NCBI GenBank assembly: GCA_965649765.1
Contig: OZ287755.1
Coordinates: 59,396,001-59,460,000 of the forward strand
DNA from: Bispira polyomma
Lineage: Eukaryota
Reading direction: 5' to 3'
DNA length: 64,000 nt
Shown: positions 1-64,000 of the stretch, piece after piece
Layout of the letters: every line of letters starts with the position of its first letter
Position numbering within the stretch: position 1 is the stretch's first letter
Notes under the pieces: model-generated
The model's input: the letters and a program-made list of their open reading frames with translations, nothing else
Told to the model about the DNA's origin: nothing
Databases searched by the model: none
Made by a program: the position numbers and the translations under genes

Positions 1-1605
1 ACACAAGAAGTTTGATCAGATTGAGTCACTTTGCTTTAATAATATAACCACTTAAAATTATAAATGAAGGAAACTAGATGCTATAAGTAAATTTAACTGG
101 ATAGTCATTAGAGAAAAATAGGTATATCTCCTCCATTTTAGTATGAACTAAAAGTGTGATCTGGCATGGAAGTTTCTTTTTGTGATTTCTGCATGTTAGT
201 TAAAATCCCTTTCATTTACGGTTTTTAATGAAATACAAATACATTTAATACAAGATATGCTTTTCTAATGCTTGTTGATTGTATATTGAAATGTTTTTTT
301 TAATAGTGTCATGCTTGCTTTAATATATCAAAGCCAGTTTCCTAAATGACAAAACAGATCGGTTCGTTTTGTACTAACTCAAATGTTATGGTCATTTTAA
401 CTCCATGATTTTATCGGAGTACACTACCAACACTGTTTTCCTACTGATAGTTGTTGAGTTAACTCCATCAAATTTCATATTAATGTGAAATCAAAAGATT
501 TATTTATTTCACCCCCCAAAAAAAAAAAATTTAGGTGAAAACAATTTTACATTTTTATTTTATGTAAATAGAACTTACCGGGTTTCAGAGTGAATGCAAG
601 TATTCTATTTACTCTGCTAATTAACTGATGCAGTGATTATGTACTGATGTGAGTTGTGTGACCTTCATTTATAGAAGCCAGGCGTGGTTGACACTGATAG
701 CTCTTTAAGGGTTCTTCCGCTAGGGGAATGATAGTGGCCTGTGGGGCATATTGTGCGACATATTGGTTCAATCCCAGCATAGGGCAACCAGGTTACAGAA
801 ACATACACAGTGGCTTGGATGACCAGTTTAAACAATGGTCCTATAGTTTTGGGCCATATATCTCCCCATGACAAACTAAACAATTCTAAGCAGGTTGATA
901 AATGGTCCATCATTAACCGTTTTAACTTCAACGGAAAACTATCGCTGGAAGCCGAAATTGAAATATACTTGCCATCAATAAAGGGGTCGAAAGGGCCTCG
1001 GTCTTCTGTAAGTAACTTACTGGTACTAATCGACTATTAGCGCTGTCACAACAGCCATTATAATGTGTCGCTTAGTTGATGACTGATAGTCGTGTCAACA
1101 GATTAGTCTCTTATATATTCTTTTCTACTTTTTTTCTACAGCATTCATGTCACAAATTGTCCCTGATATTATAATTTACTGTATCCACCACAAAAACAAA
1201 ATATATTATGTTTTAATAAATTGTGTGCAGTTTTTGTTTTATTTCACTTTTTGTACTGTTTTATGTGTGTATCTCAGTTTCAAAAAGGTTATTTTGTACC
1301 ATTTGTTTTCATCATTGGCCCTTTTGGCAATAATATACACTTATTCAGTCAGGAAACAACCCAACATAAAAAATAAGTTTAAGAACAGCTGCACAAAAGG
1401 TACGGAGTTGAGTCTAAAAATAGAGCAAATATAACCTTGTCGATACAAGTTACCATAAGCAACAAATATGTGAGACAAATACAAAAAGAATTTGCTCTAG
1501 ATTTTAGATACAAATTCTGACAATTCCTTCATTGCTTATGTAATCTCACCATTGATTGAGCAGTTTTTTTTCAAAGACACAATGCCGATGACCTGTGTTC
1601 ATCTG

Positions 1606-1851
1606 GGCCCGTATTCTCAAACGTATACTCAACTTAAACTTAAATTTATACTCAACTTATAGCCTATGTGGATATCATGGTACATGGAAATAACCTATAC
1701 TTGTGACCATTCATTTTAATAGAGCTTTTAACCCTGAATTCAAATTTGAGATATATAGATTTTAGATATATTCGCAGTATCCAGAGTTGTAGAGAATCCA
1801 GATTGAGTTGAGTATGAATTTGAGCAGAGTATTCGTTCGAGAATACCAGCC
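1606..1851. mobile_element. MITE with ~25 bp TIRs, PIF/Harbinger-like
   Basis: The left end GGCCCGTATTCTCAAACGTATACTC is an imperfect inverted repeat of the right end (reverse complement GGCTGGTATTCTCGAACGAATACTC). CTG flanks both sides (1603-1605, 1852-1854). Confidence 0.65.
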
Positions 1852-2057
1852 CTGACCTGTTTGAGGGCCCGAGGAACTATTGATAGAACCTTGTACCCCC
1901 TTTTTTTAAAGCTGTTGATACAATCGACTCTTAACACACCATTATAGCTTATAGCAATAAAGCACAAAAGTGTCCATGCCACTCATCCTCTCATTATGTG
2001 TGTATAACATGGATCCTGGTGCAGTTTATTACAAATTGTTACACATTGTTAGTGATC

Positions 2058-2370
2058 CCTTGTGGCCTAGTGGTTAGGGTGTTGGTCTGATGTTCAGAAG
2101 GTCCCCGGTTCTATTCCCGGTACTGGGCACTAGTTGCATTTGGTGGAATAACATCCTTAGGCAAAATATGAACACAAGTTTGCCCAGTGGCTCGAATGAC
2201 CACATAAAATGGCGGTCCTCTGTCATTGAGTAATATCTACAGTGGTAGATTAAAGATCATTGATAAATAGTCAGCAATATGCACCTCCACGTTCATAGTG
2301 GCTACCCATGAGGAAGCGCATTTGACACAGCCCTGAGTTGCATAAGTCTGCTATAACAAATGTCTTATTT
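2058..2370 (+). mobile_element. tRNA-headed SINE, second family (degenerate)
   Basis: A-box-like GTGGCCTAGTGGTTAGG and B-box-like GGTTCTATTCCC, followed by a central ATCCTTAGGCAAAATATGAACAC that resembles 17540-17565. Boundaries are approximate. Confidence 0.55.
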
Positions 2371-2683
2371 TATTTCATTTCATCCATTTCATTAGTCCAT
2401 TTCACATTGGGTTTGCATTATCATTGTGTATATGTTTGCTAAATTGTGCTAAAAACTTCGAAACTAGATTTGGTCCAGATTTATGAATATTGCATACCAT
2501 TTAAATGTTAATAGAAACCCTGTCAAAATCGTATTTTATTTTGCATTTTTAACACGCCTTATTGGTGCGAGGCATCTTCTAAAGCACAAAGACAGAATCA
2601 CTCAATCAATCAAGATGTCCAAAAACATAGCCAAGTAGTGAGGAAGCATGTGGGAAAGTACAAAGAGGGAAATTATGGAAGAG

Positions 2684-2745
2684 CGGGGGGGGTGGGGGGG
2701 GGTGGGGGGGGGTGGGGGGGGTGGGGGGTGGGGGGGGGGGGTGGG
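2684..2745 (+). repeat. G-rich simple repeat (G-runs separated by single T)
   Basis: Seen directly. Confidence 0.9.
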
Positions 2746-3241
2746 TGTTAAGCGAGTTGAAAAGATGGGCTTTAAGTTTCCTCCTAAACAGCGAAAGTGT
2801 TTTTCAGTGACCTAAGCTCAAGTAGGAGATTGTTAATGAGAATATTTATGATGCTTAATCAGCACATTTCATTTATTCGATAAAATATTCTAATACATAT
2901 CGAAAAGCTTTTGCTCAAAATAATTAATGAGTTGCTATTAATACTACGAAGCTTGCCACCAAAGGATCTACCAGGTACATCTAGTTAAATCTTTCAATTT
3001 TAAAGGTTGCTTCCACCTGTAGGGAATATTTCCCGAACTAATGAGGCATCTAATCTGTGCTGGTGACCCGCATCAATACCGGATAGAGGTAATCAGCCAT
3101 TAAGTGCAACGGAAACCTGTTGTACCCCAGTACAATACTAGATGTGCTAAAATCGTCTTAAGCTCAAATAAGAAAACTGACAAAGTAATCTTTTTTATGA
3201 CCACTTACAGTTCACGACATCAATATTGTGGCGCTATAGAA

Positions 3242-3495
3242 TTTGAATTTGGATATTTATCACCACCCTAGTACCTGTTTAGGTTATATTGGGATTGGGA
3301 TAGGTAGTTGGAAACGCTAGAGTAAACACTGCATACAGTTGATCAAGGCTCTGCACTGAAACCAGCGGCCCACAATAAGGAATTACCACCTTTCCCACAT
3401 AGGCATCGACAGTATTCAAACTCACGCCGCCCAGAGGTGAGAGACCAGTGATTGTGAAGCGCAATGCTTGCTAACCACTAGGCCACCGCAGCCCC
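3242..3495 (-). mobile_element. tRNA-derived SINE family A, copy 1
   Basis: Reverse complement matches the copies at 15202, 16432, 18477 and 53758. TSD TGGCGCTATAGAA at 3229-3241 and 3498-3510. Confidence 0.92.
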
Positions 3496-6400
3496 TATGG
3501 CGCTATAGAAGTAAAAAGATTAACATTAGGCGTTTATTATCACTTTATATATTGTGTATTTATAAATTATATAAACATTTATTTCCTTTAATACATTACT
3601 TGTACTGGTACAGGGCTATATAGTACAATAATGAGCTATAGAGAATAGCTATGGTTACTGTAAATATGGTACACCTGTTACATTTAAAATCATTTTCTCC
3701 AAAATATTTTTCTAAAATGAAAACAATAGTGAGCTGTAAGTTACAAAAAAGTGTAATTAACTATGACTAACATAAACTTGCCAATTATTGTAAAAAGAAC
3801 AGGGGTTAATTCTTTTATTAGAAACTTCTAAAAGGCTCAAGAGTTCGACCATCTTCCACAATTGCTCCTTCTATTCACTAATGTCTCCTTGGATACCACT
3901 TTCTTCCATTCCCTGGCTTGATTATTTGTGAATAATTTATTCTTTGCTATGCTTAGAATTGGTTCCAATACGAAGATTGAGTGCTATAAGATGTTTAATT
4001 GGATTAAATATACATATTTGCATCTCTTCAAATGTGAAATAAGTCATACTTTTAGTAGTACATGTTATGTTACAGTCAATTTGTGTAAATGAGGGATTTC
4101 GTGAAATTTCTAGAAATGTTAGGAATTTTATGAAATTCCTGATTTTGTCAGTGATGTCACGATTTAACCCTAATAAATGTTATGCATACTTTACTTACTG
4201 GAATAATGAAATACACTTACTTTTCTAGTGATTAAAATTAAGTAATAATCAAAAGTGGGGCAGTTGATGTCATATAGTAACAAGTTCATGCAATTTTAAT
4301 ATGTTCACTTCAACTACAATTTTCGTTTTTTATACAATATGAGTAATAAGTCTAGTAGTTGAATGATGTGCATGGAAGACTCATTGCTATTATGGATATG
4401 TCATCAGCAAGTGCCATAAAAGCAGGTTGCATAGTCGTTCCATTTGTATTTCAGAAATTGGATTATTAACGGAAGTGTCAGGCTTTATAGTACATTAAAT
4501 ATGCATTTATACCTTTTTACATAGATACAGCTATTGGACACCAAATAATACAATACCAAACACGCTATGCACATACAATGCATTAAATTAATTAAATACT
4601 CAGGGATCAATTAGTGAAGTATATGTTAACATCAATAGCAATGAACTTTTTGCCAATTCTTATAAATAATTTTTGTTTTAACTTCCGTTTCTTTTTTTGT
4701 AGATTAATCGAAAAGATGTTAATTTATTCTACTAAGAATAGGCTATGTAAAATAAAAATTTAGTTACCTCCACTTAAGTAATTGAACAAATGGCCCTTTT
4801 TCAGAAAAAAATATGCAATATATAAAGATAAGTAATTTCATTGATTCACTCAAATTAAATTCTGCTTATAACATATACTAATTAGTAGGGTTATGACCAA
4901 GATAGTGTGAACTATTTCTGTGAATGTAAGTTTTTTTGAAGATCAACAATTGTGTACTAGGAAGTGTTATTAATTGTTTTCCACCCCATAAAACATAAGA
5001 CACTTTATCAATAGGATAATCTCATCGTTTCACAATGTGTTGTAATTGTTTTTGTAAATTTTATTTGAAATGATTTTTTACAAGTAAATCAGATAGAACA
5101 TCAGGACCGATCTCTCCATACCCCTTTTTTTAGCAGTTATTTTATGATCAATGACAAACACCCCCAGGACATTGAACCTGTCACCCAGGCATTAGTTGCT
5201 TCTCACAATGGTTTTCATGTACTCATTTTTTGTTTACTGGACAAAGATGTCATCGGTTTTGTTTTTGCTGGCCAATTTAAAAAAAAATTATATTAATAAT
5301 AATAATACCCTCTAAGGCACTAATATCCAAAGAGGGAAAGTCTCGGGGCAACAAAAGGTCATTACCAGAAAAGCATCCACCAAGGGATAGGTAAATAAGG
5401 AAGGGGGGGGGAGGGGGAGTTTAGGGCAGTCTAAAACGGTAAATGCCTTGTTCATGCAAATGTCTTCTCACTGTTTTAGTTGAGACTCTGACTTATGGAA
5501 GCAGTCCCTAAAGTTATGCCCCTTTATCAAGTGATTGTAACAGTTCACAATCTCCACCATTGTTTTAGGGAGGGTTAGTATGGCCTTTTTTAGATGAAAT
5601 ACTAGACCAAGTATTCTGCCGCCAATACCGGCTTTTTAAACTGATGTATAGCTGATTGGCGACAGAGCGGCTACCATAAGCAAATTGGTGTAATTCAAAA
5701 TCGGCACATATAGATATAGAATCTGGTAATCTCATTCCTTATATATGATATAGTGGCCCATTTTCTGTTATTTCATGCCGACATGGTACATGTCAATTAA
5801 TATAAATACTAAACCACAAACATTGCCACCACTCTGTCGGCCATTTTAAGTCAGGCTAAATTTACGTTTTTGTAATGGTTTTTATCCAGGCCCTTTTCGT
5901 GATTCAGCCGTCAAAATAACATTAAGAAAGCGCGCTAAAAAGGGACGGATTATTCGGTACATACATTTTCATACCCAATAAAAGACATACAAATATCAGT
6001 TTCAAATATTTAAATAGCACCAGTGCGATGAATTTCACTCCTGATAAAAAGTATACAAATATGAGTTTCAACTTCTATTAGCACTAGTTCGATGAAAATG
6101 GCTTCATTCTATAATTAAGACACAATAGTGTGTAAATAATTCACTTTTATCTATCCCACATTAACTCTTGCAATTTCATTGCTTTGAGATCTAACTGACT
6201 TTTATTTACCCAGCCATTATAACTGCAATCGTATGGGAAGAGGAAATAAGTCACGACCCATTTGGAACATCAATTAGCCAAGGCAAATATCCGTAGAAAT
6301 GGACAACATAGTTATAACAGACAATAGTAAGATGTATCGGTTGTAACAATGTTAGTCAAAATAAAAGATAAAAATATAATGTATCTAAACAATATTAAAG

Positions 6401-7501
6401 AATGTACAAATTCATTAAGGTAAACCAACGTATATATTGTATGTTAATGTTTCATGTTGATAAAATAGTATTAACAACCAGAGATAGTATATTCACAATG
6501 GCCAAGCCAAGACTTTGTCTTAGATGTTGTAAAAATTGTGTGCTAGATTTAAGATGATGTCTGGGCTTAGCACTTTTGTGAATGCTGCCCCAGTGTTGAT
6601 ATCTGTCAGTTTAATAAACAGGTGACTTCAATCTGTCACAGTTGTTTTATTTTCCTATTACTATCGTATATGAACAATATTCCTGTATATGTCAGGATCC
6701 GACGATGATTTTGATCCCTATGGCATGTTTGTACAAGGTCCCATTGCCTCAGTGATGTAGTTCGCTTACCCCCCTTTGTACCTTGCATGTACACCCTGTA
6801 TCCTTCTTTATGACCGTTGCTATGTTTTTAAAACTTTCTCTATTTGTATTGGTTAATTGATTCTGTTGTCGCACTTCATATTGATGCCTTGCGTCAATAA
6901 GGTGCGATAAAATGCATAATATTCGCGTCCCTTCTGTGCCATCATGGGTTCAAATCTTATCTTTAGGGCCTATGTTGGGACCGTAGACGGCAGTAGACTT
7001 TTTCTGAAAGGCCGTTGGTTTTGCACAGCCGAAAACCTTTACCAACTACCCTGTCCTGATCTCCGACACCAGTGAAAACCGTCCTGTACTGATACTATAT
7101 CAATCATGTTGAAAGCGATGCTAAATCGAAATCTAATTTTTACGACAATCTTACAATATGTTGATAAGTAGAACCTCTATTATCCGAACATATTTGAAGA
7201 GCAAGATGATATTGTTCAGATAATCTAATCTAATCAAACTTTTGTAGGGTTTAATATCCAATAAGGTAGATTTTAAGGCACATATCATGTTCAAGTCTCG
7301 CAACGTCCTTTTCTGGAAGGTGGTCCATAAGAAAAGGGTCATAAAACAAAAGAGGTATTTTTGTATAATGGCATAAAAAGTCATAACTTCGAAAGAGTGG
7401 AGGGATGAGTCCATTAAATGTAAATAATGTGGATAACAGAGGCTTTTACTGTACATATTATTGACCTTCACCTTGTCTTCTCTTTTCTTGTATTACTTCA
7501 G

Positions 7502-7741
7502 AACCACAATGAGGAATGCAATTATACATTAGTGCCCTGCCCCAGGGAATGTGATGCCGAATTCGAACGGCGGTTCCTGAATCGCCACATGAAGAATGAC
7601 TGTCCCAACCGTGACATTGAGTGTGACTTCTGCCATGCAGCCATAAAGCAGAAAGATGAGGTTGACCATCTCAAAGAGTGTACCTTGTTTCCAGTACCAT
7701 GTCCTAATGGCTGCAAAAAGAAAGAGGTTCTTCGTGGAGAG
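7502..7741 (+). CDS. TRAF-family gene, internal exon (TRAF-type zinc fingers)
   Basis: ttcag| acceptor and |gtatgt donor. Encodes NHNEECNYTLVPCPRECDAEFERRFLNRHMKNDCPNRDIECDFC...HLKECTLFPVPCPNGC, typical zf-TRAF repeats. Phase 0/0. Confidence 0.92.
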
Positions 7742-8495
7742 GTATGTGATAAATATAATTTTATCAGGCACAGCCTGATATTGTTTTCATTCTGAAAAGG
7801 GTACCACCATCTTAGAAGATAATTCAAAATACGTTAGGCCTTCCTGGATTGGTTGGAAGCAATCGGCCCAGACAAACTAAGCGGTGTCAGAGATTTATTG
7901 TTATCAGGTGGAGCCCATGGACTAAATATTTATAGTGGCCATATCAACGTTTGTGTATTTCACACTGTGTCCTTTTCAAAAGACAACTCTTGTTTATCTG
8001 TAGAAGGGGCTACTGTGGCCTAGTGGTTAGAAGAGCTTGCTGATAATCACCACCAATGTGGGTTTAAATCCAGTTCATCAATTCGTATAGAAAAAGTTTG
8101 TCAGCTACTTGCTATAGGGATTCTTCCACCCAACTGAATTCAAATTTACCAGAAGTTACCCATGTCAAAGGCAAGGTTTTAAAGGGAGGAAACCATTCTC
8201 GTGGAGAAATACCTCAGTAAACAGCCAAGTATCGCTTATTATACCGATAGCCTAAATATCCCAATATACACACAACTACATATTTAACAATTTTTTAAAA
8301 TGAATTCTTGAATCTAAACATTTCTATTATTTACTATTCTACTATATTTAACATATTTTCTATGTGTAACAGACTATATTATGCAAATTATGTATTGGAA
8401 CTATATTTTATTTCCCCCCACAACGCTAAGCGGTATCAGTGAAGGGTGACAAGAGAAAGGTATGTTAAAATAAAACTGTACTTTTTTGTTTGTAG

Positions 8496-8573
8496 CTTAA
8501 AAAACATATGGAAATGGAATGTTCAAAACAGGACATAGAATGCCCATTTGCTGAAGCTGGCTGTGATTATATG
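8496..8573 (+). CDS. TRAF-family gene, internal exon (zinc finger; not in ORF track)
   Basis: tgtag| acceptor and |gtaaac donor. Encodes LKKHMEMECSKQDIECPFAEAGCDYM. Phase 0/0, in frame with both neighbours. Confidence 0.9.
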
Positions 8574-8794
8574 GTAAACTTAGCATTTTACAATTTACAT
8601 CATATTAATACTATATTAATATAGTAAAAGTTTGTCAACTATCTTATATATGTATATATAGTCTGTGTATATACATATTTAAATAAAATCTAAAATACTA
8701 TGTGTTATGACAACATATACAATAGTAGATATGTTATAAAGTACCTAATAAGCCCAAGTAATGTTGAGCTGGCTGTATCTGGCTGGCTGTATCT

Positions 8795-9190
8795 GTGTGA
8801 AGCAGGTGGCACTATAATAAATCTTTTCTTTCTCTCTCTGTGTTGAAGGCATTTACCGTCATGTCTATAAGTTTTGCTGCAGTGACCCCAAAATTCTAGA
8901 TTTCACTGAGCACAAACTAGGAAGGGTAAGCGAGGATGAAGAGATAGGTCTTAGCGTTACTTCTAAAGCCAGGAAGGGTTTCGTGGGATCTTATATTGGT
9001 TGGTAAATTATTCTACGGGGTAGGTGCTGCAACAGAGAAGGCATAGTATTCTATCCATTTACTGGTTCTGGTATCAGAGACTGAAATCATGTTTCCCCTG
9101 GTAGGACTTCTGAAACACAACAATATATGCGGGCAAGATATGGGTGCTGACAAAGGTTGCCAGCTTTGTATGTGAAAACATCGGTCATGA
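8795..9190 (-). mobile_element. L2/CR1-type LINE 3' fragment (intronic)
   Basis: The minus strand resembles the 'AFSVAAP..WN.LP..IR....F...LKT.LF' C-terminus and the copies at 10340-10630 and 13860-14230. Confidence 0.6.
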
Positions 9191-9237
9191 AAATGATGCA
9201 GTACTATTATTATAAAAAAGGCATACTTTCTTTACAG

Positions 9238-9393
9238 TGCACCAGAAAAGAAATGGACAAACACATGAAAGAAAAGCCAGAGATTCACCTGGAATACGTG
9301 GGGAGAACTTTGAAGCTGTACAAAGAAATCCTGGATGAACACAAAGAGGTTTTGGACAACCAAACAGAACGTCTGGTCACCTTAGAGAGCAAG
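9238..9393 (+). CDS. TRAF-family gene, internal exon (zinc finger end and coiled coil)
   Basis: ttacag| acceptor and |gtagag donor. Encodes CTRKEMDKHMKEKPEIHLE...LVTLESK. Confidence 0.88.
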
Positions 9394-10339
9394 GTAGAGT
9401 GTTTGACAGTGTAAACTATATGTGTGATAAACAGGGAACATAGCTATTGCAATATTTATGTACTTTTTAGTTTCAGCATGACCTCACTTAAACCAACTGA
9501 GTAATAAATATCCAGATGAGTAGTTTAAATTTCAAGGATATCTACACTGTAAGACCATTGGTCTTTAGCATAAGTTTAGTGGCAACTTTCGTACATATAC
9601 AAGCCAGGTTTGAGAATCGAACACCGGCTTGCAGAGGTGGGATGCAAGTGTATCACCTCTGCACCACTAAGGCATCTGTGTACTCATTATTACCATCACC
9701 AGAGATGTTATCTTATCTCTGTCTGATTTCTTTTGGTGGTGTTTGTCACCAGCATTAGACAAAAACTACTTAACCATTTTACATGAAATATATAGCATGG
9801 GCCAAGCGATAGGGCACAGACCCCCAAAAAATCTATTTAGACTGGATCCGGATAGCCCAGATTGCCCTACCAGTTTTGGGCTTTACAAGAGGTCCATATA
9901 CACAACCCCTTTTCCTGAGTACTGTGGCCCCTTGGCAGAGGTGTGCACTTCATTAGGTACCCTGCTAGATTTTGACCTTTAAATCCATTTAAAAAATGGA
10001 TAAACACATGAAAAACAAACGTTGTCTTTTACAAAACGATATCGGTGCATAGTGTGAAATACGCTAACGTTGATATGGCCACTTTATACTGAGGCCTTCT
10101 TGACAAATACTATTTATTGATTCTATTATTCGTACAGTGATGTACATTTCAGAACATACAAAGCGACAAAAATATAGTACATTCAGAAATAAAATATTTA
10201 CAAATTTAATGTAACACAAGACTTTATATACACACACCACCACCACCAACAAGTTCAGTTTTTTATGTAATCTGACACCCCCTCAGTTTTGACTGGAGCA
10301 ATTGCTAATCCATGCTGGGGCCTTTTTTAAGAATGAAAA

Positions 10340-10630
10340 CAATTTTAGGCTGCGCTTGATAATAAGAGAGATTTGAAACTGTGCAGAGAAATCCTAGATA
10401 AAATAGGTTCATGTACATCGCCTTTTTCAACATTGGATGCTATGCTTTCCAATGTTACAACACTTACCCTATTAACTAGTTTATTAAATAATATAAGATC
10501 CCATGACACCTCTCTGGCTTTAGAAATACACATTAAGACTCATCTCTTTACCCTCGACTATTATTTTAACAACTTTGTCAATGATTTTGAACTTTAGAAG
10601 ATGCCTAGCATCAATTAGGGCCATTAAAAA
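10340..10630 (+). mobile_element. L2/CR1-type LINE 3' fragment (intronic)
   Basis: ORF 10373 ends ...NNIRSHDTSLALEIHIKTHLF. The tail CTTTAGAAGATGCCTAGCATCAA is shared with 29314-29336. Confidence 0.6.
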
Positions 10631-10688
10631 TCGATCATATCATATCATCGACAGAGGAGTGATCATCATAAGGGTCTGTGTTTTGCAG

Positions 10689-10866
10689 GTGGAATCACTT
10701 GAGAAGCTCTATGGAGCACAGCTGGTCTGGAAGGTGGATAACTACAACGATAAAGTGGTGGATGCCAAGGCGGGAAAAAAGTCCACCATATACAGCCCGC
10801 CATTTTTGTCAAGTCGCCATGGTTACAAGATGGCTCTCTCAGCCTGTCTCTATGGTGATGGAAAAG
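10689..10866 (+). CDS. TRAF-family gene, exon encoding N-half of MATH/TRAF-C domain
   Basis: ttgcag| acceptor and G|gtaagt donor (phase 1). Encodes LVWKVDNY...IYSPPFLSSRHGYKMALSACLYGDG, a hallmark TRAF MATH motif. Confidence 0.93.
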
Positions 10867-12139
10867 GTAAGTGTGTGTATACCACTTTATACTGGCCATT
10901 AGAATACTGAGTTTTAAAGACTGTTTGAATAGGAAATGTTTAAATGCATTTTCATCGTTTGTAGGTTTCTAAATTTATGACAGCACAGCTAATGTCTGCT
11001 ATGAATTCTGGGAAAAAATATCAACCCCCCCCCCCCCCCAAATATGGGCTGGATAAGGTCTATGGTCTAATTTGAGATGAATAGGATCTGAGGATAAAGT
11101 ATGACCTAGTCTTGCGATTAAATAATCTCCGACCAATGAGACATAATGACCTAATCAATGAAATACGGTACATTAGTCTTGAAAGTGGAATGTCGCACTG
11201 TATATAACAAGATAAAAATAGAAGACAGCAAGACAAATGTTTACAAAGACTGTGAAACTTTCTTTGTCGATATATTGATGATTCTTTACTAGTCTTCTAA
11301 ATTTAGATACATGGAATGCCTCATGTTTGGTTATTTGTTTATATAGCCATTATTTGCTGTTTTGTGAAGAAATAATCAATATTTTTTTTCTGTGTAAGAT
11401 GATTAAAAAAAAAATCATTTTGAAGCTTGTTTATAATGCAGTTGCATAATCTTTTATGGACGAAGATCTGAAGTAATAGCGTAGAAGTGCTTGTGCAAGC
11501 AATTTGTCTCAATTATTTTTTCTGTGAAATGGTGAGAAATTTGTCGAAACAGTTTTACGCCACACTTCTACAATCTCGCCCTTGGCATACACGCAGGAAA
11601 GTTGGCAGTTAGCTTTGCTAAAGCTGGTTCTTAATTTGAATTTGTCAAGTCTGTAACTGCACACCAATGATTGTAGAGCAGGAGAGTATGGCCTTGAAAC
11701 TGGAAAATACCATCAATAATTTTAGGAAATATCATCATAAACAATAATAGATGGCCTTCCGATATAATGAACTGAGTGCATGAGTGCTTGTCCATTATTC
11801 AGTTTGCTGAAAAAACAAAACAAAAAAACTATTGCACAGCAAACAAAAACAGTCTTTTTGCCTATATTTGTTCTTTAAATTTGCATTTTGAATGTAGTTG
11901 AGGTTTACGTCACATACATCAACAGCTTAAGTCATATTGCGACAGCCATATTGAATGGTGGAAAAAAGTAACAAAAAAGAGCAATGTAAAACCTCTGACC
12001 TACGGCAAGTATGTGACAAACTTTCCCACTTGAAGGAACAAACCAACACTGGTGAGAGGCCAGTGATTGTGAAGGAGGCACTACAAACCACTTACGCCGC
12101 CCTGACCACAAGTTGAGTGTTTTTACTGAAAACCTATGG

Positions 12140-12375
12140 CACAGTCAAAATAATATTGTCCTTCTCTACCCAGGTATATAAATGGGTACCTGGCCGCTAA
12201 TGGGTGTTAGTCTTTGTGCGCCGTATGTAGCAGCATGGCTAGTATGTTTCCTGTGAGAGAGCTGAGGCTGAACAATTGGTTGACAAGCGGAACAACCCCA
12301 GGATGGGTGTGTGAATTGTGAAATAAGATGAGACTTCGATAGAGGCGATATCAGACTATAAACCTACACACATTT
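12140..12375 (+). mobile_element. SINE fragment with Nin/Deu-like central domain
   Basis: CTCTACCCAGGTATATAAATGGGTACCTGG resembles the Nin/Deu-SINE conserved core, recognised from memory. Confidence 0.5.
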
Positions 12376-12425
12376 ACATATTTGTTCATTTAAAAACACC
12401 CCTGTTTTCTTGTTTGTATTTCTAG

Positions 12426-12754
12426 CTCGTGCGAAGTACATGTCCCTGTTCATCTGCATAATGAAGGGCGAATACGACGCCTTGCTGCCGTGGCCATTTT
12501 GTCATCGAGTGACCTTCACCTTGATAGATCAATGTCAAGATCCCGCCGCCAGGAGAAACATCACCTACTCGGTAAAGCCGAACATCTGCAAAGAAAACAA
12601 GGCCTTCCTGTCGAGGCCCGTCGGGGAAAGAAATGCCAGTTTTGGGGCCCAGAAGTTTGTGGAACTGGACGTGATGAACTCACTGGATTACATCAGAGAT
12701 GACGTCATCTATATCAAAGTGCATGTGGACAACGAGGACATGACCATGTTGTAA
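12426..12754 (+). CDS. TRAF-family gene, last exon (C-half of MATH domain); TRAF4-like
   Basis: tctag| acceptor, phase 1. Encodes MSLFICIMKGEYDALLPWPF...SFGAQKFV...YIRDDVIYIKVHVD and ends in TAA. AATAAA at 12841. Confidence 0.93.
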
Positions 12755-13859
12755 TTGATATGACTACTTTAGTATGTTACAAGCTGTATGCTATACCTAG
12801 TTTAAGGGATTACTTGGAGTGGGCGTTTTGACACCAAAAGAATAAATGTTTAAGGTGTACTTGAATAAAATCACTATTTCTTGCTTGATTTTAATCAAGA
12901 AGGTATCATTATAAAGTGTATAACACATGGAAATTAAATATTTAACAGTTACAACTGCATAATTCCAGTTGATTTATCAAACAAGTACACAGTAAATATT
13001 CCAGTTGATTATTAACAAAAATTTAACCGTGATTTATTTAATAAACCAGCTACAAATATTGTAATGTTTTTCTAATGTTGAAATCCCTGTGGTTTAAGCT
13101 TTAAAATGATACCTTATTGAATAAAAGTAAGCAAGAAATAGCAACATTGTTTTCTAGTTGGTGTAAACATGACCACGCCAACTAAACACAAAATGTCAAA
13201 ACGGCCCCTAGCCGATTCGAAACGGTAAGGGTGTCGAAACGGTCCTTAACATCTACACTAAACTGGGTTACAGTCGCCTACATTGCACATTTTGTTCGTG
13301 TATGTGTGCAGAGGGTTGAATTTAATTGGAGATTGGATTTTCTGTCCAGTGAAAGGGATACTAGAACTTTGCTGTCTAAATGCTCTAGACATGCACTTTC
13401 TTGTGAAAGAGTAATATATATATATACATATGTATAAATATATTTATCAAAATAGTTGTTCGTCTATTTAAAGATATAAATACAGTTCATATTAGCTATA
13501 TATATAAAATACATTGAACGAATTAATAACTCATCTAACTCTAACGATCTATCCAAATCTAAAAAAAAAACAAAAACCAGAAATAATACATTTCTTGAAC
13601 CAGAAAGCCACCAAATTATCCACCCACTGTACTTGTAGATATTTTTTTTGGTTTACAGATAGACAATATATATTAAGTTGAATCAATTTGATTCAAGCAT
13701 ATTGTCTCACAAGCAAGCTTTGTGATATTTCAATAATTTTTTGTTGATGTTGAAATATATATACATGTATGTGTAAAAATAAAAACTATGGTAAAAATAT
13801 GGATGTACATATATAAATCACATACGTCCTGCAGTAATAATTCATACAATTCCTTTCAG

Positions 13860-15060
13860 GCACTGGTTGTCCAAATCGTTAGTCGGTGGACAGAAATGAG
13901 TCGTGACCAGAAGGGCAACTGTAGGGGAGATTGGCTAAGGCAGGGGGAATAGCCAGTCGGAACAGATGTGTCTTGAATTTGCTCCTGAATTTATAAATAT
14001 CTATTAAGAATCTAATCTCAGCTAGCAACTTATTCCACTCATATGGAGCAGCAACTTGGTAACTCCGTCTACCCGACCGTCTGTGTGGTTGGGTGGAGGG
14101 CATAGATAATCAGTTGCCACTAGATGGATTATTAGATTGGATAGGGGAGTGGAGGTACAGAGGTAGACCCAAATTTATGGCATTAAAAGTGATTAGATTA
14201 TACTTCAAAATGATTTGGTATTCCACAGGCAACCAAGAGAGCATTTTTGTAATAATAAACAATAAGGAATTAATGTGAGTTCTACATCCCAGTTAAGGAC
14301 TGGTCAACAGGAATTTCTGAAGCTTCACAATTAAGCCACACCCAGCTTTCTTACTTTATCAGCAGGTACAACATCAGCGCCAAGAAGTTATGTTAAAAAG
14401 TAAGATTGGAGTTGTTTTCTTATACGTTTGTTACCAATGACAATAACTCACTTTTGTCGAGATTGAGTTTTAGCATAGTCAGATATGAACTGTCTCAAGG
14501 CAGTAAACCGTAAGTCGGCAAGACTTGAAGCACAGCTGTCAGCATCAAGGGAAATATATATCTGTGTTCTGGCTGCATAGAGGTGATGTGTTACTGAGTA
14601 ATTAGAAATAAGTGAACCAAGAGGTAAGGTGTAGAGTGTCAAAAGAAGGGGCTCAACGACAGAGCCTTGTGGGACCCCATGTGAGGGAGAGGAAGCATCT
14701 GAAACAATATTTTTATATTTATACTTTATTTCTGTATCCAAGGTAATACCAACCGAGAACTGTGCCTCCTACTCCATACCAGCTGCTAAAGCAGTCCAAC
14801 AAGATAGTGTGATCAATTGTGTTGAATATCGCTGAGAGGTCTAGTAGCGTTAGGGCTATAGCCTTGTCATGATCCAGGGCATTCGATATATCATTATGTA
14901 TCTTGAGGAAAGCTGTATGTCTGTTTATTTTAAATGGAACCACTTTTTATATGAACTTGGATATGAAGCTAAGGTTTGAAACTGGAAGATAGTTCTTCAG
15001 AGTGTTTTTGTCAAGTTTGCTTTTCTAAAGGAGGGGAGTGACAAGTGCAATTTTAGATCA
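13860..15060 (-). mobile_element. L2/CR1 LINE RT fragment, decayed
   Basis: Peptides LTLLDLSAIFNTIDHTILL, HGVPQGSVVEPLL, HHLYAARTQIY (degenerate YADD) and the C-terminal FKTHLF. Confidence 0.85.
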
Positions 15061-15201
15061 TTCTAGGAACTCTTCAGATAGTTCAGATACTTCTTAAAAT
15101 TTATCCTTTGTTGATGATAAAATTGTAACATTATGACATTTTGCCTTGTCTACTAGCGAATTGTGGCATAATATTAAACAACATTATCTATGATTTTAAA
15201 T

Positions 15202-15468
15202 GGGGGCCGCAGTGGCCTAGTGGTTAGTAAGCATTGCCCTTCACAATCACTGGTCTCTCACCTCTGGGATCGGCTGGCTTTGGTTCGACTCCCGTCAATG
15301 CCTATGTGGGAAAGGTGGTAGTTCCTTACTGTGGGCCGCTGGTTTCAGTGCAGAACATTGATCAACTGTATGCAGTGTTTCCTCCAGCGTTTCCAACTAC
15401 CCGTCCCAATATAACCGAATTAAAGGTACTAGAAAATATCCAAATTAAAAAAAAAAAAAAAAAATTCA
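15202..15468 (+). mobile_element. tRNA-derived SINE family A, copy 2
   Basis: GGGGCCGCAGTGGCCTAGTGGTTAG head, GGTTCGACTCCC B-box and A-rich tail. TSD ATGATTTTAAA at 15190-15200 and 15469-15479. Confidence 0.92.
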
Positions 15469-15529
15469 ATGATTTTAAACCAAACAGCTGGGTGACCTAG
15501 TGGTTAGAAACACTTGTCTCGCAGCTTTT

Positions 15530-15900
15530 CCTGCTATCTAGCATACATAAGGCCAATACAACCTTTCTCCTCCTGAAATGGCCTTTCAGTACCATTTCCG
15601 CCTCCTTCAAGGCCAATACAACCTTTCTCCTCCTGAAATGGCCTTTCAGTACCATCTCCGCCTCCTTCAAGGCCAATACAACCTTTCTCCTCCTGAAATG
15701 GCCTTTCAGTACCATCTCCGCCTCCTTCAAAGACAATTTTATTGCCTTACGTTCACGATCTATCATTCTCCTGTGTGTTTCTAATGGTCTTCCTTTTTTC
15801 CTTTACCTAGATGGTGCCTATTGAAGTGATATTTTTTGATTGGTACCTGTTGGACTGCGTTTGGGGCTGCATTAAGAATTCCATCCACGCTGACTCTCCG
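15530..15900 (-). mobile_element. RTE-clade LINE 3' end
   Basis: The minus strand reads roughly G-K-G-K-K-G-R-P...IDRERKAIKLSLKEAEM...VVLALC, like the RTE ORF C-terminus (GKRKRGRP...ALC). Confidence 0.55.
15549..15731. repeat. 60-bp tandem repeat x3
   Basis: Unit AAGGCCAATACAACCTTTCTCCTCCTGAAATGGCCTTTCAGTACCATYTCCGCCTCCTTC; the copies are near-identical. Confidence 0.95.
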
Positions 15901-16129
15901 GTGGTGGACTCATTCAAGGCAATGATACAGATTACTCACTTGTACATTTTTGTTTAGTAGTCTGGCTAAACGTTTTAGTCAGGTGAACATGTAAGAAACT
16001 GTACAATTATATTTAAAATTTACAGTAAACATCAATAGTTTACTTTTTTGGGAAGAAGCCCCCCCCCCCCCCCCCTCACAACATCAGTTTCAAACTTAAA
16101 CTGTTCCTCTGGCTAGTAATCAATTTACA

Positions 16130-17260
16130 TCTTCATAGCTTTAATTCCACCTCTATGTACGACTGTTGTGTTTGTTTAATTCTTCGATATACTTCACTTT
16201 CTATTCTTTTGTCTTGATATATATATATATATATAAATATTGCTTTGCAAAAAAAATCATTAAACAAATATCTGTTATTCTAGACTTATTTTAAGGAATA
16301 CCCCAAAGTAGTTCAAGAACTGTAAAACATACCTAAGGACAACTTTACCAAGTTCTTTCAGTACATTCCACATTTTTTCAATTTCACTACAATAATAACA
16401 AAAATGTTCCACAGTGTCTATTATTACTGCAGGGGCCGCAGTGGCCTAGTGGTTAGCAAGCATTATGCTTCACAATCACTAGTCTCTCACCTCTGGGCGG
16501 CGTGAGTTCGAATCCTGTCGATGCTTATGCGGGAAAGATGGTAGTTCCTTACTGTGAGCCACTGGTTTCAGTGCAGCACCTTGATCAACTGTATGCAGTT
16601 TTTCCTCCAGCGTTTCCAACTACCCGTCCCAATATAACCTAAACAGGTACTAGAGTGGATGTTAAATATCCCAATTAAAAAAACAACAACAAAAAACAAA
16701 GTATTATTACTGCAATATGAGCAAAGAGCGCTGTCTATAATCTTCCATTTAGGCACGTTATATATAAAGTTAACATATCTATGACTTATACTGTATTGTA
16801 AACTTTGTAAGCTTACATCAGAGGTCACTGTTGATGTGAGGTTGTACACCACAATCCAATCCATTGTCTCTAAAAATGGATGGGATCCGACCTATTTTTT
16901 CTACTCTTGGCATAGTCACATTAGAAGTTACAGATTCATACATTTGTTTGTTGGTAGGTTTGGATATATTTGTTTTTAAATGGGGAACATCAAGGCTGGC
17001 TGGGTTGTATAAACAAGATTTACGCAATAGACCAAATAACATAATATGCACTATATAAAATAAACCTTCAAAAGATATCTTGATATACTGCTGCAAGAGT
17101 TCAGGGTATAAAGATGTATTTCTCCAGGAATTAAGTACTGAAATGGTTAATACTATGTGACAAAACTATTGGGAGCACACAGAACTTCCATAATATGCGG
17201 GATCATTGCCTTGATAAGAATGTAAAATTTTAAAATTTACAATAGAATATTCTCAAAAAC
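16130..17260 (-). mobile_element. L1/Tx1-type LINE 3' fragment interrupted by a SINE
   Basis: LQSLQYSISHRYV...KWKIIDSALCSYC followed by TVEHF is a zf-RVT-like C-terminus, split by the SINE at 16432. Confidence 0.6.
16432..16701 (+). mobile_element. tRNA-derived SINE family A, copy 3
   Basis: TSD TATTATTACTGCA at 16419-16431 and 16702-16714. Confidence 0.92.
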
Positions 17261-17561
17261 TACCATTCTAAGACACAGCAGTATTCCCCCGAAAAAAACC
17301 AACGATGTGTAATTGGTCTTTTGTGGCCTAATTGTTATGAAGTTGGTATGGTGATCAGAAAATCCTCGGCTTGACTCTAGGTTCGAGATGTAGTAGGTCT
17401 CCTGTGGTTTAGTGGTTAGGAAGCTGGTCTGATTATCAGAAAGTCCCTAGCTCGACTCTAATTTGGGAGAGCTGGTCTGGAAATTGGAATGTCCCAGATT
17501 CGGCTTTTAATTATACCACTAGTTTCATTGGTGGGATATCATCCTTGGACAAGATGTGAAC

Positions 17562-17880
17562 ACATGCTATTGCCCACTGATGATGACCCAGGCTATGTTG
17601 TGAACACCATGACATTGCCTACTGATGACGACCCAGGTTATGTTGTGAACACAATGACATTGCCTACTGATGATGACCCAGGTTATGTTGTGAACACCAT
17701 GACTTTGCCCACTGATGACGACCCAGGTTATGTTGTAGGACACATGACATTGCCTACTGATGACGACCCAGGCTATGTTGTGAACACAATGACATTGCCC
17801 ACTGATGACGACCCATGCTATGTTGTGAACACCATGACATTGCCCACTGATGACGACCCAGGCTATGTTGTAGGACACAT
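17562..17880. repeat. 45-bp minisatellite x7
   Basis: Unit approximately ACCATGACATTGCCCACTGATGACGACCCAGGCTATGTTGTGAAC. It produces the spurious ORF (MTLPTDDDPGYVVNT)n. Confidence 0.95.
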
Positions 17881-18476
17881 AATTGGTTTATCAATTTAGC
17901 CGTTGTGCTTTAGAAGATGCTTTGCATCAATAAAGTGTGTTTCACTCTGTTTTCAGGGTTGCAGAGTTAATACCATATATTTACAGCTTTAGCTACCCTT
18001 ATCTGACCAAGTGAGTAAACGTATGTGACTGTGCCACATTGGCCTTTTTAGGGTGGAGATTTTGTAAACTCAACCTTTTGGAGTAAATCTTCCAAGCCTT
18101 CTTCTGTAATGTGGATTAATCTAACCCTTTGGATTCCAAGATGCGACTATCGTAGGGATTTTTTTGGTAATAGGTTAGAGATAGCTGAAGTCACTAAACC
18201 CCACACCACAGACTACTTCCAGCATCCAATAACAGCCTGACATATAATTTTTTAAAATGGAGAAGTCTGCTATACTTACAATCTCCCATTGCATGGAACT
18301 AAAGGAAAATTAAATAATATTTTTTGGGTGTTGACTGCTTGCCGACAGTCCTAGGTTCTGGGAGTAACAAATACCGTCGACTGCCAGCCAAAAAACACAG
18401 GCGTCCAAAGGGCTAAGAAATGTATGGACACACCAAAGCAGAGACATAATATTCATGGGCGTCAATAAAGCAGAAA

Positions 18477-18735
18477 GGGGACGTGGTGGCCTAGTGGTTA
18501 GCAAGCATTGCGCTTCACAATCACTGGTCTCTCACCTCTGGGCTGTGTGAGTTCGAATCCCGTCGATGCCTATGTGGAAAAGGTGGTAGTTCCTTACTGT
18601 GGGCCGCTGGTTTCTCTGCAGAACCTTGACCGACTGTATGCAGTGTTTCCTCCAGCGTTTCCAACTACCCGTCCCAATATAACCTACTAAAAAGGTACTA
18701 GAGTGGACGTTCAATATCCAAATTCAAATTCAAAT
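18477..18735 (+). mobile_element. tRNA-derived SINE family A, copy 4
   Basis: (CAAATT)n tail. TSD TCAATAAAGCAGAA at 18462-18475 and 18736-18749. Confidence 0.93.
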
Positions 18736-19907
18736 TCAATAAAGCAGAATGACTGATGTAGTGTCTTAAACAATAATGTCCCCATACATACTTATATGTG
18801 AACATATAGATCTATATTCGGTAAAAGAACGCCTTGTAATTTGCATATATATTAGTGTGACTGGTAGTAGATATGAAGCCAGGAAGTATGAGTGGCTATT
18901 CAGTCAGTGGAGCGGGTATTCAGTCAGTGAGCAATTGGTCTGGTTATAAGAAATTATGAGTGTTTAATGCGCTGATGTACAGCGATATTACATGCCTCTC
19001 CTCTATAAAGACCTGACCTCAGGCCTTATACTACTACAACATTAACTCTACCGACTGAACTCACTTGGCTGAGGGGGGGGGGGGATCTTGAGCCATTTCG
19101 AACATGTAGAGTAATAAAGATTCTTGCTTCTGGTAGGATTAGAACCGGGGCTCTTTGGATTATCACTCCAGTACACTAGCAGTTGACCCAATCATTAAGG
19201 CTTATTAGTAAATGAAACCCATGCAGTATGCATTGCCACAACATCGTCGAAAACATTATTTTCTAATAATGTAGCATTAAAGATAAATATATATACTTAG
19301 GGCCACCCTAGCTTCATTCATAATTAATTTTACAATTACATTAAAAACTTTCTTATGTGGCAAACTTAAATTTGTACCATATAATAAAGCATATATTTAA
19401 AGAGGCATTCTTAATTTAATTTAAATTTTCATTCAAAAACATTCTTTTAGTTGGGTTGGATTTTATAATAGAGAAACACCTGTGGACACTTAATTCTATG
19501 AACTCATTAAGTTTACATAATGTAGTGCCACTTGGCATTGACTGGGATTTTCCCAATGAGGTACACTGCCTATGTCATATCTATATTTATTTAGGTGTGT
19601 CTGAGACAACCAAATGTCATGCAGAAATCACCCCATTAGTACAAATGAACTTAAGTCTTCAAAATACTTATTTTACAACTGGGAGTTATTGCATTGATTT
19701 GTTTTCTCCCGGAAGCCATATTGCACTTGCAAAAAAAAGTTTGTGTCAATTTAGTTCTGGATTACTTTAGTAGTTTAAATGTATGGTTCGTGATTTCTTT
19801 TAATAAACGTGGAGATCTATTATACTTTCATCTATTTTGTTCTCAGAGAAAGAAAATCTGCTTTGTTCGATCGGTATGTACCCCTGTTATGACTTTTAGA
19901 TGTTTTA

Positions 19908-21200
19908 AGGGGTGAACATACCTGGACGATTTTTGCGTCCGAATCCGACGTCTGTTTTTGTCCTCCGATGTCTGAAACTGTAGATACATTACATCCGAAA
20001 AACTGGCTGTTTTTTCTTGAATAGAATATCCTTGCGTTACCGGTTTCCGACGGTGTAAGGCTATTTACCGCATTTTATGGATATTCATCCGCTGTCAGTT
20101 TGAAAATATAATACCAGATTGAACGAAATATTGTTTTCTTTATTTTAACGTGAATTATTTATAAATATATTTTTAACTCTTTTTTTGAAGTATCGTAATT
20201 CGTTTCTGAAAATAAAAATAGTCACTGGTTATCAACATTGAGGCTTAATTCGTTAAACCTAGGTGTCTATGCTAACTTTCTAAAAAATATGGACCTATTG
20301 TTCTTTCTTTATGATTATTTTATCATTCGCACTCTTTTATTTTAATAAATGATCCGCTATTATAGTTTTTTTGTGCAAATGAAATTGTGTGCATAGATTT
20401 GTTAACCAAGCTCAGGAAAACAACTTCAAATAAGGGATGTAATGTTCAGTAACCTCATTTCCTTTTTACAAAATGACTTATAATAAAATGATAAACATAT
20501 TTGTTTGAAGAAATATCTTAAATGCACGTATATTTTTCTGCATTGAAATGATTTATATGAGCAAATATTCTCTAGTTTTTAAAGTACTCAGCAGATGGCG
20601 CACTCTGCAAAAGTTAGAAAGTAAAGATAAACAAATATAAAAATGGCTACCCATCTTTAAAGTTAAATATCTCTGCCATTTCTCAACGGATTTTGACGAA
20701 GCAAAAAGCACAGTAATCGCAATAAAACAAGCTTTCTTGCATAATATGTAACGTGTAACATGTTTATGAGTAATTAATTTTTTTGGCAATATGGCAAAAA
20801 TACATTATACAAACGTAAAGTAAAATACATTAATTTTAATTATTTTTTAAATTTAAGTCAAAACTAACGATAATAAAACGTTCAAACTACGTAATGGCTG
20901 TCCCAACATTGAAATTGAGGCTGGTATTTTCCATCTTACTATTTTTATACTATTTTTACAAAATAAAGCATGTGGTTGGAACTACAATGTATTCTTACTC
21001 GACAATCGGAAATTACACATCACAAAAACATTCAAATTTACTTCATATTCCTGTCTGTCATCCGAAGACTGATTTTAAAAATTCGGCTCACGCTGTGTTC
21101 TATTTCTCTATTTCATTATATATTTTTTTTCTTTGAATGACAGATATGAACATTGAATGACGGATTCGGACGCAAAAACGACAAGGTATATTTGCCCCCT
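19908..21200. mobile_element. Non-autonomous TIR DNA transposon (~40 bp TIR; TA or TTAA-like target)
   Basis: Left end AGGGGTGAACATACCTGGACGATTTTTGCGTCCGAATCCG versus right-end reverse complement AGGGGGCAAATATACCTTGTCGTTTTTGCGTCCGAATCCG. The empty site is visible in the paralogous segment at ~38250. Confidence 0.85.
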
Positions 21201-21531
21201 TACTGGTTCAAATCTATTGAAGTTGAATGTATCGTGCATGTGTTATTCCTATATACTACAAACACATATGTATATATATCTTTGTGTATATATATAGGCG
21301 TGGACAGTGATTCAGATAGTTTTCAGTGAATATCATCGTTTATATTGATATTTACTACTCTAATTACAGGTGAGGTTTCATATTATAAACTGTGATTGAT
21401 TAGAAGCAGAGACAATAATTACTTGTAACCATTATTTGGCCAAGAAGCTATATTGTATGTATAGGATATTTTCGATATGGACTGGATAGTCATTACTGAC
21501 ACTGATATATAAACATTAAACTAAAATTATA

Positions 21532-21975
21532 AAATAATTATGTTTACCAGTGAATTGTAAATAACTTTTTGTTTGTAAATGTACGATAACGGAAATAGAA
21601 TACATATTTTGATGACATCATTATGATATTTCGTAAATGTCATGTAACAAAAAGGAAGTTAATATTCGGGGAGCTATAATATTCTTAAATAAATGCCATG
21701 TGTTTAAATATTTAATCTTCATTTGGTACATATCATGTATAAATAATTAGAAATAATTATGTTTACCAGTAAATTGTAAATAAATATTTGTTTGTAAATA
21801 TACGATACAGGAAATCGAATACATATTTTGATGACATCATTATGATATTACGTAAATGTCATGTAACAAAAAGGAAGTTAATATTCGGGGAGCTATAATA
21901 TTCTTGGATAAATGCCAACGAAAATAATGTGTTGTAAATATGTAATCATTATTTGATACATATCATGTATAAACA
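21532..21975. repeat. ~219-bp tandem duplication (x2)
   Basis: The AATAATTATGTTTACCAGT...GTATAAA block occurs twice here and once in the paralogous region at ~40795-40990. Confidence 0.85.
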
Positions 21976-22514
21976 CAATGTAAAACATGCCACAATTTTA
22001 GATCATATATCTAGTATATATCTGATAAGAGCATGCATGGACCGATGAATCGGTCACATATCTTCAACGTGATGTAACAAACCAACAGATATAAATGAAA
22101 AGACAATCTCTTGGTAGAATACAAGCATTCGGAGCACATTCAAACCTATAATATATTTGATCTTTCTTAGGTAATTTCAGGCTGTAATTGAATAAATTCA
22201 ACACTTTCGTCGATTTTTATTGTATGCATAATTAATATTGTGATAACTAAGATACATATTGTGAATCCTAATTGAAGCCTTAGCCAATTCTCTTTGCAGG
22301 AAAAAATAGAGATCAGACCATTGTCCGTTTATGTATCACACTGGTGCTATTGGAATAGTGTGTACTGGTTTCTATGTAACCTCAAGAGTAATTGTTTTCT
22401 GTTGTTGCAGTAACACCAGAATTTAAAATCTGCTGGGATTTCAATTTCGTCTGTGACATATATACATTCAACTTTTTTTTGTTTTTGCAGTTACACCAGT
22501 TGACTGGTCAAAAT

Positions 22515-23333
22515 ATGGGAACCTTCCTAGGTTGTGCCTTTCCTGGCACAGTTATGATACTCTATGCCATATGGTGGACCATACACATAAGAAGGCGGAA
22601 GATGGTTTGCAGTACTAAAGGTATAGACTTCTACAACACAATCACATATCCTTGCTTTTGTTTGTGTGTGAAGTTTCCCATTGAAGGAGTGGTCAAAATC
22701 CTGGTTTCGTTTACTGGCATGATCGTTGAAGGCTATATAGCTTCTGAACCAATCAGAGATGGACATGTAATTGCAGAAAATGACTGGCATGGTTTCTATA
22801 TTGGTGACGTACTATACTCTTTCATGTATGTGGTATTCTTCATCTCTGGAATCTGTGATGTGAGAGTCAACGTTATGAACAAACCAGAAGGCATTAGCTA
22901 TGTCACCAGTGCTTTGGCTGTAGCCATAGAAGCCATACTGCTTGTGTTCAATGTATATTGGAGTGATAGGTTAAACATAGTTCTTAATGGGTTGTTACTG
23001 TGTGTGTTGTTGTTATGTGTGGTGTGCATTCTGGTGGAATGGAGAAACAAGAGCAATTTATATGTGGGTATGGCGAGAATGTATTTGGTCTTTTTGCAAG
23101 GAACCTGGTTCTACCAGGTAGGATTCATACTATATCTGGGTCATGAACAGTGGGATGGTGACTCACATGAGTCTATTATGTGGGCTGTTATATACTTTGT
23201 TTCACACATGGCAGGTGTGTTCCTGGGAATGGTTATCATAACTAAAGTGACATCCTGGATCTTCAGAAATCATTGCAAGATAGGGAAATGGTCAAACGAT
23301 TATAAATATACTAAACTTCCCAATTTTGGATAA
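22515..23333 (+). CDS. TMEM45/DUF716-family membrane protein, paralogue 1 (divergent, 272 aa)
   Basis: ATG at 22515 follows the acceptor ttgcag| at 22490. It aligns over its full length with 44595-45479 and contains the family motif LQGTWFYQVGFILY and multiple hydrophobic helices. Confidence 0.88.
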   Translation: MGTFLGCAFPGTVMILYAIWWTIHIRRRKMVCSTKGIDFYNTITYPCFCLCVKFPIEGVVKILVSFTGMIVEGYIASEPIRDGHVIAENDWHGFYIGDVLYSFMYVVFFISGICDVRVNVMNKPEGISYVTSALAVAIEAILLVFNVYWSDRLNIVLNGLLLCVLLLCVVCILVEWRNKSNLYVGMARMYLVFLQGTWFYQVGFILYLGHEQWDGDSHESIMWAVIYFVSHMAGVFLGMVIITKVTSWIFRNHCKIGKWSNDYKYTKLPNFG

Positions 23334-25231
23334 AAAGTATGTGGATGATACAGAATTAACTTAAAATTAATTTTACATTTGAAGGAATATTAACCAGAGA
23401 AGTGTAAATGTTACAAAATATGTATCAAAATATTGAGTGAGTAGGGGTATTTTATCATGATCCAAAAAAAAACAAATTTACATTTTATTTGTTTAATGCT
23501 AACCTATGTTTTTAAACTAATCATTTTATGTGTAATTAAGTGTAAGCAACTCCATTAGACTAATATTAATTATTATATATTTACTCATTTATACTGGCAA
23601 ATATATGTTGTTAAAATTGGATAAATAAAATTGTAGATTGCTCATGATGTTTCTTCCTTGATTGACAAAGACTGTTAGGGGTCTGTTATATCAATAAACC
23701 AGTAAACAAGCCATTTTATTGTTTTGGCAGTAAAATACAACTTTTTCGTAGTAGATACAGGCCGGGCGATACAATTGATCGTATCAGCCGGCGCCCGAGA
23801 ATTTGTATGTAAAATCTGTTAAAGCTGCACACGTTTTTAAGGTTTTAGTGTCAATTTTAAGTAGTATATCAGACAGAAAGTTGTTTAAAAGTGGGACCAA
23901 TATAAAATACCAACCATAAACAACATGATGGTATATTAAACTTGATTTTTAGTTCTGTATAAATACAAATTTGAAGTTAATTATTTATGGTACCAATTCT
24001 GTACTTCTTAGTTTTCAGATTTGCGCTGTGACGTCATAATTGATGTTTTTAAACGTAAACAATGTATACAGTTTTGGCTTATTTTATTGTCATAGTAAAC
24101 AAATTGATCCATCAATTGTTTAAAGCTCTTGATATATATAAAATATAGGCAGTATGCAATATTATTTTGTACAAAACCTAATTTTTAGAGTAGTAGAAGT
24201 TTGTATTTGAAGCTAATTCTTTAATGTCCCAATTCAGTACTTTAGTTTGTAAAATGTATATAATTTGCCACGAATTTTCAATTTTTGAGGCTCTTTCAGA
24301 CAATATTGAAAAACAATGTACTTATACACGGGTGGTAAGAATTCTTGATGGTATGATTTCTGGACAATAAATAAAATTATATGGAAATACCAGGAAATAC
24401 ACAGAAAATACCATGTCAAACGAACATTATTTTGTAATTTATTTTACACTACTGAATGTCTTCTTACTGATAAGTGACAAAATATACAATAAATCATAAT
24501 TTCAACGTATAGATATACAAGTTGGTCCTGATAAAATATTGTTTATTTCAGATTCAATAATAAAGTTATGGAAAAAATAAATAATAACAGGAAATAAGAT
24601 AAAGAAGCATACAGAAATGCTATTTTTGCACAATTGAATTTCTAGGTGACACTCTGCCTTGCACTTCCTCCTAGCCGCCAAACTGTCTAGAATTCATACC
24701 ACTTGACATATAAACAAATTTTAAACCTTATTTTAAAGAATCTGTCAAAAGATTTTTTATTGATATTAATGAATGACAAGTGTTTCATGTATACCTATTT
24801 CAGTACATTTGACTTTTTAATACATCTGATGCGACACACTTAAATTTAAGTAAAAACATCAAATTCTGTCCAGAATCGATAAACCAATAATTGTACATAA
24901 CCATAACCTAATACATAGCCAATTGTACATTTGCATTAACCAACTTCAGCTCAAATATTGCCTAAAGATGTTATACCACATTATCGGAGGCTTGGGGGTG
25001 CAATATCAAATGTGATATTGAACAGTTCCACAACGTGGAATGAAGTAAACTGAAGAAGATCAAAATGTGTTCTTCTCAAACTTGCCTCATTTTCGTATTG
25101 TTTTGTGCATTTTAGATCAAGGAATTCCTTATTTTGTGAATACCGCTTTTGATCCAAGGATCACTTGAAACTTTTTTACAACTTAGATCTGATCTTGATC
25201 ATTATTTGTTGAACTTGTAGCCACTAGGATG

Positions 25232-25308
25232 TGACGTATCCACTCCTGACCAATAGGATCGAACTAAGGTAATATCTGCCAGGTCCCCTGTTGTTTTGGG
25301 TATAAATA
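25232..25308 (+). promoter_or_regulatory. Putative promoter (CRE half-site, CCAAT, TATA) of the MADF-like gene
   Basis: TGACGT at 25232, CCAAT at 25250 and TATAAATA at 25301, about 150 bp upstream of the ATG at 25460. Confidence 0.4.
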
Positions 25309-25459
25309 GGACCCACCATTACCACACTTTTTGTATTTGGAGATTGCTGGCTGGTGTTACATGTTATATTTTTAGGAAGGCTTTTCATTGTTTTCTTATA
25401 TCTTTTGAGATAGGGCAGATTTTAAAGCTTAGGGTTTTTATATATATACAACATTAAAA

Positions 25460-26870
25460 ATGCCGTGAGATTCAAGAGAAAGATGATGAAAAAGAAGTCA
25501 AGTCCATAGTTTCAGATGGGGGTTACATCTTAGGAATCCGAAGCACAGACGAAGAAAAAAGATAAGAGAGCTAGCTCACAGCAGAGGGAGGGGAAGAAGA
25601 AAAGATACCAAAGTGACAAAGAAAAGAATGGGTTAGAATTCACGGAGTCCCCCCAGTTCCGTGGTAGAGGTAGGAAAACAGGCAAGATGGTACACATTGT
25701 CCTCACTGAAGCTGACAAAGAGGCAGTAGTGGATTTTGGGAGGGACCACAAGGTACAACAATAGGCACGAGCAATCCAAGGACCGCTCACTGAAAGACTG
25801 ACTTTGGGATGAGCTTGCAACCAGCTGTGGCCTAAAGGTTGCAGACATCAGGACATAGTTTCCATTTCGGCAAACCCGTTTTGGCAAGCGGATGATTAAG
25901 AAGTCAGGCCAAGCACCCCCAGAGTTCACAGACAGGAAAATGTGGTTGCTGAGCGATCGCACATCGTCAAACACGTCAATTACTCAGCTTTCAAGCCCAG
26001 TGTGACGTCGTCCCAGGGAGCTTCAAACTCGCCTACCCCACCACAGACCAAGAGCCACAATCTGTCCAGGTGCTTGAGCATTGGTGGAGACATTGCCACA
26101 GAGACCAGCCTTTGTAGCAATCACATGCCATATCCACTCCGTCAAAGCTTGGACATCAGCACCCAACTGATGGAGCACCTGGGCCTAATGACAAGTATTA
26201 TAGCAGGTTTCGTGGTTGAAACAAAGAAGCCGGAGAAGCCAGAGTCTAACAGAGCCGCATTTTTTTCCTTTTGGGTGCCGAAGCAGAGAAGTGAGACGAG
26301 GGAGATTTTCACACTTTTTCAACACTTAGCAAAAATGATAGAGAGAGAAGTCAGCCATGTAGTGCTTTTACCAGAACTACTTCATCTGCTAGTTATACAC
26401 AGTCTACACCACCGGCAGCTGCATCCTATGTGCCAACAAACCAAGTTCTTTATGTGGATCAACCGTCGACTGCAAATTTTAGAGCCAGACCTGCAGCCAC
26501 GTCATAAGATGCAGATCCACCACACAACCACTAGTGGACCTTATTTTGTACTGGATGAAACTACAGCCACAACCAAGTCGGTTAAACTTGTTATCCCATC
26601 ACCAACTAAACAGTTTTTGAACCCACCGTCAGTTTCATCAACTTATGACGACACAGCACTAAACACCTCATTTGTTTCTTTAGACATTTTGCTACAGACG
26701 TGAACACTGATATGAGGTATGAACAGCTCTTCAGTCTTAAGCCTATCATCATTTCAACAACACCAAGCGATCAACCAACAATACAGCTTTTACCGCTTCC
26801 AGTACCACCACCGACCACTACCTCTGCATCACTATAGCAGGCTTCTCCTCTGCTGCCACAGTAGCTAGTT
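25460..26870 (+). pseudogene. Decayed MADF/Myb-SANT-like DNA-binding protein (Harbinger accessory ORF)
   Basis: LTEADKEAVVDF, then from 25802 LWDELATSCGLKVADIRT*FPFRQTRFGKRMIKKSGQAPPEFTDRKMWLL, a MADF-like signature. A Pro/Thr/Ser-rich tail follows; there are many stops and frameshifts. Confidence 0.7.
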
Positions 26871-26918
26871 AGCAGTCTCTGTGTGTTGATCTTGAGACCT
26901 CCCATTGTCGTACTTCCA

Positions 26919-26940
26919 GGTTGTTTTCAGGACCACCCAA
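26919..26940 (+). terminator. Histone-mRNA-like 3' stem-loop (degenerate)
   Basis: GGTTGT-TTTC-AGGACC-ACCCA versus the metazoan pattern GGYYYT-TTTH-ARRRCC-ACC. Confidence 0.5.
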
Positions 26941-27249
26941 ATCTTCCACACACACCCACAGCCACCCCCCCACACACACATACACACACGCACCAAAAGA
27001 AAAACACGCACAAGTGGTCACACCAATGACAGGGTTTGAACCCATGATCTCTGACACTCAATGACCCATTAACCTATCTTTTGCAGGGGAATGTTTAGGT
27101 TATATAATAACGGGACCACAGTAGGAAGTTTTCATGTCAGTAAAGGTCTTTTGTTCAAATGTATTTCAAGAAGGAGTCTCTGTCTTCAATGTGCCTAAAA
27201 TATTTCATGTTATGGGTAACTGATGGGATTTCAGATCACCTAGCAACCT

Positions 27250-29375
27250 TTGCCTATTTAAATTTACCAATACCTGCCTCACATAAACCTTGTGTCATAT
27301 AATACAGAAATATCAGAAAAATCAATATAAACAAATTTAGAGACGATATCCTGGAAACTAATATCATCAAACGTCCATGCAAAAATGCTAAAAGCCTTAA
27401 CCTACAATACAATAACTGCCTTTCTACTGTCCCTGATAAACATGCGCCATGGGTATCAAAAACCCTTCCCCCAACTAACCCCCATGAATGGACCAATGCC
27501 GCCATTACAGAGGCCAAAAGACGCAAACACCAACTTGAGCGTCAATGGCATGCACAAAATCCTCCTTAGACAGAAGCTGTTACCGTATCGCCACAAATAA
27601 TTACAACAAGCTAATAACTGATGCCAAAAAGCAACATTATGACTATATCATCACTGAAAATCAGGATAATCCCAAAAGGTTATGGGCCTCCATAAACAAA
27701 ATTCTACATCGAACATCAGAGAAAGCTCTCCCCATAAACCACTGCCTTATTTTTTTAGCCGAAAAATTTGGAAAATTTTTTATACAAAAAATCAGCAACA
27801 TTCGTGACGCCTTCCCAACGATACATCTCTTCAATCCTCCAGCCCCAGGATATAAGGTTTGTAACCTGTTTCATTTCAGTACACTGTCAGAGCTTGAAGT
27901 TCTAAAACTCATCAAATCCTCTACTATTAAATCTTGTGAATTAGATCCCATCCCAGCAGTTATTCTAAGTCAATGTCTTGACATTCTAGTCACACCCATA
28001 ACAAACATATTAAATTTTTCTCTTCGGGATGGTGTTTTTCCCACCTGTTTCAAGACAGCAAATGTAACTCTCTTGATTAAAAAACAAGGGCTTGATAAAA
28101 ACCAGCTCAAAAACTACAGACCGGAATCAAACCTCAGCTTCGCCTCAAAAGTTATCAGAAAGCTGTAGCTCAACAAATTTCTGACCACCTGAATAGACAA
28201 AACATTGAAAATCGCCACCAGTCTGCCTATAGAAAATTTCACTCCGATCCTACCTTACTCTTCGGGCACAAAGAATTAAATTAGATGATCACCTATCATT
28301 ATCCATAAAGCTACCATATGGAGTACCCCAGGGATCCGTCCTTGGCATTCTACTTTTCACCCTTTATACACATCCTCTCAGCACTGTCATCAATAAACAC
28401 AGTATAAAACATAACATGCATGCATATGACACTCAAGTCTATATCTCTCAATCCACAAAATGCAAATACTAACATAGACCGACTTTCAGACTGTCTGTCT
28501 GATGTCTAGGCGTGGATGAACTACTCCAAACTAAAGCTTAACCCTGACAAAACAGAATTCATCCTCATAGGAAACAAGAAAAACAGTGAACTCCTAAAAT
28601 CTTTGTTTCCCATCTCCCTGCTGGGAAAAGACATACTACCTTCCGAAAATGCTAAAAACCTAGGTGTCACTTTCGATTCAGCTTTTTCGTTCGATACTTA
28701 TATTGCCAACATCTGTCGCTCCTGCTATTACCACATACGCGACATCGAAAGAATCAGAAACCACTTGTCCATGGACACAGTGATAACTGTGGCAAATGCC
28801 CTTGTGAGTAGCTGCCTCGACTACTGCAATTCTCTCTTGTACGGAGCAAAAAAGTCATACATTAAAAAGCTCCAGTCCATCCAAAACTACCTATGTAGGG
28901 TTATTTTTCGCCTGGGTTGTCGCACAGACGTCACTCCTTACCTTAAAAAAATTACACTGGCTGCCCATTAAATCTCGCATGTTGTTTAAGATTCACGTTA
29001 CCACTTTTAAGGCTGTAGTCACTCAACAGCCCACCTACCTTGCCTCCCTTCTTTCCTTCAGTAACCGCAAGAGAGGCAACAGACTCTCCGTCACTTTGGT
29101 CAGACCAATCAGAAAGGCGGGATTCAAAGCGTTCTCCACTGCAGCTCCACGGTTTCAGTTGACACACTTATCGGTTTTAGGAAAAAGCTCAAAACCTATC
29201 TTTTTAATCTTGCCTACCCACCTTAGCTTCCCTCGTGTACGCTTCCACTTCCTTCCTTACGACTTTGCAATGTCCATGGACTTAATGATTGGGAAAATGA
29301 TTCTGCTGTTGCGCTTTAGAAGATGCCTAGCATCAACAAAGCGCGTTAAAATTCTATAATAATAATAATAAGTAA
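27250..29375 (+). mobile_element. L2/CR1 LINE ORF2 fragment (RT), decayed, inserted in the Harbinger relic
   Basis: Peptides KSCELDPIP, KNYRPESNLSFASK, GVPQGSVLG, KLKLNPDKTEF and SCLDYCNSLL, with a (TAA)n tail at ~29356. Confidence 0.9.
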
Positions 29376-29532
29376 TAATGTTGGACTCGAACGTATTCTG
29401 TTTCAATAGTGGGACCCAAAATATTACATGTATGGATTTTGGGTTCGAACCTTATAAAGTGTGATTTGTGAGATCTGATTGGGTTAGGGAGTAAGGGGTA
29501 ACAACAGCTTTGTAATTGTTTTTGGAATATAT

Positions 29533-29559
29533 TGGTGGTCTTGAAAAGGACTTTTTTGG
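29533..29559 (-). terminator. Histone-mRNA-like 3' stem-loop (degenerate)
   Basis: The minus strand reads CCAAAAA-AGTCCT-TTTC-AAGACC-ACCA. Confidence 0.55.
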
Positions 29560-29639
29560 TTACAGCTACTGCGGCATCTAGGGCTTGGTGTGGCTTCTCA
29601 TTAATCTCAGGTGGTTAGGCTCAGGTCAGGCTCAGGTCA

Positions 29640-29850
29640 AGACCTAATATTCTGTCATTCAGCCACGAGACTGCCCCCTCATTCATAAAGTAGTCCATTA
29701 AAGTATCCCTTTGCTCTTACACCGGTCTAGATGGATTTCTTTTTTCATTGGTCAATTGATCCCCCACCAGCTGCTTCTCAGACTCAAACGGATCATCTTG
29801 TGAATTTGGGTGCTCCAGTGCTTGGCTCCCACAGCGGCTTCTTAAAATGT
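29640..29850 (-). pseudogene. C-terminal remnant of PIF/Harbinger (HARBI1-like) transposase
   Basis: The minus strand from 29716 reads EQRDTLMDYFMNEGAVSWLNDRILG, matching the 'RD.L..YF...G.V.WQ' C-terminus of Harbinger transposases. It is convergent with the MADF-like ORF. Confidence 0.6.
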
Positions 29851-30999
29851 TGTGTAATATAACACATTTTTTTGGTTTTTAAGTTTTTTTAATTATTACA
29901 TTTTTACATTATAATACAATTCACAATGACAACACAAAGAAGAACTGTTATACAGAGACATATACAGTGGTATTATTACTAATATTATACATAGTGACAA
30001 AAGTAGTAAAATTTACAAATCAGTTTGAAAGACTCTATTTTTAATATTATTAGGCGTACAGATATTAGCAATCGTTTTGAGTTGGAAGATTTTGGTTAGT
30101 GTATAGTCATGTGATATAATATTTAGGTCACATTATTTCGCAGATCTCTCGAGCTGCAAATTTTACAAAAGTTCAATGAAAAATATCGTGGTTGTATAAA
30201 AGTTCAATGGGGATGTTATCCTTTAATGATAAAGTAAATATATTTACAAAGAACCAATACTTATGCATCATATATTTAAATCTGAGGCTATTATTTGGAA
30301 TAATGACTAAGAATTAACATTTTATTATATTTTGCAAAGTCATATAAGTTCATTTGTTTATGTGCTCCAAAGATTTTTACTTCCGTTGAACTACGCATGC
30401 ACACTCGGAACTACGAATTGGTTTATATCTTCTATTTTCGTTTTATTGGTAGTTGTGAACAATGACTCGATCTACCTAATTTTCCATTGTTCTTCCTTGC
30501 TATATACACAGTATCGTTTGAAGTATGACATCAGTTTTAGGTGAAGGTCGTTGGAGAATTGTGAACAACATGTGGATATCCATCTGTGTACTTAAGTATC
30601 ACTCACCTTAATTCTGTCTTTGAAAGCATGTGTTATAAATAGCCTATGTGAAGGCCTATATAAAACAATCAAATAAATTAAATAATTAAACAGTTCATAT
30701 ATGTGATACAACAACCCTCAGTACTGTATACTATACACAAAACAGATATTAATTATCTAAAAACTTCAGTATATAGGACCACAGCTTTTTATAAAACAAT
30801 TAAATAAATTAAAATACTTTATACTCCGGAAACTTCTACATACAAAACAAACACAAGTTTTTCAAAATTCTTTTTTTTTCACTGAAGCGTTTGACTGGGG
30901 CCTCACAAAATGTGGGAGGAAAAGTAAAAAAGGTTTATATAGTTATATATAACCTCAAACCTAGTATTAGCCACATATATAAATCGTTCTTTAAAAAGG

Positions 31000-31900
31000 T
31001 CTTCTACATAGGGAACCCATCAGTAGTTTGAGTAGATAAAATTGTATGTCTTAATTACAAACAAAATAAAATAAGGATTAAAAATATAAGATCGACTGCC
31101 GCATGCTGTACAGCAAACAATGGCTACTGCTGAAACAAAATTTGACTTCGTGAAGAAAAATGATAGAAAGTGCTGTCTTTACAAATTTCCCTAGTGTTTT
31201 CGTTTCCCAGAAGAACATCCCTAGTCAGACTTTGTCTGCCAAGATATCACAATTATTAATAATTATATCTATTGAGTAAAAAATACATTTTGGTGAAATC
31301 TTAATTTTCCATGTACGCAAATTTAAATTGCAATTGATCACTCTGTTTATAATTTTATATTGGAAAGATTAAAGGTACGGTTTTTTTACCATAAAGTGGA
31401 CCCAGTTAAATATTTTCTGCCGAGGAGCAACCTCAAGAAACGGATAGGCTTCAATCCATTTTTCTATAGAAGATGCTGTTGTAACTTATCATTTGTGGGC
31501 ACCCAGTATAATACCGTATTACATAATTTTGAGAAATCTGCTAATTTACCCTTTACTAGAATTCTTGGCTTTGCGCTTCTTGTCGGATTCGACATTAACA
31601 TGTTTTTTAAAGCACCTTTTCAAGCCTGTGGTATTGAACTAAAATGATATTGTAAGTTAAAAAGTTTATATTCAATCTCATCTTCATTGCAAACTGTTCA
31701 AAAGATACAATACTGCCATTATTTGATAGTATATCCCATTTTACTAAATCCTGGGTGTCGGCTGCCTGTAATTTCAAATCTTGTGACTGTAAAGGCTTAT
31801 TTCCAGAACATATCAATTTATTATCATAAATAAATTCATGTATTATATATTGGTCTTACTGACGAGGATAATATTTATGTTTATATTTCTTTTTTTAAAC
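31000..31900 (-). mobile_element. L1/Tx1-type LINE 3' fragment
   Basis: DILSNNGSIVSFEQF...NINFLTYNII resembles the L1/Tx1 ORF2 region downstream of RT. Heavily decayed. Confidence 0.5.
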
Positions 31901-32519
31901 AGTTTCAGACAGTAGAAAAACCTGTGGAATTTAATCTATATTTTTTTGGGATTTAAAAAAAAACACACACAACAAACTTTAATTGGGTTAATTAGATACC
32001 TAAGTTTTGCGTCACAAGTTGATGGATATATTAAGAACTACTTAAATAAGGTACTTATAAAGAGTTAGATATTAAGTATTATTGGACCAAGTTTCTCAGT
32101 TCTGTGTCTGATGACCAATGGTCATCATGAGGTGTTCATGTGTTAATATATAAATAAAGACCAAGTGGCACTAGATCATGTAAACTTAACGGTGTACGAG
32201 GGCCTTTAAGCCCGAGTACCCATTCAATTCACATAATGTAAGTGGCACAAGGTGTATATCTATCATAAAACCCAAATAATTAAGTGTAAAAAAACCTTTA
32301 ATTAAGAATGCAACTTTAAATATATACTTTATTATATAGATAAACACCAAGTGGCACTGTATTATAACATCCAACCCAACTAAAACAACATTTTTGAATG
32401 AAAATTGAAATTAAATTAAGAATGCTTCTTTAAATATTTATAGTTAATAAATATAAAAATAATGTAGTGGTAGCGTTTTTTCTACCATTTAATAAAGTAT
32501 TACCAGTATTATTATATTT

Positions 32520-33180
32520 TGGCGACCATCTTGAATCTGCGTCAAAAATGTCTGTTATCTCAGAAACTGTGCTAGATAGAGTGATTTCGAGATAATTTTC
32601 TACCCGTAGAGTATATTTGCTAGGTAGAGTGATTGCGAGATAATTTTATACCCATAGTGTTTATATCTGTGTCTTTTTCAAAAAGGTTTGTTATCTCGCA
32701 AACAGTGCAAGATGGAGAGCGATTTAGAGCTCAATTTCGACCCAAAGGGCTCATTCTGTTAGTGTAAACTTAAAAAAAAATATTTGATTTTGGCTACCAT
32801 CTTGAATTTCTGTGTCTTTTTTTAAAAACATCTGTTATCTTGGAAACGGTGATAGATAGATTGATTTTGAGTTCATGTTTTACCCACAGTGTTTATTTTG
32901 CTGATGTCAACTTTCTTAAAAATTTCCGGTCTGGGCGGCCATCTTGAATTCCTTTTTTCAAAACGTCTGTTATCTCGGAGACGGTGCAATGCAAGATAAA
33001 ACGATTTCGAACTAATTTTTTACCTTTAGGGCTGATTTAAGTTATGTGAACTTTTCAACAATTTTTCTATTTTGGCAGTCATCTTGAATTTCTGTGGCTT
33101 TTTAAAAAAATGCCTGTTATGTCAGAAATGGTGGGATTTAGAGCTAATTTTTAACCCATAGGGCTTATTTTGTGAAAATT
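32520..33180. repeat. Degenerate ~130-bp tandem array (GGCGGCCATCTTGAA / TATCTCGGAAACGG motifs), possibly Helentron-associated
   Basis: GGC..CCATCTTGAAT and TGTTATCTC.GAAAC.GTG.TAGATAGA motifs recur about five times. The family assignment is inference. Confidence 0.6.
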
Positions 33181-34783
33181 GTGTCAACTTTGTGAATTCA
33201 ATTATACTTCAACCTAAAAGTACACTAAAACAACTATATTATTGCTTCAACGTTAGGGACACTTCGTTTTTGTTTTCAACAACTGTTTTCTAGTTTTAAA
33301 TAAATTTTTTTATAACACGTGTCTCTTGATATAAAATATGATTGTACTGAAATTTATATTTTCAAACATGTGACACATAAAATAACATATATTCTGTATT
33401 GTAAACATCAGACAAATGCAATTTTATAAAAAAAATCTGTGTTTTATTTGCAATAAATATCGAGAGAAGAATCATTTGATAATCTTTTCACTGCTTTTTT
33501 CTTGACTGACATTTATCCCCAAAACAGGAACGAAGTAAATTTGAATTTAGTTTAGGCTTTTCATGGTCAACTTCACCGTGTTTAGGTCACATATCATGAC
33601 GTGCCAGATTCATTAGTGGAAGAAAAACCACAGGCCGTCTACAGCAAGTACCCAGCAAGTACCATCATATTTGATTTGATTTTTTGGTTTGATGTCACTT
33701 TCAACACAGTATATATAGGTCATATCACAAGGGGGCAGATTTTCAGTGCTGGTGGAAAACTAGTGTATTTTCACTATTACGTTCAAGATTCTACGCAGGT
33801 AATGGTAATGGGGCCAGTTGTTACATAAAGGTAACTCTTTTAACCGTAAGAGAACAAACAGGGATTTAAGCCCACATCTGTGATAGGCCAGTGATTATAT
33901 GACAGTAACACTTCCTAACCGACACAGGCCACCACATCCCATAATGTGATGCATGGCTCAAACTTTTTTAGGAGTAAACTGAGGGCCTTCCTTTTTGAAC
34001 AGGCCTTTCTACCTTAGCCGTTGCAACCATTCCAGTAGTCTTCCTGGGTATGACCACCATCCGCCAACTGATTTTTGATTTTTTGATTAATGCTTAGGTT
34101 TGTCGCACCGTAGAATTCGTTGTACGAAGATTAAGTGCTATAAAAGTACGACTAGATTAGAAAAACGGGAACACCCAATTATTAAGGCTTATTAGTAAAA
34201 AAAATAGTAATTCAAACTTGCCTCAAAAACATTGATTGGTCTGTGTGGGATTTTCCTAATAAGGTATATTGCCTATGTCTTATCTATATTTATTTGGGTG
34301 TGTCTGAGACACCAGCATATCAATCAGAAATCACCCTATTAGTCCTAATGAACTGAAGTGTTTTTTTCACAATCATTAGTCAATTAGGCCCTTCTACTAG
34401 TAGGGTTTCAGATAAGTGTCTGTAAACTCCACCCATCTGCGCAGTAACAGAGATATTTAACTATTATGCTGCCAGTAGCACAGTAGAAATAAATCAAATA
34501 TTAACGGAAATTGACGAAGAAAAGACTCGCAGTATACCATGTGCATGATGGGCCATATAGCAACATTTTAATTTTTGAATTTGTGAAGGTAAAACTTTTT
34601 TTAACATAAGGTGGAACAGCTTATTTTATTGTGATTATTGTGCTTTTTGTTGCATCAAAATCCCTTGAGAAATGACAAAAATATTTAGGTTTAAATACAG
34701 GTACCCATTTTTACATAGGTGGTTTAATATATTTTATAAAATGTGACACATCATTGGCAGTTCTTGTCTAGTCAAATGTCGCA

Positions 34784-36501
34784 TGTTACAACATATAATT
34801 TATCAAAAACCAAAAATATATCAACCTCGCCAATAACGTATCACAAGTTGACCAATAATGTATCAACAACCAATAACGTATCATATTTGATCAATAATGT
34901 TTCAATTCACCAACCCAATAACGTTACAACCCTCGACCGATAATGTATCAAATTTTACCTCGCCAATAATGTATCAACACATTAACCAATAATGTATCAG
35001 CAGTGAATTAAGGCAAATATTACTTACATGTTAGTAGCATGAATATCAAATATTAGGATATAAATCTTGGATGATTCTGGTCCTGTTTTTTTTATTCTGC
35101 ATTTACCTCTTCCAATTTATATTTATGTCTGTCTGGGTGATATATTATTTTTGGTTGACCATCGTCTGGCAGTCACTTTTGTTTCCAGACATCTAAGGAT
35201 ATACTAATCAGTGTGTCAACACCAAATTTTAAAATATCCTTTGGGTTCAATTTCTTATCGAGCTTGGTTACCATTGTTTTTTAAATTCTGGATATTTAAG
35301 AAAATGTAACGGTTCTTTCTATTTCATATATGAGCTGGTCTTGGTAATACCTTGCTTGGGATTAGTTCTTGCCACAAGCTCAACTCTAGACATGCTGCCA
35401 TGACAATGATCTTTTGCCATGGCAACAACCTAGATTTTTGTTTTCAGGCATTTGAAGCAAAAGTACTGATCGCATCTTCACTATTTCTTAACATATAGCG
35501 TTGAGTGGGGTTGGTAGCTGGAGTAGAATGGGGGAATAATTGTGTGTGTGTGTGTGTGGGGGGGGGGATAAAAGTTTTGGTTAAGTGATCTTATTAACAG
35601 GAAACCAATTTGTCATTGTTTTTCTTGTACCAGGTAATTCAAACTCTACTTAACAACAACCTTAAATTTAGCATCTTTAACAACAAACATGATACCATAA
35701 ATTACTTGGTATTTGTGGGGAATTTTATACTTTGGATTGCTGTATTCGATTAATATCTTTTTATTTAAGTTATATACAGGTTTATGATTATTAATGTTTT
35801 TTTTACTATTTTTGCAATGCACTCAGGTACCATGACCTTTTACCATCATGTAGAAGTGTTTTACCATCATCACCAAGTCTATAACGTTCTTTATTCCTGT
35901 ATATACAACTATAGGAGCATACATTCTAGATGGAGCATGCATACAGGCTTATTTTTGGGTCTCTGTGGCCTAGTGGTTAGAGTGTTTGACTTAGAATCAG
36001 AGAGTCCCAGCTACAAACATTACCTCATCAATAACAAAACTTGTTAAATTTTAATCAAAATTGCTCTTTGCTCTGTTTGACATGGAATCAGAAGTGTTTT
36101 CAAAACCACTTGCTACAAAGCTGAATCGACTGACCATTTTGAAGTAATGCTTGTTGGGTTATTTTAACATGAGAAAGATCAAAATGGATATTATAATCCT
36201 GGGCCAATATCTTGAGGACAATGTTGTATCTGTATTTTTGAAACTTACTCCTCACTTTTGGCAAAATAAGCTGCAAATGCTTTAACTTTAATGCCAACGG
36301 CGGCCATTTTGTTTTCGAGAACATGCCCTAAATAAATCCCAAGCTTGCTATACCAATAATAAACCCATGTATTAACTTTGGTGAGGAGAGATTAGCTTAG
36401 TTTATTCGGGGCGTCACACAATTGTTAGAGCTTTGGATTGGAGGCAACCAGTACATGTATTTTTTCTGCAGTATAGACCAACAACCACCAGCACGTATGC
36501 A

Positions 36502-36539
<38 letters not shown>

Positions 36540-37891
36540 TACGCCTAATTGGTGAAATTGCCCATTTTGTGAAATAGGCAAGAAAATTTCCCAATTCGTG
36601 AAATGGGCAACTCGCTAGAACATTTAATAAAATGGGCCATTTTTGTGAATTTCAAGTTGCCCATAACACTTTTTCACACACTGTTGGTCCCACAGGTTTA
36701 CAATGTGAAACCCACTTGTGGGCAATCTTATGTACAAAAAAATATTTTTTCATTCACAGATCTTAAAAACATTCAGATAGTGGGATATTAGACAATTAAC
36801 AAATATGTAATAATTTATTATCCAACAATTTATACTTTACATTAATAAATTTGACTTTTTGGTTCAGGGGCGACTTTTAAAAACAATGTTTAAACTTTTT
36901 TTACATATTAATAGAAAATAAAATTTTGCCCTTGTCATGAAATGTGTGAGTTGCCCATTTCAAGATATAGGAAATTTTCTTGCCCATTTCACAAAATGGG
37001 CAATTTCATTAATTTAGTGTAACATATATATGTTACAGTCAATCTGTAAAACCCAGTCATTACTGTGATGACTGAAATTTTCAGTCATTTCACGTAATGC
37101 CTGAAATAAGGTTCAGTCATTATGCATAATGACTGAAACTTCATTGAGAAGACAATAATATTATATATCATGATCACATATTTTTCAAATGCAATTTTTT
37201 ATGTAAATTTAAATATTTTTAATACCTGATCTTCTTGGTAGTAGGTGTTTGCCTTTTCTTTCATTGGAATTTGGTTTAACACAACATTTGTGAGTCTAGT
37301 GACCTGTGTCGTAGCAGTAGGAACTTGACTCATGTCATAATTAATTAATGCCATTCTGTCAGTATTACTTTACAGTATACATGTGGATAGAAACCTGTCA
37401 CCTTGAGATTATTAAATCCATTTAGAAAAGGCTGATCATATTTGAAGTCACTTAATACAACTTACTTGTCTTAAGACAGATTTAATGGGGGCGAGCAGGA
37501 CACACACCTCTGTTTGATCAGTTTTGCTTTACCAATTACATTTAAAATACCTTTTTGAGGACGAAACATTTAATTCACAGCCATGTGTTCCCTTCCAACC
37601 CCCTATGCACTTTTCAAGTACACACATGTATATATGTAAACATATATAAAAACTATATTTCAAATGTTTGTTCATTGATACATTATTGGTTAATGTGTTG
37701 ATACATTATTGGCGAGGTTATATTTGATTCATTATCGGTCGAGGGTTGTAACGTTATTGGGTTGGTGAATTGATACATTATTGGTCAAATTTAATATGTT
37801 ATTGGTTGTTGATACGTTATAGGTCAACTTGTGATACGTTATTGAGGAGGTTGATGCATTATTGGTTTTTGATAGATAATCAGTTGTAACA
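34784..37891. mobile_element. Non-autonomous DNA element with ~215-bp sub-repetitive TIRs, TGT...ACA ends and 6-bp TSD
   Basis: 34784-35000 is the inverted repeat of ~37675-37891, built from CCAATAAYGTATCA subrepeats. GTCGCA lies at 34778-34783 and 37892-37897. Confidence 0.88.
36537..37024. mobile_element. Nested MITE with ~75-bp TIRs and TGT...ACA ends
   Basis: TGTTACGCCTAATTGGTGAAATTGCCCATTTTGTGAAAT... is inverted against ...ATTTCACAAAATGGGCAATTTCATTAATTTAGTGTAACA. It sits in a TA/TG microsatellite. Confidence 0.8.
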
Positions 37892-38059
37892 GTCGCAGAC
37901 AGTTAAATGTCCTTATATTGAAGTAAATGTACTTCAGAGTGCTGGTAATGCTCTGCACACTGGTCACTTGGCTTATTTAGAAAGTTAACCAGCGAGACAT
38001 GTGCATAACTTCAGTAAATTCTACCAGTATCTTACTACCAGTTGAACGCGGCTAATGTA

Positions 38060-38470
38060 TTGATTTTTCTCACTTACAAATAATGCTTGTGTCACCTTAG
38101 TTCTGGATTACTTTAGTAGTTTAAATGTATGCTTCATGATTTCTTTTATTACACGTGGAGATCGATCTATTTTATTGACATCTATTTTGTTCTCAGAGAA
38201 AAAAATCTACTTTGTCCGATCGGTATGTCCCCCTGGTATGGCCTTGACATGTATTATTGGTTCAAATCTATTGAAGTTAAATGTATCGTGCATGTGTTAT
38301 TCCAATATCTCACAAACATATATGTATATATGTGTGTGTGTGTGTGTTTTTATATATACAGGAGCAGGTGGATAATATATTGATATTAACTACTCTTATT
38401 AGAGATGAAGTTTTATATTATAAACTGTGAATGATTAGAAACAGAAGGAATAATTACTTGTAATTGTAAT
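38060..38470 (+). repeat. Segmental duplication of the TMEM45 upstream region (paralogous to ~19720-19907 plus 21201-21430; homology resumes at 40795-41210 = ~21760-22230)
   Basis: Shared blocks include TTAGTTCTGGATTACTTTAGTAGTTTAAATGTATG and TGGTTCAAATCTATTGAAGTT.AATGTATCGTGCATGTGTTATTCC. Confidence 0.88.
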
Positions 38471-40795
38471 TATACTTTTATTGCACTTAATCTCCCCTTA
38501 AGAAAGGGGACTCCAAGGCACACCAGCACAAAAAACAGTAATCCAATATCCAAAATCAAGGGACAGAAAAAGGTCAGCACACAGAGCACGCAGGGGGATG
38601 TTTGAGACGAAGGTGGGTATGCTTTAGTGTACAAGTAGGTTTTAAGCTGCTTTCTAAAACAGGCTAGTGAGGGGGAAGCACGAATCACATCAGGAAGAGC
38701 ATTCGAAAAAATAGGAGCATCAAATGCAAAGCTGTAACCAAACTGTTTAACCGACTTTTCAGTAGATGGGTCTACGTCTGGTATTATAGGAACTACTGTA
38801 AGTGGAAAGATATGGGGCAAAATACTTTGGAAACCCAGTGTGAAGAAACTTATAAACAAGTGTAGCTGTCTTAAACACTGAACGCTGTTCAACAGGGAGC
38901 TAATGCAATTTCTTAAGAACAGGAGTTATACTGGTGTATCGACTGGTGTTTGACTCAATTCTAGCTGCACTGTATGCATTGTAATTTACGTAAGTTAAAC
39001 TTTGAGAGACTCCTGAAAAGCGAATTGCAGTAATCCAGTCTACTACTGACAAAAGCATTGGCCACAAGTATAGAAGCATCATAAGTGAGAAACCGCGTGA
39101 CACGTCTAAAGTCCCGGAGTTGCACAAAACAGCTTTTGGAGACACTCTGAACGTGTTTAGAGAAAGAAAAGTCAAAGTCAAACCATACACCCAGGTTCTT
39201 GACAGAATCAGCTGGGCTGAAAGGACTACCCAGGATGTCAACTGGAAACAATGCTTTCAACTTATCCCTCTGTTGTTTTGAGCCAAGGATAATGAACTCA
39301 GTCTTGTCGAGATTAAGTTTGAGTTTACCAGTTGACATCCACTCTTTCACATCGTGGAATGATCAATGGTGTCAAAGGCAGCAGAGAGGTCGAGCAATAG
39401 CAGGGCAGTAGGTTCACCTTTTGACAAAGATAGGTGAACTTCATTTTTTATAGAGAGAAGAGCTGTCTTAGTCGAATGACCTGTTTTATACGCAGACTGG
39501 TATGGGTTGTCTAAATCGTGGACAAAGATGTGATCTAACAGTTGCCTAGCAACCACACGTTCAACCAGTTTTGATATGAAACTAAGACCAGATACAGGGC
39601 GATAATTCTTTAGGTCATCAACTGGAACAGAAGCCTTCTTAATAAGAGGAGTAACCACAGCTGTTTTAAAACCATCAGGTACATGTCCCTCAGTAAGTGA
39701 GCAGTTTACACGCTTTGTAATGGATGCGAGTAATATATCATTACATTCTTTAATGAGAGATGTTGGCCATGGATCTAACATGCAGGATTTTGTAGCCGAG
39801 TTACTTATTATTTTACTAACATCATCTTCAGAGACTCTGGTAAAGGCAGTGATTTCGGGAGGATCAGAAAGAGGATGAACATCAATTTTAGTTCCAGAAA
39901 CAACAAAAGTATCTCTAATTCTCTTAATTTTGTTTGAAAAAAGGAAGCAAACTTATCAGCCAGTGATTTATCAGAATCATGGCACGGGAGTGCCACATTG
40001 GTATCCATATTAAGGGTCTTGCGCAATTCGTGCCATAGCCTCCTGGAGTTGTGACTGTTATCAGAGATAAGTTTGCTATAATACTCCGACTTATCCTCGT
40101 TAACAAGTACATTGCACCGAGCAATCTGGCGACGAAATCAACTTCTATTTTATGGATACTTGGCCCTTCGCCAAGTTCTTTCATATTGGCGCCTGAGAGA
40201 TTTTGCCCGTCGGTATGAATCAGAGAGCCAATGCACAGAATCTTTCCTTGACATTCTAGATACAAGTGGTGCATGCTTATCTAGTACATCACCCAAGTCA
40301 TGTATGTATTGTTCATAAAATTTGGCTACAGAATTGGCAGGTGACTTAATGAAGGAAGTATTCTCGAGATCAGTACGGAGGTCAGACATGTTAATACGGT
40401 GGTACCTCCTATAATGCACTGTATTTGGAATATGAGTCACCTGTGGAGGAGAAGCAATTGAGCATTTGACTAATGCATGATCCGATATGAAATCGCAGAC
40501 TTTGACATCCACAATAGCATCCTGATCACAAGGAGATAAAATAAGGTCCAGAATGTGACCATGCAGACGGGTAGGTTGTCTAACTGACTGTTTTAGATCG
40601 CATGAAGAAAGGTCATAAATTTATGACCATCACCAACTGGTGCATCAACATGGATGTTAAAGTCACCACAGATATGATATGAACTGTTAATGGATGACAA
40701 TAAACCAACAAAAGACATGAATTCTTCTAAAAAATTACAGGTACATGATCCTGGGGGGGCGATAGACACAGGCAAGCAACAGTGAGCGGCCATAC
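38470..40795 (-). mobile_element. L2/CR1 LINE ORF2 (APE endonuclease plus RT, internal deletion)
   Basis: Endonuclease peptides LLACVYRPP, ICGDFNIHVD and SDHALV. RT peptides KNYRPVSGLSFISK and LLDLSAAFDTIDH are joined directly to KLKLNLDKTEF (YADD core deleted). C-terminal LKTYLY. Confidence 0.92.
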
Positions 40796-43700
40796 CAGTG
40801 AGTTGTAAATAAATATTTATTTGTAAATATCCCATACAGGAAATAGAATATATATTTTGATGACATCATTATGATATTAAATGTCATGTAACAAAAAGGA
40901 GGTAGATCTTCAGGGAGCACTTGGATAAATACCCAAAAATAATGTGTTGTAAATATTTATTCATTATATCATACATATCATGTATAAACAAATATCTAGT
41001 ATATATCTCATAAGAATTAAGGGATGGGACACATATCTTCAATATGATTTAACAAACCAACGAACACAAAAGAGAAGACAATCTCTCGGCAGAATACAAG
41101 CAGTCGGAGCACATTTAAACCTACAATACATTTTATCATTTATAGGTAATTTAAGGCTGAAAGAGAATAAATTCAACGCTTTCTCAAATTTGTATTTTAC
41201 GCATAATTCGTTTTTGTATTGCTGTGTGCATTTCAGTTCAAGGGATTCCTTGCTTTGTGAATACGTCTTTAATGTGTATATAACTTAGATTGTAGTAAGA
41301 GGTATTTTACATCCAAATAATAACCAGAAACGTGATAATGTGGATGAAGCAAATGCAACCTATTTAAAACGAGGGTGATGAGAGAGATTGCGATCAGAAC
41401 GTGTTTAGAAACGTGGCTAAGGTATTTAGAAACGTGGTTCACCTATTTAGAAACATGACTAATAGCACAAACATAATTGAAACAGGCATTGAAACATTTT
41501 GAATGGATGTACAACCTGTATAAAACGGCCCATACATTGATTTTTATGTCTTATGTTTCCTGTCCTAATTTTTCCTGAATTTCACTTCGGTTATTTCCGT
41601 TTGTTTTTCATTTTGCTCTTTGTCAATATATGCATGTTTTTCCCCTGCAAATTTGTGTATGACGATAAATATATAGATAAACATTTAGAACTTACATTTT
41701 ATAAGTTCTGTGATCATTATGTAAAACTATCTAGCCTTTAATGAATAAAACAAACTGTGGCCTATAGGAAATGTTCAGAGACCCTATCAGGATATAGCAA
41801 TATAAAATCTCTGAGCATGAATAGACAAACTGACGGTATCAATGACTTCATTGTGTTATCAGATGCCAATGTCCATTTACTTAAATACTTATTTTTAGAC
41901 AGTATCGGGTATTGGTCATAAACACTATCTTATACACCTAATATAGGGCTTTCTAAAATATGGTGTATTTAGATATGGATATCATATTATAATACTGGTT
42001 CTCTTATTGGTAATTGTGTATTAGCCTGGACAGACAAAAAACCCTGTGTTTATTTACATATAGGTTTGACATAGGTTTGTATTTTCTTCATGTTTGTTTG
42101 CTTGCCTTTACAAAACTTCTGTTAGCGGAGGGCTGTCATTCAATGAGCAAGATTAAACCTTATCCCAAATAACTAACATTTTTTGGGGGTGACCTCACAA
42201 CCAGCACGTTATTTATTGAGTGGCAAGGATTATCCTGTGTCTGCTATTATAATTATCTCGAACGACGGAGCCCTGAAAAATGACGTTTTGTGTTCATGTT
42301 TTTAGGCTGTAGACAGCACTATCTACCGCCGGTTCTGTTCATTATTATAACAAAGATTAGTTTTGGAAGATATATAACATATAAATGTATAGTTTAGTTG
42401 ATGGGTGATTTTGGCTGTATGCAATATATAAAATTTGCCACGATTTGAAATTAAACAGGTAATTTTTGAAATTAAACAGGTAATTTTTTTAAAGGTATAC
42501 TTAGACAGGTCTACAGATAATTTTTTTTTGTAACTTATACGTTGACAAATAGACTAAACATATTTGTTTATTTTAATTGATAGATAAATTTATTTTACCA
42601 ACTTACAGGTCGACAGACAGATATATTTTGTTGTAGTTATAGGTTGACAGGTAACTCTGTACCTATGGTAGCCAGACGTTTCAATTTTCACGATTCGATT
42701 CATTATGGCGTTTGCAAAGATATAGTTTCTATTTATATACTGTCACTGCTGATATGTATTACCACCCACTGAAGACAGAATCGATTGGACCGCTAGTCTT
42801 TCACTAATTTCGGACGTTTTACAAGTTACAACAGCTAAAAATATTAAAATTAGAAGAAAAATTATTTGGTCATTGCGAGAGCTGTAAAAAATCGTTTTTA
42901 TCAGGTTTTAAAGCAAAATTATGTGAAAAATAAATTATCAAAACATTTTTTAAGGTGGTTTGGTTGTTTATGCACAGATATTTGAGATTTTAATTTTGTT
43001 CTTGGTTTACCTTACTGAGTAGAAGATCATGTATCCGTTCTTATGAATGGGATGTAGTAAAGAGTATTTCTGTGGCCAATCAGAGAACGCAAAAACCAGT
43101 CCATAAAAATGAGCCGAGATTAAAACTATGATTAAACTTGGATATTTTTGTGAATGAAAGTAGAGTACTAAGTATGGACACGTGATCTTCCGAGCATGCA
43201 CAGTCACACGATCAATACCCTCTTGCTAATTTATTCCCACGAAGACGTTGTTAGAACCTTGTACTGATTGCAATCACCCAAACGAAAAATCAAATTCTAT
43301 AAAAGCGATAGATATGGGAGTGTTAAAAATAGAAAATCAAAACTAAACAATAAAAAATCGTATAACATATTACCTTAATAGTTATAAATGGTTAAGTTCA
43401 TTTTAATTGCTTCTTTACGGATTTCAAAGTATATATATATTGTGTATTTCGTTTAAACTTGCCATAACACACGCATATAGGGGTATACCTGCATATAGTT
43501 GTCAAGGCAAGACAGGATTAGCTGAAAATATGGTGTGTTTTCAATGCACATGCGTAGATCCGCAAGTATGTGCGCAGTAGGTCTGGAGATTTACCAGCAA
43601 TATATAACCACAACTTTATGGCGGCCAATAAATAATACGTATAAAATTCGCAAGAGAATATAGATCGGGTCACCGGTCCATAAGGAAAAGTGTCAAGTTA

Positions 43701-44594
43701 ATCGAATAGATCGGGTCTCCCCTGAAATTTTTATGTATTTGGTTCTTTTAGTAAAATATTATCTTATGTCTGCAAATATATAACTTGGAATGACATAAAT
43801 AACAAAACTCCCCAAAAATAAAAAATGAACTTACCTTTGTAAGTTTAGGAAGCAATTAACAGAGCTCCACTTAACTCCCCGAAAATAGCAATTAAACATA
43901 TATGTGTACATTATACTGCTTGACGTTTTTTTGCTAAAGACAAGTATATGTCTTTTTTTTAGAAGTTGATACTTGTGGGTGCTCTCAATGATAAAAATAT
44001 ATGTTTACAAGCGGCATAAGTAAGCGATAATCGAATATTTTACCTAAAATATTGTCTTTTTAGAAGATATTTTAACTACAGCCCGATCTATAAGGTTAGT
44101 TTTAATGTATCGGGGACCATTTCTATAGCCACTTCATAAAAATTAAATAAAATTATAAAAAACAAATATATAATTAAGAAACGAGGCTGTGTATAAGCAA
44201 GGAAGAAAGATGAAAAACGATTGCTTATTGTCAAACGTCCTGTTAGCGTACGCTTTATGTTAACGGACACCTTTGATCTTTCTGTTTGTATTATCACCTA
44301 CTGAAGACCGACCCTGTAGTGACTGTGTCCTTGTCAATTTCGACTGCCATCTAGTGACTGGTTCACTCGCTTTGTAACTTTTTGTAACTTGCGATGTAGG
44401 GGCATTATCATGATATGGCCACAAGGCCATACTTCTCTTGATGCTGGTGATCAAACTTGTAGTTTAATGAGTCTCCCTGGTGATTTAGGAATAGTATGTG
44501 TATTGGGTTATATGTAATTATAGGCAATCTTAAGGTTCTGTGACCTTGATTAACGTTTCTGTTTTTACAGTAACACCAGCTGACTGATCGAGAC

Positions 44595-45479
44595 ATGGGA
44601 ACCTTTCAAGGTCATGCCTTGCCGGGCACATTCATGATGGTCTTTGCTATCTGGTGGACCATACAGATCACAAGGCGGAAGATGGTTTGCAGTGCTAAAG
44701 GTATAGACTTCTACAACACAATCACATATCCTTGCTTTTGTTTGTGTGTGAAGTTTCCGACTGAAGGAGTGGTCAAAATCCTGGCTTCATTAACTGGCAT
44801 GATCTTAGAAGGCTATGCGGCTTCTAAACCAATCAGAGATGGACACGTTGGTGCTGAAAACGACTTTCATGGTTTCTACATTGGTGACATTCAACATATT
44901 ACAATGTACACATTCTTCTTCTTCTCTGGAATCTGTGATGTAATGGTTAACAGAAAGCTTAAGATGATACCTGAAGGCATCGACTACGTCGCCAGTGCTT
45001 TGGCTGCAGCCGTGGAAGCCATACTGTTTCGGTTCCATTTACATGGGCGTAATGAGTTGGACAAAGTTCTCCATACATTGCTACTCTATGTGTTGGTCTT
45101 ATGTGTGGTGTGCATTCTGATGGAATACAAATACCCATTCAATTTATATGTGGGTATGGCGAGAATATATTTTGTCTTTTTGCAAGGAACCTGGTTCTAC
45201 CAGGTAGGATTCATACTATATCCGCCACTACCGGGTCTTGAACATTGGGATGGTGACTCACATGAGTCTATTATGTTGGCTTCTATAGTCTTTGCTTGGC
45301 ATATAGCAGGTGTGTTCCTGGCTATGATTACTATATCTGGAGTGACATACTGTATCTCCAGAAAGTACTGCGATATATGGAATGGCTCAAAGGAGTATAG
45401 ATGGACTCAACTTCCCAATTCAGTAGATAATGAGTCTGCAGATGATATAGAATTAACTAAAAATGAATTTGATGTTTGA
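44595..45479 (+). CDS. TMEM45/DUF716-family membrane protein, paralogue 2 (canonical, 294 aa; TMEM45B-like)
   Basis: MGTFQGHALPGTF, QHITMY.FF..SG, FHLHGR..LD..LH.LL, LQGTWFYQVGFILYPP and FAWH are all family hallmarks. Acceptor ttacag| at 44570. Confidence 0.93.
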   Translation: MGTFQGHALPGTFMMVFAIWWTIQITRRKMVCSAKGIDFYNTITYPCFCLCVKFPTEGVVKILASLTGMILEGYAASKPIRDGHVGAENDFHGFYIGDIQHITMYTFFFFSGICDVMVNRKLKMIPEGIDYVASALAAAVEAILFRFHLHGRNELDKVLHTLLLYVLVLCVVCILMEYKYPFNLYVGMARIYFVFLQGTWFYQVGFILYPPLPGLEHWDGDSHESIMLASIVFAWHIAGVFLAMITISGVTYCISRKYCDIWNGSKEYRWTQLPNSVDNESADDIELTKNEFDV

Positions 45480-47778
45480 AGGAAAGTATCAACCACTGAA
45501 GTGTGAATGCTTTATTATACTTACCATTATGTTTAGTGAGACTTACAGTTTTAAGCAATTGTAAAATATGACTGGTTTGTGTGATCTTGTAACTGTTTGT
45601 TAGGTTTTGTTTGTAGAAAAGATATATGTTATGATGACTTGAAAATAGATTTTACATCGCTTTCATTAACTTAGGTCATATCACAATTGCCAGATTTAAT
45701 GGTGGAAGCAACTGATACTGAAGCACTGTCATCCGTACGGGACAGTAAAACCAGACTTTTGCAAATATACTGATAAAACACAAATGATCAACATTACTAA
45801 CAATAATATCATATATATTTATTTTACTCACGCCATTTCATGCCTTTCATCAGATAAGCCATTGTTTTTTTCACTCTCTCTCAAATGGAAAAAGTCCATA
45901 TTCATATCTTTTAGGTCACATGACTATGATGTAATGAAATGAGGTCACACCAAAGATTTCTTGTTTACCAACATTTGCCTCCCGATATATTTGAGAGGTA
46001 TGCATTACTTCATATTGAATGAGTAAGTTGTATATATTTTGGTTTATCATAGAGTTTTGTGGTAAATTTAGAATAATAAGATAAAGGAGTAATGGTGTTT
46101 CAAAGTGCATTTAGATAGTTAACCATATGTGAATGTATGTATACTTCATCTTTAATATTCTGTATGTTATTTTTTAAGAGTAATAATTTATGCAGAAAAT
46201 TTCAGTTTATGTTAATCTTTCTTTTCAGATAAACGAAAGATGCCACTTTATTTTTAATGTGAAATATGACTTGACATTATTATAATGATAGATTTATGTT
46301 ATTCAGGTATTGTTTATTTATTTTTTTATCCATGGCATTACTAACTAAATTTCAGTTTAATATTAATTTTTTTTTCAAAAGATACCAAAGATACCACTGT
46401 ATTTTTAATATTAAATATGAGTTAAAAAAATTATGACACACCTTTATGGTAATTAGGTATTTTTTATTGATTGTTTTATCAATGGCATGTATTGAATAAA
46501 TATAATAGTAAAACTACCCAAATGGTGTATATTAAAAATATATGACGAAAGAAGATAATCAATACAATAATATACACCACCAGCGTGGTTTTACATTTAT
46601 TATCTTCTTATAACATGTAATTATTATGCTTATATAGGTTAAAATATAACAAAAAAAACAGCCAGAAAAAGTCCTAAAATGTTGAAAATTCAAGGCAATT
46701 ATATAATATAAACAATTTTACTGATTTGTCACCTTAAAGAATTAGCTCTAAATACAAAGGTATAGGGTACTAAAAATCGAGTTTTGTATGCAATAACATC
46801 CCATGATGCTTATATGTTATTTTGGTCAACAGGTTTTAACACTTTATGTTTTAATTTGTTTACGAGGACAATAATAAAATAACCCAAATCCCTTTTTCAA
46901 AATCCCTTTGTTTATGTTTTAAACCCTTACATTCCATCATAACATTATCATGCAAATGTAAAAGAAGTAAATGTAAAGAAGTACAGATTTGTTACCACAA
47001 ATAATTAACTTCAAATTCCCATTTATAAAACACTGAAAATCTAATTTAAGATACTATTATGTAGTTAAAGGTTTATTTTTTATGCTAACTACACTTTTTA
47101 CCAACTTTCTGTCTGAAATATTATGTAAAATTGATACAGAAAAAATGTTGAAAATTCCTGTAACTACTACAGTTTTGATATACATGTTCATAAGCGCCGG
47201 ATGATATGGTTCATTGTATCACCTGGCTCGTATCAACCCCAAATTCACTGTATTCACTGCCAAGTGAATAATAAAAGTAAATAATTATGTAATATAATTG
47301 GTAATATATATGCCTACCGGTTTTTTAGATTGATTATTTGTCATCAAACATTGGGCTTTAGGTAATCTCTTGAGATGTTTCATTTGATTTTGTTTATGCC
47401 AATGAATTAGTGATATCAGTATATTTGACAATGTAATGAACATGGTGCATGTTGTATGAACAAAAAACTGAACGTCTATTTTCTAGAATGAAGAATCTTC
47501 TAAATATTCTTTGACAGATCTGCACTTATTTACTTAAATATTCAGTCTTTTTTCACATAATGTGTATACAGTCCCCGTTAGTAAGGTTGAGATAAAGGTC
47601 AAAGTTATCCAAGTAAGGTCAAGTTATGGTTATGTTGAAGTTTGAAAGTAAGAGGTAATAAAAGATTTCACTTTGAGGTTCTATTTTTACATGTTAGTAT
47701 TCTATGTACATGAAGTTACAGATAAAATAAATGCTTAAAATTTTTTAAACATGACAAATTTAAAGCCCCAAGCCAAAC

Positions 47779-48756
47779 CTAAGTAGAGTGTGAGATGGCA
47801 GAGGCAAAAGTCAAAAGGACCACTGATGCTGCCTGAGATGTATTCTGTAGATATGTCCACACTGCTGAGGACCTCCAAAGGCCATGGGCCATAATGTTCT
47901 GTAGAGAAACGTTCTTATTAAATACAAAAGAGGCCCCCGACCTTCTAAAGGCATGAAACCCATGTGAGCTATATTGAATGCTGATATGTTGTAAAACTGT
48001 TTGTAAAGCTGATCTTACATGTGAGTCGACAATTGGGTGATATGGTGTAGTTTTTGAAGCAAACAGTGGTGCCTTGTCCGAAAGTTGTCTAGACAAAAGC
48101 AGTTTCTTGAGAGCTATTAACTGGGCAGATGTGTGAATTATCTAGCACTGGGACCTGTATGATGTGAGTATCAATTCTATTTTGCAAATTCTTAGCCCAT
48201 TTTAGAATCATGTGGGCACCTGGGTGGCCAAAAATGACATCCTGCCTAATAAAGTGCCTTGTTGGATCAAAAGCTGATTTGGAATGGGGAGCTATGTTCG
48301 AAAGCCTCAAGAACCCAAAGAATGCCACTAAGAAAATTGATCTGAAAAGTATTGGATCTTCAAGTATGTCACAGGCCTTAGATATAAGAATCAACTGTTC
48401 TATAGTAAAGATTCCTTTAGGTTTTGGTCTGAATACTGAGTTGTGTGTTAGACTTCTAGTAAAAAGTGCTACTGAGTTGTGTACAAATGGAGTAAGATTC
48501 CAGTTTAACTTGGAAGCTACAAATTTTATTGCTGCTAAATAATTGTTCACTGCCCCAGGTGATAACCAGTTTTGCACCAGGTATTCCAGGAATGCAATCA
48601 CTGCATGTACGTTCACAGTTGTAATACCTGTAAATTCTAGAAAGGCTAAGAAAGTTCTAAATTGAGCATTATAGGCTGTCGTTGTCTTTGGTCTCAAAAC
48701 TAAGTCAATCCTAGCACTGGCTGAAGACATCAGGATTTGGCTGATGTATGTGGAAC
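47779..48756 (-). pseudogene. Tyrosine recombinase (frameshift near 48090)
   Basis: Core-binding-like N-part (TTTAYNAQFRTF...FLEYL) plus catalytic motifs FFGFLRLSN, HAFRRSGAS and HGLWRSSAVWTY. Confidence 0.92.
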
Positions 48757-48762
48757 CTGAAA

Positions 48763-49305
48763 TTATATTGACAAATCCAGGTTGAAATATTCAATTGGTA
48801 TTTGTTTCCACTCAAAATCACTGTCAATTTTGTTTATGAGATCTTGGTCAGAAGCTTTGTCTGAATATAGTCTAGACAGAGCATCTGCAATAACATTTTT
48901 CTTACCAGGTATATGTCTAATTTGTAAAGAAATATCATAAGTAGCTGTTAGTAACCAGATATTTCTCAAACACAATGCTAAGAAACTATCTCTGGTTTTG
49001 TGTGATTCAACAACCAGAACCACAGCCATGTTGTCACAGTTGATCATAAGACTACCATGTCTCCACTTCTCTGCCCATACGCGTAGCGCAATCACTATGT
49101 TCAGCATCTCGAGATGTACAATTGTTAATTTTTCATCGAATAAGTCATGAAATGGGGTGGCATATACTTCTCGGTTCCAAACGCCCCCAAATCCTGTGAG
49201 GCAAGCGTCCAGATGCAGCTCGTCTGCATATGGTATACTAATGTGATTAATAAAATTAACACCATTGTATTTTTCTAAAAATTTTATAAACCAATTCCAG
49301 GTCAT
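48763..49305 (-). CDS. DIRS-type RNase H domain
   Basis: LHLDACLTGFGG, VHLEMLNI, INCDNMAVV and HIPGKKNVIADALSR. Confidence 0.92.
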   Translation of the reverse strand: MTWNWFIKFLEKYNGVNFINHISIPYADELHLDACLTGFGGVWNREVYATPFHDLFDEKLTIVHLEMLNIVIALRVWAEKWRHGSLMINCDNMAVVLVVESHKTRDSFLALCLRNIWLLTATYDISLQIRHIPGKKNVIADALSRLYSDKASDQDLINKIDSDFEWKQIPIEYFNLDLSI

Positions 49306-49325
49306 ATTTCATTTCATTAGTAACT

Positions 49326-50666
49326 TTAAAGCGCTTGTTGGCATGCTCTAAAAGCAGCGAGTAATCTATTAATGAAGATGCGTGCAGGTGTCACACATTT
49401 GTGAATGTATAAAAGCTTTCCTAGAAGTGATTGAAACTTATTTTTAGATATATATTGTTTGAGCAAAACTTCTACGCAAACATCACACACTTCCTTAAGC
49501 TTTTCTGGTTGGATACTTATAATGCCCTTAATGATGTCAAAATCAATGCCAAGGCATGTAAGTTTAGTAGTAGGGGGAGTCAATTTTTCTTGGTTCATTG
49601 GAAGACCCAGCTTTTTAAGCAATGTGTAGAGTTTGTTGTAGCCCTCGTTGGCTGTTCCTTCTGGCGCAACGCAAACGTAGTCGTCAATGTATCCGAATAC
49701 TTTAAAGCCCTGTTTACACATGTGAGCAGCGTCCGTGCAATGCTGAAACGCAGCGCTGCCATGAACCCACCCGAACGCAATGGCAGGGTCCACGTAATAT
49801 TCACCCTGCCAAGAGATTCCTAGCTTAATTGCGTCCACAGGGTCAACTCGTAGATTCCTAAACGCCCTGGCCACGTCAATTTTGAATAAAGTGGCGTTCT
49901 CAGTGTCATGTATGGCTTGTGTTATATCATCAATTGTGGGGAACTTTAATGCGAATGCCACGCCATCAAATTGATCCCTATCAACATTGTCATTCAGCGA
50001 ATCGCCATATGGATGAGACAGGTTCAAAATCACTCGACGTTTATCACTATCTTTGGGTCTTGTAAGGAGTGGAGAACAATGGTAGTCTGGAATTTTAACC
50101 TCTTTAACTGGCCCTAACATAGCACCTAAATCACTTTCTTTCTTAAGATATTCACCCACCTCATAGGAATACTGCAAAGCAGAGTAATGATTTTTGACCT
50201 TAACATTGCCTAACCTATCAGGTGTTCTTAAGCATAGAGGGAAACCAAATGTGATGTATTGAAGTAGTAACTTGTCAGGATAATCCTGTAGCATATATTG
50301 CCAAGCTTGTGTATTTAAACCAGAACTCAATGGTATTCTGGCTTGTTTGTAATTTGGTACTCCTGTCTGCTTAATTACTTGTGCAATTGCAATCATGTCT
50401 TCTACTGTTCTAATATGTACTGGTTGCCTATCTGGACTTTGAAATTTGAAGTCAGTGTCTGATAAAGCAAGGAACCCTACAGTCTTATTTTTGTCATGTA
50501 TGTCTGTGATATTTCTGTTCAGAGATTCACTAGCCTTAAGCATATATGTCATTTGGGAGAAGAATTCGAACGATGCAGGGTGAGTATATTTTCCATCGCA
50601 ATAACTTACCATGCTCTTAGTAGGTTTTACACTACTATCTTCAGTCTGTACCGAGTTGTCTGTCAC
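49326..50666 (-). CDS. DIRS/Ngaro-type reverse transcriptase
   Basis: SPLLTRPK, RRVILNLSHP, FKIDVARAFRNL, AFGWVHGS, GYIDDY, LTCLGIDFD and QSLLGKL. A disruption separates it from RNase H. Confidence 0.93.
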   Translation of the reverse strand: MTDNSVQTEDSSVKPTKSMVSYCDGKYTHPASFEFFSQMTYMLKASESLNRNITDIHDKNKTVGFLALSDTDFKFQSPDRQPVHIRTVEDMIAIAQVIKQTGVPNYKQARIPLSSGLNTQAWQYMLQDYPDKLLLQYITFGFPLCLRTPDRLGNVKVKNHYSALQYSYEVGEYLKKESDLGAMLGPVKEVKIPDYHCSPLLTRPKDSDKRRVILNLSHPYGDSLNDNVDRDQFDGVAFALKFPTIDDITQAIHDTENATLFKIDVARAFRNLRVDPVDAIKLGISWQGEYYVDPAIAFGWVHGSAAFQHCTDAAHMCKQGFKVFGYIDDYVCVAPEGTANEGYNKLYTLLKKLGLPMNQEKLTPPTTKLTCLGIDFDIIKGIISIQPEKLKEVCDVCVEVLLKQYISKNKFQSLLGKLLYIHKCVTPARIFINRLLAAFRACQQAL

Positions 50667-50860
50667 ATCTACATTTCTAATATTACAATCTGTATTTTTA
50701 CCTTCACAGCATCCAATTAAATTATTAATTAAATCTTCTAGATGCTCAGTATAGTTTTTACCACTAGACTTTTAACACTCCATATCTTTCTTGTAGTAGT
50801 GGAAAGCATTACTGGCTTGTTTCTGTTGTTGCACTGATTTACATGTGATTTTATCAAATT

Positions 50861-51496
50861 TTACATATGCCAGGTCGTTAACTCTGTGGCCAAGATTTCA
50901 AAAGAATTAATAACAGATAACATACCGTTAGGTTCAAATTCAAAGGGAGTGTAGCTTTCTTGTCCTGTCACTTCATCAGTCTGGCTATAATAAAAGCCGT
51001 TTTTAAAATTTTTAGAGCCCCCAATGTAAAGTACTGGCAAGCTTTTTGATGTGGTCAAACAAAATAAGTACCAATTGGTTACATTAAGTTTTACCTTTAT
51101 TGGTCCCCATTCATGACTGCCACTCTGAATGTGGACTGTATGATTTTTATTCTTACAATCTTTTATTTGTACACAGGTGGTCGAGCTACACTCCCCTGTG
51201 GTCAACTTGACCATTCCTTGTCCCCTGCTATGTGTAAGCAATTGCTGCTGACTTTGGACAGCTCCAACGTCACCATACGTGCTTCCTGAAATGTTCTCAC
51301 ATAATACATTTGACATGACATTAGTTTTATGAATATAATTTCCTCTTACATTGGCTTCCCTAAATGATACCTCAGTTCTGTTACTATGGCTATATTTGTC
51401 ATTGACCATATTTGCACTTTCATAGTTCTCATTAACTCCAGTATTTACAATATCTTTCAATGTTCCATATTGCTTAACTGGCTGTCGAATCAACAA
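50861..51496 (-). CDS. ORF of unknown function between gag and RT (probable N-terminal extension of pol)
   Basis: 211 aa, inside the element. 50667-50890 is in the RT frame with a single TAA, suggesting one formerly continuous pol ORF. Confidence 0.5.
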   Translation of the reverse strand: MLIRQPVKQYGTLKDIVNTGVNENYESANMVNDKYSHSNRTEVSFREANVRGNYIHKTNVMSNVLCENISGSTYGDVGAVQSQQQLLTHSRGQGMVKLTTGECSSTTCVQIKDCKNKNHTVHIQSGSHEWGPIKVKLNVTNWYLFCLTTSKSLPVLYIGGSKNFKNGFYYSQTDEVTGQESYTPFEFEPNGMLSVINSFEILATELTTWHM

Positions 51497-51499
51497 TTC

Positions 51500-52729
51500 C
51501 TAACTATTTTTTACATTCTGGTTATCAGATTGCTTGCTGGAATTTACCTTAAAACATTTAAATTCAGGGTGGTTAGATTCTTTTCCGAGGACTTTGGAAC
51601 AGTACCAACATTGATGTTTGTAGTTTCCATGGTCATTTTTGTGACTGCATTTACCGTTGTTAAAGAGCTTACATATTGTCCTGTGTTCATTGGTCTGAGA
51701 GGTAACTTGATGGTGATTGTTAACCATGGCCAATTGGGACGCACTCATCCGATTCAGCGCCCATTGCGTGTGATCCTGCCACGTTAAATGCCCCTCCTCG
51801 ACTTCATGCATATTAGAGGCCCATGCAGTTCTCACTACCGGCCATGGAAGCGACGAAGCGTCTCGCAATGCGAAAACAATCTGGGTCATCATATCCCTCA
51901 TTGCTGTATTGTCTGCAACCAGCAGGGCGTTGGATATTTGGCCTGCTGTCCCCATTGTGGGAGTGACAGATCGTCATAGGTGGGGCGTTTACACGCAAAA
52001 GTGGAGACGTTGGTTGCTAAGCAGCCCTCGTTCGGCCAACGATACCTAGGGTCGACTGTGGCAACATCGGTAGAATTAAATCTGCCAGACTTAACTCTCT
52101 GGGCGGTCTTACCTTGAGATAGTTCTCTCTGAGCTAGAGATTCGTAGCAAGCCAGCTGCCGTGTCACTGCTGACTGAACATCAGGCATAGAGCGTAGTGT
52201 CTAAGTTGGGAACAATTCCATCCCTGTTATACTCGTGTGGTGTGGGCCCCAGTTGTGGCTGCGGAAATCCCCGACCGTCCCTGAACCCGACATCTGACGG
52301 GGGAGTGTATCTGGGCAGTGGTAAACTGGTAGCAATATTGCTGGCCCGTCCGAGAATAGAAGCACTGTTCGTGGTTTGACTAGTACAGGTACCCGAGTTA
52401 CTGCCTGAGGCCGTTTTCGCTTCTACTTTCTCCAGCCTGGACTCTAATCGTCTTAGAATTGCCAACATCTCGTTGGGAGGATCAGCCCCTGCGTGGGATG
52501 TAGCCGGTGGGTGTATGAATTGTGAATCTACCTGGAACGAGTCAGCACTCGACGGTCGAGTTATAGGTTCCTCTACTTCATTAAGGTGGCTATGAAGATT
52601 GCGAACAATATTGTTAGTTACCTGTAGTTCATCTGTCCCAGTGGTAGGTTTTGACACCTTTGTTTTACGGCTCGCTGGTTTCTTTGGCTGAACGGGAGTC
52701 TTTTTTGTTCTACCCATTTCAATTCTCAC
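51500..52729 (-). pseudogene. gag-like ORF1 in three frameshifted pieces, with C-terminal zinc finger
   Basis: Basic N-terminus (MGRTKK), coiled segment (LRRLESRLEKVE), KSGR, YDDLSLPQW, WPVVRTAW and CKLFNNGKC...HQCWYC...HPEFKC. Confidence 0.8.
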
Positions 52730-53048
52730 ACAAATCCAATAGCACCTTCCTTATAGTATAAAACAGGCTAAAATATAACTTTTAAAACCATAAACTAAAA
52801 ACCAAGTTCATATAACTCCCCATGGAAGTTAAAATATTTTTGGTTGTTGTTTCTTCAATGTCGAATTTCAATATGGAGGTGTAGCCCCAGAAAAACCGGG
52901 AATAGCTAATTAATTAAGGAATTTGATTGGCCCTTGTAGTTATGATAGAATGTACTGAGGATAGCTATACCTAAAATTTTTTAAGGTCAAGTGATATAAT
53001 TAACGTGGACTGAGATAGCAGTCCCCTGAAGTAGACGTGCTTGACACA

Positions 53049-53054
<6 letters not shown>

Positions 53055-53098
<44 letters not shown>
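53055..53098. repeat. (TA)n microsatellite
   Basis: Seen directly. Confidence 0.95.
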
Positions 53099-53104
<6 letters not shown>

Positions 53105-53757
53105 AGTAAAGCATATTGTGTTGCTATGTATACAAAATCTAGATGTTATTTACTTCTTTGAAAATCTATTTATTGTGTTGGCTTATTGTGCCCCTCCCCT
53201 CCCCCCCCCCCCCCCCCAATATTAACTTTTGATAACCGATGAACATGAGGAAGGTTCATATTTAAGAAGTGCTTACCAAACCTCCTTAAAATAAAGGTCT
53301 CCTTAAATTTGAGGGTTTCCTTAGATTTCCTCATTCATTTGATAATATGCTTTTCACTAGCCGTCAGTTTTCACTTATATTCAAGGATTCATGGAGACCC
53401 TAATTTTAAAGGCTCCTTCATTCAATCTCAAGGACACCTCCTTCCTTAATAAAGGGAGTGTCACAAAACCTCTTCAAATTAAAGGAGGCCTTAAAATTTA
53501 TGGTTTCTTCCTTAAATCTTAAGAAAACTCAGAAGGTACCTTAGTTTCCTCTTTTAGATAAATAATTAAGTATTTTCTTAATTTATGCATACCTTTGATG
53601 GTGTTTTTTCCTGTTTATTGTTTATAAGTGTTATGCAAACATGTAAGAAAGAAATAGTTCCTTAAGTTAATTTTTATCTGAAAAGTAATTGTCTTCATAC
53701 TAATTACCTATACTGTAGCAGCCATAAGTACTTTAACAGTCCATCCCAAATTGTGGT

Positions 53758-54015
53758 GGGGGCCACGATGGCCTAGTGGTTAGCAAGCATTGCGCTTCAC
53801 AATCACTGGTCTCTCACCTCTGGGCAGCGTGAGTTCGAATCCCGTCGATGCGTATGTGGGAAAGGTGGTAGTTCCTTCCTGTGGGCCGCTGGTTTCAGTG
53901 CAGAACCTTGACCGACTGTATGCAGTGTTTCCTCTAGCGTTTCCATCTACCTGTCCCAATATAACCTATTAAAAGGTACTAGAGTGGACGTTAAGTATCA
54001 CAATTCAAATTCAAA
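53758..54015 (+). mobile_element. tRNA-derived SINE family A, copy 5
   Basis: TSD CCCAAATTGTGGT at 53745-53757 and 54016-54028. Confidence 0.93.
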
Positions 54016-56609
54016 CCCAAATTGTGGTTTTCTTTAAATGCTAGTGTTTGAAGGTGTTTATGCACTCTACTGAGTTTTAAAGGAACAAAATGCAGGAAAT
54101 AGGAATTTTATGTCAATAAGTACTTGTAGAAATACTTGTAACATGTGTACCTTCATTTTTTCTAGTTGGTTGTACCCCATATAATTACTGGTAAATATGC
54201 ACTGGAACTTCACCAGAACAAACTATCACATTTTGTAAAAAGAATATTAACTTACTAAACCATATTCAAAACATTTAGAAATAAAAAACACTGAATATTT
54301 TTTAACATTAGATAAAAGTGCTTAAGATAATACGTCCTGTATTCTTCAATATAATTTGGCTTACTCAAACACACTGTTTGAAAAATCAATGACGAGTTTA
54401 TTGTATATTACTATAAAAATCCTTTTTCCATCATTTCTGAATTGTATATATTTTTTTTCAAAGAAAAAATTCAGAAAAACATGCACACATATTGTATGCT
54501 CCATGGAATGTCTTTTTGAGGAGACCTTTGGTAACAGGTGCTAAAAAGTAAATTATACCAAAGTCATGTTTAAAAAATAGGTGGAAACTATCACAATTTT
54601 AAATAAATTGTATATTATAATATAAAAACAACAACAAGCACAATTATTTATGCAGCAAGAACAGTGAAACAATAGTACTTTACAATACAAACTCCTATAT
54701 GCTTTATATTGCTAAGGTCATTCCCTACCCCACAGGACAAAGTGTGAAAAAAGACACAGTGGGATTTGAAACATTCATTTTCTACTCTACTTTGTTTTGT
54801 ATAGTATTTACAATTTAAAACATTATTATGACTTTTTCCAGAGATGTTTTTTTAAGAGTGCACTGTCAATGCACCCAAGCATAAGGTTACGATATAAGCT
54901 GTTATATTCTTTATAAAACACCCGATCATAATGCGCTCATGCTACTTTAAAAGTTACTAGGGGAATGGTATGGCCCCAATCACACGATGCAAATTAATCA
55001 AAAGACTGTAAAATTTTAGTTTTGGATTCTTTGAATTACTTTATAAAGATTTGAATTTTAAAAATAATAATTTTTGTAAACATTTAAAATCTTTTTAATG
55101 AAGAAAAATTATGGAAGTTATGGCCAATTATTAGTTAAGTTATAAAAATTTTTGAAAAAATAAATTGTTCCAAAGTTTACAGCAATAAGTAAATGCCCTC
55201 AGATGGTCTGTAGTGCCCTCTCCTTTGAGAATGAGGGCTGTCCATTAGAATAAAACAGGTCAAATGAAATCTGAGGATTCTCTGCTGGGGTATAATATTA
55301 GAGGTTTAAAACACAAAAGGTAAGGAGACATAGTGCTTTTAAACCATTGAACAATACATCCACACATTCAGAATTCTATTTGTCAAATATAATTACAATT
55401 ATTTAATTACAATTTTATTTACAATTATGAAGGACTGAATAAACTCAATTACTCAATTACAGTTTCAATTACAGAGCTTCAATTATAATTACAATTACAC
55501 AGTTCAAACTTACATTTCAATTACAAAACTTCAACTGTTGTCTTAAATTACTCATAATTTAAGCATTTTTCTATAAAATTATGTTCAGCAAAAACATTGT
55601 GGGATGAAAGTAATATCAAAAAGGGAAAATTCAATTACTGTTTCATTAGCAGTTTCCTGTAACTAATTAGCATAAGGAAATGTAGATACTCTAGGTACTC
55701 TTCCTTCACTGGGTTTGACTAGTTTAAAGGATTATATCTCCACAAAGCCAATTTTGTCATTTTGTTACATCTATATAATGACATATATAATAAATAAGGG
55801 ACAATTAATACCGTCTCAACTCCAACCAACTCGTCAACATAATTTAACCAACTGCCCACAAAATCTTGCTACTTCAAATAGTTTATTTATATGTATTCCA
55901 ATAGTTGATTAAGTCAGAGCAATGTGGGTGATATGCAAAACCTCTCAGATCAGACCGTTTAATTTCCTAATATGAAAGTCAGTGCTTAAAAAAGGTCATT
56001 TACATAAACCTAGTTTAGGATATAAAAAAGTCAAAATAAATAAGTGCTAGATTACGAAATCACATAGACTAGCGATAGAATACATTGAAATATTTATGTT
56101 TTGTGCCAGGTTTGGTTGGTTCCGAGTTGGTTTCAGTGGTAGTAAGTTTTTTTTAGTTTGTTGCAATGATGATGACTTGACTGTATACACTTATAACCAC
56201 TTGGTATCCATGGACCCTAGTTGGTGCCTGGATGACCCTAGTTGGTGCTTGGATGAGAGACTCTGTAACAGTTCTCCATCTGGTGTGGCATGAATGCCGC
56301 ATGGTTGATGACACTTTTGGGGTACAGCTGTCTTTGTGGTGGTTTTGGTGGTAGCAATTCCCTCCAGTATGGATTGTACCTCTGTGCATAATGTAAATTG
56401 TATGGTACAAACTGATCAACTTGAGTTGGAGGTTGTTCATGCAAGGCAAAGTTAGCAGGCATACAATGTGTGCCGAGGTTAGATTGGGCTGAAGCACTGT
56501 ATTGTCCAGACTGTGGCTCAGGTGGCAGGCAAGGATGTTGTAAATGTTTTGTATTTACCACTCCATGTGGCGATGTCAACTGATGCGGCAAAAGAAATGG
56601 CAATGGTAT

Positions 56610-57956
56610 TCAACTTCTGCTTACATTTTCCAAGTACTTGGTTTTTCTTGCGTCAATCTTCCTAGTGTACATTTCTCCTCTTGCATAGGCAGAAGATTCA
56701 TAATAACTGTGACTGGGAACCTTGTAGTTACATTGTTCTTTTGGTTTCCCTCCATCTAAATGGTTCATCCATTGCTTGGCTTTATTGATGTGATAGTTAG
56801 GACACATATTGTCAGGATATGAGTCTGGAAAAGGCCTTTCAAAAGATGGCTGTAAAGAATGAAAACTCGGTAGTACTTTGCAAAGGGGTTTGGCTTGATT
56901 TGCCTTTGACTGATCTTGCCCAGACTGCATTGGCCTATATGGTGAAGTAGTGACTGTACCTTGGTCATGTTTTGATATTTGTTGTTTTATTAAATGCCAC
57001 TTGTCTTTTATTAAGCTTGTATTGGTGAACTTTGGAGATATCAATGATTCTTCTTTTACAGAATGCTGTAAGTCAGTTTGTTTCTTATCCTTATTACAGC
57101 TGTTTTGATCAGAAGTTGGAAAACTGTGGATATAGTTATTGTATGGTTGATATTTTGTATTTTTAGTCTTCTGCGGGAGTCTTGTTGCTTCACAGTTAAA
57201 ATTTGTATGGTTAACCGGTTCCTTGTTAGCTTGAGTTAGTTTGTTTTGACAGTCATTCAAGAAATATCTCCTTGTAGGGAAGCTCAAGTGCGCTTCATAT
57301 TTTACGTTGGATTTTTGCTCTCCTTGTCGAAATGGGATGTTACTATATCCGGGTGTACTATTTATGTTGAGATCAATATAATCCAGCTTGTCACATTCAG
57401 TATTTGAAGTACAATATGGACTCTCATTATCACCACTCTCATTAATTGGCCTTAGTGTATCGGTGACATTATAATTACTCGTGTTTATGCCCATTGTGAC
57501 AGGTGAATTATCCCACACTATCCTATTGCACCCTACAGTGTCCATTTTAATTGTGGGATATCCATCTTCCTTTGGTTTACTCTTGTTACAGTAATTACTC
57601 CACTGATCAATTGTTGTAAATCTTTTGTCTCTCAGCTCATTCATAGTACAGTTCCTTTTGGCAGTCACCATTTCCCCATTGAGGGACATGACACCTTCAT
57701 TAGTGTAGAGATCATTTCTAGGGAAATTTGCAGAATCTGACACCTCACCATTACTAAACTGCATCTTGTCAGAAGTAGGAAGACCGATGACACCCGGTGA
57801 ACAATCTGTATTTGTATCTAATTTGCTGGGCTCTTTAATGCAAGGTATAATATTCGAACTAATTAGGCTTGCTTCTAAGATATCTTTTGTCTTGTCAAAA
57901 TAGTGCTCTGGTGATTCAAGCCATTGAATGTTCCCTTTGTGATTGTCGTCATAAAT

Positions 57957-57989
<33 letters not shown>

Positions 57990-60900
57990 TGATATATCAC
58001 TGACATCTATCTGCAGGAGTGTTTGTATGGTATCTTTGATATGTAGACCAAATGTATCCTGCCCTTTTACATGGAAATATGATGGCTTTCCTGGTTCCTT
58101 TTCAAAGGTATCGTTGTTCTTCTCTTTACTTAGCACACCTACTCCATCAACACAATTTAAAGAATCTGGTTTTCTATCTGGGTTGTTACTACACTGTGAG
58201 GTGTTAACAAGTTCAGAAAGCTTCTGTGAGTAATATGAGTCTGTATTTCCAGGTTTATAATTATGTATACTAATTGTATTTTGTGCTGCTTCTTCAGTGC
58301 TTGGATCTTTGTGGATAGCATATTTTAAGTCATTGTGTATGTTATTATATTTTTTGTACATCTGACAATGTTGATTTGCCATTTCTTCTATATGCTTTTG
58401 CACAAAAATATCACTGTGCTTATTAGATTTACTATCTAGGTTTGTCATCAGAACTGCAGACGTATAACTTCCTCGCTGTTGTTTGTCTTTCAAATTTTCT
58501 CCACTCGTACTGATCTCGCAAGATCTTCCTGCAGTATCTTTATCGGGTACTTTACTGATATCGGTAATACGCTGTGGACATTTTTCATAGTTCTTCATAT
58601 ATATGTTATTCTCTATGCATTTAGGTTGAACAAGTTTGAACCCTCCAAACACCACTTTTGAATTTTCATATACCGATAAACACTCTCCATATTTAGTTCC
58701 ATTACCACCATTTTGCTTTTGATTTATCTGATGGTTGTGTGTGCTGTTCGAAACATTAGTTTTAGTGTCAATAGCTTGATCAGCAAAACCATTAGTTTGA
58801 AGTTTGCTGTCACTCTCATTTTGACTTATTTGTGATCCCAGCTGAAATATACCATTAGGTTTAGATTCTACGGATATCCAGACTTTAGATTCAGCATTTG
58901 TTATCTTGTCATTGTCTTCCTGAACTGCAGAATTCTGCTTTGCTGGATCAGTAAGTTGCTTTATTGTTCTGCATTTTATATTACTAGAACCAGGCGCCAC
59001 CGGTATATATGTAGCCTCACTTGAGGTATTGACATATGTCCCATTATATTGTAATAGCTGAAAATCTTTTGGACAATTTTGACAATCACCATCAATCAAC
59101 TTGGTCACATCTGTAAATTTAGACAAGCTTAATTTTTTTGCAGGAGCATTGCTCTTTGCAATTGGACATTTGGCTTTGGGAAAGACATTTTTGGGTTTTT
59201 TGAGCCCTTTGAAATGATTCGGACGTGCTATTGCATTCAAGCCATATTTTCCTGAATATTTTGGTTTGACTAGAAGAGGATCTATGTTAAAACCAAAACA
59301 ATGTTTTCCTTTAAATTTATTCTTAACACCTTTCCTGTCTAGTATTTGGGCAGCTTGGGTGATCGATCGATACATCTGTTTCTTATTTGTTAATGTTTTA
59401 CATTCTGGTGTATTCAATTGTCCCTTACCCGAAATGAAACAGTCAACAGCAAGCCTTGCCACATTTTCTGTGCTCTCCTTTGGACTGGAACTTGAACTTA
59501 GTAGTGTCTGATCTGAATCTCCTGTGTCAGAATGTTCACTTTCCTCTCCAAAAGTGTGTGATATCATCTTCATCTTTGCAATATAACTTTTAAAAGGGGA
59601 GTAGCTATTCTTAGTAGTATTTGGTTGTTCTCTTTTAGCAGCACCAGGCTGTTCAATGTCCAATGGTTCATATGGACCATTTAAAGCAGCGTTACCTGAA
59701 GAAATATTGGACACTTCATCTGGACCAGTGCTACATTCATCTCTATTAGGTCTAGTACAATGAATAGGGAGAGATGCATGGTCGACAGCAGTACTATGCT
59801 GTTCAGACGCCAGTTCTGTCGGACAAACGATTTCATTGATGTCTGAAGGAACTTTCACAGATCTATTTTCGATGCTAATACGTAGTTGGTCATTCTTCCA
59901 GATAACATCAACTGTACCTTGAGCCTCTTTAGTGATAGCGTTTGTCACACATATGGAAGGGGTCTCTTTTACAGAATTATGTTTTGGGTGTATGTGAAAA
60001 GCCATTGTTGTCTCATCTTCCACCGTGTTTGTGTCAGTTGTTGGTATGCTTTGGGAATTGTCATCAGATGTCATTGTTACACCATTGCAGTTCCTAAAGC
60101 TATCGGATGGTTTTTGTTGAGCGTCCTTTGTGTCAGAGTTCTGTTTAATAGAACACAGTTCATCATTTAGAACAGAGCTGGCAGATAATTCCTTCTTGTA
60201 GTCATCAAGATCAGTTTCCTTCATAGTATTTCCTTCATCATAGTCACTTCCAGAAATAGTGTCATCACAATATACATTTCCAGCATTAGGCACTGTTTTG
60301 TTTGCATCAGAACAATTTGTTTCATTTAAAGATATCTTATAGAACGACGAATCTACAGTCTTTTCACTGTTTTGACATTGTTTTGTACTGATAATATCAG
60401 ACTTGTCCACATCCAATTCACCGTTGGTATCATTGGTTGTGCAATTCTGTTCAGTGTGGTGACTGTTTTCTGTAGCTGTAAGGTCATGTGTAGTGGCAAC
60501 ATATTCATTGTTGAGGTATGCCGTTTCTACAAGAGTATGCCTACTGCTTGTAGGCTGACTAATTTCAATGTTGACATTGTCCATATCATTAGAACCAGTC
60601 TGCCCATTGTCCGTTAAATCTTTGCCTACAGTATCAATGATACTTGTGTGAGTATTCTGAAACCAAGAAAGAGCATTTCGATAATCATTAGGCAAGTTGC
60701 CCCTAGGGCCATTAATTGCAATACTCTCTTTACATTTACCAGATACATCTGTCCCCATACTGTTTATTCCATTATCCCTCACATGCATAATGTTAGTCTC
60801 CATAATTTTAGAGGCCAACTCTGCAACGTTGTCAGTATTTGGGCATTCAGTTCCGTCTATTATAATATTTGTATTCTCGGTGCTGCATGGCAAGTATCTG

Positions 60901-61297
60901 ACATTCTTCCTAAAATGATTTACATTATCATCTACTCCTGACATGACCACTTTTACATCTTTTGATATACTATAGTCTTCAAGATCACAAATATTTTCCT
61001 TACATATCATAGTGTCAAAATCATCAATATCTGTACCATTAATCTCAATAATTTTTGAAGTAGTTTCCATAACCTCCTCAATGTCGTCACATGTTCTGCC
61101 ATTAATGATATACTTATTAGCATACTGAAGGTACACAGGTTTACAGGTGGCTGTAGGCTGTTTATGTAAGTCTTTTTGTTGCTCTGTCATCATTTCTTTC
61201 TCGTCCGTTTCTCTTCTGTTGCTACTGTACAGAGATGCAAGCTTTCTTCGCTTTGGTGGATATATGTCTGGCAGAAGTAGGTCATCTGCTGCTGTGG
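56610..61297 (-). CDS. Giant exon of an uncharacterised large, low-complexity (probably disordered, nuclear) protein
   Basis: Acceptor tttttcag| at 61298, phase 1. Open for ~1560 codons in AT-rich DNA, with PPKRRK (NLS-like), a poly-D tract and S/T/N/D/K richness. No domain recognised. Confidence 0.85.
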
Positions 61298-61719
61298 CTG
61301 AAAAAGTTTTATCAGGTAATTTTCATTGCAACAAAACACATGAATTGAAATGATGATGATGTGTTAACTAACTAAAATATGATCCAGACATTAAACTTGT
61401 CTTCTAGTTGTGTAAATATTTGCAGACAGCCTGAATTGTTGATTTTTGATTTTGGTGATAAAGTCAGGCCTATACGGAACAGTAAAAAGGGCCACCTAAA
61501 TTTTTTTTCTATATATATATCTTGATAAATCTACTTTATGTATCTCGACTTATCAAGCTATTTATCCCAATTATCAACATAAATGTACATTTTCATTAGG
61601 TACTGTCCCTAAGTATTTATATATGTGTACAATTTTTAAGGAGTCACTTCTGAGCTCAAAAGAAAATTTAGTACAGGGTCACATAAAGCATACTTTGTAG
61701 GTCTTCCTCTGAATGCGGG

Positions 61720-61975
61720 AATACTGAAATGTCATCTGCATAAAGAGTAGGTGATAATGTATCTTCTTGGCATAAACCAATATTGCTAATAAATAATTAG
61801 GTGGAATATAATTAGATAGATAGTTGTTAATTAATACCAGGTCACTGCGCAAATATTGAAATGTCATCTGCATAAAAAGTAGGTGATAATGTGTCTTCTT
61901 GATGTAAACCAATATTGCTAATAAATCTGTTAGTTAGGTGGCATATAAGTAGATACTTAGTTGTTAATTAATAGA
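61720..61975. repeat. ~132-bp tandem duplication (x2), intronic
   Basis: AATA.TGAAATGTCATCTGCATAAA.AGTAGGTGATAATG...AAACCAATATTGCTAATAAAT occurs twice. Confidence 0.85.
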
Positions 61976-62156
61976 AGGGCAATGACCATAAAATAGAAGA
62001 AAAATTCTGTTAGAGCAAGTAATTTTACTTTACACCACTACTGAGTGAGAAGGTGAAATGAAGGTGGGGAAGAGATGTACAAATAGAGACCATTCCGACT
62101 GTGGTGTGACTTCTTGTTGATAGAATTAAATAAAATGTTATATCAATTATAGAGTA

Positions 62157-62490
62157 TACAGAGAAGTTTGTATATACAGACCACCCAAGACCACCCTCTA
62201 AGTGGTCATTATTTACAGGTGGTCTTAATATAGAGGTTAAATATGATTAAACTTTTGTCTTTGGGGAAATTAGAGTTTGATCTTTATACAGGGATGGTCT
62301 CTGTATAGAGGTTGTCTCTCTATAGAAGTTGTCTCTCTATAGAGGTGGTCTCTCTATAGGGGTAATCTCTCTATAGAGGTTGTCTCTCTATAGAGGTGGT
62401 TTCTCTATAGGGATAATCTCTCTATTGGGGTGTTCTCTCTATAAAGGTGATCTTTCTTTAGAGGTGGTCGCTCTAGCAGGTTTGGCTGTA
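62157..62490. mobile_element. Tc1/pogo-like MITE with internal ~19-bp degenerate repeats (GAGGTGGTCTCTCTATA)
   Basis: TA-CAG ... CTG-TA ends, GACCACC/GGTGGTC subterminal motifs and an internal array. Confidence 0.55.
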
Positions 62491-63013
62491 TGTCTTACAT
62501 ATAAAGCATTCATCTTTAGTAAACATTACGGATACAGAAGCATAGTAACACAAAATAAATTTATGTTCTATTTGTTAACTTAGTAAGTCAATAAATCGAT
62601 ATACCTAAGTCTATTTGTGTAGCCAGTAAGTCCACAATTAATTCAAGACAAGTTGATTTATCGAGATATTAAGAAAATCGACCAACAACAACTAAAAAAA
62701 AAATATTCAAACTTTGCCCATTTGCAGGCCTAGAATTATTTCAATATGTTTAATACACGTCTTGGCCTTTAGAACCCTATGTTATGGACAAGCTGTTCCT
62801 CTCAATAGCAAATTGTTTGCACAGCAAAATTCCACAATTTTAGTAAAAATAATTCTTTTTGAAAATTGCAAATTTATGTTGCATATCCAATTATGTAGAC
62901 ATATGTGCCTGTATGCTTTAAATAACTGACGGTATATCGTATTGCTGCTTGCTTTGAATTGCACTGCTTCCATTGTTGCAGCAGATGTATTGGCATTTAT
63001 TCTTTGTTCTTAC

Positions 63014-63302
63014 CATCGGTTGTAGGATCCAATTCACCAATGTGATTTATGCTGGTGTCTCTTGGCATATGTCCTCCAGTAACCTCCACACTAGAATCAT
63101 GGGTAGTGACGTCATCGGTGACGTCATCACAGGTAGCACCTTGTGTGGCAGCTACCAGTGTGTCAAAAGGAAGCCTGGCAAACTTCACCATTGGATGCCA
63201 CCTCCCAGTCATGAGTTGTTCTGTGGTTTGACTTCCATACACTGGTACCTTTGGTAGCTGGATCTTTCTGTTGTTTTCTTCTTCCATGGAGATTAGCTTA
63301 TT
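63014..63302 (-). CDS. Upstream internal exon of the same large-protein gene
   Basis: ttcttcag| acceptor and G|gtaaga donor (phase 1), which joins in frame to 61297 (G+CC = Ala). Encodes NKLISMEEE...WHPMVKFARLPFD...DPTTD. Confidence 0.75.
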
Positions 63303-63351
63303 CTGAAGAATAGAGAAGTACAATTCATGTTTTATAAAGTGGTATTGGGGG

Positions 63352-63635
63352 ACGGGGGCTCTCAGATGTAACGGTCACACACTGTCGCCCCAGTTTTACA
63401 GTCCTGGGTTCAATTACCTGCCTTTACATGTATGTTGGAAATTTAGCAGTAGTTATATAACTGTCTTTTTCACTCACGTACACATGCTTCGTTCCCAAGT
63501 TATACTACTAGCAGTAGACTTGCTGAAGGCTGGTGGTTTGCCCAGTAGAAAACCTAGACTAACTACCCTGCTCTGAATGCACCTATTTGAACTGCATGTC
63601 ATGATATGATGCAATACATGTTGAAAGTGACTTAT
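63352..63635 (+). mobile_element. Degenerate tRNA-headed SINE (related to ~6920-7135)
   Basis: B-box-like GGGTTCAATT. The block GCAGTAGACTT...TGAAGGC...TGGTTT...AAAACCT...ACTACCCTG is shared with ~6990-7055. Confidence 0.5.
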
Positions 63636-64000
63636 CTGGACTAATTAGAGTGGACACTGCAAATCTATATAATATGTGCAGTGGAGATGAGTGAATGCAT
63701 ACTTTATTGGAGATTAGATGATGGCTTTACTGGCAGAATAATGGACCGGGGCCGATGATAAGAAGGCCATCCTTTAATCATCAATAAAGTACAAGCTTGA
63801 GGACATTATTTCTATTATAAAGACTGACAATAGTATATTTTAAAGCAAATAATAAGGTATTTTCAAAGTTACTGTGAACTATTTGTATACTTACTGACGG
63901 AACTATTTATCCATACTTTATTCACTCAGATAAATTACTGCTGCGAATTGTGCAATGGCGGCTTTTGTGTTGTATGTGCACTTCCGGTCTTTATAATTGC

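Follow-up and report, generated by a model that had tools for sequence, protein, structure and literature searches.

[quoted passage not shown] Histone mRNAs are taught as the sole class of animal protein-coding messages that has a stem-loop at its 3' end where others have a poly(A) tail, and to our knowledge no other animal gene has an mRNA end of this type. In the better-preserved members of the transposon family, two intronless and convergent genes each end in a histone-type 3'-processing signal, which is likely used as such. We also lean towards a reading in which both proteins of this PIF/Harbinger lineage are translated from SLBP/U7-processed mRNAs that have no poly(A) tail, an arrangement that would tie the supply of transposase to DNA replication and perhaps to maternal egg stores. 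It is during DNA replication that cut-and-paste transposition can increase copy number. Searches of the literature outside subscription journals brought up no transposon with histone stem-loops, and neither did a word search of a 2026 preprint about how histone 3' processing evolved.

The initial annotation of the window (the whole stretch of 64,000 nucleotides that was analysed) had reported a Harbinger-like element in which each of two convergent genes is followed by a histone-type stem-loop. By comparison with other copies in the genome, positions 25211–29865 are the interior of a dead PIF/Harbinger DNA transposon that has lost both ends and has a retrotransposon inserted between its two convergent genes (Table 1). 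On the left, other copies extend about 350 nt further. Upstream of the MADF-like gene we read directly two putative promoter motifs, CCAAT at 25250–25254 and TATAAATA at 25301–25308. The gene itself is, as had been reported, a pseudogene; it has several stops and frameshifts, and its better-preserved homologue (L035:2159-2953:-) matches Pfam MADF_DNA_bdg at 4.2e-6.

The opposing gene had been read, correctly, as the C-terminus of a Harbinger transposase. Its ancestral stop codon at 29648–29646 is mutated in the window copy, and the remnant has 78–86% DNA identity to 40 listed copies, drawn from more than 1,200 first-pass candidates. The upstream reading frames of the listed copies match DDE_Tnp_4, and homologous copies do so at 1e-22 (L036:299-853:+) and 1.4e-10 (L007:1165-1719:+). 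The family is abundant in this genome, with thousands of dispersed copies. Within the retrotransposon fragment, 28320–28466 has a weak Pfam RVT_1 match that falls under the cut-off (E 7.8e-4), and the two longest open reading frames of the fragment have no Pfam match.

Table 1. Parts of the transposon fragment in the window, with the basis on which each was assigned.
Feature	Positions	Strand	Basis and details
Region upstream of the MADF-like gene	25211–25686	+	Homology to other family copies begins at ~25211
MADF/Myb-SANT-like partner gene, intronless	25687–26864	+	Translations and homologous copies
Site 1, decayed stem-loop with ACCCA	26919–26939	+	16-nt stem-loop at 26919–26934
Spacer between the convergent genes	26949–27229		CA-rich at 26949–27005, then family sequence
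Non-LTR retrotransposon fragment, foreign to the Harbinger element	27230–29370	+	Coverage by the family falls to 0–1
Family intergenic sequence beyond the transposase 3' module	29371–29499	-	Family coverage by other copies
Site 2, downstream element	29500–29532	-	Alignment; CCAAAAACAA and CAAAGCTGTT blocks, both common to the host H1 3' flank
Site 2, decayed stem-loop	29533–29559	-	A-rich 5' flank, hairpin at 29552–29537, then ACCA
PIF/Harbinger transposase, last ~75 codons	29646–29865	-	Translation; truncated at ~29865

Both hairpins stand as they had been described. Site 1 reads GGTTGT-TTTC-AGGACC-ACCCA on the forward strand, and site 2 reads AGTCCT-TTTC-AAGACC-ACCA on the reverse strand (29552–29533) with CCAAAAA before it (29559–29553). 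Each is two substitutions from GGTCCT-TTTC-AGGACC, and a search with the 19-mer GGTCCTTTTCAGGACCACC recovered each with 2 mismatches. The stems lie about 54 nt (site 1) and 93 nt (site 2) from the ancestral stop codons, close to the earlier estimates of ~50 and ~90 nt. Site 1 has the 5' flank TTCCA, without the A-rich run that commonly precedes histone stem-loops, and its downstream element is reduced to the first 9 nt (26940–26948).

Allowing up to 3 mismatches, GGTCCTTTTCAGGACCACC has exactly 2 matches in the window against 0.03 expected from 100 shuffles. The suggested check against the Rfam Histone3 model (RF00032, gathering score 34 bits) was unfavourable for the window sites themselves: each hairpin breaks two stem pairs, and both fall below threshold, with 20 bits for site 2 (E 0.09, for 7 kb x 4227 families) and no hit at E <= 10 for site 1. 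Nor are the sites the two independent hits that had been claimed. Both are homologous copies of a single module, 85–93% identical over 31–37 nt when the module of each site is compared with the counterparts of the other in other copies. This homology rules out chance, yet it also makes the two hits a single feature present twice.

Outside the window, the hairpins revert to the canonical form, for which the initial annotation had proposed to test. When other copies in the genome are aligned, the majority at both sites is GGTCCT-TTTC-AGGACC-ACCCA, a perfect stem-loop; at site 1 (20 other copies) it is accompanied by ACCCAAATGTTCCAAGAACA, and at site 2 (38 other copies) the majority is AAAAAAGGTCCTTTTCAGGACCACCCA. 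A fully paired stem is kept in 11 of 20 and 13 of 38 copies, respectively. The family majority has the canonical stem, loop and ACCCA features, as do 24 of the 58 decayed copies. On the Rfam Histone3 model, the better-preserved members of the family score above the threshold, with 34.4–40.2 bits overall (36.6–40.2 after the transposase, 34.4 and 35.2 after the MADF gene). Other Harbinger families in the genome reach 41.9–45.6 bits, level with the real H2A (42.9) and H1 (40.6) genes.

The strict 24-nt pattern AAAGGYYCTTTTMAGRRCCACCCA has 479 matches in the genome and 0 in the reversed control. The transposon stem GGTCCT is borne by the great majority of the perfect stem-loops listed among these 479, while the stem of the histone genes is GGCTCT; annotation of histone genes from Rfam matches would therefore mislead in this genome. 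Across families the stem varies in a paired manner (GGTCCT/AGGACC, GGCCCT/AGGGCC, GGCTCT/AGAGCC, GGTTCT/AGAACC and AGTCCT/AGGACT), and in 40 aligned modules base pair 2 (G-C), base pair 6 (U-A) and loop positions U1 and U3 are invariant. It is the pattern of paired changes that counts as evidence here, as the figure of 98.8% paired arises by construction from rows picked for intact stems.

The module extends beyond the hairpin. A stretch of about 35–40 nt downstream of the transposon stem-loop aligns with the 3' flanks of the host H1, H2A, H2B and H4 genes, and against the H1 flank the module has ~86% identity over ~59 nt, with four stem differences, all paired. CAAGAACA or CAAAAACA starts 8–9 nt after ACCCA in H4, H2B, H1 and the transposon modules, and a second block farther downstream, AGCT.TT.GTTG, is likewise common to histone flanks and transposon modules. 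Family copies carry the downstream element that had been proposed as a check, and it is one common to the real histone genes of the host. By contrast with the 3' flanks, the upstream regions of the transposon genes have no similarity above chance to those of the histone loci in hand.

We also looked for the U7 snRNA of the host. Three sub-threshold Rfam U7 matches in the genome (29–31 bits) were rejected as members of a repeat family. Two pattern searches, combining a sequence complementary to the downstream element with an Sm site, returned no more matches than reversed controls did; the candidates are C5:35957189-35957217(-) and C2:17202136-17202156(-). The better of these, on C5, could pair with 15 nt of the H4 flank, and its reverse complement has 17 nt in common with that flank, so the candidate may be flank-like sequence on the opposite strand.

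In this genome the module lies beside long open reading frames. For 18 of the 34 transposase matches listed on contigs C1 and C2, a strict match to the stem-loop pattern lies 146–251 nt downstream on the same strand, a link made by coordinates alone through cross-reading of two listings; the chance of one strict-pattern match at this distance is ~7e-5 per site. The transposase frames linked in this way include ones open for 429–457 aa, most of which have no stop within the scored match. Examples of open-frame copies in this genome are C2:31640634-31641413, C1:26289523-26290307 and C1:41701546-41702362.

The same layout recurs in three intact elements of another ENA assembly, from a second organism, with transposases of 418–434 aa and, in the single locus that reaches the gene, a MADF partner of 444 aa (L103:7411-8742:-, matching MADF_DNA_bdg at 4.9e-11). 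Taken together with the copies above, the Harbinger genes are intronless, as single open frames of 418–457 aa, and their 3' UTRs are short (18–93 nt). In the one full element read, the pair of modules forms the longest inverted repeat, with 44-nt arms that are 89% complementary. Of the searched transposase gene and its 3' flank, the module is the sole non-coding part that matches the present genome, and neither AATAAA nor ATTAAA occurs from -120 to +200 around the stem-loop of any of the four modules checked (L097–L099). Both the other Harbinger families here and the intact elements elsewhere keep the module with paired stem changes.

In its genes the element agrees with PIF/Harbinger transposons, with a transposase of the DDE_Tnp_4 / Plant_tran type and a convergent second gene for a MADF-like protein. 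In the intact relative L103, matching ends that start with TGTTCCACCA lie at 4540 and 10410 as putative terminal inverted repeats, and there are subterminal repeats as well. In this one element both putative ends are flanked by CCC, a candidate target-site duplication that is 3 bp long but differs from the TWA usual in the superfamily. Two merged decayed copies from the present genome have no terminal repeats.

What sets the element apart from the Harbingers sampled in clam, pearl oyster, mussel and crab is that histone-type signals after both genes replace AATAAA. The stem-loop is absent from six Harbinger homologues (Mercenaria, Pinctada imbricata, Mytilus trossulus, Portunus and two short, transcript-like Logan contigs), and AATAAA motifs are seen after the stop codon in homologues L094, L095, L101 and L104. 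The feature is therefore not needed for Harbinger function and is specific to a lineage. Among further homologue contigs, one reached no further than the stop codon and another represents a deleted copy.

Like the ends of histone mRNAs, the transposon signal has a 6-bp stem with G-C as its second pair and U-A as its last, a 4-nt loop with U1 and U3, an ACCCA 3' flank and, at the transposase site, an A-rich 5' flank. Like histone genes, the transposon genes have no introns, short 3' UTRs and a host-matching downstream block at the usual distance. Unlike them, they code for a transposase and a MADF-like protein, and their thousands of copies are scattered where histone loci are clustered. The initial proposal that the element co-opted the histone 3'-processing signal is supported at the level of sequence, at which the checks were favourable throughout; the consensus keeps the hairpins, and both flanking genes are of Harbinger type.

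In the mechanism that we propose, SLBP would bind the hairpin of the element, the U7 snRNP would pair with the downstream element (of the CAAGAACA type, ~8 nt beyond ACCCA), and the transcript would be cut after ACCCA to give a non-polyadenylated mRNA. Such transposon mRNAs would be handled like replication-dependent histone mRNAs, being made, translated and destroyed with DNA synthesis, and might also be stored maternally. The cleavage itself, the involvement of SLBP and U7, and any coupling to S phase or, as the initial annotation also proposed, to the early embryo are inferred from the signals that the element carries.

Other origins and uses of the module have to be weighed against this mechanism. 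That two degenerate hairpins arose by chance in AT-rich DNA would fit the two stem mismatches and sub-gathering score of each window site, but the shuffle count, both consensus alignments and the genome-wide pattern count refute it, leaving it a negligible probability. It is quite unlikely that the module is a relic, a piece of a host histone 3' flank captured by an ancestral element and copied since without function. Its identity to the H1 flank is what capture predicts, and the Harbingers of six other animals work without it; on the other hand, the module follows both genes in sense orientation, its stem changes are paired, it is perfect beside long open reading frames, and it persists across several diverged families as well as in a second organism whose other searched non-coding DNA no longer aligns. 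An unused passenger of 60 nt should decay or vanish at such divergences, which argues against a relic.

A role of the modules as DNA, in which their inverted repeat would bind the MADF-like protein or the transposase, or serve as a site of recombination or cruciform formation, is very improbable. The length and complementarity of the repeat arms in the intact element speak for it, but the modules sit between the genes and away from the ends, which have their own, different subterminal repeats. Moreover, they have the sequence of the host histone RNA signal, with its strand-specific ACCCA flank and downstream element, and paired stem changes are expected of an RNA hairpin, not of a protein-binding DNA site. 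A use as compact terminator, with the cleavage signal stopping read-through and double-stranded RNA from the convergent genes and cell-cycle coupling a side effect or absent, we regard as unlikely. The modules lie only 0.6–1.3 kb apart and form the innermost inverted repeat, where read-through would begin; against this, ordinary poly(A) sites serve the convergent Harbinger genes of the crab homologue L101. The evidence does not separate termination from the S-phase reading, and both can hold.

If histone-type processing is indeed used, the element would provide the first natural exception to the rule, namely non-histone animal protein-coding mRNAs with histone-type 3' ends. It would also represent a new means by which a mobile element sets the timing of its expression. 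Certain plant and fungal transposon RNAs have triple-helix stabilising elements at the 3' end that protect a poly(A) or A-rich tail. The element described here resembles these in being a mobile element with a non-standard RNA structure at the 3' end of its own messages, but its signal would replace polyadenylation and bring in the histone-specific machinery of the host. Sequencing of poly(A)-selected RNA would then underestimate the expression of these transposons, and thousands of decoy sites, if transcribed, could compete for SLBP and U7.

Between the two genes, a spacer block of 89 nt (27010–27098) has 90–94% identity in many family copies. The stretch at 29400–29472 is a unit that is tandemly repeated, with a 58-bp period, in another copy (C11:55381647-55382105), and some transposon copies have tandem stem-loops, 25–31 nt apart.

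The initial annotation had placed a degenerate histone-type hairpin after each of two convergent Harbinger genes, and direct reading of the window confirmed both motifs where they had been reported, each with two mismatches to the 19-mer GGTCCTTTTCAGGACCACC. When as many as three mismatches are allowed, the window matches this 19-mer at these two places only, against 0.03 matches expected by chance. The Rfam Histone3 model, whose gathering score is 34, scored 20 bits at site 2 but gave no match at site 1; no Rfam family scored above threshold within the window. On their own, the two motifs are weak. Nor are they the two independent hits that had been claimed: across copies, sites 1 and 2 are homologous to each other (85–93% identity over 31–37 nt), so the element carries one module twice in inverted orientation, one copy after each gene.

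The window is part of contig C8 in a eukaryotic assembly of 1.04 Gb. As proposed, the flanking genes are of Harbinger type, a MADF-like gene (+) and a DDE_Tnp_4 transposase (−), both intronless and convergent. Only the last ~75 codons of the transposase are present, the rest being cut off, and on the left side other copies contain at least 350 nt more family sequence, so the window copy is a dead element of which only an internal part remains.

Coordinates of features in the window and of histone loci in the Bispira polyomma genome (G000)
Feature	Position	Strand	Basis or remark
Harbinger family sequence	window ~25211 to 29865		comparison with other genomic copies
MADF-like gene, riddled with stops	window 25687-26864	+	translation, homologous copies
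Site 1, hairpin after MADF-like gene	window 26919-26939	+	
Foreign block interrupting the family sequence	window 27230-29370		non-LTR retrotransposon fragment between the two Harbinger genes
Reverse-transcriptase motif region of the fragment	window 28320-28466		weak RVT_1 match, E 7.8e-4; frame broken by several stops
Site 2, hairpin after transposase remnant	window 29559-29533	-	
DDE_Tnp_4 transposase C-terminus remnant	window 29865-29646	-	translation, homologous copies
Core histone cluster L068	C3:73852196-73855241	H2B (-), H2A (+), H4 (+)	within 3 kb
Histone H1 tandem array, L070-L090	C4:54.70-54.81 Mb		at least 62 genes, 1,727-bp period

Genome-wide, we found more than 1,200 candidate copies of the site 2 region and several hundred of site 1. 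The majority sequences, AAAAAAGGTCCTTTTCAGGACCACCCA for site 2 (alignment of 38 other copies) and TTCCAGGTCCTTTTCAGGACCACCCA for site 1 (20 other copies), both have a perfect 6-bp stem, a UUUC loop and an ACCCA flank, the reversion that the initial annotation had proposed to test for. A fully paired stem is still present in 13 of the 38 decayed copies at site 2 and 11 of the 20 at site 1, and better-preserved copies pass the 34-bit Histone3 threshold, with 36.6–40.2 bits after the transposase and 34.4 after the MADF gene.

A genome-wide Histone3 search yielded true histone genes plus other Harbinger families. In the core cluster, our host reference for the downstream element, H2B, H2A and H4 each have their own stem-loop, GGCTCT-TTTC-AGAGCC (39.5–42.9 bits), and every gene of the H1 array ends in GGCTCT-TTTC-AGAGCC-ACCTA; the H1 genes are located apart from the core cluster. 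Five other top matches follow transposase-like frames, and those at loci L062 and L063 follow Q/P/T-rich frames, taken as the C-terminus of the partner gene. Alignment of 40 modules revealed likeness beyond the hairpin: CAAGAACA or CAAAAACA starts 8–9 nt past ACCCA in H4, H2B, H1 and transposon modules, and all of these share a second block, AGCT.TT.GTTG, after the first. The initial annotation had proposed to look for a purine-rich downstream element; by position and purine-rich make-up, the first block is probably the histone downstream element, which is recognised by U7 snRNP. The transposase module and the H1 3' flank are about 86% identical over about 59 nt (hand count), with four stem differences, which are paired.

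Neither an Rfam U7 search nor pattern searches found a U7 snRNA gene in the genome. The three best Rfam matches (L091–L093, 29–31 bits) are not U7 genes; they belong to one dispersed repeat family with common blocks such as CCTATAGG and GACCTTG. Two possible U7 5' regions, at C5:35957189-35957217 (−) and C2:17202136-17202156 (−), contain the complement of the CAAGAACA block and, after it, an Sm site resembling that of U7 (UUUGUCUAG or AAUUUCUCUAG); the pattern counts were no higher than in the control.

The strict pattern AAAGGYYCTTTTMAGRRCCACCCA has 479 genomic matches, most bearing the transposon stem GGTCCT, versus 0 in a reversed control, and an origin of the module in chance resemblance is poorly supported. 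In a protein search of the genome, transposase candidates numbered in the thousands, and many of them had long open frames. For contigs C1 and C2, whose pattern list is essentially complete, cross-reading of the two search lists by coordinates placed a AAAGGYYCTTTTMAGRRCCACCCA match 146–251 nt downstream on the same strand for 18 of the 34 transposase matches listed, among them stop-free frames of 439, 429 and 453 aa. One 398-aa transposase frame has the paired stem variant GGTTCT/AGAACC. Across families and organisms, in rows picked for intact stems so that only the pattern of changes counts, stem variation is paired only (pair 1 G-C or A-U; pair 3 U-A or C-G; pair 4 C-G or U-A). Pair 2 (G-C), pair 6 (U-A) and the loop U's are invariant, and these we take to be the positions critical for SLBP binding. 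Pattern count, adjacency to open frames and paired stem changes are evidence that the module has probably been kept by selection; the alternatives that it is a captured relic, now silent, or a site acting at the level of DNA are both poorly supported.

The nearest proteins in a public collection share only 50–60% identity. Among them, ENA assembly ERZ22147071 contributes three intact transposases of 418–434 aa, with two tandem hairpins, AGTCCT-TTTC-AGGACT, from 18 nt past each stop codon and then ACCAAATATTCCAAAAACAATTA. At loci L097–L099 of this assembly the tandem stem-loops are 23–25 nt apart, and the ACC flank and downstream block are confined to the second. After the partner gene, reached at one locus (444 aa, MADF 4.9e-11), come the hairpin GGCCCT-TTTC-AGGGCC and the downstream block seen after the transposases. 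The full 5.9-kb element has matching ends, repeats in its subterminal regions and a duplication of 3 bp on its flanks; no inverted repeat in it is longer than the one formed by the two modules (44-nt arms, 89% complementary). The ENA transposase gene and 3' flank match the B. polyomma genome at 65–70%, among coding sequence in the transposase core only; outside coding sequence, nothing but the stem-loop module matches (76%). No stem-loop was found in Harbinger homologues of Mercenaria, Pinctada imbricata, Mytilus trossulus and Portunus or in two short Logan contigs, so the module is a trait of a lineage and not of the whole superfamily. Several of these homologues have AATAAA motifs downstream, whereas neither AATAAA nor ATTAAA was found near the ENA-element stem-loops.

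Judged from sequence, the module quite probably serves 3'-end formation of the transposon mRNAs. The pre-mRNAs would be cut by the histone machinery, with SLBP binding the hairpin, U7 snRNP acting on the downstream block and cleavage falling after ACCCA; the resulting messages would lack a poly(A) tail and be regulated as histone mRNAs are. Whether S-phase coupling, the purpose put forward in the initial annotation, is what selection favoured seems to us about evenly balanced. Tying the supply of transposase and partner to S phase is a plausible benefit, since a cut-and-paste element moving from replicated to unreplicated DNA gains a copy; compact 3'-end formation, preventing read-through of one convergent gene into the other, would be another plausible one, and the present data do not separate the two. 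A known transposon superfamily and a known RNA signal are combined here in a way not described before: a literature search, including a word search of a 2026 preprint about how histone 3' processing evolved, gave no prior report of transposons with histone stem-loops.

An 89-nt block (window 27010-27098), in which ARAGORN found no tRNA, is 90–94% identical across many copies, versus 70–80% for the surrounding family sequence, and its distance to site 1 varies among other copies. The space between the convergent genes contains short tandem repeats, with a 58-bp period in one copy (L014, C11:55381647-55382105); ENA elements L097–L099 have tandem repeats of about 55-bp units 3' of the stem-loops. 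Some B. polyomma copies have a tandem pair of identical stem-loops at a spacing of 31 nt (for example C1:56186672/56186703 and C2:63976055/63976086), and the intact ENA element (L103:7408-9738, −) contains the MADF-like gene twice in tandem, as frames of 444 and 301 aa.

Follow-up and report, generated by a model that had tools for sequence, protein, structure and literature searches.

Introduction

Drosophila copia uses subgenomic splicing, and in retroviral and gypsy env mRNAs, as well as in foamy virus pol mRNA, the most distal ORF is reached by splicing from a 5′ donor to an acceptor where pol ends. Gammaretroviruses rely on UAG-G readthrough, and TMV uses a CAR-YYA readthrough signal. In Arabidopsis, the Ty1/copia element EVD makes shGAG by subgenomic splicing (PMC5580714).

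Ngaro retrotransposons belong to the order DIRS. They are defined by gag, RT/RNase H, and tyrosine recombinase (YR) ORFs on one strand, the lack of a methyltransferase (MT), and split direct repeats (A1...B1-A2...B2); the YR is often in the −1 frame and overlaps the preceding ORF briefly (PMC4157794, PMC13465315, PMC3783388). For the expression of this ORF, a −1 frameshift was proposed by Poulter and Butler in 2015, as quoted in PMC13003380, and splicing goes unmentioned in the portions of the Ngaro literature covered here. Within the literature covered by our search, we found no report of a gag–YR splice or of readthrough in Ngaro.

Results

We studied a 64,000-nt window of the Bispira polyomma genome (GCA_965649765.1, contig OZ287755.1); all coordinates are window positions. 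The minus strand carries a decayed Ngaro-type retrotransposon in the order A1–gag–RT/RNase H–YR–B1. Repeat A1 (52828..53048) is 96–98% identical to A2 of the full-length copies L033, L034, and L044, and B1 (47568..47771) ends the window copy, from which A2, the spacer, and B2 are absent. Both repeat pairs were present in 63 of the 141 fetched stretches, including these three copies of the window's subfamily. The gag ORF has no Pfam match and was named from its position and its C-terminal Cys/His knuckle. The pol ORF (48763..51499), broken in the window copy, comprises a variable N-terminal region, a reverse transcriptase, and RNase H. It terminates directly after the RNase H, and methyltransferase families matched none of five pol proteins (E 0.1). 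The YR (47779..48756) matches Pfam Phage_int_SAM_1 and Phage_integrase.

The Ngaro-like class given in a preliminary description of this DNA holds, based on the ORF order on one strand, the lack of a methyltransferase, and the split direct repeats; the frequent −1 frame and short overlap of the YR are likewise common to Ngaro and this family. A DIRS1-like retrotransposon was rejected, as the repeats are direct and the MT domain is missing, where inverted terminal repeats, an internal complementary region, and an MT are expected. Xenopus Ngaro carries an SGNH hydrolase (PMC9210276), whereas the A2–B2 spacer of 11 copies of this family contains no ORF of at least 80 aa and thus no such hydrolase. 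The family also differs from the Ngaro literature in having gag and pol in frame across a UAG.

The preliminary description had proposed an intron joining gag to the YR, and its splice sites were found where it had placed them. The donor CTATCTCAAG|GTAAGACCG on the minus strand is the predicted 5′ splice site CAAG|GTAAGA (52107..52116, cut 52113|52112), and the exon ends at 52113, after one base of a Gly codon in gag (phase 1). The pol stop TAA (48765-48763) is followed by the predicted 3′ splice site TTTCAG|G (stop and site at 48756..48765, cut 48757|48756). The second exon opens at 48756 with the middle base of a codon in the YR frame (phase 1), which makes the join in frame. The predicted retained intron of 3356 nt (48757..52112), a sequence-based prediction, contains the 3′ half of gag, with its helical domain and zinc knuckle, and the entire pol. 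Predicted exon 2 is the YR, and the coding part of predicted exon 1 is the 5′ part of gag (52113..52717), which encodes a basic N-terminus, a predicted coiled-coil helix, and a conserved helix with a Q-G end. In line with the frameshifts noted in that description, frame breaks were located near 52196 and 51947 in gag, 50890, 49345, and 49293 in pol, and 48120 in the YR. Because one of them precedes the donor and another falls within the YR, the window copy cannot give an intact fusion, as had been suspected. The estimate of about 200 aa for the Gag part fits the window's own group (about 200); across the family, this part ranges from about 176 to 332 aa by subfamily.

Near gag codon 32, there is a second, weaker donor-like site in phase 0, CAG|GTAACT in the window (52616..52625, cut 52622|52621). 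Its Val codon is GTA in 16/16 subfamilies that have Q/K-V there.

The window alone makes a weak case for a splice pair. On both strands of the 64 kb, AGGTAAG occurs 6 times (once in the element) and TTNYAGG 77 times (6 in the element), and the phases of a donor and an acceptor agree by chance in one case out of three. The family-wide pattern is far beyond chance. The family set consisted of 141 copies in 34 subfamilies, with YR proteins 45–90% identical; the subfamilies share ancestry, and the counts below do not represent independent events. The donor G|GT was present in 120 and the phase-1 G|GTAAG in 118 of the 126 copies with a mapped gag region (141 examined), and the U2-type donor MAG|GTRAG was conserved at the nucleotide level. 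Gag, pol, and YR together provide 300 conserved degenerate codon columns, of which just two were codon-invariant across the 34 subfamilies, namely the donor Gly (GGT in 30/30) and the Lys (AAG in 31/31), although GGT accounts for 27% of Gly codons and AAG for 38% of Lys codons in the background. The Gln preceding the donor Gly was CAA in 30/31. With coarser grouping into 22 or 13 groups, the donor Gly was the sole invariant fourfold column (1/96 and 1/112, respectively). A second set of 40 copies, picked before their DNA was read, agreed with the first. An overlapping ORF behind the invariant codons was rejected, as the constraint is confined to three adjacent codons.

Of the 141 copies, 133 carry an in-phase YAG|G acceptor where the YR begins. 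At the subfamily level, T at −6 and −5, Y at −3, A at −2, G at −1, and G at +1 were present in all 34, while −4 was any of the four letters. The resulting TTNYAG|G contains the U2-type acceptor consensus NYAG|G behind a short pyrimidine tract (TT). A branch-like TTYRAY lies at −30..−25 (a U2-type branch point is expected 18–40 nt upstream), where Phe-Asn/Asp codons also dictate these letters. At the protein level alone, 20 database YR proteins showed I-S/V-G/D in the same register, which is the translation expected of the acceptor.

Four metagenome contigs (L131–L134), with YRs 35–46% identical, represent distant relatives. A phase-1 YAG was found at the YR start in all four, and a phase-1 G|GTAAT donor followed the same gag helix in both of those that include gag. 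The YR start of L131 lies 334 nt beyond the pol stop, and the YR of L133 is in the −1 frame. In L134, the YR is in the frame of pol behind a stop, CTAAC lies upstream of the acceptor, and an ATG stands directly behind it. Despite different spacing and encoded residues, L131 and L133 have phase 1 at both ends. The comparison of donor, acceptor, and phase suggested in the preliminary description therefore found all three conserved across the 34 subfamilies and the distant contigs, at silent positions.

In the predicted Gag structure (mean pLDDT 57), the donor Gly211 follows a helix at 187–209 and lies in a low-confidence linker. In the predicted YR structure, helix 1 begins at residue 4 past the acceptor, and the SAM-like domain spans residues 17–78. 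Both cuts would thus fall at predicted domain boundaries. A Foldseek comparison of the Gag model with the PDB gave no match at E 0.001.

The gag stop was TAG in 27/27 subfamilies scored, with G at +1 in 26/27. In the window, the stop, the G, and a C-R-R-C-Y-A word span 51479..51502, and pol follows in frame; in the window's subfamily, the word sits one codon later than in the others. This is likely a UAG readthrough signal for Gag-Pol. As in gammaretroviruses and TMV, the UAG is followed by G, is in frame with pol, and has a CAR-CYA-like word near it; unlike in those systems, the word lies 12 nt downstream in this family and does not adjoin the stop. No shared hairpin was detected near the gag UAG in 12 folded examples. 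The possibility that TAG|G at the end of gag acts as a pol acceptor was rejected, since its upstream region is purine-rich and the gag stop of the distant contigs is TGA or TAA.

Searches for products of the predicted splice gave the following results. The 48757–52112 joint was not among 15 of 29 joints from three runs; the runs were uninformative, as they resemble genomic DNA, with long contigs extending past both ends. A Gag–YR fusion was absent from the 120 of 191 matches that were listed (178–569 aa) and from the best 150 of 12,876 representatives; one longer match was an RT–RNase H–partial YR join. None of 270 proteins matched a profile built from the gag helix that precedes the donor, and a search with gag residues 150–200 returned 3 candidates, none scoring. 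The missing fusion proteins are weak evidence, because the protein sets seem to derive from gene prediction on DNA. No spliced retrocopy was found among the candidates scored (27 of 2044, 40 of 84, and 40 of 288), which is weak evidence as well, since the candidate ranking favours full matches. A precise gag–YR joint in DNA was absent from 140 other loci. Viral contigs yielded no relative of the element, and Rfam gave chance matches alone, on a TA repeat.

Discussion

The conservation of the two sites suggests, with a probability of about 0.86, that the phase-1 mid-gag donor is spliced to the acceptor after the pol stop, giving a subgenomic mRNA in which the N-terminal half of Gag would be fused to the whole YR. 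The unspliced RNA would serve as the genome and as the mRNA for Gag and, probably via UAG readthrough, Gag-Pol. The fusion would keep the basic tail of Gag and two predicted helices, while the folded helical domain and the zinc knuckle would be lost. Through these helices, the recombinase might be anchored to Gag particles or guided, and the fusion may serve stoichiometry or delivery, as the preliminary description proposed.

Alternatively, both sites could be real splice signals that do not pair. The acceptor would use another donor, such as the early phase-0 site (near gag codon 32), in which case YR translation would start at an internal Met. The mid-gag donor would bind U1 and thereby protect or regulate the full-length RNA; a role of U1 against premature termination is reported for the plant element EVD (PMC5580714). 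The early site, with its constant GTA, offers an additional candidate donor in 16 subfamilies, and the one-in-three prior for phase agreement also leaves room for this reading. However, subfamilies 1–11 and 14 lack the early site, which is also out of phase with the YR, and the mid-gag donor alone recurs (17/18) among sites scoring at least 8/9 in 18 representatives. In 19 copies, the N-terminal region of pol yielded no conserved alternative acceptor, and the phase-1 ends of L131 and L133 also argue against non-pairing sites, which we regard as unlikely.

Under the published proposal for Ngaro, ribosomes would undergo a programmed −1 frameshift where the RNase H end briefly overlaps the YR, yielding a (Gag-)Pol-YR product. 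In 33/34 subfamilies, the YR overlaps pol briefly in its −1 frame, the layout cited for frameshifting, and it is in the −1 frame in L133; given the fixed 6-nt spacing between stop and acceptor, however, this layout is also expected without frameshifting. There is no conserved slippery site: an X XXY YYZ heptamer occurs in the overlap of 8/34 subfamilies and is missing in 26/34. Ahead of the pol stop, the overlap stays open for at most 10 nt in 13/34 (4 nt in 8), subfamily 27 is in frame 0 without overlap, and L131, with its gap, and L134, with its YR past the stop, have none. A frameshift also leaves the invariant gag codons and the invariant AG behind the stop unexplained, and it is very improbable here.

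The YR could also be translated independently, either with an internal promoter or through termination and reinitiation at an ATG close to the pol stop. In favor are a Met as YR codon 10 (13 subfamilies), an in-frame ATG farther upstream in 2 others (which in one case overlaps the stop, ATGA), the ATG of L134, and the many database YR proteins beginning with M-I-S-G, a start of the kind gene callers prefer. This route seems hardly credible, as in 19/34 subfamilies the first Met comes no earlier than YR codon 40–80, where a start would truncate the SAM-like domain, and the gag donor is left unexplained. The conserved internal ATG that the preliminary description had weighed against splicing is not seen, as none explains the YR in the 34 subfamilies.

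The predicted gag–YR splice resembles that of EVD and copia in that the intron would be retained in genomic RNA and splicing would set the ratio of the element's proteins. The EVD/copia splice removes enzyme sequence to leave Gag alone, whereas in this family half of Gag and the entire pol would be spliced out, so that the integrating enzyme is produced as a fusion. As in retroviral and gypsy env and foamy virus pol, the most distal ORF would be reached by splicing, but those splices add no or few Gag codons, while 176–332 would be kept here, with two conserved helices. The spliced product would be a recombinase, unlike retroviral and gypsy env.

A broader reading is that, in hosts ranging from animals to diatom-like protists, half-Gag–YR splicing is an ancient, general Ngaro route to the integrating enzyme. 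A single RNA would then provide three products by two recoding routes: Gag, Gag-Pol through readthrough of the UAG, and Gag(N)-YR through splicing, with the Gag half tethering or targeting the recombinase. Under this reading, which we put forward tentatively and with some doubt, such targeting could account for the altered target preference upon ORF1 loss in Cafeteria Ngaros (PMC8547959).

Conclusions

The printed proposal for recombinase expression in YR retrotransposons is a frameshift; the present finding gives exact junction coordinates for a predicted splice. If it is true, the real recombinase would be a Gag fusion overlooked by ORF-based annotation, and work on the Ngaro YR would have used an N-terminally incomplete protein. 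Gag would be tied to target choice, and an integrating enzyme would join the list of products made by subgenomic splicing in retroelements.

The element in the window and its relatives

The Ngaro-type element of the window occupies 53048–47568 of the minus strand, in the order A1, gag, pol (RT, RNase H), YR and B1. In relatives 95–97% identical to it, B1 is followed by A2 and B2, with a spacer of about 0.9 kb between them. This A1...B1-A2...B2 arrangement of split direct repeats is the layout given for Ngaro in PMC13465315, and both repeat pairs were present in 63 of 141 fetched stretches. No methyltransferase was found after RNase H in the element. Six frame breaks were mapped in the window copy, including one that precedes the donor and another within YR, as the frameshifts noted in the preliminary description had indicated. 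The window copy (B1 at 47568–47771) and the loci L031, L032 and L123 stop at B1, without A2, spacer and B2; we infer that such copies are the expected product of B1 × B2 recombination.

Other features were observed in the window. A GC-richer insert of about 230 nt with a tRNA-like head on the plus strand (53745–54016) lies between 25-nt direct repeats (D14); it gave no match in an Rfam search and is probably a SINE with its target duplication. Two single-ORF DUF716 (TMEM45-like) genes on the plus strand (22392–23333 and 44574–45479) are likely a local duplication. A low-complexity open frame of 1570 codons without a Pfam match (56610–61322, minus strand) probably represents a single giant exon encoding part of a disordered host protein. 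Pieces of another retroelement occupy 38470–40620 (minus strand), with an RVT_1 match at 39350–39952.

In the first search for copies, 150 of 10,753 candidates were scored, and 100 of 149 other matches (the best and a spread) were fetched. The second search, using a distant YR as query, scored 121 of 13,055 and added 40 loci, chosen before their DNA was read. Both searches were biased toward well-kept copies. Including the window, 141 copies were sampled, which a 12% cut divided into 34 subfamilies. For the 26 subfamilies whose YR frame was sufficiently long, YR protein identity between subfamilies was 45–90% (median 61%).

Conservation of the splice signals

The preliminary description had proposed a cryptic intron of 3.36 kb in the window copy. 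Its donor (cut 52113|52112) and acceptor (cut 48757|48756) were found in place, both in phase 1 and 3356 nt apart. Because similar words recur several times in the window, the pair is weak evidence there alone. The preliminary description had also suggested comparing donor, acceptor and phase among related elements, and this comparison upheld all three. The donor region was mapped in 126 of the 141 copies, with G|GT in 120 and G|GTAAG in 118, in phase 1. The silent-site control covered gag, pol and YR and drew on 300 columns with a conserved residue for which a variable codon is possible. Only two were codon-invariant across subfamilies, namely the donor Gly (GGT, 30/30) and the next Lys (AAG, 31/31); the Gln preceding the donor Gly was CAA in 30/31. 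The codon background in the first set of copies was 27% GGT for Gly and 38% AAG for Lys. Under coarser grouping (22 or 13 groups), one or four Phe columns became invariant too, and the donor Gly was the sole invariant fourfold column at every grouping. The fixed bases of the donor codons occupy the −2, +2 and +5 positions of the U2 donor consensus. L149, a copy at G000:C10:27545285-27554526, has lost the 3' half of gag and most of RT through an internal deletion; donor and acceptor are still present in it, separated by 840 nt.

An in-phase YAG|G, 22 codons upstream of the conserved R-P motif in YR, was present in 133 of 141 copies (five placed by hand). Among the remaining eight, five keep the word with a nearby indel, two have AA and one has lost the region. 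In all 34 subfamilies, positions −6 and −5 were T, −3 was a pyrimidine, AG stood before the cut and +1 was G, with T, G, A or C at −4. These six conserved bases sit behind the pol stop. Read in the YR frame, they would encode Ser, Val, Thr, Ala, Leu or Ile; since these residues vary while the third base is fixed, protein coding fails to explain them. We consider the strongly conserved signal pair of this Ngaro-type family to be real, most likely marking a retained intron that would yield Gag(N)-YR, the N-terminal part of Gag fused to the whole YR (probability roughly 0.86); splicing and the pairing of the sites are predictions from sequence conservation.

A scan of metagenome contigs yielded four distant loci (4 of 47 pattern matches), whose YR shares 35–46% identity with the closest subfamily. 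A phase-1, pyrimidine-rich YAG marks the start of YR in each of them. In both loci that include the 5' portion of gag, G|GTAAT occurs directly after the same gag helix, likewise in phase 1, and encodes G-N in place of G-K. In the three loci holding pol, the acceptor lies 24, 34 and 334 nt past the pol stop, with a varying frame relation. Twenty database YR proteins carry I-S/V-G/D in the same register, as seen at the protein level, where gene calling is biased toward those with an ATG at this point. In the distant locus L131, the roughly 330 non-coding nt from pol stop to acceptor (3618–3951) contain more splice-like words, AAG|GTATCT near 3709 and TTCTTCCAG|G near 3777; an extra small exon here is possible.

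Routes to YR and pol

Translation of YR could begin internally in 15 of the 34 subfamilies, a route that also fits the distant locus L134, which has an ATG immediately behind the acceptor, but the first Met comes at codon 40–80, within or past the SAM-like domain, in 19 of 34. A programmed −1 frameshift in an overlap of YR with RT/RH, considered probable by Poulter and Butler 2015 as quoted in PMC13003380, agrees with the −1 frame of YR in 33/34 subfamilies but is hard to reconcile with a slippery heptamer in only 8/34, an open overlap of ≤10 nt in 13/34, frame 0 in one subfamily and the lack of any pol–YR overlap in L131. A constant spacing of six bases from the stop to a phase-1 acceptor is enough to create the −1 layout. 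Fungal Ngaro YR is described in PMC3783388 as either in frame or shifted.

For pol, which is in frame with gag, expression through readthrough of the gag UAG is likely. The gag stop was TAG in 27/27 subfamilies scored, followed by G in 26, and a C-R-R-C-Y-A word stood at +13 to +18, 12 nt downstream of it, in most subfamilies scored (candidate signal at window 51479–51502, minus strand). The pol stop was TAA in 31/34 subfamilies. The pol frame was open for 330–416 codons ahead of the RT-proximal motif in 17 of 19 copies, the other two frames starting later; a shuffled stretch of one such region contained about 26 stops. No conserved acceptor was found ahead of this motif in the 19 copies, and a limited search found no Ngaro gag-stop readthrough signal in print. 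A second donor-like site, (C/A)AG|GTA or CAA|GTA, lies at gag codon 30–36 in phase 0 (window 52622|52621, minus strand). Its Val codon was GTA in all 16 subfamilies carrying Q/K-V there; the site is missing in subfamilies 1–11 and 14.

The predicted fusion

One natural Gag was modelled (mean pLDDT 57); its donor residue, Gly211, lies in a low-confidence linker after helix 187–209, followed by a confident helical domain (257–340) and a Cys/His knuckle. The model of YR (pLDDT 84) places the start of its first helix at residue 4 past the acceptor. The predicted fusion would thus keep whole domains, and the retained Gag helices may tether YR to Gag. No gag–YR fusion protein was found among the database proteins examined and no spliced retrocopy among the candidate loci scored, both weak blanks. 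The consulted parts of PMC7192593, PMC9341512, PMC4157794, PMC3783388, PMC13003380, PMC9210276, PMC6681497, PMC12477816, PMC8547959, PMC3266345, PMC4495291, PMC13465315 and PMC5580714 contained no report of a gag–YR splice, the main subscription reviews being outside this scope; the places found in PMC7192593 (12 of 13 listed) deal with an engineered marker intron.

According to PMC8547959, loss of ORF1 in Cafeteria accompanies a changed target preference, an effect that a putative fusion of the Gag(N)-YR type could, by analogy, account for. The predicted Gag(N)-YR intron would represent a new variant of subgenomic splicing, at odds with the frameshift proposal for this clade.
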